The notes beneath the pieces were generated by a model. The model had not been told where the DNA came from. It saw only the letters and a list, made by a program, of their open reading frames with translations, and searched no databases. Shown piece after piece: positions 1 to 64,000 of a stretch of DNA of 64,000 nucleotides. Position 1 is the stretch's first letter. Each line of letters begins with the position of its first letter. The position numbers and the translations under genes were made by a program. Source of the DNA: Hyalangium minutum. GTDB lineage: Bacteria > Myxococcota > Myxococcia > Myxococcales > Myxococcaceae. Location of the stretch: assembly GCF_000737315.1 (NCBI RefSeq), contig NZ_JMCB01000010.1:1-64000 (forward strand), written 5' to 3'.

Positions 1-98
1 CTCACTCAGCAGGTAGAACACGGCACGGCCTACCTGCTCAATAGGGTTCTACTCCGGCTGCTCTCTCCCCAACCAAGTCCCTCCCGGTGAACGGTTAC

Positions 99-248
99 GA
101 CGCCTTTTACAAGGCGGCGATAGCGGCAGGCGGCAAGGACAACGGCGCGCCGGGTTTGCGGCCTCACTACCACCCCAACTACTACGGCGCCTTTGTGCTC
201 GATCCGGACGGTCACAACATCGAGGCCGTGTGTCACGAGGCGCAGTGA
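99..248 (+). pseudogene. C-terminal fragment of a VOC/glyoxalase-family protein
   Basis: Manual translation from 99 gives DAFYKAAIAAGGKDNGAPGLRPHYHPNYYGAFVLDPDGHNIEAVCHEAQ*, the typical VOC C-terminus (YGAFVLDPDGHNIEAV). The in-frame upstream sequence does not resemble the family. Confidence 0.75.
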
Positions 249-270
249 CCTGGCCGAAAGGCCGAGTCAA

Positions 271-487
271 GAATGACTCCGCGTCCTCTCCGCTTCACCC
301 CGCCTTGCTCCCTCTCGGCACGCAGGTGGGGCCCTGGCGCGTGGTGGACTGGGCCGGTAGGGGCGTCAGCCGAGAAGAGTGCGATGCATGGCTCACGGGC
401 CACATGTACCAGGGCGCCTGCTACGTGCCGATCTTCGCCCCCGACGCCCAGCGTCCCAACACCTCTGGCGCGAAGCCGCCTCGGTGA
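271..487 (+). pseudogene. Internally deleted copy of the Ser/Thr kinase gene at 7293-8705
   Basis: NDSASSPLHPALLPLGTQVGPWRVVDWAGRGV (kinase N-terminus) is fused directly to xREECDA..TGHMYQGACYVPIFAPxAQRPNTSGAKPPR* (kinase C-terminus). DNA is near-identical to 7299-7397 and 8583-8705. Confidence 0.92.
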
Positions 488-502
488 TTGAGAGGGATTG
501 GG

Positions 503-551
503 TCCTCCAAGGACCAATTGGTTCCGGAATGCAAGCGCCGCCCCCGTTCTC
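503..551. repeat. Mobile-element end relic (same family as 8721-8768 and 14782-14891)
   Basis: TCCTCCAAGGACCAATTGGTTCCGGAATGCAAGCGCCGCCCCCGTTCT aligns with TCCGCCAAGAACCGACTTGGTCCCGGAATGCAAGCCCCGCCCCCTTGCT at 14782 and with the kinase 3' flank at 8721. Confidence 0.65.
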
Positions 552-583
552 CTCTTGCGAGGCGGTGCACCATTTGGGCCTTT

Positions 584-949
584 TCAGCCCTGGACGATCG
601 TCTTGAAGCCGCCAAACGAGAAGCGCTTCATGTCGAAGGGCATCTTGAACGTCTTGTACTGCTCCGGCTGCATGCGCGGATCTGCATGCACGAGCTTGTT
701 GACGCGGTTCCGGTCGGCTTTCGACTTGTAGATGATGAACGAGAACGCCAGCGTTTCGTCCGGCTTGAGCTTGCACATCTTCTTGAAGGGCATGCCCATT
801 TTTTCCTGCAGGTCGTCGCCGATGCACTCGAAATACTGGAGGGCGCCGTGCTCCATCCAGACTTTGCGACCGATGGTCGCCATCTTCTTGTAGGCTTTGA
901 GGTTCGCCTTCTTGATCGGGATGATGAAACCGTCGACGTACGTAGCCAT
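584..949 (-). CDS. DUF1428 (YbaA-like) domain protein
   Basis: 121 aa, MATYVDGFIIPI...AYKKMA...VWMEHGALQYFEC.GDDL...MPFDMKRFSFGGF, typical of DUF1428; GGAGG RBS upstream. Confidence 0.88.
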   Translation of the reverse strand: MATYVDGFIIPIKKANLKAYKKMATIGRKVWMEHGALQYFECIGDDLQEKMGMPFKKMCKLKPDETLAFSFIIYKSKADRNRVNKLVHADPRMQPEQYKTFKMPFDMKRFSFGGFKTIVQG

Positions 950-1039
950 GTGATCCTCCTCGGGGTTCTTTGCCGTCGGATGCTAACATCCTTGCGTGTA
1001 GTCGACGACAAGGCCCAGCGACCTTCTGTCTCCCGATGA

Positions 1040-1207
1040 TGCCGAGGCCTTCACGAAATCAACGAAGGCTCGCAGTGCCGTCGGGATCTGACGGCGACTG
1101 GGGTAGTAGAGGAAGAAGCCGGGATAGGAGGGGCACCAGTCCTCGAGTGCCCTCACCAGGCGGCCCTGTGCGAGCAGCGTGCTCACCTGCGCCTCGAAGA
1201 CATACGG
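1040..1207 (-). pseudogene. C-terminal fragment of a LysR-family substrate-binding domain
   Basis: YVFEAQVSTLLAQGRLVRALEDWCPSYPGFFLYYPSRRQIPTALRAFVDFVK is the characteristic LysR C-terminus. No HTH or N-terminus is present. Confidence 0.8.
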
Positions 1208-1346
1208 TTGCGGAGTGCGGACAGTCCACTAGGAGCGTGGAGCAGGCGGAGGAGGACGCCGCCAGCAGGGCGCCGGACGGAGTTGGACGTCCGGCACCCT
1301 GCTTGCCCCTCGCCAGCACCCGCGCAACGCGGCCCGAGCCGAGCGG

Positions 1347-1709
1347 TCACGGAGAGTCGCGCCCGCCGATCGCCGGGAAGCGCTCGTAGGCCCGCTTCAG
1401 CGCGTCCAGGTGGGCCGGGTTGTCGAGGTCGAGCGGCGCATCGGTGAGCTGTACGACCCACCCGCCCGACGGCGTGCGACGCGCTCGCGTGAGCAGCTCG
1501 GCATCGCGGGCCGGGTCCGGGAACCTCGACCCACTCATCGCGGTGAGGCAATGCAACGAAGGTTTCCTTTTCAGAAAGCGTCCACCCCAGACGCAAGCCG
1601 GGAATCGCACCTTCCATTCCATGAACGATGGCGAGAGGTCGCCCATCGTCGCCCTTGAGTGCAGGCGCGTAGACGATAATGCCAATACCATTCTGGCTAA
1701 CGGCCACTT
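1347..1709 (-). pseudogene. Internally deleted, frameshifted DUF5953-like immunity gene (paralog of 4308-5063)
   Basis: The N-terminal IIVYAPALKGDDGRPLAIVHGMEGAIPGLRLGW segment and the C-terminal FPDPARDAELLTRARRTPSGGWVVQLTDAPLDLDNPAHLDALKRAYERFPAIGGRDSP* segment lie in different frames, and the middle is missing. Confidence 0.85.
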
Positions 1710-2015
1710 CAGCACCAATCAATGACAACGACTTTGAGGGAGGGATCCGCGAACTTCAGAGCGGTCTTGTGCGCTTCGCTGCGCATCAATCCCCTCTTGG
1801 ATGGCGGCTGCCACCACCACCGCACCAACAACAACTCCTGCACCGACGACAATCTCGGGCGCGGCAAAGATACAGAGGGCCACGACTGCGGGGGCGGCTG
1901 CATCCGCGGAGGCAACGGCGCATCGTTTGGTGACATCTCGGAACCTGACCCTGTCGCGATCGAGCGCGTGAAAGCACCTCTCTGCCAAGATCGGCCATTC
2001 GTTCGAGGCATCGCG
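1709..2015 (-). pseudogene. 5'-truncated, internally deleted DUF6310-like toxin gene (paralog of 3403-4311)
   Basis: DASNEWPILAERCFHALDRDRVRFRD...AAIQEGIDA matches the intact toxin N-terminal region. It then jumps, in another frame, to SEAHKTALKFADPSLKVVVIDWC*, which is homologous to the toxin C-terminus. Confidence 0.85.
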
Positions 2016-2154
2016 TGCGGTGACGAGGACCTGGTGGACCATGAGACGCTGCGGAACGACCCGCTGCTTGCAGCCGTGGTGGGAGACAAGTCTCCTGGCG
2101 GCCGGGCCAGGACGTTAGGGTACGGTGCTGAGCACCTTCCACTCCGAGGAGCCG

Positions 2155-3306
2155 ATGAAGAAAAAGGGACCGCAGGGCAAGGAGGAACGGCCGCCGCCCA
2201 CCGCCGGGCCGTCCGGGCCCCCACTGGGGGAGCCGTTCAGGTGGCGCTCGGAAAGTGACGAGCCCACGCCGGCACGCCTCTCGCCGGTGGACGATCGGCT
2301 CAGCGCCGACGCGGCACTCAAGCGCGTCCGGCGCGGCGAGTACCTGCTGTACACCGGCGACTTCCACAATGCGAAGCAGCTGCTCGGCGCCATGGGCCGC
2401 CGGCTCTCGCGCCCGGCGGGGGCTGGCTCGCTGCTGGAGGCGTTCCGGGCGGAGCGACGCGCACGGCAGCTGGAGCACGAGACGCTGTCACGCATCGTGG
2501 TCGCGCTCGACCGGGACTACCGATTGGGGCTGGCACGGGCGCCGGACGTGGCTCAGGCGTGCCGCCAGGTGTGGGGCGAGCCCGAACTCGCCACCACCGT
2601 CGTCCCGCTCAAGCAGCTGCTCGGAATGCTCGGGGCTGCGGAGTGGAGGCGCAAGGGCCTGGCCGTTCCTGGCCTCAAGGGCCTGCTCCACCCGCACTAT
2701 GGCGTCTACCTGCCGACCCGCACCGACTACGCGGAACTGCTGCTCCCGCTGCCACAGGTGAAGGGCAAGCGCGTGTTCGATGTGGGGACTGGGACTGGCG
2801 TGCTCTCGTTTCTGCTCCTCCAGAGCGGAGCGGTCTCCGTAGTGGCCACCGACTGCGACGCCCGGGCAGTGGCCTGTGCGCGAGAGAACGCACAGCGACT
2901 GGGCCTTGCGAACCGCTTCCAGGGGGTGGAGACCGATCTCTTCCCCGAGGGCAGGGCGGACCTCGTGGTCAGCAACCCTCCGTGGATCCCCGAGCCTCCC
3001 AAGAATCGGGTGGACCGCGCGGTGTTTGACGAGGACAACCTCTTCCTGCGGCGCTTCCTGGAAGGGCTCACCGCTCACCTCGAGCCCGGCGGAGAGGGCT
3101 TGCTCCTCCTGTCCAACCTGGCGGTGCTGCTGGGCCTGCGCCCGGCAGGCTGGCTCGACGAGCAGCTCGCGCGCTGCGGACTGACCGTCAAGTGGACCCG
3201 GTCCACCCAGGCGCGGCACTCCAAGGCGAGGGACCGGTCGGATCCGCTGCACGCCGCGCGCTCGCGCGAGGTCACCACGCTCTACTGCCTGGCGCCTGCG
3301 CCTTGA
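2155..3306 (+). CDS. Class I SAM-dependent methyltransferase (HemK/MTS-like C-terminal domain)
   Basis: VFDVGTGTGVLS motif I and NPPW motif IV; ATG at 2155 follows a GAGGAG RBS. Confidence 0.85.
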   Translation: MKKKGPQGKEERPPPTAGPSGPPLGEPFRWRSESDEPTPARLSPVDDRLSADAALKRVRRGEYLLYTGDFHNAKQLLGAMGRRLSRPAGAGSLLEAFRAERRARQLEHETLSRIVVALDRDYRLGLARAPDVAQACRQVWGEPELATTVVPLKQLLGMLGAAEWRRKGLAVPGLKGLLHPHYGVYLPTRTDYAELLLPLPQVKGKRVFDVGTGTGVLSFLLLQSGAVSVVATDCDARAVACARENAQRLGLANRFQGVETDLFPEGRADLVVSNPPWIPEPPKNRVDRAVFDEDNLFLRRFLEGLTAHLEPGGEGLLLLSNLAVLLGLRPAGWLDEQLARCGLTVKWTRSTQARHSKARDRSDPLHAARSREVTTLYCLAPAP

Positions 3307-3358
3307 GCACCGCGGGTAGCACAAGGCAGAGGTATTCACCGCAGGTCCTCTTTAGTTG

Positions 3359-3376
3359 ACACTGTACCCACAGTGT
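3359..3376. promoter_or_regulatory. Palindrome ACACTGT-ACCC-ACAGTGT upstream of the toxin gene, candidate operator
   Basis: Perfect 7-bp inverted arms, overlapping a TTGACA hexamer (3356-3361), ~27 bp before the ATG at 3403. Confidence 0.4.
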
Positions 3377-3402
3377 GAACTCCCGCGCCTGATTGAAAGG
3401 AC

Positions 3403-4311
3403 ATGGCCATGCGCATCCGAACGTGCCACGCCCCCCTGCTGCTGCTTCTCTCGGCCTGCGCCACGATGGATCCGAGCCTGGGCGAAACGGAGGATCCGAG
3501 TCCGAGGTACGCCAATCTTCAGCGGGCGGCACTGTACCCCTGGACAGATGATGGGCAGTGCGTGGTGCGCGAAGCCTCCAACGAATGGCCCATCCTTGCG
3601 AAGCGGTGCTTTCACGCGCTCGATCGCGACAGGGTCAGGTTTCGGGATGTCAACAAAAAGTGCGCCATTGCCTCCGTGGATGCAGCCGCTCCCGCAGTCG
3701 TAGCCCTCTGTATCTTTGCCGCGCCCGAGATCGTCGCGGGTGCAGTGATTGTGATTGGCGCGGTGGTGGTGGCAGCCGCCGTCCAAGAGGGGATTGATGC
3801 TTATCAACGGCACGCAGACCGCGAGCGAGCGGAACTCAGGACGCAACCGACACCCGCTGAGGAGCCGTTAGCGAACCAAACACCTAAGCCAAAGGGGTCG
3901 CCCACTGGAGACATCTTCCCAGTACCAGACGCCAACCCGCGCCGCCCGGAGTGCGAGGCCATCCCGGTACCGCGCGCATCCAAAGATAATCCGCATAACG
4001 AGTGCGCCGACACGTTTCCGCCCAACCGTTATCCCGGCAGGGACGTGCGCGTGGGAGGAATACGCTTTGATGCGCTGCAAGTCGGCGTGCGCGTGCTCTG
4101 GGAGATCAAGACCCATCAATTTGATAAGTACAATGCCTTCGTCCAGGGCATGGAGATCAAGAAGGAACTCAAGCAAATCCCAAAGGAGCGAGCCATCGCC
4201 CTGGCATGTGGATATGACTTCGTTGTTGGGGTGAGCACCCTGGAGCACAAAAAAGCACTGATGGAAGCGGATTCCTCGCTCCATGTCGTCGTCACGGGAT
4301 GCACACGATGA
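3403..4311 (+). CDS. Lipoprotein with C-terminal PD-(D/E)xK nuclease-like domain (DUF6310-like polymorphic toxin)
   Basis: Lipobox LLSAC at residue 19, a hydrophobic AVVALCIFAAPEIVAGAVIVIGAVVVAAAV segment, and a C-terminal FDALQ...LWEIKT motif. Confidence 0.75.
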   Translation: MAMRIRTCHAPLLLLLSACATMDPSLGETEDPSPRYANLQRAALYPWTDDGQCVVREASNEWPILAKRCFHALDRDRVRFRDVNKKCAIASVDAAAPAVVALCIFAAPEIVAGAVIVIGAVVVAAAVQEGIDAYQRHADRERAELRTQPTPAEEPLANQTPKPKGSPTGDIFPVPDANPRRPECEAIPVPRASKDNPHNECADTFPPNRYPGRDVRVGGIRFDALQVGVRVLWEIKTHQFDKYNAFVQGMEIKKELKQIPKERAIALACGYDFVVGVSTLEHKKALMEADSSLHVVVTGCTR

Positions 4312-5063
4312 CCACGCCTAGAGCCCTTACCCTCATCGTCTACGCACCTGCACTCGGGGGCAAAGACGGTCGCACGGTCGACGTCATCCATGGGATGGAA
4401 AAGGCGCTCCCGGGCTTGCGTCTGGAATGGCGGCTCTCCGCTGGAGGGCGCCCCATCCCATTACCACAGCGCGATGCATGGCTCCTAGAAAGCATTGAAG
4501 ACGGGGAGTTTCCGATTGTGTGCAACGGGGACGTGAGTTCCCCCGTGACAGTTGATGGAAGGGAAAGGCCGGGACTCCTCAGCCCAGGCGGTCAGCCCAT
4601 GTTTGAAGTCCATGCAAAAATGCCACTGGACGAGCCTGTGATCGCGGCAGCGGCGGCTGTGCTTGAAGCCGTGGCGGAGGGCGCACGCGCGTTCTGGGGG
4701 CATGCGTCGCCCTATGGTTACGGCTCGGAAGTCGCGCAGCAGTATCGCCACTCGACTCATGCACCAGAGGTCTCACCCCGTGGACTTCCCACGCTTAACC
4801 TTCCACAGAAGCTCCCCTCGCCTGAGATTCCCTGTTTCCTCGGGTGGCTGAACTACTGGTCTGCCGCTGCTGCACGCGCCATCGGATTCCCAGACCCCTC
4901 GCGCGACGGCGAACTGCTCACACGGGCGCGGCGCACGGCGTCGGGCGGGGGGGTCGTGCAGCTCACCGATGCGCCGCTCGACCTCGACAACCCGGCCCAC
5001 CTGGACGCGCTGAAACGGGCCTACGAGCGCTTCCCTGTGATCGGCGGGCGCGACTCTCCGTGA
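4308..5063 (+). CDS. DUF5953-like protein, putative cognate immunity protein
   Basis: ATGA overlap with the toxin stop codon; MTTPRALTLIVYAPAL...LGWLNYWS...QLTDAPLDLDNPAHLDALKRAYERFP.IGGR. Confidence 0.75.
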   Translation: MTTPRALTLIVYAPALGGKDGRTVDVIHGMEKALPGLRLEWRLSAGGRPIPLPQRDAWLLESIEDGEFPIVCNGDVSSPVTVDGRERPGLLSPGGQPMFEVHAKMPLDEPVIAAAAAVLEAVAEGARAFWGHASPYGYGSEVAQQYRHSTHAPEVSPRGLPTLNLPQKLPSPEIPCFLGWLNYWSAAAARAIGFPDPSRDGELLTRARRTASGGGVVQLTDAPLDLDNPAHLDALKRAYERFPVIGGRDSP

Positions 5064-5283
5064 CCGCTCGGCTCGGGGCGCGCTGCGCGGGCGCTGGCGA
5101 TGGTAGAGAGGCCCACTGCGGTGCCGGTGTGACTCAGCTTACGGACAGACCCACTTGAACGTGGCCGAGCATGCACCGTAGCCACCATGGTGACGGCGAA
5201 GAGCGCTGCGAACACGTGCTTCATGAACTTCTCCTTGGAAGGAGTAGGAAGAAACCCCGGACTGCTGGGGAAGGAGCCGGACT

Positions 5284-6495
5284 TTAGTCCCCTTCTGGGC
5301 CCGAGCCCCACTCCTTGAGCTTCTTGAACAGCGAGGAGCGCGCCAGGCCCAGCTCCTTGGCCGCCCGGCCCTTGTGGTGGTCGCAGCGTTTCAGCGAGCT
5401 CTCGATGAGCTGCCGCTCCAACTTCCCCAGCATCTGCTCCAACGTCACCCCCGCAGGCAGCTCCAGCGGCGGCGGACGGCCCGGAACCTCGGGAACGCGC
5501 GCGCTCGCGCCGCTCCCACCGGCTTCACCTCCCCGCTCTCCAGCACCCGCAGCAGCTTGGCCTGCTGCTCCAGCGTCAGCTCCCCCACCTCGTCCAGGAA
5601 CAGCGTGCCCCCATCCGCCTCCTCGAAGGCCCCCTTGCGCCGCATGTCCGCCCCCGTGAAGGCCCCCTTCTCGTGCCCAAACAGCTCGCTCTCCACCAGC
5701 GCCGGCGAGAGCGTCGCGCAGTTGAGCGCGATGAAGGGCTTGCCCTCCCGCGGAGAGCACGCATGCAGCGCCTTCGCCACCAGCTCCTTGCCCGTGCCAC
5801 TCTCCCCCAGCACCGTCACCACCACCGGCGCCGGCCCCACTCGCCGCACCCACTCCACCACCTCTCTCAGCGCAGGGTCCGTCCCCACCAGCCCGTGGAA
5901 GCCCTCCGGCTCCACCCCCGCGCTTTGCGCCTCGAAGCGCAGCTCCGCCTCGCCCACCTGCAGCACCGTGCCCAGCGGCACCTCCGCCTCCAACACCCTC
6001 ACCCCGGCCAGGTACGTGCCGTTGGTCGAGTTCAAGTCCCTCACGTGGAAGCCCGCCGCGCTCCGCTCCACCTCCAAGTGCCGGCTGGAGATGTACTTGT
6101 CCTGGATGACCAGCGCATTGCCCGGGGCCTTGCCCACCGTGAACCGGCCGGGGTCCGGCGTGTACACGCGCTCGGTGGTGCCCTGCTTCACACGCACTTG
6201 GGCGGGCGGCAGGCCCTCCGCCTTGACGGCGTCGCGCGGCTGCAGCTCCGTGCCCCGCTTCGTCCACGTGCCGCCCTCCCCGCCTCGGGTGCCGCGCTCC
6301 CGGAACAGCGCGACCCACGGGCCCAGTTGCGCGTCCACTCCATCCTCCAGCTCGCCGCGCCGCACCCGCTGGCCCGCCACCACCGTCCCTTGGCCCGACA
6401 AGTCCTCGAGCACCCACCGCGCACCTTCCCGCCGCAGCGCCGCCTGCTGACGGCTCACGCGTGGATCTGGAATGACGATGTCACTCCCCGCGCCA
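5284..6495 (-). pseudogene. FHA-FHA-sigma54 (AAA+)-HTH activator, 5'-truncated and internally deleted
   Basis: Two FHA motifs (VSRQQA, ISSRH...LNSTNGT), Walker A GESGTGKE, ELFGHEKGAFTGA and LFLDEVGEL. The AAA+ domain stops after KPVGAAR and joins out of frame to the Fis-type HTH (HHKGRAAKELGLARSSLFKKLKEW). Confidence 0.85.
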
Positions 6496-6500
6496 TCCCG

Positions 6501-7184
6501 GAGGACTCCACCCTGGAGCAGCTGCGCACCGAGCTGCTCGGGCTGATGTCCCAGGAGAACTCCAACCATCACCGCATGGGGGAGATCTACAACCACATCG
6601 TGGAGAAGAAGCTGGCGGAGAAGGCCGACTACAAAGACGCGCCGGAGTACTTCCGCAAGCACCTGGCGGACCTGTCCGTGGCGACACTGAAGACGTACGG
6701 GGTGGTGGCGGAGAACTTCAGTGAGCCGGTGGCGAGGCGCTTCGGCGTCACGTGCCTGTCGCTGCTGGTGACGTACACGGAGGCGGCCGGGCTGGAGCTG
6801 AACCACGAGGAGCCGGGCCCTACGCCTATCGAGGTGCCAGACGAGAACGGGCATGTCACCGAGCAGCCGTTCGGCGCGTGCAGCGTGGACCAGATGCGCC
6901 GGGCGCTGCAGCGCAAGCGCAGGCCCACCTCCACCAAGCCCCTGCCTCCGGAGAAGGTGGCGCTGGCCGAGCAGTACTCCGAGGCGGTGGCGCAGCGCTT
7001 CCCCAAGGGCAAGGGCGCTCGGGTGAAGGTGCTGCTGCGCAACGAGAAGGGCAAGGCGGTGGTGGACTTCAAGGGCATCCCCTTGGAGCAGGTGCTCCAG
7101 CTCGTCGAGGCGCTCTCCGCCGAGCTGCCCCCGCTCTCCGAGTCCTCGGGGTCGCCGCTGCCGCTGCCGGTCCGGACGTCCTAG
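6501..7184 (+). CDS. Myxobacterial hypothetical protein ('family X'), probably 5'-truncated
   Basis: Strong GC3 codon bias: EDSTLEQLRTELLGLMSQE...FSEPVARRFGVTCLSLL...EEPGPTPIEVP...CSVDQMRRALQRKRRP. First in-frame ATG at 6546; homologous fragments at 18.3 and 61.3 kb. Confidence 0.65.
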   Translation, partial: EDSTLEQLRTELLGLMSQENSNHHRMGEIYNHIVEKKLAEKADYKDAPEYFRKHLADLSVATLKTYGVVAENFSEPVARRFGVTCLSLLVTYTEAAGLELNHEEPGPTPIEVPDENGHVTEQPFGACSVDQMRRALQRKRRPTSTKPLPPEKVALAEQYSEAVAQRFPKGKGARVKVLLRNEKGKAVVDFKGIPLEQVLQLVEALSAELPPLSESSGSPLPLPVRTS

Positions 7185-7203
7185 CCACGCCCCCGTGAGT
7201 CAC

Positions 7204-7236
7204 GGCCCCGCGTTCCCGCAGAGGGGACGCGGGGCC
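7204..7236. terminator. GC-rich hairpin downstream of the family X gene
   Basis: GGCCCCGCGTTCCC-GCAGA-GGGGACGCGGGGCC, a 14-bp stem with one G-U pair. Confidence 0.55.
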
Positions 7237-7262
7237 TCCCTGCATGAGTCACCTGACGAGCG

Positions 7263-7279
7263 CCTACCTTTCAGGTAGG
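7263..7279. promoter_or_regulatory. Palindrome CCTACCT-TTC-AGGTAGG immediately upstream of the kinase, candidate operator
   Basis: Perfect 7-bp inverted arms ending 13 bp before the ATG at 7293. Confidence 0.45.
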
Positions 7280-7292
7280 ATTGACGCCACTC

Positions 7293-8705
7293 ATGCTGAA
7301 TGACTCCGCGTCCTCTCCGCTTCACCCCGCCTTGCTCCCTCTCGGCACGCAGGTGGGGCCCTGGCGCGTGGTGGACTGGGCCGGTAGGGGCGTCAACGGC
7401 GCCGTCTACCGCGCCGTCCGCATCGGCCAGGAGCACCTGCCTCCCGTCGCCCTCAAGGTGGCCATGCTGCCGGAGGATCCTCGCTATGGCCGCGAGCGGG
7501 AGCTGCTCTCGCGCACGCTGCACCCCCACATTCCCCGGCTGGTGGACTCCGGCTTCTGGGTGAGCCCTACCGGCGCGCGCCACCCTTTTGTAGCCATGGA
7601 GTGGGTGGATGGCGTGCCCCTCTATGACTGGGCTCGCATGTTCCGTCCCTCGGCGGCGCAGCAATTGAGGCTGCTGGCGCAGGTGGCACTCACCCTCCAG
7701 TACCTCCATGTGCAGGACGCGCTCCACCGCGACTTGAAGGGCGCCAACCTCCTGATCCGCCGCTTTGACAACCGGCTGTTCGTCACTGACTTCGGCTCCG
7801 GCATCTACCCGGACGCGACCTCGCTCACTCCTCAGCAGCTGCCCCCGGGCACTCCCGCCTATCGCTCCCCCGAGGCTTGGCTCTTCACCCAGCGCCACCG
7901 CCTCTCCTCGGAGCGCTACCGCCCTGGCCCTGCGGATGACGTGTTCGCCTTGGGCGTCACCGCCTGCGTGCTCGCCACCGGCAAGTACCCGGAGATGGGT
8001 GACCTCCAGAAGGATGCGCAGGGCCACGGGTACCTGGATTCGCTGAGGCTGCCTCGGGCCTTGTTCTCGGCCCGGGTGGAGCCGCCGCTGCGCGAGCTCA
8101 TTCTGCACATGCTCGCCATCCGCCCCGAGGAGCGCATCACCGCCGCTGAGCTGGCACCTGCGCTGGAGCGCGCCGCGGACTCGCTCCACTCGCCCTCCCC
8201 TGCTGCCTCCGCCGCCCCTTCCGCCCAGCCTGCGCAGCCCGCGCGCCGCCACCGCCTGGCCCACGCAGCCACCTCGGGAGCGTTCCTCGCCAGGGCGGCG
8301 GGAGTGGCCCTGCTGCTCCTGCTGGGAGTTCGCGATGGTGCTGGGCCTGCTCCAGACGCCGAGCCCCTCGCCGCTGGCGCGAGCCCGTCCGAGGGTGCGC
8401 CCGCGGGCCTTGGCGAGACGGCGGCTTCCGCCTCCCCCACCGCTTCCCCTCCTTCCTCCTCCCAGCCCGTGGCCGCGGACACGCTTCCCGAGCCCTACGA
8501 GGGACAGACTCAGCCCGACAAGAAGGGCCGATGCCCCCATCCCCGGCAGGTCGTTCTCAACGGAGTCTGCTGGTCACGCATAGGCGTCAACCGGGAAGAG
8601 TGCGACGCGTCCACGGGCCACATGTACCAGGGCGCCTGCTACGTGCCGATCTTCGCCCCCGGCGCCCAGCGTCCCAACACCTCTGGCGCGAAGCCGCCCC
8701 GGTGA
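7293..8705 (+). CDS. Hanks-type Ser/Thr protein kinase with hydrophobic segment and Cys-rich C-terminus
   Basis: GRGVNGAVY, VALK, HRDLKGANLL, DFG, GTPAYRSPE and DVFALG motifs; C-terminal CPHP...CW...EC...GACYVP. Confidence 0.93.
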   Translation: MLNDSASSPLHPALLPLGTQVGPWRVVDWAGRGVNGAVYRAVRIGQEHLPPVALKVAMLPEDPRYGRERELLSRTLHPHIPRLVDSGFWVSPTGARHPFVAMEWVDGVPLYDWARMFRPSAAQQLRLLAQVALTLQYLHVQDALHRDLKGANLLIRRFDNRLFVTDFGSGIYPDATSLTPQQLPPGTPAYRSPEAWLFTQRHRLSSERYRPGPADDVFALGVTACVLATGKYPEMGDLQKDAQGHGYLDSLRLPRALFSARVEPPLRELILHMLAIRPEERITAAELAPALERAADSLHSPSPAASAAPSAQPAQPARRHRLAHAATSGAFLARAAGVALLLLLGVRDGAGPAPDAEPLAAGASPSEGAPAGLGETAASASPTASPPSSSQPVAADTLPEPYEGQTQPDKKGRCPHPRQVVLNGVCWSRIGVNREECDASTGHMYQGACYVPIFAPGAQRPNTSGAKPPR

Positions 8706-8720
8706 TTGAGAGGGGTTGGG

Positions 8721-8768
8721 TCCTCCCAGAACGCCGCCCCCGTTCTCAGAAGGCAGCGTCTTGCATGG
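8721..8768. repeat. Mobile-element end relic after the kinase
   Basis: TCCTCCCAGAACGCCGCCCCCGTTCTCAGAAGGCAGCGTCTTGCATGG is a shortened version of the 503-551 and 14782-14891 elements. Confidence 0.55.
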
Positions 8769-8878
8769 CTCTGCGCAGTCCTCCCGGCCCTGTCGCTGCC
8801 GCCAGCCTCCGCGGGATCAGGTAGCTCAGCTCGCCTCCATACGAGGTGCCTATCAGTGCCAGGCGCGGTAGGCCCACA

Positions 8879-9422
8879 GGCCGCAAGGTGATACACTCCT
8901 GGGTGCGGTCCAGAAGCTTCGTCTCGTCGAGGAAGGACCTGTGGGGATGATCGGTATCCCTCGAATCACCAAGCTCTCGCTGGAGCAGCGCGCTCCGCGA
9001 GCCCTCGTGATGCAGCTGATTCTGTCAGCCCTCCTGCTGGCCGCAGCGCCCTATGCCGCATCCATGGAGCCATTCCAACGCATCTTCATCGACGGCTCTT
9101 ACGACGCGCCTCACTCTCAGGATCCGTTGTTCCTGGCGAAGGCCGGGCTCGTCGCTGGCGGTCTGCTGATCCCGGTTGTCTCTGTCCTGTTGACCGTCAC
9201 CTCATGGAGGCGGTGGACGACGCACCCGGGTCCTGCGCTGCTTCAGTCGGCGCTGCTGCTCCTCACATTCGTCGTGGGGTGGCGGAACTATCCCTATTGG
9301 GCGACTGGCGTGTACCGGGCCTACTCGAGTTCCCCTCCAGGTTGTGCCGGGTGATGCCATCGAACAGGGTCGCCAGAGACGTATGCGGCGTTCAGACGGC
9401 CGGCCGTGCTGATGAACTTCGG
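8879..9422 (+). pseudogene. Truncated duplicate of the 18475-19447 segment (membrane protein 5' half plus flank)
   Basis: 8879-9324 is near-identical to 18475-18918; 9324-9334 equals 19239-19249; 9332-9422 matches 19356-19447. Confidence 0.92.
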
Positions 9423-9439
9423 GCGGCCTGCCCCGGTAC

Positions 9440-9560
9440 GTGGAGCGGGACTTCGCCAAGTACCTGGAATGCGGAGTGCTGGCGCACGGCTTCGCGCGAG
9501 TGCGCTGCGAGAGTTGCAAGGACGAGCTGCTCGTCGCCTTCTCGTGCAAGGACCGAGGGT
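9440..9560 (+). mobile_element. IS91/IS801-family (rolling-circle) transposase Zn-binding domain fragment
   Basis: ERDFAKYLECGVLAHGFARVRCESCKDELLVAFSCKDRGF matches the YLxCG..GF..vrC..C.....VAFSCK.RG motif; it is truncated before CPSC. Confidence 0.85.
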
Positions 9561-9810
9561 TTGCTGTCACGCTGGGAGCGCAAGAATGCTGGACGCTCTG
9601 CCGGAGGCAATCAGAGCCTTCCTCAGGGGCACCCTGAGGAACTGGCTGGACCTGGGCACTCGGCTGAAAATCGACTTGACGTAGGGGGCGCTGCGAAGCG
9701 CTTCACGCACATCGAGTGAAGCATCTCACAGCGCCCGCGCTGTACTTTCACCAGACTGCTTTCCCCAGGGAGCCATTGAGGTTCTCTATGAGCTTTACCT
9801 GGGAGCACAC

Positions 9811-10545
9811 ATGTCAGATTTCTATAGAAAAGAAAGCGAGACGGTCTTCAATGAACGTTTCAAGACGTTGAATTCTCGGCAGGGCTCGGTAGGGCTGAAC
9901 GGTCATCTCATCTTCCAGGCCAAGAATTATACCGGGGAGAAAGTATTCACCGTAACCACCGCGAAAGGTGTCACGGGCAGCATTAGATTGAAATGCACGG
10001 TTGTCGACGGCCCCATGCTGCGAATTGTGCGGTGCGACAATTCGAATACGCTTGTATTCGAAGGAGACGAAGTGGATGTAGCGGCAATCCTCAACCCTAA
10101 GAGCAAATTGAGAGGGACTCTCAAGTATGAGGCCATCGCGAAAATCTGCAAAGATCACGCGACAAGCTCGGCCCATTCCCCACTGATTTCAGGGTGCAAG
10201 ACAAACAACTTCAGCCAAAACACAAGATACCCGGGGCGCAAGTTGCACCTCGTCTTGAAAGTAAGGACGCCTTTCTCAAACCCTCACGTCTCGGGAAATG
10301 AAAGAGAGTATTTTCTGATAGGGCAAGTGCACGATACGGACTGCAAACAGATTGAGTACTTGGGCAGGACGATGAAGGTCAAGAATACGATTAAGGGAAA
10401 AACTGTAGAGAGGATCGTCGACGAGAAGAAAAACATACCGGTGGAACCTGTAAGACATTTCCTCCCTCAGCCGAGCGATGTGCGGGAGGGTTCACCGTTT
10501 AGACCACTTTTCGGGCGTCGCGATTTGCATCTGGACCGACGGTGA
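9811..10545 (+). CDS. AT-rich hypothetical protein (ORFan), 244 aa
   Basis: Uninterrupted 735-nt ORF at roughly 40-53% GC in four 60-nt samples counted by hand, versus ~70% host; GGGAG RBS-like sequence upstream. No recognisable motif. Confidence 0.6.
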   Translation: MSDFYRKESETVFNERFKTLNSRQGSVGLNGHLIFQAKNYTGEKVFTVTTAKGVTGSIRLKCTVVDGPMLRIVRCDNSNTLVFEGDEVDVAAILNPKSKLRGTLKYEAIAKICKDHATSSAHSPLISGCKTNNFSQNTRYPGRKLHLVLKVRTPFSNPHVSGNEREYFLIGQVHDTDCKQIEYLGRTMKVKNTIKGKTVERIVDEKKNIPVEPVRHFLPQPSDVREGSPFRPLFGRRDLHLDRR

Positions 10546-10887
10546 GATGTCTTGAGAGGGTTGTGGTTGGGTCAGCAGGCAAGGCTCGCCCCCCTCCTGG
10601 AGACGATCCGCAGGAAACGCGGCGTAGCGATCGCGGCGACAGAGATCGTCTGGTGCCGAAATGTAGGAGCCCGCAGCCCCTGTGGCGCGGGCGGCGGGCT
10701 TCTCGGACGATCTTCACACCGCGCCAGTTTTCGTCCCACCCCGCTTCTCACACCGCCGCGGTGGCATGCCCGCGCTTCCTCGCGTTTCGCGATCGGAATC
10801 CCGCGTTTCTGGAGGTTCGTTCCCACCTTGCGGTTCCGGCCCCCTGCTCAGTAGCTTCAGGCTCCAAGTCAACGGAGGTTCACCGAG

Positions 10888-11472
10888 ATGCCAAGACTTG
10901 GACTGAAGTGGATGCCTGTAGGACTGCTCCTGGGAAGTGCGGCGGCCAGCGTTGGCTGCGGCGGCCCCCCGCCAGACGCTGTCGCCACGGAGGTGAGTGA
11001 GCCGGGTGAGGCCCCCCTTGAGCGAAGCGCGTTCAGCACGTGCACCTACTCGATTTGGGGCTGGGGCCTGAAGGTTCTGAGAGATCAGCGAACCAATATC
11101 ATCAACTACGAGGGAGATCTGGAGCTCCAGGTGCGCTACCACGCCAACGGAGTCTCGTTGCCCAGATACCCGGAACCCTCGGAGGGCGTCTCCTATTACA
11201 AGGTTGCGTACCCAGAGCATTACAACCGCCCTGGCCACATCACCGACGTCGTCTCTTCTGTCGAGGCCCCCGTCACCATCACTCTCACTGCCGAAGTTTG
11301 GGAGATTGAGAACGGGCTTCAAGGAGGGACGGATTACGGCACTGCATCGATCCCCTTGACGTTGAACTGCATCGACACGGCCATTGAGGGAAATGTGAAC
11401 GTCAGCGTTCCCGGGGATAACAGCAAGGAAAAGACGGCGCTTGTCCAGGTCTGGATCGACGCGGTCAAATGA
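10888..11472 (+). CDS. Putative lipoprotein, beta-rich hypothetical
   Basis: Signal peptide ending AAASVGC (lipobox-like); GGAGG RBS; 194 aa. Confidence 0.65.
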   Translation: MPRLGLKWMPVGLLLGSAAASVGCGGPPPDAVATEVSEPGEAPLERSAFSTCTYSIWGWGLKVLRDQRTNIINYEGDLELQVRYHANGVSLPRYPEPSEGVSYYKVAYPEHYNRPGHITDVVSSVEAPVTITLTAEVWEIENGLQGGTDYGTASIPLTLNCIDTAIEGNVNVSVPGDNSKEKTALVQVWIDAVK

Positions 11473-11579
11473 TTGATCTTTGACGGTCGCCAGGTCAAGG
11501 CCTGAGGCAAGCCCACTGAAGTCTGCGGCGAGAGGAGTGCGAGCGATACTGGACGTCCTATGCGCACCTATCAGGCGGC

Positions 11580-11786
11580 TCAGTAATAGCAGGCGCACTC
11601 CCCGGAGTGGCAGAAGCCGTAGTTGAACCCTGCGTCCACGCACTGTTCTGTGCAGATCTTGTCGCACTCCCACATGGGCGGCCCCTGGTGTGACGTGGCA
11701 AGGGCCTGCGTGGCACCCAATGAAACGGCGAACCCCACGGATGCGGCGAGCAATGCCTGAGCGCTCTTCTTCCAGATGCGAATCAA
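11580..11786 (-). CDS. Secreted six-cysteine CSalpha/beta defensin-like peptide
   Basis: TTG start with GAGAGG RBS; signal peptide ending ALA; mature C-x3-C-x3-C-x9-C-x4-C-x-C with GFC (GxC). Confidence 0.7.
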   Translation of the reverse strand: MIRIWKKSAQALLAASVGFAVSLGATQALATSHQGPPMWECDKICTEQCVDAGFNYGFCHSGECACYY

Positions 11787-11900
11787 GGTGACCTCTCAAG
11801 ACTGGGTGGTATGAGGTAGGAAATCTCCGACGAGGAGGAGCCAGTTCCGGAGGAGGCGAGAGCGGGGAGTGAGGCAGCGGCCAGTAAGGAGCGGATCTGA

Positions 11901-12448
11901 GCTAGGAGCCCTTCACCGGCCATTTCTTCTTCATGTGAGCGAGGCCGCCGGAGACGATCTTCTCGAGGACGGCCATGTCCACGTCGGCGAGCTTGTTGAT
12001 GTAGAGGCAGCCGCCGTCGCCCATCTTGTGCTTGCCGAGCTTGGCGAAGAGCGCCTGGGTCTCGGCGCCCTCGCCGCCGCCCCAATAGACGGAGAGGCTG
12101 GCCTTGCGTGGGGAGAAGCCGACGACGCACGCGTCGCCCTCGCGGCCGGTGTCGTAGGTGTAGTGATACGTGCCGTAGCCGACGATGGTCGGGCCCCACA
12201 TCTTCGGCTTCCAGCCGGTGACCTTGGCGAAGAGTGCGAGTTTGCGGCGAGTTTTGTGGAATCGAGCTGCATCAGCAACACCGGATCCAGCCAGATGTCC
12301 TTTTCAGATCGTCGACGAGCGCGGACTGTTCCATCTGCAGGATGCGGTACTCGCCGGCCCGCGTCTCCACGGGGAGCCGGAGCGTGCCATTGGCCTGTGC
12401 GCCGACACCCAGCGTCTGAAGCATGAGCGGGCAGGCCTCGGCCTCGCC
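11901..12448 (-). pseudogene. 5'-deleted DUF1801 gene and flank, duplicate of 19640-20329
   Basis: 11901-12233 is near-identical to 19640-19972. The first ~37 codons and the start are deleted; homology resumes at 12241 (=20100) and at 12335 (=20216). Confidence 0.92.
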
Positions 12449-12567
12449 CAGGTGCGGCGGGCGCTCCCTAGAACCGGCCGCCGAGCCCCAGCGCGCCGCC
12501 CCACCAGACCCCCAGAGGTGCCGCCAGGGACACCCTCGCAAGGAAGCCGTACCCTGCGTGCATCGGC

Positions 12568-13221
12568 TTATTCCGGGACGGCCCCCAGTACCGGCGTCAA
12601 ATCCGGATCGGCCTTCTGCATCGCCCGACGATAAGCCGGCCGCGCGCCGATGCGTTGCAGATAGGCCAGGATGTTCGGCCAGGGTGAGAGATCATACGGC
12701 TTGAACAGCCGCATCGTCGTCAGCGAGAACACCGTCATGATATCCGCCGCCGTCAACGCTTCACCGGCCAGATAGGGCGCCTCCCCCAGCCGCTTCTCCA
12801 ACGTCGAGAAGACCCGGTTGAACCGGTCCTTGGCCGCCTGCAGCGGCGCGTTCTTGTCCGAAGGATCGACGCGCTCCAGGCTCCTCACCGTCAAGACGGC
12901 CGGTTGCAGCGTCCCGTTCGCGAAGTGGAACCAGTAAAGATAGTCGGTGAAACCGGGCTCGCCGCGCTTCACCGCGAGCCGGCCCGGGCCATAGGTCTGG
13001 ATCAGATACTCGCAGATCGCCCCGGATTCTCCGAGGACGAGGTCGCCGTCGGTGATGATCGGCGCCGTGCCCATCGGGTGAAGCGCCTTGTATTCCGGCG
13101 GGGCCAGCCGGTTGTCGGCCCGGCGCGGATAGCGCTTCAGCTCATAGTCGAGCCCGAGTTCCTCACAGAGCCAGACGATCCGCTCCGATTGCGAACGCCC
13201 GAGATGATGCAGCGTCAGCAT
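12568..13221 (-). CDS. Glutathione S-transferase family protein
   Basis: MLTLHHLGRSQSERIVWLCEELGL...HPMGTAP...LGESGAICEYL...YLAGEALTAADI. Confidence 0.92.
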   Translation of the reverse strand: MLTLHHLGRSQSERIVWLCEELGLDYELKRYPRRADNRLAPPEYKALHPMGTAPIITDGDLVLGESGAICEYLIQTYGPGRLAVKRGEPGFTDYLYWFHFANGTLQPAVLTVRSLERVDPSDKNAPLQAAKDRFNRVFSTLEKRLGEAPYLAGEALTAADIMTVFSLTTMRLFKPYDLSPWPNILAYLQRIGARPAYRRAMQKADPDLTPVLGAVPE

Positions 13222-13310
13222 CTGCTCCCCCTTGCCCGAAGCATTGTCCTGGTCATGGGCGAACCGTAAGCTGCGCGAGTCCGCTCGAAAAGGCGTGCCC
13301 GCATACCGGT

Positions 13311-14129
13311 ATGGCGACTACCACCCTCCCCGAATTTCTCCGCGCTCGCCGCGAGCGGCTTCAGCCCGAATCGACCGAGCGGCGTCGCACTCCCGGACTT
13401 CGTCGCGAGGAAGTCGCGGCGCGCGCCGGAGTGAGCGTCACCTGGTACACGTGGCTCGAACAAGGCCGCGGCGGCGTGCCGTCCGACGACGTGCTCGAAC
13501 GCCTCGCTCGCGCACTCGAGCTCGACGCCACGAATCGCGAGATGCTGTTCCTGCTCGCTCACGATCGTCCGCCACCGCGTCGCCCTACGCCACCCGCCGA
13601 GGTCACGCCAGCGCTGCAGCGCGTGCTCGACAACCTGCACGTGCCCGCGTTCGTGAAGACGCCAACGTTTCAGATCGTCGCGTGGAATCGCGCCGCCGTG
13701 GCGGTGATCGGCGATTACGCCGCGATTCCCGAGCGCGACCGCAACATGCTGCGCCGGGTCTTTCATCCCGAAGCCGCCACGTTCCTGCCGCATGGCGATG
13801 ACATGCGCCGCACGTGCCTCGCCGCGTTTCGCGTCGACATCGCGCGTGCAGGTGCCTCCGAAGAAGCTGCTGCGCTCGTCGACGAGTTGATGGAGACGAG
13901 CGCGGACTTTCGACGGCTGTGGGCCGAGAATGAGCTGCACACGCACGGTGTGCGGTACAGGCGGCTCGTCCGGCCGAATGTCGGCGAGCTCGTGTTCGAG
14001 ACGTCGGTGTTGTCGGTCGACGGCAGCGACGGCCTCAGCATGTTCGTCTTATCACCGGCGGACGATGCTTCCGCGCGTGGAGTCGACCAGCTGCTCCGCG
14101 AGCTTGTCGGGTCGCCCTCGACAAGGTGA
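13311..14129 (+). CDS. XRE/HTH_31 + MmyB-like ligand-binding transcriptional regulator
   Basis: FLRARRERL...RRRTPGLRREEVAARAGVSVTWYTWLEQGR, followed by PA.V......IVAWN..A; divergent from GST. Confidence 0.9.
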   Translation: MATTTLPEFLRARRERLQPESTERRRTPGLRREEVAARAGVSVTWYTWLEQGRGGVPSDDVLERLARALELDATNREMLFLLAHDRPPPRRPTPPAEVTPALQRVLDNLHVPAFVKTPTFQIVAWNRAAVAVIGDYAAIPERDRNMLRRVFHPEAATFLPHGDDMRRTCLAAFRVDIARAGASEEAAALVDELMETSADFRRLWAENELHTHGVRYRRLVRPNVGELVFETSVLSVDGSDGLSMFVLSPADDASARGVDQLLRELVGSPSTR

Positions 14130-14230
14130 CCCCACTCCCCTCACGGGAGGATCACCGTCAAGCGCGTCTGCCGCCTCTTCTTGGGAGGGCGGCTTGAGCA
14201 GGCGTGTTCCCTACAGGGCCCCCCTCCACG

Positions 14231-14701
14231 TCAGAGGCCGAGTTCGCGCAGCCCCGGGTGATCCGCCGGGCGCGGGCCCAGGGGCCAGAGAAACTTGCGC
14301 TCCGAGGCGGAGAGGGGCACGTCGTTGATGCTCGCCTCGCGCCGGCGCATGAGGCCGTGGTCGTCGAACTCCCATTGCTCGTTCCCATGGGAGCGAAACC
14401 AGTGGCCCGCGGCGTCATGCCATTCGTATTGGAAGCGCACCGAGATGCGGTTCTCGTGAAACGCCCAGAGTTCCTTGATGAGCCGGTAGTCGAGTTCCTT
14501 CTCCCACTTGCGGGTCAGCAGACCGATGATCTCGGAACGTCCCTGGACGAACTCGGAGCGGTTGCGCCAACGGCTGTCCTGCGTATAGGCCAGCGCCACC
14601 CGCTGCGGATCGCGTGAGTTCCACCCGTCCTCGGCCTTGCGGACCTTCTCGACGGCGGTTTCGTAGGTGAAAGGAGGCAGGGGAGGTCGGAGTTCAGACA
14701 T
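14231..14701 (-). CDS. DUF1348 / NTF2-like (SnoaL-fold) protein
   Basis: [43 protein letters not shown]...[23 protein letters not shown]. Confidence 0.9.
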
Positions 14702-14781
14702 GAGGCATCTCCTGGGAGGCAGAGAGGAGCCCGTAGGTAATGCCCCCCGCTGCTCTCGCGCAACCTCCAGTCCCCCTCTAC

Positions 14782-14891
14782 TCCGCCAAGAACCGACTTG
14801 GTCCCGGAATGCAAGCCCCGCCCCCTTGCTCAGAGGGGAGCGCTTGAGCGCGACGGGTTGTTCTGCATGGAGGCGGCGGGAATCGAAGCCG
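14782..14891 (-). mobile_element. att-like relic: element-end hairpin plus degenerate tmRNA (ssrA) 3'-end fragment
   Basis: TGGAGGCGGCGGGAATCGAAGCCG at 14868-14891 is the reverse complement of a T-arm plus acceptor 3' strand. It is preceded by the element-end motif shared with 503 and 8721. Confidence 0.65.
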
Positions 14892-15006
14892 TGTAGGGGG
14901 GAAACCGCCGCACGGGCTTGAGCAGCCGTGTTCCCTCCAGGGCTACGGGGTGGGCACACCGACGTGGCTCTCGGCACTCCCGCACTGCCCTTATCCTTCT
15001 GATGCG

Positions 15007-15378
15007 CTACTTGATCGGGAACATCGTATTTCCAGAGGTCGTCTTGTCGGCGGACACTTCCTCCTGAATCACGTCCCAATGCTCCACGAAGCGCCCGTTC
15101 ACGACCTTGAAGATGTCGACGGCGATCATGGTCTTGTCGCCCCAACCGACGTAGCGGCCATGAATCATCACAAAATCACCGTCTTCGATGACCAGGCCCG
15201 GTTCGTAGCGAAAGTCAGGCTTCAGGCTCGGGATTATCTTGCGGAAGAAGTCCGTCCCGTTCGGCATTCGCGGGTTGTGCTGGATGTATCCGGGGGCCCA
15301 ATACCTGTCGAGTGCGGTCAGGTCCCTGTGGATGAACAGCGCGGTCATTGCAGACATGACGAGTTCTTTGTTGCTCAT
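15007..15378 (-). CDS. SnoaL-like / NTF2 family protein
   Basis: NKELV......F..RD...[13 protein letters not shown]...G...[10 protein letters not shown]...VDIFKV.NG.FVEHWDV.Q. Confidence 0.88.
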
Positions 15379-15434
15379 TTTTGCCTTTCGAAAACTCTGT
15401 TGTGAGGCTGTCGCCGTGGACAGGGGCGCTCGGC

Positions 15435-16265
15435 TCAGGAGTGCTCGCCGAGAATGCCGAGGTACTCGCCGAGCCGAAGCTCTACCTTGAGTCCATCCTT
15501 GGCAAAGTGCTGACCCAGGCGCGCGAAGCTGGCCTGAAATCCGGGTGAGGCCAATGAACTCGAGTACTCCGCGTAGGCAGCAGCGAGGTCCGCGTCCGGG
15601 GGCAATGATGCGCGGTTGATTTGACCTTTAGCGGCGGCCACGACCACTTTGTCGAACGAAGCGATCCGGGCCGCGAGCTTATCCACGAACGCGTCTAGCT
15701 CGGCGTCCGGTAAACTTCGCGTGACCCAACCATAGCGCTCGGCCAGCTCGGCATCGTAGTCTTGGCTCGTAAGGATCGCCTCGAGACTGCGATCACGCCC
15801 GATCAGGCGAGGCAGACGCTCGCTACCCCCGCCACCCGGCAGGATGCCGGTACCGACTTCCGGCTGCCCGAACATGGCCTGCTCGCGGCTCGCATAACGC
15901 AGGTCGCACGCCAAAGCGAGTTCGTTGCCCCCTCCGCGCGTTCGCCCACGAATCTTTGCGATGCTAACGAAGGGCGCCTTCGAGAGGCGGATCACCAGAT
16001 CGACCCACGTCGGGACCACATTCGGCCCTTGAGTGAGCGGAAACTTGGCAGCTTGTCGCAGATCGAAGTGATTAAAAAAGAAGCCTTCGGTGCCGCTCGT
16101 GAAAATGACGACCCTGAGTCGTTCGTCCGTCGACAGCTCCATCACGATCTCGTGAAGGCGTGCCACCGTCTCCGGCACGATCACGTTCGCTGGTGCATTG
16201 GAGAAAGTGACGGTGGCGATCTTCGGGTTCGACTTGTCCACATTGACAGTACTCTGCTCGCTCAT
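15435..16265 (-). CDS. Enoyl-CoA hydratase/isomerase family protein
   Basis: SIAKIRGRTRGGGNELALACDLRYA...FGQPEVGTGILPGGGG. Confidence 0.9.
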   Translation of the reverse strand: MSEQSTVNVDKSNPKIATVTFSNAPANVIVPETVARLHEIVMELSTDERLRVVIFTSGTEGFFFNHFDLRQAAKFPLTQGPNVVPTWVDLVIRLSKAPFVSIAKIRGRTRGGGNELALACDLRYASREQAMFGQPEVGTGILPGGGGSERLPRLIGRDRSLEAILTSQDYDAELAERYGWVTRSLPDAELDAFVDKLAARIASFDKVVVAAAKGQINRASLPPDADLAAAYAEYSSSLASPGFQASFARLGQHFAKDGLKVELRLGEYLGILGEHS

Positions 16266-16286
16266 GTTCGCTCCTCTGTGGCTGGA

Positions 16287-17159
16287 TTATCGACCGAGGA
16301 ACCGATTCACTTCGGCCGCGAACTCCTCCGGGTACTGGAACAAGAAGGCGTGTCCTGCGTCCGGGTAGATGCGCAGCTGCGCGTTCGGAATGTGCTTGGC
16401 CAGCAAAGAGGTGTTCGCCGTCGGCACCATGATGTCGTTGTCTCCATTGGCGACCAACGTCGGCTGTTTGATTGCGGCGAGGCGTGAGAGCTTCGACGCG
16501 TCCGGGACTCCCCAAGTCGAGATCGCGGTCAGATGCGCGTTGACCGTGTCTCGGGTGACCGGGAGATCTCTGTCGACCTGACGCAGGCGGAGGCGTTGGA
16601 TGAACTCCCGACCCTTGGAGCGACTCGACTCGGACTTCTCGAAGAAGAGGGTGAGTATCGCGTCGGCGTCGATCTTCTCTCGCAGCGCAACCTCGAGCAC
16701 CTCGGGCACATACATGTGCATGCCCTCGCCCCCCTGAGGCCCCGTCCCCGCGAGCACCAGGCGGCGCACCTGATGCGGTCTCATCAAGGCGAACTCCTGC
16801 GCCACGAAGCCACCGAGCGAGAAGCCCAGAAGGTCGACGCGCGGCAGCTTGAGCGCATCGACGAAGGCGATGGCTCCATGGGCCATCTCCGTGACTGTGT
16901 CAGGCGTCTTGCCGCTCGAGCCGCCGACACCGACGTTGTCGACCAGAATCACCTCGCGCTGCTCGGCGAGCGCGTCCACGAGCGCGGGATCCCAGTTGTC
17001 GAGGTTGGCTCGATAGTGAACGAAGCACACCAGCGGGGCCGCCGAGCCGTCGGTCTTTCCGAACCGTCGATAGGCGTACTTCACCCCGTTCGCTGCTTCG
17101 ACTGTCAGATTCGCAGCGTTCGCTTGCCCGACCTTCGTCATGATTCGTTCCTCATCCAT
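16287..17159 (-). CDS. Alpha/beta hydrolase
   Basis: GFSLGG nucleophile elbow, PTLVANGDNDIM (Asp) and DAGH (His). The start could be 17141-17189. Confidence 0.88.
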   Translation of the reverse strand: MDEERIMTKVGQANAANLTVEAANGVKYAYRRFGKTDGSAAPLVCFVHYRANLDNWDPALVDALAEQREVILVDNVGVGGSSGKTPDTVTEMAHGAIAFVDALKLPRVDLLGFSLGGFVAQEFALMRPHQVRRLVLAGTGPQGGEGMHMYVPEVLEVALREKIDADAILTLFFEKSESSRSKGREFIQRLRLRQVDRDLPVTRDTVNAHLTAISTWGVPDASKLSRLAAIKQPTLVANGDNDIMVPTANTSLLAKHIPNAQLRIYPDAGHAFLFQYPEEFAAEVNRFLGR

Positions 17160-17250
17160 GTCTCGTTGAACTTCGTTCTGCTGCAACATCGCAACCGCAG
17201 GCCGGATTTGCCATTGGCGGCATCGACAAGATTCGGTCTATTCTTGCCAG

Positions 17251-18237
17251 ATGTTCGTACACCTGATCCTCGAAGGCTTCGCCGACAGCTCGCTGGGTGT
17301 GGCGCTCGACGTCGTCGGTACCGCGGCACACCTCAGCAACTCCGGGCGCGCTCCGATGCCTCGCGGCGGGAAAGCGCTGCTCCAGCGAGTGGTGTCACTC
17401 GACGGCGAGCCGGTGCGTTCGGCGGCTGGGCGATTGGTCGCGGTGGACGGCGCATTCAGCGTTCCCGCCCTCCGCGAGGGAGATGTCGTCCTCGTGCCGG
17501 GCATCTTCTCGGCAAGCGCGCGAACCATCGAGCAGTTCCTGGCTCGGGAGGACATCCGCCGCGCCGCCGAGCTGCTCGCGAAGGTCGTCGGCAAGGGTGT
17601 GATGGTCGCGGCGTCGTGCTCCGCCACGTTCGTACTCGCCGCGTCGGGCGTCCTCGACGGGCGATCCGCGACGACGTCGTGGTGGCTCGCGCCCGAGTTC
17701 GCGCGGCGGTTCCCGAAGGTCTCGCTCTCCAGCGATCACATGGTCGTCGACGAAGGGAAAATCATCACGGCGGGCGCGGCGCTGGCCCACATCGACCTCG
17801 TGCTCGCGGTCGTCGCGCGGATGGTGGGTCCTTCGTTGCCGCATCTCGTGGCGCGCTATCTCGTGCTCGACGAGCGGCCGTCCCAGGCTCGCTACGTCGT
17901 GCTCGAGCATCTTCGAGCGAATGACCCAGCGCTCCTCGAGGTCGAGCGGTTCATCATCGAGAACGTCGACCGTCAGCTCTCGCTCGAGGAGCTTGCACGC
18001 GTGGCTCGGGTATCACCGCGGACGCTCGCTCGCCGCGTCCACACGAGCCTGAGCATGACACCGCAGGAGTTCGTGCAGCGCCTGCGCGTGCGCCGAGCGA
18101 TCCATCTCCTCGAAACGACCCGCTACTCGGTCGACGACATCGCCGCGCGGGTGGGCTACGCCGACGCAGCGGCCTTTCGCCGCGTCTTCCGCCGCTACGC
18201 GGGGGAGTCCCCTCGGCGACTCCGCGGGCAAGGCTAA
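17251..18237 (+). CDS. GlxA-family AraC regulator (DJ-1/PfpI + AraC HTH)
   Basis: AASCSATFVLAASGVLDGRSATTSWW; C-terminal LSLEELAR...SPRTLARR...VGYADAAAFRRVFRR. Confidence 0.92.
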   Translation: MFVHLILEGFADSSLGVALDVVGTAAHLSNSGRAPMPRGGKALLQRVVSLDGEPVRSAAGRLVAVDGAFSVPALREGDVVLVPGIFSASARTIEQFLAREDIRRAAELLAKVVGKGVMVAASCSATFVLAASGVLDGRSATTSWWLAPEFARRFPKVSLSSDHMVVDEGKIITAGAALAHIDLVLAVVARMVGPSLPHLVARYLVLDERPSQARYVVLEHLRANDPALLEVERFIIENVDRQLSLEELARVARVSPRTLARRVHTSLSMTPQEFVQRLRVRRAIHLLETTRYSVDDIAARVGYADAAAFRRVFRRYAGESPRRLRGQG

Positions 18238-18284
18238 GTGCCTCTCTCGGTAGGAAGTGGGAGGTGCTCGTCGGACGGATACGA

Positions 18285-18412
18285 GCGTGCCGCCCGGCTC
18301 CTTATGATTCACCTGCACCCCCGCCGCCTCCTGGTAGCCCAGCAGCAGCGACAGGCAGGTGACGCCGAACCGTACGGACACCGGCTCGCTGAACGCCCCC
18401 GCCACCACCGGA
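18285..18412 (-). pseudogene. Internal fragment of a family X gene
   Basis: VVAGAFSEPVSVRFGVTCLSLLLGYQEAAGVQVNHKEPGGT versus VVAENFSEPVARRFGVTCLSLLVTYTEAAGLELNHEEPGPT at 6.7 kb. Confidence 0.85.
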
Positions 18413-18540
18413 TGGGGGTGTCCGCGCGTGAGACGGGTGCATGAGCACCGTCCCCCCTCCGGGTGTGCTGACCGGGCCGCAAGGTGATACACTCCCGGGT
18501 GTGGTCCAGAAGCTTCGTCGTCGAGGAAGGACCTGTGGGG

Positions 18541-19173
18541 ATGATCGGTATCCCTCGAATCGCCAAGCTCTCGCTGGAGCAGCGCGCTCCGCGAGCCCTC
18601 GTGATGCAGCTGATTCTGTCAGCCCTCCTGCTGGCCGCAGCGCCCTATGCCGCATCCATGGAGCCATTCCAACGCATCTTCATCGACGGCTCTTACGACG
18701 CGCCTCACTCTCAGGATCCGTTGTTCCTAGCGAAGGCCGGGCTCGTCGCTGGCGGTCTGCTGATCCCGGTTGTCTCTGTCCTGTTGACCGTCACCTCATG
18801 GAGGCGGTGGACGACGCACCCGGGTCCTGCGCTGCTTCAGTCGGCGCTGCTGCTCCTCACATTCGTCGTGGGGTGGCGGAACTATCCCTATTGGGCGACT
18901 GGCGTGTACCGGGCCTACATCAGCCATCGGGGGAGTCCGCATCTCGATCCCGCCGGGCTGATTCCAGCCACCTGGATCGACCCGCTATGGGGTTGCGTGG
19001 TGCTGCTCCTGTACCCCATCACCGCAGTCGCGGTGCTGCTCCTCGGCGCCTGTCTCTTCCACGAGCGGAAGCGGATGAACGATGAGTTCTTTTACGGAGC
19101 GCTGACAGCTCTCCTCGGGGCAATGGGCGCGTTCGCCTCCACGCCGGATTACATGGTCTGGTTCCTGGACTGA
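18541..19173 (+). CDS. Hypothetical multi-pass membrane protein
   Basis: About five hydrophobic segments; GGAAGG RBS before the GTG/ATG; full-length version of 8941-9324. Confidence 0.7.
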   Translation: MIGIPRIAKLSLEQRAPRALVMQLILSALLLAAAPYAASMEPFQRIFIDGSYDAPHSQDPLFLAKAGLVAGGLLIPVVSVLLTVTSWRRWTTHPGPALLQSALLLLTFVVGWRNYPYWATGVYRAYISHRGSPHLDPAGLIPATWIDPLWGCVVLLLYPITAVAVLLLGACLFHERKRMNDEFFYGALTALLGAMGAFASTPDYMVWFLD

Positions 19174-19503
19174 GCGAGCAGCTCAGCCGGCCTCCGTAGC
19201 GCCGCTCAATCCTCTCGGCGGTGGGGATCCCGGCGAGCCTCGAGTTCCCGGATCCGCTCGCGCGCCTCGTCCCCCTCGGGGATCGGCCGGCCGATGTCGC
19301 TCCATTGCACTGCCGCCTTGAAGCCCTCCGCCTGCGCATAGCGGCGGAACCACATCCCCTCCAGGTTGTGCCGGGTGAGGCCATCGAACAGGGTCGCCAG
19401 AGACGTATGCGGCGTTCAGACGGCTGGGCCGTGCTGATGAACTTCGGCTCCGGGCACTACCAGTCGGCCGCGTCCGCACCTCATTTCCGGTAACCCTCGG
19501 GCA

Positions 19504-19551
19504 TGGTGGAGGCGGCGGGAATCGAACCCGCCGCTTGAAACCTTTGACGAG
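19504..19551 (-). mobile_element. tmRNA (ssrA) 3'-end fragment, att-like site
   Basis: The reverse complement of 19504-19531 is GCGGGTTCGATTCCCGCCGCCTCCACCA: T-stem GCGGG/CCCGC, acceptor strand CGCCTCC (implies G3-U70), discriminator A and CCA. It is followed by non-tRNA sequence CGCTTGAAACCTTTGACGAG, shared with 22066. Confidence 0.8.
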
Positions 19552-19640
19552 GGGGCGTACCAGCGCAGGCGGCCGGAGCAGTGGTTCTGGATGCACAACC
19601 GCTGGCCGAAAGAGGTGTGGGTGAAAGCGGCAGTGCTGGG

Positions 19641-20084
19641 CTAGGAGCCCTTCACCGGCCATTTCTTCTTCATGTGAGCGAGGCCGCCGGAGACGATCTT
19701 CTCGAGGACGGCCATGTCCACGTCGGCGAGCTTGTTGATGTAGAGGCAGCCGCCGTCGCCCATCTTGTGCTTGCCGAGCTTGGCGAAGAGCGCCTGGGTC
19801 TCGGTGCCCTCGCCGCCGCCCCAATAGACGGAGAGGCTGGCCTTGCGTGGGGAGAAGCCGACGACGCACGCGTCGCCCTCGCGGCCGGTGTCGTAGGTGT
19901 AGTGATACGTGCCGTAGCCGACGATGGTCGGGCCCCACATCTTCGGCTTCCAGCCGGTGACCTTGGCGAAGAGTTTGAGGAGCTGTTCGGCGTCCTTGCG
20001 GCGCATGTCGTTTTCGACGGCGGCGATGAAGTCCTTGACGCTGACGGCTGTCGGCTTGGTCTTGATGTCCTTGGCGTTGGCCAT
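19641..20084 (-). CDS. DUF1801 domain protein
   Basis: KTKPTAVSVKDFIAAVEND.RRKDA...PKMWGPTIVGYG.YHY.Y..GREGD...VGFSPRK...LGKHKMG..CLYINKL.DVD. Confidence 0.9.
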   Translation of the reverse strand: MANAKDIKTKPTAVSVKDFIAAVENDMRRKDAEQLLKLFAKVTGWKPKMWGPTIVGYGTYHYTYDTGREGDACVVGFSPRKASLSVYWGGGEGTETQALFAKLGKHKMGDGGCLYINKLADVDMAVLEKIVSGGLAHMKKKWPVKGS

Positions 20085-20419
20085 GTCGCTCCCCGCTAAT
20101 TTGCGGCGAGTTTCGTGGAATCGAGCTGCATCAGCAACACCGGATCCCCGTCATTGCTGGTCACCGGCTCCTGGACGGACCGCCCCTGGGAGTCGGTCCG
20201 CAGGGTGTCCACTTCATGCAGGATGCGGTACTCGCCGGCCCGCGTCTCCACGGGGAGCCGCAGCGTGCCATTGGCCTGTGCGCCGACCCCCAGCGTCTGA
20301 AGCATGAGCGGGCAGGCCTCGGCCTCGCCTCCTGAGAATGAGCCCTGTCGCTGATGCAGCCGCCATCCTCACGAAGACGTCCCCATGAGGGGACAGCGAG
20401 GTCCGCCTGGACGCCCGCG

Positions 20420-21805
20420 CTACCAGTCCAGGTCCCGGACTCCGTTCACGGCCAACACTCGGCGCTCCCCCGTGCCATCGGCATTGATGACGTAGATGCC
20501 GTCGTCCTTGATGAAGGCGATCTGCCGGCCGTCGGCAGACCAGTGCGGCATCCGTCCGGTCGCAGGGAGCTCGGTCGCCGTCGGGCTCTCGGCTTGACTC
20601 ACTGCAATCGCCCCCCCTACCCAATGGGTGAAAACCCACCGAGTCCCGTCGGGTGACCAGTCGACATCGCTGCCGGGGGGGGATACCTCATGGAATTCCG
20701 AGCCATCGGCCCGCACGAGTCCCCACCAGTCCCCCCCCGCACAATCGGGGCAGTCGTCGGACAGACGGAACAAGATCCATCCCGTGGAGGACCAGGCAGG
20801 CTCGGTGAGAGTACCAAGGCCCGGAGGGGCCACCGGATCCGCCGGCTCGGCGAACGGGACATCGCCGGTGCCATCGGCGTTCACGAAGTGGAGGGTGGTC
20901 TCGTAGCTCTCGTCGACAGTCTCATAGCCATCGGAGACGATCCATGAATCGCGGGGGTAGGGGTAGACCAGGCGTTTGCCGTCAGGAGACCACGCGGGCG
21001 CGCTCACACTCCTCGCGTCGCGACCCACGCGTGCCGCGACACGGTGGGCACCTCCCCCATCGGCGTTCGCCACGTAGAGCTCCGTGCCAACCAGATAGGC
21101 GACCTGGCTGTAGTCAGGGGACCACCGGGGGAACCGCTCACCCCCCTCGGTCTGCGTCAAGCGGGTCAGTTCCGTGCCGTCGGGTTGTACCGTGTACAGG
21201 TCGGGGGCGGGAGCCCCCCCGAGCGCCGCTGCGAAGACGATGGGGCGATCGACCAGGCCACCGGGAGGTGACTGGATCCTCAGGCGTACCCGGCTCTGAG
21301 GGGCGATGGGGCCGAACTCGAGCCGATACTGCGTCCCTGCCTGGAGTCGATAGCCGTACGCCCGGCGGAAGTCCCGACATGTCTCGCCCGAGATCCATTT
21401 CAAGCACCCGGCCGCAAGCGGCCCGCCGTCGGAGACCACCCGCAGAGGCATCGGGGGAGTGCCCAGGAACACCGTGTACGTCCCCGAGCGCTCGGGGGTG
21501 AAGCTCACAACCCCACCGTACCTCCCCCCCTCGAGCCGGAGGTGAACTCCATAAGTCGTGTCGGCGCGCAGCGTCGGGGCGGCGTGGGCTCCCAGCGCTG
21601 CTGCAGTCACGGGCGTCGAAGGGCTCTCGCAGAGTTCCCCCCCCAGCACCTCGGGCTGCGCCTGCGCACAGCCCTCCGCTTCCCGTTCGCTCGACACCCA
21701 CACAGGCGAGTCCTCCGGCTCGGATCCCCCACAAATCACCGCGAGCAGACCGAAGCACAGACACGCACGACCAGCTGCATGCATCATCAGCCCCCCTTTC
21801 ATCAC
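20420..21805 (-). CDS. Secreted protein with C-terminal TolB/PD40 (WD40-like) repeats
   Basis: Repeated P.WSPDG-type motifs (PRWSPDY, PAWSPDG, PAWSSTG, VDWSPDG, PHWSADG) and LY....DG....RL segments. Confidence 0.8.
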   Translation of the reverse strand: MMKGGLMMHAAGRACLCFGLLAVICGGSEPEDSPVWVSSEREAEGCAQAQPEVLGGELCESPSTPVTAAALGAHAAPTLRADTTYGVHLRLEGGRYGGVVSFTPERSGTYTVFLGTPPMPLRVVSDGGPLAAGCLKWISGETCRDFRRAYGYRLQAGTQYRLEFGPIAPQSRVRLRIQSPPGGLVDRPIVFAAALGGAPAPDLYTVQPDGTELTRLTQTEGGERFPRWSPDYSQVAYLVGTELYVANADGGGAHRVAARVGRDARSVSAPAWSPDGKRLVYPYPRDSWIVSDGYETVDESYETTLHFVNADGTGDVPFAEPADPVAPPGLGTLTEPAWSSTGWILFRLSDDCPDCAGGDWWGLVRADGSEFHEVSPPGSDVDWSPDGTRWVFTHWVGGAIAVSQAESPTATELPATGRMPHWSADGRQIAFIKDDGIYVINADGTGERRVLAVNGVRDLDW

Positions 21806-22065
21806 GCCCGAGACGACGGAAGCCGTAGCCCCTTTGAGGGCGGGTCGGCACCATGGGGCGAAAGGGTTTGGATGATCGAAGACCTCCTCAAGCGTCCCCT
21901 GAGGACATAAAATGCATCGGGAGTTAAACAGCCCCCTCTCAAGATGAAGGAGGAGGCTTCGTAAGAGTTCGCCGTGCTCCCCAGGGACCGCCGTTCGAGA
22001 CAGAGGAATGAACTCCCGAGAGGGATAGCCCCGTTCCTTCTCAAGGCCGCTGGGAACTCACGGGA

Positions 22066-22110
22066 TGGAAGCGGCGGGAATCGAACCCGCCGCTTGGAAT
22101 TCCTGACGAG
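22066..22110 (-). mobile_element. tmRNA (ssrA) 3'-end-like fragment, att-like site at the right border of the accessory region
   Basis: TGGAAGCGGCGGGAATCGAACCCGCCGCTTGGAATTCCTGACGAG, collinear with the 19504 site; 55 bp from the tgt stop codon. Confidence 0.75.
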
Positions 22111-22164
22111 TGCGGCCCCACTCGGTCGAGCGCTGTTTCTGTAGAGAGCCCTCAGGCACTCAGC

Positions 22165-23343
<1,179 letters not shown>

Positions 23344-23557
23344 TTATACCCGCGCTGCCCCCGCTTGACCCAGACGATGTGAGCCCCTCGGCCAGCCCCC
23401 CTCCCGAGCCCCTGCCGGCCAGGCATCCCCCTGCCTCCATCCCACATGGCCCCCTCCCCACCCTGGAGGCCTCCCTCACGGAGGGCATGAATGGCTGAGC
23501 CCCGGCGTTAGAAAGGGCTCTACACCGCGCCCTTCGCGGTGCTACAGCGCGCGCGCC

Positions 23558-25159
23558 ATGTTCACCATCGTCAACGTCTCCAAAGCCTACGGTCCCAAGA
23601 AGCTCTTCGAGGAGGTGAACGTCGCCTTCTCCCCGGGCCGCCGCTACGGCCTCACCGGCCCCAACGGGGCGGGCAAGTCCACGTTCATGAAGATCCTCGC
23701 GGGGGACGAGGAGGCGGACATGGGCACGCTCTCCCGCCCGAAGCGCCTGGGCATCCTCCGCCAGGACCACTTCCGCTACGAGGACACCCGCGTGCTGGAT
23801 GTGGTGCTCATGGGGAACAAGCCCCTGTGGGACGCCATGCACGAGAAGAACACGCTGCTGGCCAAGGCGGACATCACCGAGGAGGACGGCAACCGCCTGG
23901 GCGATCTCGAGGGCGTCATCGCCGAGGAGGATGGCTACGTCGCCGAGAGTGACGCGGCCACCCTGCTGGTGGGTCTCGGCATCGAGGAGAGCTTCCACGA
24001 GGGCCCCATGCGGCAGCTCACCGGCGGCCTCAAGCTGCGCGTGCTGCTCGCGCAGGCCCTCTTCGGAAAGCCCGAGGGACTGCTGCTCGACGAGCCCACC
24101 AACAACCTGGACATCGAGTCCATCCGCTGGCTGGAGAATTTCCTCAAGGAGTACGAGGGCGTGCTGATCACCATCAGCCACGACCGGCACTTCCTGAACG
24201 AGATCTGCACGCACATCGCGGACATCGATTACGAGACCATCATCCAGTACACGGGCGGCTACGACGAGATGGTGCACCAGAAGGCCCAGCTGCGCAGCCG
24301 CGTGGAGTCCGAAGTCAGTGAGAAGAAGAAGAAGATCGCCCAGCTGCAGGACTTCGTGGCCCGCTTTCACGCCGGCACGCGCGCCTCGCAGGTGCAGAGC
24401 CGCATCAAGCAGATTGAGAAGCTGCGCACGGATGACCTGAAGCGCTCCAACATCGCGCGTCCGTTCATCCGCTTCGATCAGAAGGTGGTCAGCGGCAAGC
24501 AGACCCTGATGATCGAGAACATCCACAAGTCCTTCGACGGCGTGCCCGTCATCAAGCCGTTCAAGTCGCTGGTGGTGAAGGGCGAGAAGATCTGCGTCAT
24601 CGGCCGCAACGGCGTGGGCAAGTCCACGCTGGTGAAGATGATCGCCGGGCAGCTCGAGCCGGACGGCGGCGGCATTACCTGGGGCCACCAGGCCTCCGTG
24701 GGCTACCTGCCGCAGGATCACCACGGCACCATCCGCAAGGACACCACCGCCTTCGAGTGGCTGCGCGACATCAACGTCAAGCTCACCAACGAGGAGATCT
24801 CCGGCGTGCTGGGCCGCATGCTCTTCTCCGGCGAGGAGCGCATGAAGCCCACCAACACCCTCTCCGGTGGTGAGACGGTGCGGTTGTTGCTGTGCAAACT
24901 GATGCTGACCCAGGACAACGTGCTGGTGCTGGACGAGCCCACCAACCACTTGGATCTCGAGTCCATCACCGCGCTTGCCGAGGGCCTGAAGAAGTTCGAG
25001 GGCACGGTCATCGTCGTGACGCACGACCAGGAGCTCATCTCCGAGGTGGCCACGCGCATCTGGTCTCTCAAGGAAGGCCAGGAGATCGTCGACTACAACG
25101 GGCCCTTCCACGAGTTCCTGGAGAAGCACTCCGCGGACATCGTGGTGCGCCGCAAGTAG
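23558..25159 (+). CDS. ABC-F family ATPase (YbiT-like)
   Basis: Two NBDs (GPNGAGKST/LLLDEPTNNLD; GRNGVGKST/LSGGE/LDEPTNHLD), no TM segments. Confidence 0.93.
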   Translation: MFTIVNVSKAYGPKKLFEEVNVAFSPGRRYGLTGPNGAGKSTFMKILAGDEEADMGTLSRPKRLGILRQDHFRYEDTRVLDVVLMGNKPLWDAMHEKNTLLAKADITEEDGNRLGDLEGVIAEEDGYVAESDAATLLVGLGIEESFHEGPMRQLTGGLKLRVLLAQALFGKPEGLLLDEPTNNLDIESIRWLENFLKEYEGVLITISHDRHFLNEICTHIADIDYETIIQYTGGYDEMVHQKAQLRSRVESEVSEKKKKIAQLQDFVARFHAGTRASQVQSRIKQIEKLRTDDLKRSNIARPFIRFDQKVVSGKQTLMIENIHKSFDGVPVIKPFKSLVVKGEKICVIGRNGVGKSTLVKMIAGQLEPDGGGITWGHQASVGYLPQDHHGTIRKDTTAFEWLRDINVKLTNEEISGVLGRMLFSGEERMKPTNTLSGGETVRLLLCKLMLTQDNVLVLDEPTNHLDLESITALAEGLKKFEGTVIVVTHDQELISEVATRIWSLKEGQEIVDYNGPFHEFLEKHSADIVVRRK

Positions 25160-25230
25160 CCCCGGGGGGCAGGCAGCCAGGCGTCGGCGGGGGGTGCTAT
25201 AGCGAGCTCCTCCCCAACCCAGGAGACGCC

Positions 25231-25620
25231 GTGACGAAGACTGCTCTCAAGTTGCTGCTGCCTGCCTTGCTGCTCACCACCACCGCTTTCGCCGCCGGCA
25301 AGGCGGAGGTGAAGGTCGGTACCTCCATCGAGAAGTACGAGGTGCAAGGCACCTCGGACTCCTTCAAGGTGGCCCCCGACACCAAGCTCTACGCGGGCAC
25401 CAAGATCACTGGCGTGGAGAACGACAAGATCACCGTCGTCTTCCTGAAGAACGGCGCCGAGGCCTCCAAGGTCGAGCTGAAGGTCCCTCGCTCGCCGTAC
25501 CGCACCCACGCGTTCAAGACGATCCGCGCGGGCGACTCCGGTAACTGGACTGTGAAGATCCTCGGCCCGGATGGGGCGGAGATCGGCTCCACCGACTTCA
25601 AGGTCGAAGTCGGCACCTGA
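25231..25620 (+). CDS. DUF2914-like secreted beta-sandwich protein
   Basis: GTG start after AGGAG; signal peptide; PYRTHAFKTI...GNWTVKILGPDG. Confidence 0.75.
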   Translation: MTKTALKLLLPALLLTTTAFAAGKAEVKVGTSIEKYEVQGTSDSFKVAPDTKLYAGTKITGVENDKITVVFLKNGAEASKVELKVPRSPYRTHAFKTIRAGDSGNWTVKILGPDGAEIGSTDFKVEVGT

Positions 25621-25644
25621 TTCAGCGCGCCCGGGACGCCCGGC

Positions 25645-26707
25645 TCAGTTGGGCCGGGTGCCCTTGCGCAGCAGGAAGAGGCCCAGGCCCACCCCAGCGG
25701 CCCACTTCGCTGCGGCGGCCAGCGGCGTCTTCCACAGCGGCATCGGCGCGGGAGGCTGCGGCGGCACCGCCTCCTCGGGCCGGAACTCCGTGGAGCCCGG
25801 CAGCTTCGCTCCCCCCTGCTCCACCTCGGTCTTCGTCGCCATCACCCCACCGGTACCCGGCACCCGGTCGCCCGGCGACTTCCCCTCGGGGGAGCGGTGT
25901 TCGATGATGGCGTTGATCTCGGCGCCCAGCAGAATGACCTGCGCGGAGATCCACATCCACATCAGCATGACGATGACACCGCCGATGGCGCCGTAGTTCG
26001 CGTCATAGCTGCCGAAGTTGGTCACGTAGACCGAGAAGCCCCACGAAGCGATCAACCAGATGATCACGCCGACGATGGAGCCCGGGGTGATGAACTTGAA
26101 CTTCTGCTTCACGTCCGGCAGCGCGTAGTAGAGCACCGCCCAGAGGAACATCATCAGCAGGCCCGCCACGGGCAGGCGCAGCCACGTCACCAGCGTGGGG
26201 AAGGGCCCGCCCAGCTTGTTGGCGATGGCGGGCGTGGCCACCGCCACCGCCGCGGAGATGATGGAGATGAGGGCCGCCGCCAACGTGGACAGGATCGCGA
26301 GGCCGCGCACCTTCCAGAAGGGCCGCTTCTCCTCCACGCCATACACGGTGTTGAGCGCGTTCATCAGCGCCACGATGCCGCCCGAGGCCGCCCAGATGGC
26401 ACCCAGGGCGCCCACCGTCAGCAGCCCCACGTTTTTGCTGGCCGCCAGGGCCTGGAGCCGCTCGCCCAGGATGGTGGCCACTTCCTTCGGTGCCACCTTG
26501 GCCAGCTCCTGGATCAGCACCTGCGCCTGAGCGGGATCGATGAGCACGCTCGCCAGCGACACCAGGAACAGCATGAAGGGGAAGATCGCCAGCACTCCGA
26601 AGAACGTCAGCGCGCCGGCGACATCGCTCACCTTGTCGCGCGAGTACTCGTTCTTCAGAGCCTTGAAGAACTCTTTCCAGCCCATCCCCTTGCCCGGCAG
26701 AACCATT
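25645..26707 (-). CDS. YihY/virulence factor BrkB family membrane protein
   Basis: AGALTFFGVLAIFP...YV.NFGSYDANYGAIGGVIVMLMWMWIS...LLGAEIN; start uncertain. Confidence 0.9.
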
Positions 26708-26828
26708 CCGCCTCCTCGACAGTGTCCCGCAGGGAGGATGCTCACTCACCCTGGGGCTGGCGGCACCCCGAAGTGGAGCGCTCGGTCGAGCGCTCCAGGG
26801 GCAGGCAGGCAAGAGCGCTCCGGGGGCC

Positions 26829-27383
26829 TTAGCCCGCGTAGGGGGGCAGCACCTTCGCGTCCTTCAGACGCGGCGCCGCAGCGTCCTTCGCGGACAGATT
26901 GGGCTCACCGGACAGCGGCCAGGCAATGGCCAGATCCGGATCATTCCAGGCGATGCCCGCGTCGTACTGGGGCGCGTACAGCGAGGTGCACTTGTACTGG
27001 AAGTCCGCGGACTCGGAGAGGACGTAGAAGCCGTGGGCAAAGCCCGGGGGCACCCAGAACTGGCGCTTGTTGTCCGCGGACAACTCCACCCCCGCCCACT
27101 TGCCGAACGTGGGCGAGCCCTTGCGGATGTCCACCGCCACGTCGAACACCGCGCCAGCCACCACCTGCACCAGCTTGCCCTGGGGCTGCGGCTCCTGGAA
27201 GTGCAGCCCGCGCAGCGTGCCCTTCACCGAGCGCGAGTAGTTGTCCTGCACGAAGGGGCCGGGGATGCCAGCCTCCTTGTAGCGCTCGGAGTGGAACGTC
27301 TCCAGGAAGAAGCCGCGCGCGTCACCGTGGACCTTCGGCTCGATGATGAGGACGCCGGGGATCTCCGTGGGGATGACCTTCAC
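26829..27383 (-). CDS. rmlC: dTDP-4-dehydrorhamnose 3,5-epimerase
   Basis: [31 protein letters not shown]. Confidence 0.96.
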
Positions 27384-28261
27384 GAGACCGCCCCCTTGTG
27401 CTCGATGAGATCCAGCAGGTACTGGCCGTACTCGTTCTTGCGCATGGGCGCTGCCAGCTCCGCCAGCTGCGTCGAGTTGATGTAGCCCATGCGGTAGGCG
27501 ATCTCCTCGGGGCAGGCGACCTTGAGGCCCTGACGGCGCTCGATGATCTCAATGTAGTTGGAGGCCTGCATCAGCGACTCGTGGGTGCCGGTGTCCAGCC
27601 ACGCGTAGCCGCGGCCCATCAGCTCCACCTGGAGCTGGCCACGCCGCAGGTACTCGGCGTTCACGTCGGTGATCTCCAGCTCGCCGCGCTTGGAGGGCTT
27701 GAGGTTCGCCGCGATGTCCAGCACCTGCTGATCGTAGAAGTACAGGCCCGTGACGGCGTAGTTCGACTTGGGCTTGGCCGGCTTCTCCTCGATGCTCACC
27801 GCGCGGTTGTTGGCGTCCAGCTCCACCACGCCGTAGCGCTCCGGATCCTTCACGTAGTAGCCGAACACCGTGGCGCCCTGGGTGCGCTTGGCCGTGCGCT
27901 GCAGCATGTCGATGAAGCCGTGGCCGTAGAAGATGTTGTCGCCCAGGATGAGGCAGGACTGATCATTGCCCACGAACGGGCGGCCGATGATGAACGCCTG
28001 GGCCAGGCCCTCGGGCTTGGGCTGCTCGGCGTACTCGAAGCGCACGCCCCACTGCTCGCCGCTGCCGAGCAGCTCGCGGAAGCGCGGCAGATCCGACGGA
28101 GTGGAGATGATCAGAATCTCCCGGATACCCGCCATCATCAGCGTAGTCACCGGGTAGTAGATCATCGGCTTGTCGTAGACAGGCAGCAGCTGCTTGCTGA
28201 CGACACGAGTGAGCGGATACAGGCGCGTGCCCGAGCCGCCGGCGAGAACAATCCCTTTCAT
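27380..28261 (-). CDS. rmlA: Glucose-1-phosphate thymidylyltransferase
   Basis: [18 protein letters not shown]...[30 protein letters not shown]. Confidence 0.97.
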
Positions 28262-29172
28262 GATGCACCTCGAGAGGGCGTGCTACCGGCCTTCCACGCC
28301 GCATGGAACCGAGCCAGAGACTCGGACAAAGACAGAGGTTGGGCCGCGAGCTGGCTGCGCGCCTTGTCCACCTTGAGCCCGCTGTGCAGCGGCCGGGGAC
28401 TGGCCAGCTTCAGATCCGCCAGCTTCGAGGGGGTGATGCTGCTCGGGTCGAACCCGAACACCTCGCACAGCGCCCGGCCAAAGGTGACGCGGTTGACCAC
28501 CTCGCCACCGCACGTATTCCAGATGCCGCCCAGCTTGCGCGTGCCCAGCTCCACCACCTGCGCCGCCACGCTGTCAGCGAAGCTGGGCGAGACGAACTGA
28601 TCCTCGAAGAGCTTGAGGGGCTGCTTCTTCTCCAGCGCGCCCACCAGCCATGCGCCGAAGTTGGGGCGGCCCGCGGCGGGCCAGCCGTACACCACCGCCG
28701 TGCGGGCAATGGCGCAGGTGGGAACAAAGGTGCGCGCGGCGTGCTCGCCCATCAGCTTGGTGATGGCGTAGACGCCACGCGGGTTGGGCAGGGCCTCCTC
28801 ATCATAGGGCCCGTGGTCGCCATCGAAGACGTAGTCCGTGGAGACGTGCACCAGGTGCGCTCCCACGCGCCGAGCGCCCTTGGCCACGGCGGCCGCCGCA
28901 GTGACATTGGCGGCATAGGCCAGATCCGGGTTCTTCTCGCACGCGTCCACCTCCGTCATGGAGGCAGGGTGGATGATCACCTCGGGCGAGGCGGACTCGA
29001 TGGCGGTGAGCACATCCGCCTCGAGCGTGAGATCCACGGGGATGTAGCGGTAGGAGCCGCCCGTGCGCCGCCCTCCCCGGCCAACGGCCACCACCTCATG
29101 GCCAGCCTGCTCCAGCTGCGCACAGACGCGGCTGCCGACCAACCCGTTGGACCCCGTGACGAGGAAGCGCAT
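28258..29172 (-). CDS. rmlD: dTDP-4-dehydrorhamnose reductase (SDR)
   Basis: [24 protein letters not shown]; lies between rmlB and rmlA. Confidence 0.9.
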
Positions 29173-29191
29173 GCGCGTACTCCAGTGAGGC

Positions 29192-30211
29192 TCAGCCCTT
29201 CAGGCGGGCGCGGTATTGGGTCTCGAAGTACTGGCGGTAGGCGCCGCTCGTCACCCGCTCCCACCATGTGGGGTTGTCCACGTACCACTTCACCGTGTCC
29301 GCCAAGCCCGCCTCGAAGGTGTGCGCCGGAGACCAGCCCAACTCCGCCTTCGTCTTCGACGGGTCGATGGCGTAGCGGCGATCGTGCCCCGGGCGATCCT
29401 TCACGTACTTGATGAGGGACTCGGGCTTGCCCACCAGGCCGAGGATCGCCTTGACGATCTCGATGTTCTTGCGCTCGGCGCCGCCGCCGATGTTGTAGAC
29501 CTCGCCCGCCTTGCCCTTCTCCAGCGCGGTGACGAGCGCGGAGCAGTGGTCCTCCACGTGGAGCCAGTCGCGCACGTTGGCGCCGTCGCCGTACACCGGC
29601 AGCGGCTTGTCATGCAGCGCGTTCACCACCATGAGGGGGATGAGCTTCTCGGGGAACTGGTAGCGCCCGTAGTTGTTGGAGCACCGGGTGACGATGACGT
29701 CCATCCCGAACGTGTGGTGGTAGGCCAGCGAGATGAGGTCCGCGCTGGTCTTCGACGCCGAGTACGGGCTGGAGGGCTGCAGCGGGGACTTCTCGGTGAA
29801 GGCGCCGGTGGGTCCCAGCGAGCCGTACACCTCGTCCGTGGAGACCATGAGGAAGCGCTTGATGCCGCGCGAGCGGGCCGCCTCGAGCAGCCGCTGAGTG
29901 CCGAGCACGTTAGTGGCGACGAACACCTCGGGGCCCAGGATGGAGCGGTCCACGTGGCTCTCGGCAGCCAGGTGCATGATGGCGTCCACCGAGTGCTGGG
30001 CGATCAGGTGCTCCACCAGCTCCGGGTTGCCGATGTCACCGCGCACGAACACGTGCTTCGGATCACCCTCGAACTCGGAGAGGTTCTCGAGGTTGCCCGC
30101 GTACGTGAGCTTGTCGAGGTTGACGACCTTCCACTCGGGACGGTTCTTGCGGATGTACTTCACGAGGTTGGAGCCAATGAAGCCGCAACCGCCGGTAATC
30201 AGGACGTTCAT
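29192..30211 (-). CDS. rmlB: dTDP-glucose 4,6-dehydratase
   Basis: MNVLITGGCGFIGSN, DKLTYAGN, HLAAESHVDRS, STDEVYG, YSASK, RCSNNYG.YQFPEKLIP. Confidence 0.97.
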   Translation of the reverse strand: MNVLITGGCGFIGSNLVKYIRKNRPEWKVVNLDKLTYAGNLENLSEFEGDPKHVFVRGDIGNPELVEHLIAQHSVDAIMHLAAESHVDRSILGPEVFVATNVLGTQRLLEAARSRGIKRFLMVSTDEVYGSLGPTGAFTEKSPLQPSSPYSASKTSADLISLAYHHTFGMDVIVTRCSNNYGRYQFPEKLIPLMVVNALHDKPLPVYGDGANVRDWLHVEDHCSALVTALEKGKAGEVYNIGGGAERKNIEIVKAILGLVGKPESLIKYVKDRPGHDRRYAIDPSKTKAELGWSPAHTFEAGLADTVKWYVDNPTWWERVTSGAYRQYFETQYRARLKG

Positions 30212-30314
30212 TCGACTTGCTCTTGAAAACAGGAAAGATCGGCGGCCTGAGTATCGGAGCGGCTCTGTCACGTCAAGGTGACCTTGCGCCTGCAACCATC
30301 GGAGGATAGAGGCG

Positions 30315-31886
30315 TTGGCCATCGTGATAGGTCGGAGAAGCAGACGTGCTGGCGCTCCGTCGTCCGCTCGAGCTGTCCACCAGCTCGTGCCGCGGCTGGC
30401 GTGGGGTGACGCAGTGGGCAATCAGGCGCGCTACCTGCAGTCGCTGCTGCGCGGTTGGGGCTATGCGTCAGAGATTTACGCCGAGCAGTGGGACTCAGAG
30501 TGCCAGGAGCAGGTACGCCCCGCCTCGAACTATCCGAAGGAGGCGGACGCGGACACCGCGCTGCTGATCCACCACAGCTTCGAGTCGCGGCTGGTGCCGC
30601 TGATTGCACGCTCACCCGGGCGTAAGGCGCTCGTGTATCACAACGTGACACCTGCTCCGCTCTTCGAGGGTTTCGATCGGAAGGTGGCCGCGGCATGCCT
30701 GGCGGCCCGGGAGGAGTTGCTGGCACTGCGGCCTTGGGTGGAGTGCGCATATGCCTACTCGCACTTCAGCGCCGAGGAGCTGACGGCCGCGGGCTTCCCG
30801 CACGTGTCGGTGATCCCATTCGCACTGGACTGGGGGGCGTTTCACGCGCCGCCGGATCCCACACTCCAGGCGGAGTTCGATGACGGCTGCGTGAACGTCC
30901 TCTTCGTGGGCCGGGCGGTGCCGAGCAAGCGCATCGACGATGTGATGCGCGTGTTCGCGGCGTATCAGCGGCTGTATCAGCCTCGCAGCCGGTTGATCAT
31001 CGCGGGCTACCTCAACCGGGAGACGCCCTATGGGACGTATCTGCATGGGGTGAAGGAGCTGCTGGGCGCCGAGCGGATTCACCTGCTGGGCCGGGTGAGC
31101 GCCGCACAGCTCTCGGCCTGCTACTCGGTGGCCACGGCGTACCTCTCCATGAGCCGGCACGAGGGCTTCGGTGTGCCGCTGCTGGAGGCGATGGAGCGCG
31201 GTGTGCCGGTAGTGGCCTACGGCGCGGCAGCGATTCCCGAGACGATGGGCGGCGCGGGTCTGGCCACTCGGACGCGGGATCCGCTGGAGGTGGCTCAGCT
31301 CCTCGCGGTGCTGGAGCGCGAGCCCGGACTGAGGAAGAAGATCCTCTCCGGGCAGAGAGACAGGCTCGCATCGCTGGGGCAGGAGCAGGTCGCCGCCCGC
31401 ATCCGTGAGGGGCTTTCCCCTTGGTTGGAAGGAGCACTGACGGCACAAGAGATGCCTTCCGTGTCCACCGCCTCGGTGGATCTCGTCTGCCCGGGATATG
31501 AGAGCCATCCCGACGCTCCCGCCTCACGCCTCGCACGAGCGCTGGCGCGGCAACTGCCCGAGGCCCGTGTGCTGGCGCTCAGCCCGGCCCCAGTTCCACT
31601 GTCGGTCAGCCCTCGAGTCGAAGCGCGGGAGGGATTCCAGGTCTGGAGCTTCAGCCCCGATCAGCCACTGCCTGCCTCGCCCAGCGCAGACTTCCCACTC
31701 CCGGGCTCCTCGTCCCTGGAGATGGCGGTGCGAACCTCTTCCGCGAGCACAGTACTGCTGGAGGCGGACGCGGCTGTGGCGAAGCTGGGAGAGCAGATCA
31801 TCCCCTACGAGCCCAACCAGGTGGAGACGGCGGTCCACCCGTTGCTGGAGTCCCTGCGCCGCTCAGGAGTCACCCATGCGCGCTGA
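30315..31886 (+). CDS. GT4 (GT-B) glycosyltransferase
   Basis: LFVGRAVPSKRID and SRHEGFGVPLLEAM; start codon uncertain. Confidence 0.88.
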   Translation: MAIVIGRRSRRAGAPSSARAVHQLVPRLAWGDAVGNQARYLQSLLRGWGYASEIYAEQWDSECQEQVRPASNYPKEADADTALLIHHSFESRLVPLIARSPGRKALVYHNVTPAPLFEGFDRKVAAACLAAREELLALRPWVECAYAYSHFSAEELTAAGFPHVSVIPFALDWGAFHAPPDPTLQAEFDDGCVNVLFVGRAVPSKRIDDVMRVFAAYQRLYQPRSRLIIAGYLNRETPYGTYLHGVKELLGAERIHLLGRVSAAQLSACYSVATAYLSMSRHEGFGVPLLEAMERGVPVVAYGAAAIPETMGGAGLATRTRDPLEVAQLLAVLEREPGLRKKILSGQRDRLASLGQEQVAARIREGLSPWLEGALTAQEMPSVSTASVDLVCPGYESHPDAPASRLARALARQLPEARVLALSPAPVPLSVSPRVEAREGFQVWSFSPDQPLPASPSADFPLPGSSSLEMAVRTSSASTVLLEADAAVAKLGEQIIPYEPNQVETAVHPLLESLRRSGVTHAR

Positions 31887-32343
31887 TCAGCTCTTCTCCG
31901 ATCCGGCCCTCGCGGCGACGGTGGCGGCAGCCACCGAGAAGCTCCCCTCCCCTTCTCCCGAGGCCAGCGAGCAGCTTCGCGCCACGCTGGAGCGCACCGA
32001 ACGGGCCCCCACGGAGGCCCAGTGGCCCCCCATTCTGGAGACACCGCGCCAGAAGAAGGACACGCGCTATGCGGAACCGGCCACCTCCCACCGCCCGGTG
32101 GTGGGCCCGGCTCTGGTGCTGGCCAAGCGCGCCTTCCGAGGCGTCTTCCAGCCGTTCATCAACGAGGTGATGCGCAAGCAGGTGGAGTTCAACGAGGCCA
32201 TCCTGGACTCGCTGGCCTTGATCTACGAGCAGCAGCGCGAGAGCGCCCGTACCCAGGCGGCCTGGCGCAAAGAGATCAGCGAAAAACTGGCCAAGCTCGA
32301 GCAAGCCCCAGCGCGTCCGGCGGCGAAGCGCTCCCGGAAGTGA
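31876..32343 (+). CDS. Small coiled-coil protein carrying the SHR...Q..FN motif
   Basis: ATG overlaps the GT4 end; contains SHRPVVGPALVLAKRAFRGVFQPFINEVMRKQVEFNEAI followed by a heptad-like helix. Confidence 0.75.
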   Translation: MRADQLFSDPALAATVAAATEKLPSPSPEASEQLRATLERTERAPTEAQWPPILETPRQKKDTRYAEPATSHRPVVGPALVLAKRAFRGVFQPFINEVMRKQVEFNEAILDSLALIYEQQRESARTQAAWRKEISEKLAKLEQAPARPAAKRSRK

Positions 32344-32373
32344 GCACGGGACTCAGCCCCTCGCTGGTCTCTC

Positions 32374-33315
32374 TCAGTAGTTGTGGTCGAAGCGCGGGGA
32401 GCCGTGGTCGATGACGGCCCTGCCGCTCTCCCGGCGGTAGCCGTTGGGCGTGTTCGGGAACTTCTCGCTGAAGAAGGCCTCCACTCCGTGCATCGGGGAG
32501 TTCTCAGGCATGTAGTGGAAGACCACGCTCTTGCGCGTCAACTCCGGGCGCTTGATGGGGCTGCCGCCGTGCGGAAGCTGGGGGTGCCAGATCAAGACAT
32601 CGCCCTTGCGCATGAAGTCCGCGCGCGTCAGGGGGATGGCGCGCTGCGAGCACTCCTGGTGGAGGATGCGGATGTACTCGCTGTACAGCTCTCCGGGCTT
32701 CTTGCCAGGGTTGTCGCGCGCGATCTTCAGCCGGTCCATGGGGATGCGGTGTCCACCCACGTGGTACGTCAGCGGCCCCGCGTCCGGAGACACATCCTCC
32801 AGCGCCGTCCACACACCGAAGAACTGGCCCTCCGGGTTCGTGTGGAAGAAGGGCGAGTCGCGGTGGATGGCCTGCTGGCTGCCCTTCTCGAAAACGAGGG
32901 AGCTGCAGACCGCCGCGCGCTTCCCGAAGGCGAAGTCCAGCACCTCCAGCACCCGCGGGTGTAAGCCGATGCTCAGGGCCCGTGGGGAGGACAGGTGCAG
33001 GTTGCACAGGCGCTCGTGATAGCCCTGCGCGTCCCGGTAGTCCGCCGCTGCGGCCGAGTGCTGCTGGCAGTACTGGTGGAACTCCTGTGTCAGCTGCTCG
33101 CAGGTGTCGGCACTCACCAGTCCTGGGATGCGCGTCACACCGTCGCGGATGAGCTCGCCCACATGCTTGCGCAGGAACTCGCTGCGCGTGCGCTCACGCA
33201 GCAGGGTCTCCGCATTCGGGTGGTCCAGCCACAGCCCAGAAGCCCCGGGCTCGAGGCCCACGGCCCCCTTTGCCTTCTGCAGCAGCTCGTTCGCCCTTTC
33301 GACAATCTTCAGCAT
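32374..33315 (-). CDS. Phytanoyl-CoA dioxygenase (PhyH)-family Fe(II)/2OG oxygenase
   Basis: HRD (HxD), GVWTALEDVSPDAGPL.Y..GGH, KGDVLIWH...HGG and RKS. Confidence 0.85.
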   Translation of the reverse strand: MLKIVERANELLQKAKGAVGLEPGASGLWLDHPNAETLLRERTRSEFLRKHVGELIRDGVTRIPGLVSADTCEQLTQEFHQYCQQHSAAAADYRDAQGYHERLCNLHLSSPRALSIGLHPRVLEVLDFAFGKRAAVCSSLVFEKGSQQAIHRDSPFFHTNPEGQFFGVWTALEDVSPDAGPLTYHVGGHRIPMDRLKIARDNPGKKPGELYSEYIRILHQECSQRAIPLTRADFMRKGDVLIWHPQLPHGGSPIKRPELTRKSVVFHYMPENSPMHGVEAFFSEKFPNTPNGYRRESGRAVIDHGSPRFDHNY

Positions 33316-33401
33316 GGTGCTCCTCACAAGGACCCGGCCTGGCCCAGGGTACGGCGACAACGTACCAGCTAACGCTCCGCACGCCAGCAGCCATCCCTCC
33401 C

Positions 33402-36400
33402 CTACGGCTTGCCCGAGGCGCGCTTGCGCGAGGGCTCCGCACCGCCCTGAGCCGTATGTGCCCCTTCGCCGTGCACCAGCTGCGCGTGCACGCGATCCAC
33501 CTGCTCTTCCCAGGTGGTGCGCAAGATGCGCTCCGCAGCCTCCGTGCGAATCGAAGCGCGCAGGGCCGTGTTCGTGACGGCGGCGCGCAGCTGCTCCAAC
33601 ACGCACGAATAGGTCGGCTCGGCCAGCAGGCAGTTCTTCCCGTGCTCCAGCAGCCAGTGGTTGGCGGGGTTGTCGTTGGTCACCACCGTCACCCCACAGG
33701 CCATCAGCTCGAAGGGCAGGTACGAGGGGTGCTTGGTGAACATGAAGCACAGGCCCACGTCGCACTCCCGGTACAGGTCCGCCGTCCGCTCGTAGGGCAG
33801 CACGCCCAGGCTGTTGATGACGCCCTGCAAGCCGTACTGCTCCGGATCCCACTTCTCACCCGCGGTGACGATCTCCACCGCGGGCCCCAGCTCTTGCTTG
33901 AGCTGGCGCAGCGTGGCGATGCCCAGCTCGAAGGCGTTCCGGTCCGTGGAGGGCCGCCCGTAGAAGAAGACGCGCACGGGCCCGCCCCGGCGCTCGGGAC
34001 GCCGGTCATGGAAGATGGAACGATCCACGGTGGGCTCGAACCAGCAACCCTGCATGGGGTACTGCTTCGTCACGTAGTCGTAGAGCCCTTGGGTGTTGAA
34101 GATGCCGTACAGGCCCATCCGGTAGGTCTGCTCGGCCAGCGCCGAGTAGGTGCCCGCAGTGAAGAACTGCGGCTCGTAGTCCTGGATGAAGTAGGCCTTG
34201 AGCATGGCGCGCGGGTGCTCCAGCACCGAGTACGCCGACGTCCAGAACGTGGCGATGGCCACGTCGCACTCGGGCAAGTCCTTCACCTCGTCCATGCTCC
34301 GCAGCACCCGGAAGCGCCCCGGCGGCTCTGGGTAGAGCACGGACGCGCGCGCCTGCATCTCGGCCGCGGTGACCTGCGGGTTGGTGTAGATGACCAGGTC
34401 GCTCTCCGCGCCGTGCCGCCGCTTCAGCATGTCCGCGAAGCGCAGGATGGTGTGGATGCCACCGTAGGGGTGGTGGAAGGACGGGATGAACCAGCAGATG
34501 CGATCGATGCGCCCCTTCTGGCGCAGGGCCGCGAGCCGCTCGGGGGCCTGGCGGCGCGCCTCGTCCGCCTGGGCGGAGGTGTAGTCCAGCCCCTTCAGGT
34601 GGTCCGCCACGTGGCGCTGGTGCTGGGCGCGCTCAGCGGAGATGGAGGATTGAGCGCTGGGCAAGTCATACACCAGCGTCCGTACCGCCAGCTCCTCGCC
34701 ACTCTCCGTGTGGCGCCGCAACGTGGCGTCCGTGCTCAGCAGGGTGAGGTTCGGGTTGTAGAAGGGATCGCCCTTCAGCAAGTAAGGCCGGTAGACCGAG
34801 TACGACATCCAGAAGTCGTTCTCGGGGATGGAATCCAGCCGACGGCTGGCGGACTCGTGGTGCACCAGCTTGCAGTGGGGCGTGTAGACGACGCGCAGCC
34901 CGGCCTCCACCAGCCGCAGCCCGATATCCACATCGCTGCCGCAGACGACGAAGCGCTCGTCGAAGCCCTTCATCGCCTCGAACACCTCGCGCCGCAGCAT
35001 GACGCACGCGCTGGTGACGGACAGGTAGTTGCGCACCCAGTCCGCGTGGCCGAACGGCGTCCACGCGGTGGTATCTGGCACGCGCCAGAACGGGTGCCCC
35101 GCGAACCCCGTGAGCCCCACCACCACGCCCGCATGCTGGAGCGTGCCATCCGGGAAGAGCAGCTTTGCTCCCACCGCGCCTACCTCGGGGCGCTGCGCCT
35201 GGCCGATCAGCTCCTCCAGCCAGCCGGGGTCGATGACCTCCATGTCGTTATTGAGGAAGAGCAGCAGGTCGCCACGCGCCTCCCGGGCCGCGAAGTTATT
35301 GATGGCCGGGTAGTTGAACGGGTGATCCCACGTCAGCTTGCGGATGCGCGGATCCGTGAGCGTCTCCAGCAGCGCGAACGTCTCCGGCTTCGTGCTGTTG
35401 TTGGAGACCAGCAGCAGCTCGTAGTTCGTGTACCGCGTCTTCTCCAGCAGCGTGGAGGTGAGCGTCCGCAGCAGCTCGGGCTTGTCCTTGAACGGGACGA
35501 TGATGGAGACGAGCGGAGTGCCCCGCACCGGGTAGCGCACCCGGTAGTGCGTGGGGGCCACCTCCTCCACCGTGCCGGGCTCGTTCAGCCGCTGCAGGTG
35601 CTCGGTGAGCGCGCGCACTCCTGCGGCCGAGGCCGCCTGGAGCTTGGCCGGATCCTGCGACAGCGAGATGTCCGAGGCGCGCCAGTGATAGAGGATGCCG
35701 GGAACGTGGGCAATGCGCGGCGTGTGCTCGGAGAGCCGCAGCAGGAACTCGAAGTCCTGCGAGCCCTGGAAGCCGTCGCGCAGGCCGCCCGCCTTGGCGA
35801 GCAGCGTGCGGCGCACCACGACGAAGTGGCAGATGTAGTTGACCGAGCGCAGCAGGTCGGGCGACCAGTCCGGCTTGAAGAAGGGCCCGAAGCGCCGGCC
35901 GTCATTGCCCAGGCGATCCTCGTCCGAGTAGAGCAGGTCCAGTTCGGGCTCGCGGTCCAGCCGCAGCACCATCTCCGCCAGGGCGTTGGGCGCCAGCACA
36001 TCGTCATGGTCGAAGAAGGCCACGAAGTCGCCGGTGGCCATCTCGATGGCCGCGTTGGTGGCGGCGGAGATGCCAGCATTGGCGGGCAGCGTCTTGAAGC
36101 GGATGCGGGCGTCCGTCTGGGCATAGCTGCTCAGCACGCGCTCCACGTGGGGCGAGCGGCTCCCATCGTTTGCCAGACACAGCTCCCAATTCCCGTAGCT
36201 CTGGGCACGCACGGAGTCGATGCACTGGCGGAGGATGGGCTCGGGGGTCTCGTAGACGGGGACCACCACGCTGATGAGCGGCTTGCGGCTCAGGGTCTCC
36301 AGCGCCGCAGCCGAGCGCTGATACCAGGCGGGCTCGCGCTCGGCGCACCACGCCTCGTAGTTGTCGGCCACCGGCGCCGCCGAGGCCGGCACCCGCGTCT

Positions 36401-37316
36401 CAAGCAGGTTGGCCAGGCACAGCGAGACCTCATTGTTGAAGCTCGCCTGGCGGCGGAAGACCTCACGCCACAGGGGCAACGAGGCTTTGGCCGCCTTGGG
36501 CAGCTGCACCTGGGCGAACGGATCATTCAGCGCGTGCAACTCGGCCACCCGGCGCGCGCGCTCATCGAGCGTCACCGAGCGTGGATTGGCCGCCAGCACC
36601 AGCAACTCCACCGCCGCCTCGTTCCACCGCTGCTGGCCCGCCATCAGCTCCCGCAGCCACGGCCCCATGGCCTGGAGCCACGAGCTCTTCACCAGCTTGA
36701 CGGCCTTGCCCACCCCGCTCCGCCGGTGGGAGGCCACCTGCCACTGCGAGGTGTCCCGCATCGGCTCGAGCCGGCGGCGAACCCAGTCGCCCAGGTCCAT
36801 CCCCATGGTGGTGGCGCTGCGGGCCTGCAGGTACTCGATCACCGCGAGCAGCTCGTTGTTGAAGGCGTACTGAGGCCGCAGCATCTCCACGTGCAGGGGC
36901 TTGAGTCCCTGGACGAAGACGCTCTTGGCGGCGGTGACGGCGCGGCCCACGCCCTTGCGGTGCGAGGGAGGCACCTCGAAGTGGAGGATGTCCGCCAGCT
37001 TCCGCGCGGCCTGCAGTGGCGTGTGCGGCCGGGCCGAGTCCTCGGGCAAGCGGCTCTTCATCTCGCGCGTGAGCAGCTGGAGGATCCGCTGCTGCACCAT
37101 GAGGTCCTGGCACCCGGTGCTGCTGCACGGCTGCTGCGCCTGGAGGGCGCGGCGCTGGGCCGCCACCATCTCCGCCAACTCTCCAGCCGTGAACGTCCGC
37201 GAGATCTCCGCGGGGCTGTCCCCGCTGAACTCGGGCAGCGTCGCCAGCGGAGGGACGGGGGAGCGCCCGGAAGCGCGATCAGAAGAGGACGGCGTGTCGA
37301 GTGATTTCTTGGACAT
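33402..37316 (-). CDS. ~1304-aa multidomain glycosyltransferase (N-terminal helical repeats, GT2, GT2, WsaF-like GT-B)
   Basis: ISVVVPVYET...FFDHDD; VSIIVPFKD...FLNND; C-terminal GGIHTI...ATFW...YFIQDYEP.F...FFYGRPSTDRNAFEL (WsaF-like). Confidence 0.9.
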   Translation of the reverse strand: MSKKSLDTPSSSDRASGRSPVPPLATLPEFSGDSPAEISRTFTAGELAEMVAAQRRALQAQQPCSSTGCQDLMVQQRILQLLTREMKSRLPEDSARPHTPLQAARKLADILHFEVPPSHRKGVGRAVTAAKSVFVQGLKPLHVEMLRPQYAFNNELLAVIEYLQARSATTMGMDLGDWVRRRLEPMRDTSQWQVASHRRSGVGKAVKLVKSSWLQAMGPWLRELMAGQQRWNEAAVELLVLAANPRSVTLDERARRVAELHALNDPFAQVQLPKAAKASLPLWREVFRRQASFNNEVSLCLANLLETRVPASAAPVADNYEAWCAEREPAWYQRSAAALETLSRKPLISVVVPVYETPEPILRQCIDSVRAQSYGNWELCLANDGSRSPHVERVLSSYAQTDARIRFKTLPANAGISAATNAAIEMATGDFVAFFDHDDVLAPNALAEMVLRLDREPELDLLYSDEDRLGNDGRRFGPFFKPDWSPDLLRSVNYICHFVVVRRTLLAKAGGLRDGFQGSQDFEFLLRLSEHTPRIAHVPGILYHWRASDISLSQDPAKLQAASAAGVRALTEHLQRLNEPGTVEEVAPTHYRVRYPVRGTPLVSIIVPFKDKPELLRTLTSTLLEKTRYTNYELLLVSNNSTKPETFALLETLTDPRIRKLTWDHPFNYPAINNFAAREARGDLLLFLNNDMEVIDPGWLEELIGQAQRPEVGAVGAKLLFPDGTLQHAGVVVGLTGFAGHPFWRVPDTTAWTPFGHADWVRNYLSVTSACVMLRREVFEAMKGFDERFVVCGSDVDIGLRLVEAGLRVVYTPHCKLVHHESASRRLDSIPENDFWMSYSVYRPYLLKGDPFYNPNLTLLSTDATLRRHTESGEELAVRTLVYDLPSAQSSISAERAQHQRHVADHLKGLDYTSAQADEARRQAPERLAALRQKGRIDRICWFIPSFHHPYGGIHTILRFADMLKRRHGAESDLVIYTNPQVTAAEMQARASVLYPEPPGRFRVLRSMDEVKDLPECDVAIATFWTSAYSVLEHPRAMLKAYFIQDYEPQFFTAGTYSALAEQTYRMGLYGIFNTQGLYDYVTKQYPMQGCWFEPTVDRSIFHDRRPERRGGPVRVFFYGRPSTDRNAFELGIATLRQLKQELGPAVEIVTAGEKWDPEQYGLQGVINSLGVLPYERTADLYRECDVGLCFMFTKHPSYLPFELMACGVTVVTNDNPANHWLLEHGKNCLLAEPTYSCVLEQLRAAVTNTALRASIRTEAAERILRTTWEEQVDRVHAQLVHGEGAHTAQGGAEPSRKRASGKP

Positions 37317-37451
37317 GGGGCAAAGGGCCTGCATCCCTACACCAGACACATGTCGGGGCGCGAGGGCTGCATGAAGGGACGACCCTCCCGGCAGGCGAGC
37401 GAGCACTCGGCCGCCGGGTGGCTACAGCTCACCTGAGGGACAGCTCACACG

Positions 37452-40400
37452 TCAGGAACGACCGGCCCGGAAGCTGCTCGTGGGAAAGGACACCGGCTGG
37501 CGAAGCTCTCCGGGGTGCGGCAGCTCCGCGCGGGAGACCGGGAGGCCCATGAGGGCCGCGTACACCTTATCCACCTGCTCCTCCCACGTCGTACGCGTCA
37601 CTCGCTCCACGGCGGCGGCGCTGATCCGCGCGCGGAGTGAAGCATCCTGAACCGCGTGACGCAGCTGGGTCAGCACGCACGAGTAGGTGGGCTCAGCCAG
37701 CAGGCAGTTCTTCTCGTGCTCCAGCAGCCAGAGGTTTGCGGGGTTGTCGTTGGTCACCACCGTGACGCCGCACGCCATCATCTCGAAGGGCAGGTACGAG
37801 GGGTGCTTGGTGAACATGAAGCACAGGCCCACATCGCACTCCCGGTACAAGTCTCCCGTCTTCTCGTACGGGAGGATGCCGTAGTTGTGGATCACCCCCT
37901 GCACCCCGAACACCGCCGGATCCCACTTCTCACCGGCGGTGACGATCTCCACCGCGTTGCCCAGCTCCTTCTTGAGCTGACTCAGCGTGGCCAGGCCCAG
38001 CTCGAAGGCGTTCCGGTCCGTGGACGGACGCGCGTAGAAGAACAGCCGCACGGGCCCCTTGCGGGCGGGCCGCCGCGCATGGAACACCGAGCGCTCCACG
38101 GTGGGCTCGAACCAGCAGCCCTCCATGGGGTAGTTCGCGGTGACGTGGTCGTGCAGGCCCTGGGTGTTGAAGATGCCGTAGAAGCCCATCCGGTACGTCT
38201 GCTCCGCCAGCGCGTAATAGCTGCCCGCCGGATAGAAGAGTGGCTCGAAGTCCTGAATGAAGTAGGCGCGCGCCTTCGCCCGCGGGTACTGCAGCATCAC
38301 GTACGCGCTCGTCCACAGCGTGGCGATTGCCAGGTCCGACGGAGGCAGCCCGGCCAGATCCTCCGAGCGCTGGATGATGTGGAACTGGCCCGGAGGCTCC
38401 GGGAAGAGCGGCGCAATGCGCGCCTCCATCTCCCGCGGCGTCACCCGGGGGGTGTCGTAGATGACGATGGTGTTCTCCACGCCATGCCGGCGCTTCAGCA
38501 GATCCCCGAAGCGCAGGATGGTGTGCACGCCGCCGTAGGGGTGGCCGAAGCCCGGGACGAACCACGTGACGCGCCGCAGCCCCTCCGAGCGCAACGCGGC
38601 GAGCTGCCGGGGCGCCTCGGCCCGCGAGCGCTCCACCACCTCCACGGAGTAGTCCAGGGCGCGCACCTGACCGGAGAGGTGCCGGACGTGGTTGGCTCGC
38701 GCCGCAGTGACGTCGTCCACGCGCGAGCTGGGCAACTCGCCCAGGAGCACCTGGATGGCCAGGCTCTGTGCGTCCTCCGTCCCCCGGAAGCTCCCATCCG
38801 AGCCCAGCAGCGTGAGGTTCGCGTTGTAGAAGGGATCGCCGCCGTACAGCCACCGCCGGTAGGCCACGTACGAGCGCCAGAAGTCATTCTCCGGGATGGA
38901 GTCGGTCTTCCGCGTCGCGGACTCGTGGTGGATGAGGGTGGCATGCGGCGTGTACACCACGCGCAGGCCATGCTCCACGGCGCGCAGGCCGAGCTCCACG
39001 TCGCTGCCGCAGACGATGAAGCACTCGTCGAAGCCCTCGAGCTGCTCGAAGATGGTGCGGCGCATCATCACGCACGCGCCGGTGACCGCCAGGTAATTGC
39101 GCGTCCAGTCCGCCCGGCCCATGGGCGTGGAAGCCGTGGGGGCCAGCTGGGTGAACGGGTGGCCCGCATAGCCGCCCAGCCCCACCACGACACCCGCGTG
39201 CTGCAGCGTGCCGTCCGGGAAGAGCAGCCGCGCCCCCACGAGCCCCACCTCGGGCCGCTGCGCCTGGCCGATCAGCTCCTCCAGCCAGCCCTCCTCGATG
39301 ACCTCGATGTCGTTGTTGAGGAACAGCAGCAGCTCGCCCGTGGCCTGCTCGACGCCAAAGTTGTTGATGGCCGAGTAGTTGAACGGGTGATCCCACGTCA
39401 GCTTGCGAATGCGCGGATCCGTGAGCGTCTCCAGCAGCGCGAATGTCTCCGGCTTCGTGCTGTTGTTGGAGATGAGCAGCAGCTCCACGTTCGGGTAGCG
39501 CGTGTACTTCACGAAGCTGGTGACGAGCGTCTCCAGCAGCTCGGGCTTGTCCTTGAACGGAACGATGATCGACACGCGCGGCGTGCCTTGCACGGGGTAG
39601 CGGACCCGGAGCGTGCCCGAGGGCGACACCAGGGCCTCGCCCTGCTCTCCCAGGCGCCGCAGATGCTCGGCGAGCACGCGCCTCCCTGGGCCAGCCTGGG
39701 GCACGGGCACGTTGGCCAGGGGGCCTGGCGCCGTGGCGCGGCGGTGCAGCAGCACGCGGGGGACGTGGGTGATGCGCTGGGTCTGCTCGGAGAGGCGCAG
39801 CGCCAAATCGTAGCCGTGGAAGCCCACCAGACCCGGCTGATGGCCGCCCACCCGCTCCAGCAGCGAACGGCGGACGACGAGCAGCGAACCCCAGTAGTGG
39901 CACGAGCGCAGCAGATCCGGCGACCAGTCCGGCTTGAAGAACGGCTCGCGGCGCCTCCGGTTCTCGTCGAGCTGGTCCTCGTCCGCATACAGCACGTCGA
40001 AGTCGATCTCGGCCCGCGTGCGCCGGGCCACCTCGGCCAGCGCGTGCGGCGCGAGCTCATCGCCCAGCTCCATGAAGGCGATGATCTCACCCTGGGCCAG
40101 GGCGCGCGCCGCCTCGTAGGCCCGGGCCGGATCGTTGCCCACGGACTCGGTGACAATGTGGATCCGCTCGTCCTCGGCGTCCTGCATCTCCACCCACGTG
40201 GAGAGCTTGCGCGAGACGGTGCCGGTGCTGGCGATACACAACTCCCACTCGCCGTAGCTCTGCTTCAGCAACGAGCCGAGCGTGGCACGGACCTCGGCTT
40301 CCGAGACGTTCGTGCCCACAGCCACCACGCTGATGAGCGGCGGGGACTCCAGCTCCTCGGCCTCGCGCTCGGCCTCGGCCCGCTGCTCGGGCTCCACGCG

Positions 40401-41411
40401 CGCGCACCACTCCTCATAGGGAGAGAGCTCCACCACGCGCACCTGGGAGTTCGCGCCCAGCAGCAGCCGCAGCTGCTCCGTCACCTGCTCATTGAAGCGG
40501 TGTTGGCGCCGCAGCACCTCACGCCACAGCGGCGCGGCGGCACGCACTCCCGCGGACAGGCCGGGCAGGTTGAACGGATCGCTCAACCTCCAGAGCGAGC
40601 TGAGCAACTCCTTCGCGCTCGCGGCCTCCGCCGCAGTCGGGGGTGTCCCGTCCCGCCGGGCGAGCCGAGCCAGAGCCTCCACCGCCTTGGCGTTCCACGC
40701 GGCCTGGGCCCGGAACAGCTCGCGCAGCACGGGCCCCAGCGCCGACAGATAGGAGCGCTTGGCCAGCGCCACGAGCGCCCCCGTGCCCACGCTCCGGTGG
40801 GAGCTGACGCTCCACGCCGTGGGGTTGGCCAGCGGGACGAGCCGGCTCCAGATGCCGTCCGCCTGCTGCCGAGCGCCCGCCTTGCCCTGGAGCGCGAGCA
40901 GATCATTGAGCGAGGCGATGAGCGCCTCATTGAAGCGGTGCTGGGGGCGCAGCAGCTCCATGTGGAAGGGCTTGAGCCCCCGGAGCACCGCGCGCTTCGC
41001 CGCCGTCACGGCCTTCCCCACGCCTCCGCGGTGCGAGCCTGGCACCAGGAAGTCCATCACGTGGGGCGAGATGTTCACCGGGCCGTGCGCGGCTGGCGTC
41101 GCCGGGGGCGCAGGCGGCACGGCAGTCCGATGGCGCAGCTCCTGGAGGAGCATCCGCAGCGTGCGCTCATGCGCGACGAGCTCGGAGGCCCGATCCTCCC
41201 CGCTGCCGCGCAGCTCGTCGATGACGAGACGCTCGGCCGCCACCATCTCCGCCAGCTCGCCCACAGTGGGCTGGCCCTGGTACACGTAGCCGCCCTCGTC
41301 GCTCAGCGCTCCCTGCCGGGGCAGCGGGCGTCCGGCCGGGGCCTGCTTCTGACGGTTCCGGCGGCCGCCGCCAGAACGGGACGGGGGGTTCTTCTTCTCT
41401 TGGTTGGACAT
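37452..41411 (-). CDS. ~1319-aa paralogous multidomain glycosyltransferase; first GT2 degenerate
   Basis: Same architecture as 33402-37316; the first GT2 has FMELGD in place of FFDHDD. Confidence 0.9.
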   Translation of the reverse strand: MSNQEKKNPPSRSGGGRRNRQKQAPAGRPLPRQGALSDEGGYVYQGQPTVGELAEMVAAERLVIDELRGSGEDRASELVAHERTLRMLLQELRHRTAVPPAPPATPAAHGPVNISPHVMDFLVPGSHRGGVGKAVTAAKRAVLRGLKPFHMELLRPQHRFNEALIASLNDLLALQGKAGARQQADGIWSRLVPLANPTAWSVSSHRSVGTGALVALAKRSYLSALGPVLRELFRAQAAWNAKAVEALARLARRDGTPPTAAEAASAKELLSSLWRLSDPFNLPGLSAGVRAAAPLWREVLRRQHRFNEQVTEQLRLLLGANSQVRVVELSPYEEWCARVEPEQRAEAEREAEELESPPLISVVAVGTNVSEAEVRATLGSLLKQSYGEWELCIASTGTVSRKLSTWVEMQDAEDERIHIVTESVGNDPARAYEAARALAQGEIIAFMELGDELAPHALAEVARRTRAEIDFDVLYADEDQLDENRRRREPFFKPDWSPDLLRSCHYWGSLLVVRRSLLERVGGHQPGLVGFHGYDLALRLSEQTQRITHVPRVLLHRRATAPGPLANVPVPQAGPGRRVLAEHLRRLGEQGEALVSPSGTLRVRYPVQGTPRVSIIVPFKDKPELLETLVTSFVKYTRYPNVELLLISNNSTKPETFALLETLTDPRIRKLTWDHPFNYSAINNFGVEQATGELLLFLNNDIEVIEEGWLEELIGQAQRPEVGLVGARLLFPDGTLQHAGVVVGLGGYAGHPFTQLAPTASTPMGRADWTRNYLAVTGACVMMRRTIFEQLEGFDECFIVCGSDVELGLRAVEHGLRVVYTPHATLIHHESATRKTDSIPENDFWRSYVAYRRWLYGGDPFYNANLTLLGSDGSFRGTEDAQSLAIQVLLGELPSSRVDDVTAARANHVRHLSGQVRALDYSVEVVERSRAEAPRQLAALRSEGLRRVTWFVPGFGHPYGGVHTILRFGDLLKRRHGVENTIVIYDTPRVTPREMEARIAPLFPEPPGQFHIIQRSEDLAGLPPSDLAIATLWTSAYVMLQYPRAKARAYFIQDFEPLFYPAGSYYALAEQTYRMGFYGIFNTQGLHDHVTANYPMEGCWFEPTVERSVFHARRPARKGPVRLFFYARPSTDRNAFELGLATLSQLKKELGNAVEIVTAGEKWDPAVFGVQGVIHNYGILPYEKTGDLYRECDVGLCFMFTKHPSYLPFEMMACGVTVVTNDNPANLWLLEHEKNCLLAEPTYSCVLTQLRHAVQDASLRARISAAAVERVTRTTWEEQVDKVYAALMGLPVSRAELPHPGELRQPVSFPTSSFRAGRS

Positions 41412-41418
41412 GGGAGGC

Positions 41419-42792
41419 TCAGGAAGCGTTGGCCCGCGCGGGCTGCACGGCGTGGCGGGTGGAGGGAATGGCATCCACGGACCAGACGTGCGGAGGACGC
41501 GCCACCCCGGTGTCCCCGAGAGCGGAGCGCACGGTGAATCGGGACTGGCCCTTGTGCTCGTCGTACGTCTTGCCGTCATGGCCCTTCACGTACACGTCCA
41601 GGATGTAGTCGCCAGGAGTGAACGTGACCCGCTGCAGGGTCAGCCGCACGGTCCCCGCGGGAGGCAGCGGGCATGGCAGGGACACGGACTCGAGCGAGGT
41701 ATGGGTGCCGTACACCTGGACGCCATCCGCCCGGCTCACGGAGATGCCAAACGTCGCATCCTCCACGGGCTGCCGGGTGGTGAAGTCGATCTGGATCTCC
41801 AGCAGGTCCTCGGTGTCCACCGAGGTGACCTCCGCCCCCGCGGCTCCCCGCAGACTCACCCGGGACAGCTCCACCTCACGGCTGCTGGGGCGCGCGTTCG
41901 AGGCGTCGGTCAGCTGCCCCTGGGCTCCAGGCAGAGGGACAGGCGTCACAGGCACCTGGGGCAGCGCGCCGCCGTCCTTGGCGATCGCCGCCGGGCCCAG
42001 GACCATGGACTGCTCCTCCGCCAGCGCCACGGCCTGCCGGTACTCCTGCGTCACGTCCTTGGGGGGACCCACGCGGCGGATACGCCCCGCGTCCACCCAG
42101 ACGGCCAGATCACACCACTTCTCCACGGTGACCAGATCGTGGGTGACGAGGACAATCGTCTTCCCCGCCGCCTTGAACTCCATCATCTTCGCGAGGCTCT
42201 TCTTGCCAAAGTGCTCGTCGCCCACGGCAAGCACTTCGTCCACGATGAGGATGTCCGGATCCACATGCGTGGCCACGGCGAAGGCCAACCGGGCGTACAT
42301 GCCGCTGGAGTAGGTGCGCACCGGCTCGTCGACAAAGTCGCCCAGCTCGCTGAAGGCGATGATGTCGTCCATCCGGGCGCGGATCTCTGCCCGCGTCATC
42401 CCCAGGATGATGCCGTTGATGATGATGTTCTCCCGGCCCGAGAAGTCCGGGTGGAACCCCGCCCCCAGCTCCAGCAGGGCCGAGATCCGTCCCCGCATCT
42501 CGATCTCCCCGGAGGTGGGCGAGTAGATGCCCGTCATCAGCTTGAGCAACGTGCTCTTGCCCGAGCCGTTGCGACCGATGATGCCCACCGTCCGCCCACG
42601 GGGAATGGTCAGGTCGATGCCGCGCAGCGCCTCGATGAACGTCTTGTCGGCCGCGCCGCGCTTGCCCTTGAGCCAGCGCACCAGCTCCGACTTGAACGTC
42701 GTGTACTCGCGCCGGATGGTGCTCTTCTTGAACCGCTTGATGACGTTGCGGATGACGACGGCGTCGCCATCCGGATGCGCTGGGTGACTCAA
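41419..42792 (-). CDS. wzt: Polysaccharide ABC transporter ATPase with Wzt C-terminal carbohydrate-binding domain
   Basis: GRNGSGKST, LELGAGFHPDFSGREN, YSSGM.ARL.FA, DEVLAVGD; TTG start overlaps the wzm stop (TTGA). Confidence 0.93.
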   Translation of the reverse strand: MSHPAHPDGDAVVIRNVIKRFKKSTIRREYTTFKSELVRWLKGKRGAADKTFIEALRGIDLTIPRGRTVGIIGRNGSGKSTLLKLMTGIYSPTSGEIEMRGRISALLELGAGFHPDFSGRENIIINGIILGMTRAEIRARMDDIIAFSELGDFVDEPVRTYSSGMYARLAFAVATHVDPDILIVDEVLAVGDEHFGKKSLAKMMEFKAAGKTIVLVTHDLVTVEKWCDLAVWVDAGRIRRVGPPKDVTQEYRQAVALAEEQSMVLGPAAIAKDGGALPQVPVTPVPLPGAQGQLTDASNARPSSREVELSRVSLRGAAGAEVTSVDTEDLLEIQIDFTTRQPVEDATFGISVSRADGVQVYGTHTSLESVSLPCPLPPAGTVRLTLQRVTFTPGDYILDVYVKGHDGKTYDEHKGQSRFTVRSALGDTGVARPPHVWSVDAIPSTRHAVQPARANAS

Positions 42793-43568
42793 ACGACCTC
42801 CGCGAAGTCCTCGCGGCGGCGCTCGAAGAGCTCCGACGCCATCCACAACAGCACCGCCGCGATGCCCATCCACATGGCCAGGGGACCGGCTGCCGGCAGC
42901 TGGTGATCGTAGAAGATGGACTGGTAGGACGTGACCATCACCGCCATGGGGTTGGCCAGCACCATCAGATCCCGGATCTGCTCGGGGATGGTCGTCACCC
43001 GGTAGAAGATGGGCGTGACGAAGAACCACATGGTCAGCAGGTTGCCGACGATCTGCTGCAAGTCCCTGAACGTCACGTTGATGGCGGACAGCAGGTAGAC
43101 CAGCGCCAGCGTCACGCACAGCTGAACGAACATCACCACCGGGAACAACACGATGTGCCAACTGGGGTAGTGCCCCAGGAAGAGCCCCAGGCCGATCAGC
43201 AGCGGCACCGAGAGCACGAAGTTGCACAGGTTGGTGGCAACCACCGTGGCCGGCAGCACCTGGGCCGGGAAGCGCACCTTGGTGAGCAGATCGCGCCGAT
43301 CACTGATGGAGCTGGAGCCCGCGCTCACCGAGCTGGAGAACCAGATCCACGGCAGCAAGCCAATGAACATGAAAAACGCGTAATGCTCGATCTGCTGCCG
43401 CATGTAGACGGAGAACAGCAGCGTGTAGACGAACATCTGCAACGTCGGGTTGAGGAACGTCCACAGGAACCCGAGCACCGAGCCCCGGTAGCGCGCCTTC
43501 AGCTCTCGCTGGATGAGGCTGAGCAGCAGGCCCCGGTATTGGTAGATCTCACGGAGGTTACGCAACAT
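42789..43568 (-). CDS. wzm: Polysaccharide ABC transporter permease
   Basis: RELKARYRGSVLGFLW.FLNP...FRDL...FFVTPIFY...NPM. Confidence 0.94.
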   Translation of the reverse strand: MLRNLREIYQYRGLLLSLIQRELKARYRGSVLGFLWTFLNPTLQMFVYTLLFSVYMRQQIEHYAFFMFIGLLPWIWFSSSVSAGSSSISDRRDLLTKVRFPAQVLPATVVATNLCNFVLSVPLLIGLGLFLGHYPSWHIVLFPVVMFVQLCVTLALVYLLSAINVTFRDLQQIVGNLLTMWFFVTPIFYRVTTIPEQIRDLMVLANPMAVMVTSYQSIFYDHQLPAAGPLAMWMGIAAVLLWMASELFERRREDFAEVV

Positions 43569-43819
43569 GCGGCGGTATCCCTACACCAGATGAGCGGCTG
43601 GCCGCGAGCCCCCCGACTTCCGCGCCTGTCCGCCCCCGAGCCGCCTTGCCCGGCAAGCAAGCGCGAGCGGCCTCCGCCGGTGGATCCCTCTGCGCCGCGC
43701 CCCCAGCGCACCCGCGAACCGAGGGCACCTGCCCCTTCGGTCCGTGGCACCCCATCCTACATGCTCCTGGTGGATTTTTCCGTTGCATTTCCAAGGGATG
43801 GACAGCTCCCCGCTATTCG

Positions 43820-46800
43820 ATGGATCCTCACGAGGCCGTGAGAGAACACACACACTCCCCTGCCAGCGGTGGAGCGCGCCAGCTCTGGAAGGAAGCGCGG
43901 ACCTTCGCTGACATCCTCCGGCGTCGCGCGGCGGAGCAGGGGCAGATTCCGGCCTTCACCTTCCTGGGTGCGGAGGCCTCCGAGGATGTGACGCTCTCGT
44001 ACGGAGAGCTGGATCGGCGGGCCCGCGCCATCGCGATGGAGCTGGAGAAGCGCAGCCTGTCCGGGCAGCGCGTCCTCATCGTCCTGCCGCCTGGCCCGGC
44101 CTCCGTCGCCAGCCTCTTCGGCTGCCTCTACGCGGGGGTGATCGCCGTCCCCGTGCCGCCGCCGCTGTTCGATGCGCCGGGGCTGGAGCCCAAGCTGCTG
44201 GCCGCCATCGCGCAGGACTCGGGTGCGGCCGCAGCGCTCGTGGGCGGTCCCCGCCCCGCCGAGGGTCAGCGCCTCACGATTGAGGGCCTCGCGGCGCACA
44301 TTGATCTGATCCCCACCGAGGACGCGGCCTCGGCCTCGCCTCCGGCCGATTGGACGCCGCCGTTCGTGGATTCGCGCGCCATCGCGCTCCTGCAGTACAC
44401 GGCGGGCACCGCCAGCACCCCCAAGGGCGTGCGGGTGACGCACGCCAGCCTGCTCGACAACTCGGAGGCCCTGCGGCGCGGGCTGGGGCAGACGGCCTCG
44501 GACAAGTTGCTGCTGTGGCTGCCCACGCACCAGGGGCTCGGGCTGCTGGAGGGCGTACTCCAGCCCCTCTACACGGGTCTTCCCGCCGTGCTGCTGCCGC
44601 CCTCGGTCTTCTTCCAGAAGCCGCGGCGCTGGCTGGAGGCCATCTCCACCCACGGCGCCACCATCAGCGGCGCGCCCGACTTCGCCTACGAGCTGTGCGT
44701 GCGGCGCGTAAACGAGGCCGAGCGGGCCGGACTGGATCTCAGCCGCTGGCGCGTGGCCTTCTCCAGTGGCGAGGCCGTGCGCGCGGAGACGATGGAGCGG
44801 TTCTCCTCGCACTTCGCCCCGTGCGGGTTCCAGCCCAGGGCGTTCCGGCCGGTGTACGGGCTCGCGGAGTGCACGTACGTGGTGGCCAGCAGCAGGTCCG
44901 AGGATGGGCCGACCCTCCGAGGCGTGGGCGTGGATGCCCTGTCCCAGCAGCGCATCACCGAGCGCCGCGGCGCCGCGACGAAGCTGGTGAGCTGTGGCCC
45001 TGCCTCAACCGTGCAGGTGATCATCGTCAACCCGGCCACGCGCGCGCTGCGCGGAGATCAAGAGATCGGCGAGGTGTGGGTAACGGGCCTGAGCGTCGCC
45101 GATGGCTACTGGGGCCGGGTGGGCACCACCTCCGAGGCCTTCCGAGGGCGCTTGTCGGGCTCGGCCGCGGGCATGCGGGCCTTCATGCGAACCGGGGATC
45201 TCGGCGCCACCTCGAACGGAGAGCTGTACGTCACCGGCCGCATCCAAGACGTGATCATCTGGGAGGGCCAGGACCTGCGCCTCCATGATCTCGAGTTCGA
45301 CGTGGAGGCGAGCCACCCTGCGCTGGTGCCCGGCAGCTGCGCGGCCTTCGCCCACAAGCAGGGGCGCGAGGAGCAGTTGATCGTCGTCGCCGAGGCCTTC
45401 CCGCCCGGCACCTCCCAGGCCGCCCCCGTGCGCATGGAGGCGCTGACGCGCGAAATCACCCGCGCCATCCGCCTGAACGTGTACCAGCGCCACGGCGTGC
45501 AGCCCACCGAGCTGCTCCTGCTTCGCGCCGGGACCCTGCCGCGCTCGTCGCTGGGGCGGGTCTCCCGGAACGCCGTCCGCACGGCCTACCCTACCTTCGA
45601 GTCCGAGCCGCTCCTGCGCGACCGGGGCGAAGAGCCCACCGAGACGGTCTCCACGCTCCAGGTTCCCGCTCCCACGGCTGCGGTTGCCACCCGCGGTGAG
45701 GCGGAGCCCGAGGGGACAATCCCCACGGGGCTTGTGCCGCTGACGCCCGCGATGCACGCCGTCCATGCGCCGGCCCATGCGGTGGAGCACCCCACCGGTG
45801 CGTGCCGGGTGTTCGAGCTGCCGCAGGGCACCCGGTGGCAGCACGTGGAAGAAGCGCTGCACGCCGTGTGGATGGCGCACGAGACGCTGCGCCTGCGCTT
45901 CGCCCGCTCCGAGGCAGGAGGCCCGGAGGCCTGGGCGGCGGCCATCACCCCCGAGAAGAGCCCCGTGCCGCTGACGCGCATCGAGCTCTCCACGCGTCCG
46001 GATGAGGAGTGCTGGCAGTTGGTGGAGCGCACCGCCCGGGAGCTGGGCCTCGAGCTCGGCCAGTGCATCGGCAACCTCGCCTCGTTCGTCTTCTGCGATC
46101 GCGGGCCGCGCAGCCCGGCGTGGCTCCTGGCCGCCTGCCACCCCTCCCTGCTGGATGAGTCCTCCTGGCGGATCCTCGCCACGGATCTCGCGGAGGCATG
46201 CGAGCAATCCCGGACGCGCGGACGCGTGCGGCTGACACCCCAGAGCGGCTCGCTCACGCGGTGGGTCCAAGAGCTCATGAACGAGATCCAGCTGCCGCGC
46301 ATCGCCTCCGAGGCTCGCGCACACTGGCTCGCCCGAGCGCCCGTGCCGGCTCCGGCGCGTCCCTCTCCCGCCTCCCAGGAGCTGCCCGCGCCAGGAGCCC
46401 TCGCCGTGATCGACGCGGCGGCGCTGCGGCGGGCCTCGACACTCTTTGACGTGTCCCAGGAAGCGCTCCTGCTGGCAGCGTGCGCCCACGCCTACGGCAC
46501 GCAGCTGCAGCGGCCCACGGTCCGCATCGGCCTCGAGCAGAGCGCACGCGTCAGCAGCCACTACCCGGTGGATGCCTCGCGCATGCTGGGCAACCTGGAC
46601 TTCTCCTTCCCTGCCACCCTGGCCCTGGAGCCGGATGCCGCGCCCCAGGAGGTGGCCCGCTACGCCCACGCTGAGTTGCTGGGCGCACCGCTCGGAGGAC
46701 TCGCGTATGACGGCCTGCGAGCCTATGGCGCGGATCGCGCGCTCGCCACGTCGCTCACGGCGCTGCCCGCGCCCGACTTCACCCTGCACCTCGCCGACGA

Positions 46801-47086
46801 GGGTGCCCCTTCGAGCCGCGAGAGCCTGCACACCCTGGCCATCTTCGAGAGCGCCTTTCCTCCGGGACAGGGCACCGCGCGGATGCGCGTGGAGGCCCGG
46901 CTGTCCGCCGAGCGGGCCCAAATCCTGTGGCACGGCACCACCTCGGAGGGAGTGCTGCTGAGCTTGTTGGCGCAGAAGACCGAGCAGACGATCCGCGCGC
47001 TCTGTGCCCAGGCGGATGGCAATCGGGCCGCTCCCGCGCAAGGTCCGGGTGCCGCGCGGACCCCCACCGCTCAGAGCTCCCACTGA
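43820..47086 (+). CDS. Fatty acyl-AMP ligase fused to a condensation/epimerization-like domain, motifs degenerate, no carrier domain
   Basis: FAAL motifs (YGELDRRARAIA, LQYT.G...PKGV, WLP.HQ.LGL, YGLAE, RTGDLG); C/E-like region with CHPSLLDESSWRILATDL. ATG chosen at 43820. Confidence 0.8.
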   Translation: MDPHEAVREHTHSPASGGARQLWKEARTFADILRRRAAEQGQIPAFTFLGAEASEDVTLSYGELDRRARAIAMELEKRSLSGQRVLIVLPPGPASVASLFGCLYAGVIAVPVPPPLFDAPGLEPKLLAAIAQDSGAAAALVGGPRPAEGQRLTIEGLAAHIDLIPTEDAASASPPADWTPPFVDSRAIALLQYTAGTASTPKGVRVTHASLLDNSEALRRGLGQTASDKLLLWLPTHQGLGLLEGVLQPLYTGLPAVLLPPSVFFQKPRRWLEAISTHGATISGAPDFAYELCVRRVNEAERAGLDLSRWRVAFSSGEAVRAETMERFSSHFAPCGFQPRAFRPVYGLAECTYVVASSRSEDGPTLRGVGVDALSQQRITERRGAATKLVSCGPASTVQVIIVNPATRALRGDQEIGEVWVTGLSVADGYWGRVGTTSEAFRGRLSGSAAGMRAFMRTGDLGATSNGELYVTGRIQDVIIWEGQDLRLHDLEFDVEASHPALVPGSCAAFAHKQGREEQLIVVAEAFPPGTSQAAPVRMEALTREITRAIRLNVYQRHGVQPTELLLLRAGTLPRSSLGRVSRNAVRTAYPTFESEPLLRDRGEEPTETVSTLQVPAPTAAVATRGEAEPEGTIPTGLVPLTPAMHAVHAPAHAVEHPTGACRVFELPQGTRWQHVEEALHAVWMAHETLRLRFARSEAGGPEAWAAAITPEKSPVPLTRIELSTRPDEECWQLVERTARELGLELGQCIGNLASFVFCDRGPRSPAWLLAACHPSLLDESSWRILATDLAEACEQSRTRGRVRLTPQSGSLTRWVQELMNEIQLPRIASEARAHWLARAPVPAPARPSPASQELPAPGALAVIDAAALRRASTLFDVSQEALLLAACAHAYGTQLQRPTVRIGLEQSARVSSHYPVDASRMLGNLDFSFPATLALEPDAAPQEVARYAHAELLGAPLGGLAYDGLRAYGADRALATSLTALPAPDFTLHLADEGAPSSRESLHTLAIFESAFPPGQGTARMRVEARLSAERAQILWHGTTSEGVLLSLLAQKTEQTIRALCAQADGNRAAPAQGPGAARTPTAQSSH

Positions 47087-47113
47087 CGCCCTCCGGGGAG
47101 AAGACAGGTCCGC

Positions 47114-47448
47114 ATGTCCCAGACGGAGCTCCGCCGTGCCGCCGAAGCCATCCGCTCCGCCGATGCGCTCCTCATCGGCGCGGGCGCGGGCATGGGAGTG
47201 GACTCGGGCCTGCCCGACTTCCGCGGCAACGAAGGCTTCTGGAAGGCCTACCCCGCCTACGCGAAGCTGGGCCTGGACTTCGCCTCGATGGCGAACCCCG
47301 AGGGGACTGGGGCTGGGATGAGACACGCGCGAGCGCACAGCTCCGCATCAACGTCCGAGAGCCCCAGGTGCCTGCGGAAGGCATCAGACTCCCCCTCAAG
47401 GCCTTGGAGGCCCTGAAGGGGATCTCGGAGGAGTTGGAGCGAGCCTGA
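47114..47448 (+). pseudogene. Sir2-family NAD-dependent deacylase, internally deleted
   Basis: N-terminal LLIGAGAGMGVDSGLPDFRGNEGFWKAYP, then a C-terminal-like LRINVREPQVP...LPLKALEAL in another frame; the catalytic core is absent. Confidence 0.8.
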
Positions 47449-47454
47449 GCCCGC

Positions 47455-48879
47455 TTACTGCGCGCTCTGCTGCGCCGGAGGAGCGAACCGGCCGGCGGCC
47501 TTGAGCACGCGCAGCGCGGCCAGCGAGGCGTTGAGCGTCTCGCCCACGAACCCCGTCTCCGCCGCCGCGAGCGCCGTGTTGGCGTCCGTCACCTCGAGGT
47601 AGGTGGCGGTGCCCGCCTTGAAGCTCACGTCCACCAGCCGCTGGCTCTCGCGCGCCAACTGCAACTGCCGCTCGGCCTTGAGGCGGTTGGCGCGGGCGCT
47701 CGCGAGATCCAGCAGGCCCCGGCGAATCTCATCGCGCACCTTGTTCTCGGAGTTGGCGGCGTTGGCCTTCGCCTCGGCGATCTTCGCGCTGCTCTCGCGC
47801 AGCTCCGCCTCGCGCAGGCCGCCGTCCCAGAGCACCCACTGCAGGCCCACGGTGACGAGCCAGCTCGTGTTCTTCCCGGTGAAGCCACCCACGTTGGCCC
47901 AACGGTACGCCGCGGACAGGCCCAGCGAGGGCGCGTACTTCCACTTCACCGCGCTGCGCCCCGTCTCGGCCAGATCCACGCTGCGCCGCGCTGCCGCCAC
48001 GTCCGGACGGTCCTGCAGCGCGCGCTCCAGGTCCTCGATGCCCTCGGGCATCACAGGCTCCTCGGGCACCACCACGTCGAAGTCCGCCGGCTCGTTCATC
48101 AGCGTGGCCAGCGCCTGCAGCGTGCTCAGGTAGGAGTTGCGCGCGCGCACCAGATCCTGCTCCGAGCGAGCCTTGTCGATCTGCGCGCGCAGCAGCGCCA
48201 CCTTGGGCTGGGCGCCCGCGTCGAAAGTCAACTGCGCGTCCTTCTCACGGGCCGTCTGCACCTCCAGCAGCCGCTCCTGCACCGTGACGGCCTCCTTCAG
48301 GCCGGCCGCGCCGAAGTAGAGCTGCGCCGCGCCGAAGAGGATCTCCCGGCGGGCCGCCTCCACATTGAGGGCCGCCACGTCCTCGGCGATGTTCGCGCTC
48401 TTGATGGCCATGCACAGCGCCGGCGCGAGCAGCGCTTGGTTGAGCTGCACCTGGGCGCCGAACTGGTTGTAGACCTGGATGGGCGCGGTGATGACGCCCG
48501 TGGGCACCAGCCCCAGGTTGGTGGGAGTACCCGGCAGGGTCGGATCGTCGGTGTTCTGCGGCGCGCCAAGATCGCGGACCGCGTAGCCGGTGGGCAGGGA
48601 GATGGAGGCCTCGTCACTGTTGCGCGTGTACGAAGCGCCAGCGGAGATCTGCGGCAGGTAGCCGCTCCACGCCTTGGAGGACAGTTCCTGAGCCTGAGCC
48701 AGGCGCGCGCGGGCGGCCTGCAGGTCCAGGTTCTGGGACTCCATGCGGACGAGCACTTCCTGGAAGGTGAGCTTCCGGGAGACGGCGGCAGGGGCGGCAG
48801 GGGTCGCCGCGGGAGCGGCTTCGGGGGGAGCCTGGTCTACGGCCAGGGCAACGAGGGCAACGAGGGCGAGGGGGCTCAT
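47455..48879 (-). CDS. TolC-family outer membrane efflux protein
   Basis: Signal peptide, N.DLQAARARL, YLPQISAGASY, second repeat P...LSAAY and terminal AG.ATYLEV.DA. Confidence 0.9.
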   Translation of the reverse strand: MSPLALVALVALAVDQAPPEAAPAATPAAPAAVSRKLTFQEVLVRMESQNLDLQAARARLAQAQELSSKAWSGYLPQISAGASYTRNSDEASISLPTGYAVRDLGAPQNTDDPTLPGTPTNLGLVPTGVITAPIQVYNQFGAQVQLNQALLAPALCMAIKSANIAEDVAALNVEAARREILFGAAQLYFGAAGLKEAVTVQERLLEVQTAREKDAQLTFDAGAQPKVALLRAQIDKARSEQDLVRARNSYLSTLQALATLMNEPADFDVVVPEEPVMPEGIEDLERALQDRPDVAAARRSVDLAETGRSAVKWKYAPSLGLSAAYRWANVGGFTGKNTSWLVTVGLQWVLWDGGLREAELRESSAKIAEAKANAANSENKVRDEIRRGLLDLASARANRLKAERQLQLARESQRLVDVSFKAGTATYLEVTDANTALAAAETGFVGETLNASLAALRVLKAAGRFAPPAQQSAQ

Positions 48880-49095
48880 GACACCCTCCTAAGCACTGCG
48901 AGGCGCTGCGATGAGTGGCTCATAAAGGCGGGTTCTGCGGGTTGAGGAGAGAACTGCGGGACGGGAGCAGATACACCCTTCCCGTGCGGGCTGGAGGCCC
49001 GGAAATCACTCAGGGCACGGAGGGAGGGGGTTACTCACCCCGCTCCGTCCGGGAGGCGGGCGAGGCGTATCACCCCCGCCCTCCGCACCATGAAC

Positions 49096-52200
<3,105 letters not shown>

Positions 52201-52229
52201 AGTGGGTCTATCCGTTCAATCCGTCGGAG

Positions 52230-53342
52230 TTACTGCACCACGCTCACGGCCAGCCCCTCACGCAGGGAGGCGGCGCCCTCGACGACGACCTTGTCGCTCG
52301 GCTGGAGGCCGCCGCGCACCTGGGCGAAGCGCGGGGTGACGGGCAGCGCCTGCACGTCCCGGCGCGCCAGCCGGCCGTCCTCGACGACAAACACGTAGCT
52401 ACCCTTCTCGTCCTTCAGCAGCGCCTGGGACGGGAGGAAGAGGCCCGCCAGCGCCTCGCTCCGGGAGAAGTCCAGCTCTGCCAGCGAGCCGGGGCGCAGC
52501 ACGCCCTTGCGCTCGCCCGTCACGTCCGCCAGCACCTCTACAGTGCGGCTCTGGCCATCCACCACCACGCCCACCGTGCGCACGGTGGCCTCGAAGTCCG
52601 TGTTGCCCGGGATGACGCGGCCGTGGATCTGCATGCCCTCCTTGAGCGCGCCCGCCATGGACTCGGGCACCGGCAAGCGCACCTCGAGATCCTCCACGTT
52701 GGTGAGCGTGAAGATGGGTGTGGCCGGCACCAGCGACACCGTGTCACCGATGTTCTTCATCTTCGCCGTCACCACCCCGTCAAAGGGGGCGCGCAGCGTC
52801 TGGTCCCGCAGCATCTCCTGGGCCGAGCGCACCGCGGCATCCGCCTGGGCGAACGCGGCGGAGGCCTGGCGCTGGCCGGCCTGCACCTTGTCGAGGATGG
52901 CCTGAGGAGCGCTGCCGCCCTCGAAGAGCTGCTTCGTACGCGTCAGCTCGATGTTGGCGCTGTCCAGGCCCGCCTTCGCCATGTCGCGGGCCGCCTCGGC
53001 CTGGTCCACGGCGATGAAGAGGTTGGAGGAGTCCAGCACCATCAGCGGGGCGCCCTTCTTCACCTTGTCGCCCACGTTCACCAGGAGCTTGTCGATGGTG
53101 CCCGTGGCCGGGGAGCTGAGCGTGGCCTCGAGCCGGGAGCGGATCTGCCCCGTCACGCGGGCGACATCGCCCTGCAGCTTGTCCATGGGAGGCGCGGCGC
53201 GGACGCCCAGGGTGGCCTGGCCCGTGGTGGCGGCGCTGGGAGGTAGCTCGGCCTTGTTGGCACGCGCTTCAGAGCAGCCCAGTCCAGCGGCGGACGCCAG
53301 CGAGCCCAGCAGGAGGAAACGGGTGAGGGAACGGGAAGTCAT
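52230..53342 (-). CDS. RND periplasmic adaptor (membrane fusion protein)
   Basis: Lipoprotein-like signal (AGLGC), lipoyl motif G.IDKLLVNVGDKVKKG, LRAPFDGVV. Confidence 0.93.
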   Translation of the reverse strand: MTSRSLTRFLLLGSLASAAGLGCSEARANKAELPPSAATTGQATLGVRAAPPMDKLQGDVARVTGQIRSRLEATLSSPATGTIDKLLVNVGDKVKKGAPLMVLDSSNLFIAVDQAEAARDMAKAGLDSANIELTRTKQLFEGGSAPQAILDKVQAGQRQASAAFAQADAAVRSAQEMLRDQTLRAPFDGVVTAKMKNIGDTVSLVPATPIFTLTNVEDLEVRLPVPESMAGALKEGMQIHGRVIPGNTDFEATVRTVGVVVDGQSRTVEVLADVTGERKGVLRPGSLAELDFSRSEALAGLFLPSQALLKDEKGSYVFVVEDGRLARRDVQALPVTPRFAQVRGGLQPSDKVVVEGAASLREGLAVSVVQ

Positions 53343-53368
53343 GTGTGTGGAACCTCGAGAGGGAAAAC

Positions 53369-53899
53369 TCAAGAAACGGAACGGGTGGGCTCGGGAACGG
53401 AAGAAGGAGCGGCCCCCTTCTTCCGAGCGTTCCAGTGCTCGCGCGAGGACTGGACCACCCCCCGGAAGAAGTCGAAGAACTCAATCGTCGCGAGGAAGCG
53501 CTGCATGCGCAGGGCATCGTCCGGCCCCAGCCGCTCCATGCGGGTGCGCATGATCTGAAGGATCTCCGTGAGGCCCTCCAGCGCGTCATCGAACTGGTGC
53601 TCGAAGGCCGTGTCGCTGAAGACATAGTAGTGGCGACGATCCCCGGGCAGGCCGATCTCCTCCACTAGCCCTTTGGTATGAAAGCTCCGGATGTTGGTGG
53701 ACACTGACGCGGGGCTCACCTTGAGCAGCTCCGCGATGGTCCCCAGCGCCAGCGGCTTCGAGGCCAGCATCAGCAGCCCCAGCATCCGCCCTCCGATCCG
53801 CGGAAACCCGGCCTTGTCCTCGAAGTGCAGACCCAGCGACTCGATGAAACGCTGGTCTTCGGGCGTTAGAGAGAGCTCGTCCTTGTCACCGTCCACCAC
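53369..53899 (-). CDS. GbsR/MarR-family transcriptional regulator of the efflux operon
   Basis: GFPRIGGRMLGLLML...IAELLKVSPASVSTNIR...GLVE....PGDRRHYY; GTG start 5 nt after AGGAGG. Confidence 0.85.
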   Translation of the reverse strand: MVDGDKDELSLTPEDQRFIESLGLHFEDKAGFPRIGGRMLGLLMLASKPLALGTIAELLKVSPASVSTNIRSFHTKGLVEEIGLPGDRRHYYVFSDTAFEHQFDDALEGLTEILQIMRTRMERLGPDDALRMQRFLATIEFFDFFRGVVQSSREHWNARKKGAAPSSVPEPTRSVS

Positions 53900-54160
53900 T
53901 GCAGCCTCCTTGGCGACGCATCGAATAGTTTCTTCGATTCGTTCAGTCAAGACTGAAAGATTAAGAAATATAAATGGTTCCGTTGGTGGGGACGTAACAA
54001 TCGGGGAATCCCCATGTAGGACAAGCCAGGGCTGAAGGCCCATGACCCGGAAACAGGGTCGCCTGGTCCTTAAACCTTTTTTGAACGAGGTCCGTTTCAG
54101 GGAGAGCCCGGCCGCTTGGAACCCGGCGAGCCGACTTCCCTACCCTGGAGATCTCGTCCC

Positions 54161-55327
54161 ATGCTCAAGTCCTTCGCCCTCGGCTTCGGTCTGCTCACCT
54201 TCCCCGCCGTGGCCCTGGCAGGCGGCCCTCCGGCCAAGCCGGCCTCGGCGGCCGCTCCTGCTGCGGTGGATGCCGCGCACAGCGCGCCCCGGGTGCAGAT
54301 CGCCCTGCTGCTCGACACCAGCAGCAGCATGGACGGGCTGATTGATCAGGCGCGGCGCCAGCTGTGGACGGTGGTGAACACGTTCGCCAAGGCGCGGCGG
54401 GGCACGCAGCTGGCGCAGCTGGAGATCGCCCTCTACGAGTACGGCAAGAGCTCGCTGTCGTCCGAGGGCGGCTACATCCGACAGATCGTCCCCTTCACCA
54501 CGGACCTGGACAAGGTGTCCGAGGAGCTGTTCGGCCTGAAGACCAACGGCGGCGACGAGTACTGCGGCATGGTCATCCAGAAGGCCACGCGCAACCTGGA
54601 GTGGAGCAAGAACAAGAACGACCTGAAGCTCATCTACATCGCGGGCAACGAGCCGTTCACGCAGGGCTCGGTCTCGTACCAGAGCGCCATCGCGGACGCG
54701 AAGGAGCGCGGGATTACGGTGAACACCATCCACTGCGGCTCGGCGAACGAGGGGGCCAGCACGGGGTGGGCGGCGGCGGCGCAGCTCGCGAGTGGCCAGG
54801 CGCTCAACATCGATCAGAACAAGGCGGTGGTGCACATCGCCGCGCCGCAGGATGACGAGATTGCCAAGCTGGGGCGCGAGCTGAACAAGACGTACGTGGG
54901 CTACGGGAGCAAGGGCGCGGAGGCCAAGATGCGGCAGGAGGCGCAGGACACGAACGCCGCCGCCTCCGCGGGCAGCGCCACCACGCGCGCGGTGTCCAAG
55001 GCCAGCCGCATGTATGACAACTCGGGATGGGATCTGGTGGACGGGACGAAGAAGGGCGCGGTGAAGCTCGAGGAAATGAAGGAGGAGGAGCTGCCCGCCG
55101 AGCTGAAGGGCAAGAACGCCGACGAGCGCAAGGCCTATGTGGACGCCAAGGCGAAGGAGCGCGCGGACATCCAGGGGCGCATCCAGAAGCTCCAGTCCGA
55201 GCGCGAGAAGTTCGTCGCGGAGAAGCAGAAGGCTGCGGCCTCGGCGGCGGGCGGGGACTCGCTGGACAAGGCCATCATCGAGTCCGCCAGCAAGCAGGCC
55301 GCGGCTCAGGGCATGGCGCTGGAGTAG
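54161..55327 (+). CDS. Secreted von Willebrand factor A (MIDAS) domain protein
   Basis: Signal peptide; LLLDTSSSMDG (DxSxS), TNGGDEYCG, IAGNEPF.QG. Confidence 0.85.
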   Translation: MLKSFALGFGLLTFPAVALAGGPPAKPASAAAPAAVDAAHSAPRVQIALLLDTSSSMDGLIDQARRQLWTVVNTFAKARRGTQLAQLEIALYEYGKSSLSSEGGYIRQIVPFTTDLDKVSEELFGLKTNGGDEYCGMVIQKATRNLEWSKNKNDLKLIYIAGNEPFTQGSVSYQSAIADAKERGITVNTIHCGSANEGASTGWAAAAQLASGQALNIDQNKAVVHIAAPQDDEIAKLGRELNKTYVGYGSKGAEAKMRQEAQDTNAAASAGSATTRAVSKASRMYDNSGWDLVDGTKKGAVKLEEMKEEELPAELKGKNADERKAYVDAKAKERADIQGRIQKLQSEREKFVAEKQKAAASAAGGDSLDKAIIESASKQAAAQGMALE

Positions 55328-55390
55328 CCCAAGGCTTGACGTTCTGGAGCGAAAGCGGTCCCGTACCGTCTCTTCCTTCGAGGTCCTCTC

Positions 55391-56608
55391 ATGAGACGGT
55401 CTCCCCTCCTGCTCGCGCTCCTCCTGCTGACGCTTCCCCTCGCGGTCCACGCCCAGACCGAGCTGCAGGTCTGGCACGGCTACCGCGCCGCTGAGCGCGC
55501 GGGCCTGGAGAAAGTCGTCGCCGCCTACAACACCGCCAAGGCCAGCTCGGGCGTGAAGGTCTCCCTGCGCGCCATCCCGTCCGATGCGTTCACCGACAAG
55601 ATCACCGCCGCCGTGCCGCGCGGCGTGGGGCCCGATGTCTTCATCTTCCCGCAGGACCGGCTCGGCGGCTGGGTGGAGAGCGGCAACACGCTGGAGCCGC
55701 TCGACTTCTTCCTCGATGACGCCACCCGGAAGCGCTTCCTCCCCACCACCCTGGAGGCCATGACGTACCGGGGCTCCGTCTACGGGCTGCCCCTCAACTT
55801 CAAGGTCATCACCCTCATCTACAACAAGAAGCTCGTGGCCAAGCCGCCGAAGACCACCGGCGAGCTCGCCACCGTGTGCAAGCCCCTGGCGGCCAAGGGC
55901 GCGGACTCCACGTGCCTCGTGTATCCGTACACCGACTTCTACTACCACGCGGCGCTCATGAACGCGTTCGGCGGCCGAGTGTTCGATCCCGGCCCCACGC
56001 CGCGCCTCGACGCCCCCGAGAACGTGAAGGCCCTGGAGCTGCTGCTGCGCTGGGTGGACAAGGATCGGCTCCTGCCGCGCGAGCCCTCCACCGTGCTGAC
56101 CACCTCGCTGTTCAACGCGGGCAAGGCGGCCATGGTGTTCTCTGGCCCCTGGTTCCTCGGGGAGATCTCGCCGGAGATCGACTACGGACTGGCGCCGCTG
56201 CCCACCGTGGACGAGGCCGGCGGAAAGCCCATGAAGCCGTGGATGACCGTCGAGGGCGTTGCCGTGGCCGCGCCCTCCAAGAACAAGGAGGCGGCGTATG
56301 ACTTCGTCAGCTTCCTCACCGGCCCCGAGGGCGCGAAGCTCATGGCGCTCGTGGGCCGCCAGAACCCCGCGTTCGAGCCGGTCTACAAGGATCCCGAGAT
56401 CGCCAAGGACACCACGCTGGCGGCGTTCCGCGCGCAGGCCGAGACCGCCATCCCCATGCCCAACGTGGCGGAGATGACGATGGTCTGGTCCCCGATGACC
56501 ACCGCCATGAACGCCATCGTGCGCAAGGCCTCGGCCCCCAAGACGGCGCTGCAGGATGCCCAGAAGGCCGTCCAGAAGGACGTGGCGAGCCTGCGCAAGA
56601 AGCCCTGA
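55391..56608 (+). CDS. Extracellular sugar-binding protein (maltose/maltodextrin MalE-like)
   Basis: LQVWHGY, GPDVFIFPQDRLGGWVESG, YGLP, LIYNKKL, F..GKAAM.FSGPW, PMPNV.EM..VW. Confidence 0.88.
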   Translation: MRRSPLLLALLLLTLPLAVHAQTELQVWHGYRAAERAGLEKVVAAYNTAKASSGVKVSLRAIPSDAFTDKITAAVPRGVGPDVFIFPQDRLGGWVESGNTLEPLDFFLDDATRKRFLPTTLEAMTYRGSVYGLPLNFKVITLIYNKKLVAKPPKTTGELATVCKPLAAKGADSTCLVYPYTDFYYHAALMNAFGGRVFDPGPTPRLDAPENVKALELLLRWVDKDRLLPREPSTVLTTSLFNAGKAAMVFSGPWFLGEISPEIDYGLAPLPTVDEAGGKPMKPWMTVEGVAVAAPSKNKEAAYDFVSFLTGPEGAKLMALVGRQNPAFEPVYKDPEIAKDTTLAAFRAQAETAIPMPNVAEMTMVWSPMTTAMNAIVRKASAPKTALQDAQKAVQKDVASLRKKP

Positions 56609-56611
56609 GGT

Positions 56612-57967
56612 ATGAAGTCTCCCATGGCCTCTCATTGGACGTGGCGTCTCGCCCTCGCGCTCCTCGGGCTGGCTCTCGGGGGCTGCCCGGGGGACTCCTT
56701 CGACTGCCTTCCCTCCCCTGGGCCCATCAACCAGGTGGAGCGCGCGCCGGGAGTCGTCGTGACCGGGCAGCGGGTCCGCATGGAGGTGATCCCCGCGTCC
56801 GAGTCCGCCGGCTGTGGCTCCCTGGAGAGTTCCGTCCCCATCTCCGCCACGGCCGAGATCGAGGGCCCGGACGGCCGACCTGTCGAGAACCAGTTCACCC
56901 TGGTCCAGCAGTCCAGGACGCCCTCCATCCTCGAGTTCACCCCGGAGCTCCCGGGCCCGTACCACATCACCGTCGTGTTCTCCCACATCGGTGGGCTCCA
57001 CCAGTTCGATCTCCACGCCGCGAGGGATCGCTCCGCCGAGGCTCCCAGTGAGACGCTCCCGCGGACCTGTGACTCTCTCGAGCGAACCTCGAAGGGTGCC
57101 TGGGTCTGCGGCACGTTCGTGATGCGCGGCTCCACAGTGGTGAAGTCCTTCCCTGGCATGTCTCTGGCCGTCGCCGGAGACGTCATCTGGGTGGTGGGCA
57201 GCCTGAGCATCCAGCGCTACGTGGACACAGGCACGGACCTCGTGTTGTCGGGATCCGCCCAGCATGGCCGCGGCTCCGTAGAGTTCCTCCTCGCCTCGCC
57301 GGATGAGCTGACCGTGCTGCACTCCGGTGTCCTGGGGAGCTTTATCTTCAGTTCGGGGACCCTCTCCCCATCCTCCGGCACGACCTGGACGCGTCCGCCC
57401 GAGCCCGTCAACACGCGAGGCTCTTACGGCGTCCTGCTACGAGACGGAGTGCGGGTGGGCTTGGTGACCCGCATCACGGATGCAGACACCTCGGCCGTCC
57501 AGGTGTGCACGTATGAGCTGTCGCCGGGAAGTATCATTTCTCCGCAGGAGCGCTGCCCGTCAGTCCCCGGTGAGCTGATCGGCTTCGAGCCTGGCGTGCT
57601 CTGGACGCAGGATCTGCCCGTGTTCAAAGCGCAGGGGCAGCCCCAGGGGCTCGTCCGCCGATGGGTATGGACCGAGGATCAGATCCAAGAAGCGGGCTCG
57701 CTCTCGCTGGGTCCCAACGCCACGGTCTTCTCTCAGCCCATGAAGCGGGGGGAGACAGCGCCGCTCGTCCGCAACATGGTGACTGATTCGAACATCCTGA
57801 ATGTGACGGGCGTCCTCACCTGGTCTCCCCAGCGGAAGGCGATCCTCTTGGAGCACTTCGACTCGGCACTGGCGGACGGCTTCGCGTCCCGCGCCTTCTA
57901 CTGGGGAACGCTCTCCGGGGCGCCGGCTACCTCCACGCGGATCCGCCTGCGTCCGCCGCCCCAGTGA
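56612..57967 (+). CDS. Hypothetical lipoprotein
   Basis: Lipobox LGGC after a hydrophobic stretch; 451-aa ORF. Confidence 0.65.
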   Translation: MKSPMASHWTWRLALALLGLALGGCPGDSFDCLPSPGPINQVERAPGVVVTGQRVRMEVIPASESAGCGSLESSVPISATAEIEGPDGRPVENQFTLVQQSRTPSILEFTPELPGPYHITVVFSHIGGLHQFDLHAARDRSAEAPSETLPRTCDSLERTSKGAWVCGTFVMRGSTVVKSFPGMSLAVAGDVIWVVGSLSIQRYVDTGTDLVLSGSAQHGRGSVEFLLASPDELTVLHSGVLGSFIFSSGTLSPSSGTTWTRPPEPVNTRGSYGVLLRDGVRVGLVTRITDADTSAVQVCTYELSPGSIISPQERCPSVPGELIGFEPGVLWTQDLPVFKAQGQPQGLVRRWVWTEDQIQEAGSLSLGPNATVFSQPMKRGETAPLVRNMVTDSNILNVTGVLTWSPQRKAILLEHFDSALADGFASRAFYWGTLSGAPATSTRIRLRPPPQ

Positions 57968-58955
57968 GCGGCGGAGGCTCGAACCGGCGCGGGGCTCGGC
58001 CCACCAGCACGTCCGCCAGGGCGTCCGCGATCGGCAGGCCGGGGCGCTGCATCAGCCACAGGAACTCGCCCGACGGGTTCACCTCGAGGAAGACATGCCG
58101 GCCCTCGGGGGTGACGATGAAGTCGAAGGCGCCGTAGTTCAGGCCCAGCGCGTCCATGAGCGCGAGGATCCGTACCCGCACCGGCTCGGGCAGCGTGTAG
58201 GGCTGCCACGCGCCGATGAGCTCCAGTCCCTTCCGCCGCCAGTCCTCCCGCGCCCCCGGCAGCGCCTGCGAGTCGACCGCCGCCGCCATCACTTGCGTCC
58301 CCACCACCGTCACCCTCAGCTCCAGCGCCTTGGTGATTCGCTCCTGGAAGGTCATCGGGCACAGGTCCAGGCCCTCCAGGTCCTCCAGGTCCTCGGGGCG
58401 CAGCGGCGTGGTGAACACCACCTGCTCCTGGCCTTGCGGATCGTAGACGGCGAACGAGGACATCATCTTCGTCACCACGCCGCCGGGGCAGCGCTCAGCG
58501 AAGGCTCGCACCGCCTCCGGATCGTTGGTGGTCAGCGTGCGCGGTACTTCCAGCCCCAGCGCGCGGGCCAACTCGAGCTGCAGCGGCTTGTGCTCCGCGC
58601 GCCGCACGCACTCGATCGTGTCCAGTTGGAAGGCCCCGAGCGCCGCGAGCATCCCGTGCACCACGCGCCGGCTCTCCTCCACCGAAGGCTGGCGGAGCTG
58701 GGGCTCGAGCCCTTGCGGAATCCGCGCCCCCGTGGCGCTGCGGCGATACCAGACCGCTGATACCTCCGACAGCTCGAGCCTCCCTTCAGGCCCCGAGATC
58801 CGCCCGCCGCCTCCCTCATCGAGCACCACCCGGAGCTCGGTGGGGAACAGATCGGTGTCGAAGCGGTAGGCGCGCGCTCCTCGGGCCTCCACGGCCTGGG
58901 CCACGGCGAGGGGCGCATCGTTGTCGAGCGAGCGAGTCACGATGAGGACGGTCAT
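57927..58955 (-). CDS. mvdD: Graspetide ATP-grasp ligase, MdnC/MvdD (ester-forming) type
   Basis: MTVLIVT...AYRFDTDLFPTE...VSAVWYRR...HKPLQL..A..LGL..P.TL..N...CPMTFQE.I.KALELRVTVVG...FLEVNPSGE, collinear with the microviridin MdnC sequence as recalled. Confidence 0.85.
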   Translation of the reverse strand: MTVLIVTRSLDNDAPLAVAQAVEARGARAYRFDTDLFPTELRVVLDEGGGGRISGPEGRLELSEVSAVWYRRSATGARIPQGLEPQLRQPSVEESRRVVHGMLAALGAFQLDTIECVRRAEHKPLQLELARALGLEVPRTLTTNDPEAVRAFAERCPGGVVTKMMSSFAVYDPQGQEQVVFTTPLRPEDLEDLEGLDLCPMTFQERITKALELRVTVVGTQVMAAAVDSQALPGAREDWRRKGLELIGAWQPYTLPEPVRVRILALMDALGLNYGAFDFIVTPEGRHVFLEVNPSGEFLWLMQRPGLPIADALADVLVGRAPRRFEPPPLTGAADAGGSAWR

Positions 58956-59962
58956 GGGCTCTCCTGCAGGGGGAAATGAAGCGGAGCGCTCCCGGCAACG
59001 AGCGCGTCGGCCAGCGCTGCGGCGATGGGCAGCCCGAGGTCGTGCTCGAGCATTCCCCACTCGCCGCCAGGGTTCACCTCGAGGAAGACGTAACGGCCCT
59101 CGGGTGTGACGATGAGATCCACGGCGCCGTACACGAGGCCCAGCGTCGCAATGAGCTGCTCCAGGCGGGCGGCCACTGGCGTCGGCAGCACTCCCGGCTC
59201 CCAGTGGCACTCCGAGGGCTCGGCCCGCCTCCAGTCCACCTGCCCCCTGCGGGAGCGCGAGGCGTCGATGGCGCCCACGAAGCAGCGTCCGCCCACGACG
59301 GCGACGCGCAGCTCGCGGGCCTTGTCGATCCGCTCCTGGAACACCATGGGGCTGTGCCGCAGCTCCTCGAGCGCGTCCAGGTGCTCGGGGCCGATCGCGG
59401 CCGTGTAGACGAAGGGCTGCCCTCCTCCCATCGACTGCGTGAGGGGCATCTGCATCTTGGCGACCATCCGGCCACGCACCTGCGTGAAGAAGGAGCGCAC
59501 CCGGGCCGCGTCATTGGTTACCAGCGTGCGAGGCACCTCCAGCCCCAACATCCGGGCCAGCCGGAGCTGGTGCAGCTTGTTCTGGGCCGTGCGCTCGGCG
59601 CCCATCGGGTTGATGAAGCGGCACCCTGCCGCCTCCAACCCATCCAGAAATCCTTCGAGTGCCGCCTGCGACTCGCGCAGGCAGCCCTCGCGCCATGCGG
59701 ACTCCAGCGTGTCATCGAGCTGGGGAGTGCCCATCCGGCGCATCCACACCGAGTGGATCCTCGTGCCCACGAGTTCGCCCAGCAGCACCTCACTGCCGCC
59801 GTCATCCACCCTGGAGGTGAGCGCCAGCTTCGAGGGAAAGTCATCCGTATCGACACGGAGCGGATGTGCCCCCCGCCGGGACACCTCCTCTTCCACGCGA
59901 TCCACGGTGTAGTGGTCCGCGCTGTGGGTCAGGAGCAGGACGGTGTCTCGGTGGGGGGCCAT
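58952..59962 (-). CDS. mvdC: Graspetide ATP-grasp ligase, MdnB/MvdC (amide-forming) type
   Basis: VLLLTHSADHYTVDRV...RVDTDDFP...SVWMRR...NKLHQLRLA...PMVFQERIDKARELRV...FLEVNPGGEWGMLE. Confidence 0.85.
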   Translation of the reverse strand: MAPHRDTVLLLTHSADHYTVDRVEEEVSRRGAHPLRVDTDDFPSKLALTSRVDDGGSEVLLGELVGTRIHSVWMRRMGTPQLDDTLESAWREGCLRESQAALEGFLDGLEAAGCRFINPMGAERTAQNKLHQLRLARMLGLEVPRTLVTNDAARVRSFFTQVRGRMVAKMQMPLTQSMGGGQPFVYTAAIGPEHLDALEELRHSPMVFQERIDKARELRVAVVGGRCFVGAIDASRSRRGQVDWRRAEPSECHWEPGVLPTPVAARLEQLIATLGLVYGAVDLIVTPEGRYVFLEVNPGGEWGMLEHDLGLPIAAALADALVAGSAPLHFPLQESP

Positions 59963-59994
59963 GGCGAGTGAATCCCAGGGTGGGGTTCGGGCGG

Positions 59995-60183
59995 CTAGTA
60001 GCAGTACTCGTCCCGATCGGATGGGTACTTGAGGGTGTAGTGCTCGTCCCCATCCGAGGGGTACTTCAGGGTGACGCGGGTGGAGCCACCCGCGGCCTGC
60101 TCGAGCTCCTGCGATTCCAGCAAGCGCGCGAAGAAGGGCTTGCGGCCCTCCTGCGGTGCCCCGTCCGTGGCGTTCTTCTTCAT
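59995..60183 (-). CDS. Microviridin/marinostatin-type RiPP precursor with two cores
   Basis: MKKNATDGAPQEGRKPFFARLLESQELEQAAGG-STRVTLKYPSDGDE-HYTLKYPSDRDE-YCY: PFFARxL leader motif and two TxKYPSD cores; GGAGG RBS. Confidence 0.92.
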   Translation of the reverse strand: MKKNATDGAPQEGRKPFFARLLESQELEQAAGGSTRVTLKYPSDGDEHYTLKYPSDRDEYCY

Positions 60184-60352
60184 GTGCGGCCTCCTTGCCG
60201 CCTTGGCATCAGGCGGCGTTACGAGGACCTGCTCTCTGGCAGAGCCCCAGTCCTCGGAGAGACCGACACGGCGGATTTGGGTTGTTACGGCAGGCGCTCC
60301 GGTGTGCGGTCCCCTGCCTGGACAGCAGTGGAGGCGGCGCTCACGAGAGGCG

Positions 60353-61186
60353 CTACAGGGTGTCGAGGAACGCCAGGATGCGCGTGGCACACACCTCGGG
60401 CTGCTCCAGCGGGAACAGGTGGGTGGTGCCTGGGAGTACGCCGCTCTGTCCTCGCGGGAGGGTGCGCTGAACGCGCTCCAGGGCCTCGGGGGTGAGCGTG
60501 TCCGAGTCGCCTCCGCGCAGCACGAGCGCTGGCACGGGGACGGAGCGAAGTTGGCGCCAGACGGCGCGCGGAGACGTCTCGAAGATGCGGGCCTCCCAGG
60601 CCTTGGGGATGGTGAGGCGGAGTCCTCCCCCCGGAGCCTCGGTGAGCCCGTGGGTGATGTAGTCCTGGAAGCACTCGGGATCGAACCGCGCGAAGAGAGG
60701 CTTCTTGCGGTAGCTCGCGGCGGCCTCCTCGCGGGAGTTCCAGGTGTCCCGGCGGCGCCGGGCGAGGCTTGCGGGAGGGATCCGGCTGCGCAGCCCGAGC
60801 AGCGTGAGCGCGTGGAGCAGGAGCAGCCGCTTGCCGGTGACGAGCACCGGATCCAGCGCCACCACGGCCCGGAAGAGCTGGGGGTGCTTCACGGAAGCGA
60901 GCAGCGTGGCCACCCCACCCATGCTGTGTCCCACGCCCACCACGCCCTTGAGTCCGCGCGCGAGCAGGGCCTGAGCCAGATCTTCGGCCATGTCATCCCA
61001 GGCGCGCATGGACCGGGGGTTGGACTCGGGCATGAGCCAGCGTCCGCGGAGGGTGAAGACGTGGTAGCGCGGCGTGAGGCGCTCGATGAGCTTGCGGTAG
61101 GTGCCCGACGGGAAGCCGTTGGCGTGGGCAAGGTGGAGCACCGGGCCGGTGCCACCCCAGTCATCCAGAACGAAGGGAGGGCTCAT
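60353..61186 (-). CDS. Alpha/beta hydrolase
   Basis: HANGF oxyanion region, GHSMGG nucleophile, LRGGDSD, THLFPLEQP. Confidence 0.88.
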   Translation of the reverse strand: MSPPFVLDDWGGTGPVLHLAHANGFPSGTYRKLIERLTPRYHVFTLRGRWLMPESNPRSMRAWDDMAEDLAQALLARGLKGVVGVGHSMGGVATLLASVKHPQLFRAVVALDPVLVTGKRLLLLHALTLLGLRSRIPPASLARRRRDTWNSREEAAASYRKKPLFARFDPECFQDYITHGLTEAPGGGLRLTIPKAWEARIFETSPRAVWRQLRSVPVPALVLRGGDSDTLTPEALERVQRTLPRGQSGVLPGTTHLFPLEQPEVCATRILAFLDTL

Positions 61187-61319
61187 CTCGAGGGGTGCAC
61201 GGACTGTAACCAGCAACGAGGACAGGCGCCACGAGGGACTGTGACGCGCGCCACAGCCTTCGGATGAAGCCTGTCACAGCGTCCGCTTGCTCGTGGAGCT
61301 TTACTGGCGGGTTTGACGC

Positions 61320-61500
61320 GTCAGCCGCGAGCGCAGAGCCGGGCCAGACGCCCATCGAGGTGCCGCGGCGATGCGGGCTGAGGCTGACGAAGGCCTTCGC
61401 GGACTGCACCGCGGAGGATCTGCGGGATGCCATCCAGGCGCGGCGGGCCTGGCCAGGGCACGGGCCGCTGGAGCTGGTGCTCACCTTGAAGGCTCCCAAG
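61320..61500 (+). pseudogene. Fragment of a family X gene
   Basis: AEPGQTPIEVPRRCGLRLTKAFADCTAEDLRDAIQARR aligns with EEPGPTPIEVPDENGHVTEQPFGACSVDQMRRALQRKR at 6.8 kb. Confidence 0.65.
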
Positions 61501-61603
61501 CCGGTGGTGAACACCCCCCAGCCAGCAGTGGTGGCACCCTCGCCCGTGCCCTCACCAACGTCCTCCGAGTGGAGTGGACGCTCGCCAGGTCTCGTGCGCG
61601 TGA

Positions 61604-62254
61604 CTACGGCGTGGGAGTCGCTGCGGTAGCCCCGGCCGCAGGAGCGGGATTGGCCGACGCAGCTGCCGCCGCCGCCTTCTCCGCCGCCGCCTTCTCCGCC
61701 GCCATCCGCTCCTCGTTGCGCTTGGTCGCCTCAGCCTCGGCCACCTTCTTCATGCTGGCCAGGCCCTTCTCGAAGTCCCCGCCGACCATCGTGTCCATGT
61801 CCATGAACACGCACATGGCCTTGCTGATGAAGTTGTGGTTGCCCTCCATGCGCCACGTCACCAAGGAGCCTGCCTCTTCCGGCTTGAACTCGAAGGTGGT
61901 CGTGCTGGCGGTCTCCATCGGCTTGAGGAACTCCAGCTTGATGCGGACGAGTTCGTTCGGCTTGCTCTCCTCGATCGTCATCCGCCCCTCGCCCACTTGA
62001 TCATTGCCGACCCAGCCGTACTTCGCGCCGATGCCCGCAGCTCCCTCGAAGGTGCGCTTCATGTTCGCATCCATGGCATCCCACGGAGACCACTCGTTCC
62101 AGTGGTGGAAGTCATTCACCAGCGCGAACGCGAACTCCGGTGATGCCTGGATCTTGGCCGTGCGCTGCACGGTAAACGTGTCCGGACGGGTGGAGACGAA
62201 GCCCACGAAACCGACGATGACGACACCGAGGCTAATGAGGATCTTCTTGAGCAT
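61604..62254 (-). CDS. SRPBCC (polyketide cyclase/START-like) family protein
   Basis: N-terminal anchor, FTVQRTAKIQA, WNEWSPW...D, G.GAKYGW.GN..VGEG.M, DFEKGL. Confidence 0.88.
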   Translation of the reverse strand: MLKKILISLGVVIVGFVGFVSTRPDTFTVQRTAKIQASPEFAFALVNDFHHWNEWSPWDAMDANMKRTFEGAAGIGAKYGWVGNDQVGEGRMTIEESKPNELVRIKLEFLKPMETASTTTFEFKPEEAGSLVTWRMEGNHNFISKAMCVFMDMDTMVGGDFEKGLASMKKVAEAEATKRNEERMAAEKAAAEKAAAAAASANPAPAAGATAATPTP

Positions 62255-62499
62255 GAGGGGTCCTTGAGTGAAGCGGGGCGCTGCGAGACGAGCGCGTCAT
62301 ATGGCGATGAGCGCCCTACCCACAAGGGGGGGGCACCTGCACACCACCGAGAGGGGCGTGCTCGACCCACCGAGCTCCGCCAAGGCCCCTCCAGGGCGAT
62401 ACAGGCCCCCCAAAGCCGACGGCCGGCCCCCCGTGAACGCCGCCAGAGGGTACGTGCCGAACATAGCGAGGCCGACACCCGCTCAGATAGTGTCCGTCC

Positions 62500-63450
62500 A
62501 TGACGAAGGGCGTGAAGATCACCCTTGCAGTGACGGCGGCACTCGTCGGACTGAGCGTCACCTGCTGCTTCGGCACTCTGGCTCTTGGGCTTCTGGGCGG
62601 CGAAGAGACTGCCCCAACGGGACCGCGCGCGATCGGAGGCGCAGGCTTCACCTTCGCGCCACCCGCGTCGTTCCAGAAGGCGGGCGAAGACCACTGGCGT
62701 CGCGAGCAGCGTGACGACACCGAATTGTACTGGGTCGACGTGCGACGGCTGCCTCCCATCGCGGGGCTCGAGGGCGCCGACGAGAAGCTCTCTGCGCTGT
62801 GGCTGAAGCTGCTCAGCGACGCCTATGAGCAGGTCCACGCACCGCTCGTGCAGCGTCGCTTCGTGTCCAACGGAGCCCGCGCGCACTTCGGCCGCGCGCG
62901 GCTGCTGAGGCCTGGAAACCCCGAACCGGTGACAGTGAGCCTCTACCTCGTCGAGGCCGATGATCGCCTCGAGCCATTCCTCGTCGTGCAGGGCTGCGAC
63001 ACCACGGCGATGGGTTCCCAGATGATCATCCTCTTCTCCTTCCCGAGGACGCACGTCTTCGTCGAGGAGTTGCTCGCCACTGTCCAGGGCAGCCCCACCG
63101 GCGGGTCGCTCGCCTCCGATGATGAGGTGACTGGCCAGTTCGCGTTCGGCGACACCCATACCGCGCAGTGGATCAACACCGTCACCGGAGCGACCTCGAT
63201 GACCGCGGTGGCGCGCGCCGTCGACTTCACCTTCAACGACGACCACACCTACACGTACTCGTTCACTGGCGGCTCAGGGCAGGTCGGCGCCATCAAGTTC
63301 GGCACCGACAAGGACCAGGGCCACTGGAGGGTGGAGCATGACGTGCTGGTACTCACCGGCGAGAAGTCTACGCGGAAGTACTTCATCACTGGCGCCCCGC
63401 GCGGCCCCGACGGGCAGCAAGTGCTGCTGCTCCAGCCCGAGCCCACGTGA
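62500..63450 (+). CDS. Hypothetical membrane-anchored/lipoprotein
   Basis: N-terminal hydrophobic segment with CC; 316-aa ORF with host-like codon bias. Confidence 0.6.
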   Translation: MTKGVKITLAVTAALVGLSVTCCFGTLALGLLGGEETAPTGPRAIGGAGFTFAPPASFQKAGEDHWRREQRDDTELYWVDVRRLPPIAGLEGADEKLSALWLKLLSDAYEQVHAPLVQRRFVSNGARAHFGRARLLRPGNPEPVTVSLYLVEADDRLEPFLVVQGCDTTAMGSQMIILFSFPRTHVFVEELLATVQGSPTGGSLASDDEVTGQFAFGDTHTAQWINTVTGATSMTAVARAVDFTFNDDHTYTYSFTGGSGQVGAIKFGTDKDQGHWRVEHDVLVLTGEKSTRKYFITGAPRGPDGQQVLLLQPEPT

Positions 63451-63607
63451 TCCTTCTCGCCGAACGTGGAGAGCGAGGTCTATGTGAGGAAGTAGCCCAT
63501 CACCAACAGCCCCAGCAGTCCGGGGTGCTCGTACCTCTCTCTGCAGCCCCTGACTATGAATCAGGCCTGCCCTCCTTGGCCTGGTGCACGCAGAGGCGCA
63601 GCGGCTC

Positions 63608-63841
63608 GGGTGGCACGATCTCCGGCACAGCTTCGCGTCCCATCTCGTCATGCGCGGAGTGGCGCTCAAGGCCGTCCAGGAGCTGCTCGGCCACGCTACC
63701 ATCGACATGACCATGCGCTACGCGCACCTGAGCCCGGACGTGAAGCGGGATGCCGTGCACGTGCTCGACACGCCAAGCCCCGCCAGGGTCCATACGGGAC
63801 ACATGACGCCTGAAACGCCAGCGGCCGGAACCCTTTGTTGA
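63608..63841 (+). mobile_element. Tyrosine recombinase/integrase C-terminal fragment
   Basis: [12 protein letters not shown] (HxxR), [17 protein letters not shown] (H and catalytic Y); the N-terminal two-thirds are missing; convergent on the tRNA 3' end. Confidence 0.92.
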
Positions 63842-63856
63842 AGGATTCCGGCCGCT
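63820..63856. repeat. Inverted repeat between the integrase relic and the tRNA 3' end
   Basis: AGCGGCCGGAACCCTT-TGTTG-AAGGATTCCGGCCGCT, 15/16 bp paired. Confidence 0.75.
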
Positions 63857-63870
63857 TGGACTTCTAAAAT

Positions 63871-63945
63871 TGGAGCGGGAAAAGGGATTTGAACCCTCGA
63901 CCCTCGCCTTGGCAAGGCGATGCTCTACCGCTGAGCTATTCCCGC
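63871..63945 (-). tRNA. tRNA-Gly (GCC)
   Basis: Reverse complement GCGGGAATAGCTCAGCGGTAGAGCATCGCCTTGCCAAGGCGAGGGTCGAGGGTTCAAATCCCTTTTCCCGCTCCA: cloverleaf with anticodon GCC and encoded CCA. Confidence 0.98.
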
Positions 63946-64000
63946 ATCTGTCTGCCCCGCCGACTGCGTCGCCGCACCGTCGAAGCGAGGGCGGATATAC

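Follow-up and report, generated by a model that had tools for sequence, protein, structure and literature searches.

The 64,000-nucleotide stretch of Hyalangium minutum DNA analysed here (the window) carries on its minus strand, at 11580-11786, a short open reading frame that raises two questions: whether it is a gene at all, and what the small cysteine-rich peptide that it would specify might do. Our analysis indicates that it probably encodes minutusin-1, a bacterial cis-defensin of the cysteine-stabilised alpha/beta (CSalpha/beta) type from Cystobacterineae myxobacteria, with the biogenesis and mode of action proposed below. The parts of the locus are as follows.

11580-11786, minus strand: coding sequence of the 68-aa minutusin-1 precursor, with a TTG start and a TGA stop at 11580-11582, defined from the ORF list, from the GC content of third codon positions (GC3) and from a row of the published Table S3 discussed below.
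11792-11797, minus strand: Shine-Dalgarno-like GAGAGG, 5 nt upstream of the TTG, as seen in the sequence itself.
11697-11786, minus strand: Sec-type signal peptide, residues 1-30, made up of MIRIWKK, a hydrophobic core and TQALA; the cleavage site read from the sequence is the Phobius site given in Table S3 (PMC11561630).
11667-11696, minus strand: Pro-rich N-terminal tail of the predicted mature peptide, residues 31-40 (TSHQGPPMWE), with low pLDDT in the first residues of the model.
11583-11666, minus strand: CSalpha/beta core, residues 41-68, with the framework C-x3-C-x3-C-x9-C-x4-C-x-C and G-F-C as the GXC of a gamma-core; its Cys and Gly are invariant and a helix and two strands are modelled.

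The translation of the minus-strand frame is MIRIWKKSAQALLAASVGFAVSLGATQALATSHQGPPMWECDKICTEQCVDAGFNYGFCHSGECACYY. It agrees exactly with an earlier reading made from the sequence only, which had proposed, with no strand given, a 68-aa ORF starting at TTG, preceded by a ribosome-binding site and opening with a signal peptide that ends in ALA. The 38-aa mature peptide which that reading had delimited likewise has its cysteines precisely where they were placed, at 41, 45, 49, 59, 64 and 66, and G57-F58-C59 supplies the GxC. The mature peptide contains five acidic residues (E40, D42, E47, D51 and E63) against a single lysine (K43), together with two histidines, and has a computed net charge of -4 (about -4.5 at pH 7), a pI of 4.49 and an average mass of 4275.7 Da with three disulfides. 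Two other kinds of leader were considered and ruled out: the signal has neither a Cys nor a lipobox, as a lipoprotein would, and a double-glycine or RiPP leader is countered by the lack of a GG motif and of any adjacent peptidase or transporter.

The peptide is already known. Table S3 (class II) of Cardoso et al. (2024, ACS Omega) contains a row for Minutusin-1, WP_044192120.1, txid394096, with the signal MIRIWKKSAQALLAASVGFAVSLGATQALA and the mature sequence TSHQGPPMWECDKICTEQCVDAGFNYGFCHSGECACY (PMC11561630); the taxon identifier is that of Hyalangium minutum, of the Archangiaceae within the Cystobacterineae. The precursor described here is identical to that row save for the final Tyr, which is missing from the machine-read table; this table drops letters in other rows too. 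Cardoso et al. also built a homology model of minutusin-1 on plant defensin templates (PMC11561630). The peptide was thus named, classed and modelled in 2024, and the present finding is a correct re-discovery. In the literature that we searched, we found no later functional work on these bacterial defensin-like peptides.

A frame of this length could in principle have arisen by chance in GC-rich DNA and yield no product. Such an origin would suit the TTG start, and our promoter and terminator scan recognised neither a sigma-70-type promoter nor an intrinsic terminator around the gene. It would also suit the state of the databases, since the RefSeq record WP_044192120.1 is marked 'Removed' in Table S3 (PMC11561630) and the gene-position collection holds no gene call with the minutusin-1 product. 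These last two observations bear out the earlier remark that the gene is easily missed by annotation. The base composition of the frame speaks against chance, with GC of 0.51/0.52/0.80 by codon position and 0.85 at position 3 of the mature part, close to the GC3 of the real genes nearby (0.83 for a glutathione S-transferase (GST) gene, 0.84 for a kinase gene and 0.95 for a DUF1801 gene). This periodicity is confined to the minutusin-1 frame; for an overlapping 361-aa ORF, which lies in another frame, the values are 0.72/0.52/0.58, not the GC3 pattern of a real gene. The TTG start is itself supported by the family alignment, because the N-termini of homologues (MIRS.KK) line up with the TTG-initiated MIRIWKK. 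In relatives, dN/dS is about 0.2, with the signal and mature parts alike, although this is a crude estimate from one Corallococcus/Pyxidicoccus orthologue pair with dS near saturation; for that subgroup it points to conserved function rather than to an arms race. Given the frame-specific GC3, the ribosome-binding site, a family of full-length homologues in which Cys and Gly do not vary, and a fold that AlphaFold models with confidence, the ORF is a genuine stand-alone coding gene, and a chance frame is hardly credible.

The extent of the homologue family depended strongly on the method of search. A word-indexed search with the single peptide as query returned no match but itself, and a scan of a genome collection with the peptide recovered no relative and not even the source genome. 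When 1.84 billion cluster representatives were scanned exhaustively with HMMER, 11 other proteins of 66-77 aa that align end to end came up, the best at E 5.4e-14 with only 54% identity, and a profile search returned 41 family members, from sources including Corallococcus exiguus, Pyxidicoccus sp., a Gemmatimonadota MAG and Longimicrobium sp. The relatives that the sequence-only reading had suggested looking for do exist, among them the myxobacterial Corallococcus and Pyxidicoccus members. The CSalpha/beta signature C...CxxxC...GxC...CxC is present in minutusin-1 as C41, C45-x3-C49, G57-x-C59 and C64-x-C66, its columns being invariant in the family, and the invariant columns of the alignment are C45, C49, G53, C59, C64 and C66.

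Conservation is concentrated in the leader. Across 43 family members the mean pairwise identity is 60% over leader residues 18-30 (..s[LF]GATQALA), whereas the non-Cys residues of the core reach 22% and the tail 24%. In its C-terminal half, ..ALGFGATQALA(A)P.. (11697-11747, residues 14-30), the signal is conserved even between Myxococcota members and those from Gemmatimonadota and Longimicrobium. By sequence comparison, the family is one defined by its conserved leader (..GFGATQALA..), and it extends into Gemmatimonadota, a phylum that is not one of the three in which the 2024 survey recorded bacterial defensins (PMC11561630). Divergent paralogues with this leader also stand in tandem, one pair on each of two metagenomic or MAG contigs (72-73% GC), at the following positions.

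Locus L003, 6001-6210 and 6270-6479: tandem defensin-like paralogues.
Locus L005, 6001-6216 and 6278-6487: tandem defensin-like paralogues.

In Corallococcus, many divergent paralogues are found per genome (Table S3, PMC11561630). The predicted mature charge is negative in 27 of 45 family peptides, neutral in 11 and positive in seven, with a median of -1, so that acidity is a family trait; acidic, hydrophobic tails have also been described for classes II-IV (PMC11561630). The earlier count of five acidic residues against one Lys, and the description of the peptide as anionic, thus stand, whereas the charge is no special feature of minutusin-1, being negative in most of its family.

An AlphaFold2 model of the mature peptide, computed from a 24-sequence alignment, has a mean pLDDT of 82, rising to 88-92 over residues 11-38, and contains a helix at 8-22 and strands at 26-30 and 33-37 (mature numbering). 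The mature peptide is predicted with confidence to fold as a helix packed on a two-stranded beta-hairpin, that is, as a CSalpha/beta peptide. The 50 best Foldseek matches in the PDB are all CSalpha/beta peptides (scorpion toxins or defensins), with E-values that are weak (0.07-1) because the chain is so short. The top match is the scorpion toxin BmBKTx1 (1R1G/1Q2K; rmsd 0.5-0.7 A over 27 residues, TM 0.80-0.83, 37% identity), followed by alpha-KTx 3 toxins (kaliotoxin, BmKTX, agitoxin), nasonin-1, insect and plant defensins, and actinomycesin 2RU0. Comparison of the modelled helix-hairpin with known folds, which had been put forward as a check on the defensin-like reading, therefore came out in its favour in 50 of 50 cases.

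Sequence comparison of the family points the same way. As a single sequence the peptide scores below threshold in Pfam, with 17.6 bits for Defensin PF24552 (cut-off 27), 14.6 for Gamma-thionin and 13.2 for Toxin_2, and in NCBIfam the query has no match and one family member reaches 18 bits against the 65-bit cut-off of NF038042 (actinodefensin). A profile of the family, searched against PDB sequences, finds nasonin-1 at E 1.3e-6, alpha-KTx 19.1 (BmBKTx1) at 7.5e-6 and Centruroides defensin-1 at 5.9e-5, and the alignments to the first two bring all six Cys into register. With the predicted helix and hairpin, the nasonin-1 match upholds the original proposal of a CSalpha/beta defensin-like peptide. 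From the one-to-one alignment of Cys with nasonin-1 and BmBKTx1, the disulfides would be C1-C4, C2-C5 and C3-C6.

The toxin-like matches raise the possibility that minutusin-1 is an ion-channel ligand in the manner of scorpion toxins, directed at eukaryotic grazers such as amoebae and nematodes or at bacterial K+ channels. Its best structural matches are indeed alpha-KTx toxins, namely the BmBKTx1, kaliotoxin, BmKTX and agitoxin listed above; its loops after C2 (x3, x9, x4, x1) equal those of the alpha-KTx 3 toxins; and the motif CV.AGF..G.C....C.CY is common to minutusin-1 and BmBKTx1. The residues on which the toxins depend are nevertheless not there. A classical K+ pore block is unlikely because Phe58 stands before C4 where the toxins have their pore-plugging Lys, and the other basic residues of the toxin interface are replaced by neutral or acidic ones: R9, K11, K26, K28 and K31 of BmBKTx1 align with T, Q, E, A and Y of minutusin-1, as do basic residues of the alpha-KTx 3 toxins. 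Channels blocked by alpha-KTx toxins present an acidic vestibule, as is well established in the pharmacology of these toxins, and a peptide with a net charge of -4 would be expected to be repelled by it. A channel ligand of this kind is therefore quite improbable.

The surroundings of the gene bear on the remaining possibilities. The minutusin-1 gene lies 115 bp downstream of the DUF1801 gene on the same strand and is convergent with the gene for a predicted lipoprotein, the first of the following features of the window.

10888-11472, plus strand: predicted lipoprotein of 194 aa, signal ending in ..SVGC, no Pfam match.
9811-10545, plus strand: 244-aa ORF of 50% GC, the minimum of the window, no Pfam match.
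12568-14129: module of the GST gene and an MmyB-like HTH regulator gene transcribed divergently from it.
33402-41579 (minus strand), 43646-47086 (plus strand) and 47455-52200 (minus strand), as listed: the glycosyltransferase, NRPS-like and RND efflux regions.

The 64-kb window holds no second member of the family. Comparison of five homologue loci (from Corallococcus, Pyxidicoccus, Longimicrobium and the two metagenomic contigs) with one another and with the window revealed no conserved partner gene, and at none of the five does a candidate transporter, protease or immunity gene stand beside the homologue. The 231-aa neighbours at the two tandem loci, L003 and L005, showed no likeness when their unaligned translations were compared by eye. 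The minutusin-1 gene stands alone, with no conserved neighbours. Whereas the window as a whole has about 67% GC, the stretch from 11.1 to 12.0 kb has 57-61%, and between 9.75 and 10.5 kb the value drops to 49-50%. No tRNA lies nearer than 63.8 kb, no integrase was found among the ORFs scanned, the flanking repeats around the region are only short ones at chance level, and no syntenic empty site was found among the 80 loci of the neighbouring GST that were compared. The earlier reading had placed the gene in an inserted cargo segment, a placement that these results do not bear out and do not contradict either.

In those GST loci, the GST and MmyB-like regulator pair are the only genes of the window common to other myxobacteria. 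The GST protein is 88-95% identical in Archangium, Vitiosangium, Pyxidicoccus, Corallococcus and Hyalangium versicolor; for Sorangium the figure is 86-88% and for one Burkholderia 81%, and within loci L006-L017 the regulator (90-93% identity) accompanies it in seven of nine Myxococcia loci and in none of three from Sorangium. This two-gene module looks horizontally mobile. Elsewhere in the window, a DUF6310 protein (3403-4311, plus strand) is followed directly by a full-length DUF5953 protein (4299-5063, plus strand), and a short N-terminal fragment of DUF5953 lies nearby on the opposite strand (1183-1728, minus strand), a layout that resembles a toxin/immunity-type pair with an orphan remnant. 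Further along are two adjoining giant multi-domain glycosyltransferases of 1334 and 1375 aa (GT2 plus WsaF-like), an NRPS-like adenylation-condensation protein that stands by itself, and a pair of RND efflux proteins (an outer-membrane factor plus an AcrB-like protein); we found no link between these genes and minutusin-1.

A conventional role for a peptide of this superfamily would be that of an antimicrobial defensin or bacteriocin acting on bacteria or fungi through membrane damage or through lipid II binding, as actifensin/actinomycesin and plectasin do. Minutusin-1 has the GXC gamma-core of the superfamily, nasonin-1, its best sequence match among solved structures, is active on two Gram-negative bacteria, actinomycesin 2RU0 is among its fold matches, and myxobacteria are predators. 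The properties of the peptide itself fit poorly with such a role. With a net charge of -4 and a pI of 4.49 it is not the cationic molecule that a classical defensin is, and membrane attack of the cationic kind is unlikely because of that charge. In ancient invertebrate-type defensins such as plectasin, an N-terminal G-F-G-C segment forms the lipid II pocket. Minutusin-1 does not have this segment, and lipid II binding of the plectasin or actinomycesin type is unlikely in view of the short n-loop (C-x3-C) and the absence of linked ABC transporters. Flanking ABC transporter and immunity genes are lacking altogether, unlike in the defensin clusters of Actinomyces. Xanthusin-1 of Myxococcus xanthus, the only class II peptide assayed, had an MIC above 128 ug/mL on every microbe listed (PMC11561630), a negative result that is not simply transferable to minutusin-1 because the two are only distantly related. 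Taken together, we regard an antimicrobial function as rather unlikely.

The peptide might instead serve its producer, as an endogenous extracellular signal or as a developmental or structural peptide with no role against other organisms. Xanthusin-1 is constitutively expressed, at a higher level on solid medium poor in nutrients, and neither prey nor competitor induces it (PMC11561630), as might be expected of such a peptide; one subgroup of the family is under purifying selection, and an endogenous peptide would need no immunity gene. However, the minutusin-1 gene is non-syntenic even in another Hyalangium species, its distribution is patchy, it lies in a stretch of lower GC, each Corallococcus genome has many divergent paralogues, and no receptor or regulator is linked to it, all of which would be unusual for a core signalling system. 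An endogenous function is accordingly improbable in our judgement.

We favour a role outside the cell and directed at other organisms. The precursor would be exported by the Sec pathway and cut by signal peptidase I after Ala30, and the six Cys would then be oxidised to three disulfides by the periplasmic Dsb system. The product would be an acidic (pI about 4.5), aromatic-rich miniprotein of 4.28 kDa, released with no transporter, maturation enzyme or immunity gene dedicated to it. Outside the cell it may be a binder that withstands proteases and recognises a specific target, employed against other organisms whether for competition, for predation or to ward off grazers. The hydrophobic and aromatic face of the hairpin (F54, Y56, F58, Y67 and Y68) could make the contact, and neither an electrostatic attack on membranes, as by cationic defensins, nor a lysine plug, as in scorpion K+ channel toxins, would be involved. 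We favour this extracellular role because four features resemble those of secreted effector families: the leader is conserved while the mature domain varies, a genome can hold several paralogues, copies occur in tandem, and the location is non-syntenic and of lower GC. That minutusin-1 acts as an extracellular, target-specific ligand on other organisms has, in our estimation, nearly even chances of being correct. Points against it are the seven cationic members of the family, the antibacterial activity of nasonin-1, the nearest solved relative by sequence, and the dN/dS of about 0.2.

As a discovery the locus adds little, since name, class and homology model are already in the literature. It illustrates that the reading of raw sequence can recover a true gene for a small secreted peptide that current annotation has dropped. 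What our analysis contributes is independent coding evidence and a confident fold model, a leader-defined family that reaches Gemmatimonadota, a measure of its distance from the solved prototype, and a residue-level argument against the modes of action of toxins and cationic defensins. The target of minutusin-1, if found, would inform the debate on whether eukaryotic defensins and toxins came from bacteria, and a very stable miniprotein scaffold would also be on offer. More tentatively, and with considerable doubt, the peptides with the ..GFGATQALA.. leader may form a mostly anionic, short-n-loop clade of Myxococcota and Gemmatimonadota whose mature domains lie closer to the nasonins of arthropods and to alpha-KTx toxins than to the solved bacterial prototype, which engage in specific, non-antimicrobial binding, and which are perhaps the bacterial stock nearest to the scorpion-toxin scaffold.

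How minutusin-1 relates to known systems depends on what is compared. By definition, a class II cis-defensin has a signal peptide, no disulfides beyond three and an N-terminal tail of 9-13 residues that is unstructured (PMC11561630), and minutusin-1 has six Cys and a tail of 10 residues before C1, the length of which depends on the predicted cleavage site. The solved prototype of the class, xanthusin-1 (PDB 7UNX), is likewise a secreted, acidic CSalpha/beta peptide with three disulfides and a tail of about 9-10 unstructured residues at its N-terminus. Its signal peptide, however, is unrelated to that of minutusin-1, and its loops (x5, x3, x6, x5, x1) differ from those of minutusin-1 (x3, x3, x9, x4, x1). 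In a phmmer comparison with the query, xanthusin-1 scores -0.2 bits for the mature domain and 13.9 bits for the precursor, against about 17 bits each for nasonin-1, kaliotoxin and BmBKTx1 with the mature query, and 7UNX is absent among the 60 best PDB profile matches; the comparison thus gave no sign of homology between the mature domains of minutusin-1 and its class prototype. On these alignments, class II is a structural grouping and not a clade.

The highest scorers against the query are a group of corallosins and their kin: corallosin-10 to -15, carmarthensin and aurantiasin-1, all of class II, and the class I corallosins of Corallococcus and Myxococcus. They have the leader ..SFGATQA.. 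and the Cys framework in common with minutusin-1, to which they are 35-54% identical, with an n-loop of 2-5 residues; corallosin-12 reaches 52 bits as a precursor and 27.7 bits in its mature part. The group is mostly acidic, like minutusin-1, whereas the class I corallosins, unlike minutusin-1, are basic around a K-C-x-N motif. The leaders of class I corallosins and of minutusin-1 are homologous, and the spacing between the GAT motif and the first Cys is 16 residues in the former and 15 in the latter. Because the leader is the same and this distance so similar, the class I/II split of corallosin-type peptides may reflect only which Ala-x-Ala site the predictor chose.

Among other bacterial CSalpha/beta defensins, actifensin and actinomycesin (AMSIN, PDB 2RU0) of Actinomyces have the same kind of fold, but they are cationic lipid II binders with non-classical leaders, encoded in clusters between ABC transporter genes, and in these respects they are unlike minutusin-1. 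The closest solved structures are eukaryotic: alpha-KTx 19.1 (BmBKTx1), kaliotoxin and agitoxin, and nasonin-1 (2KOZ), with profile E-values of 1e-6 to 1e-3 and rmsd of 0.5-1.0 A. The scorpion toxins and nasonin-1, a wasp peptide that at micromolar levels kills two Gram-negative bacteria, are like minutusin-1 in their short n-loop and in the spacing from C3 through C4 and C5 to C6. They are strongly basic, whereas minutusin-1 is acidic and has neither the Lys/aromatic dyad nor the basic ring. By sequence, the mature domain of minutusin-1 is closer to nasonin-1 and the alpha-KTx toxins than to xanthusin-1, and on this comparison and the fold model the minutusin-1 subfamily could be the nearest bacterial relative of the scaffold on which scorpion K+ toxins and nasonin are built.
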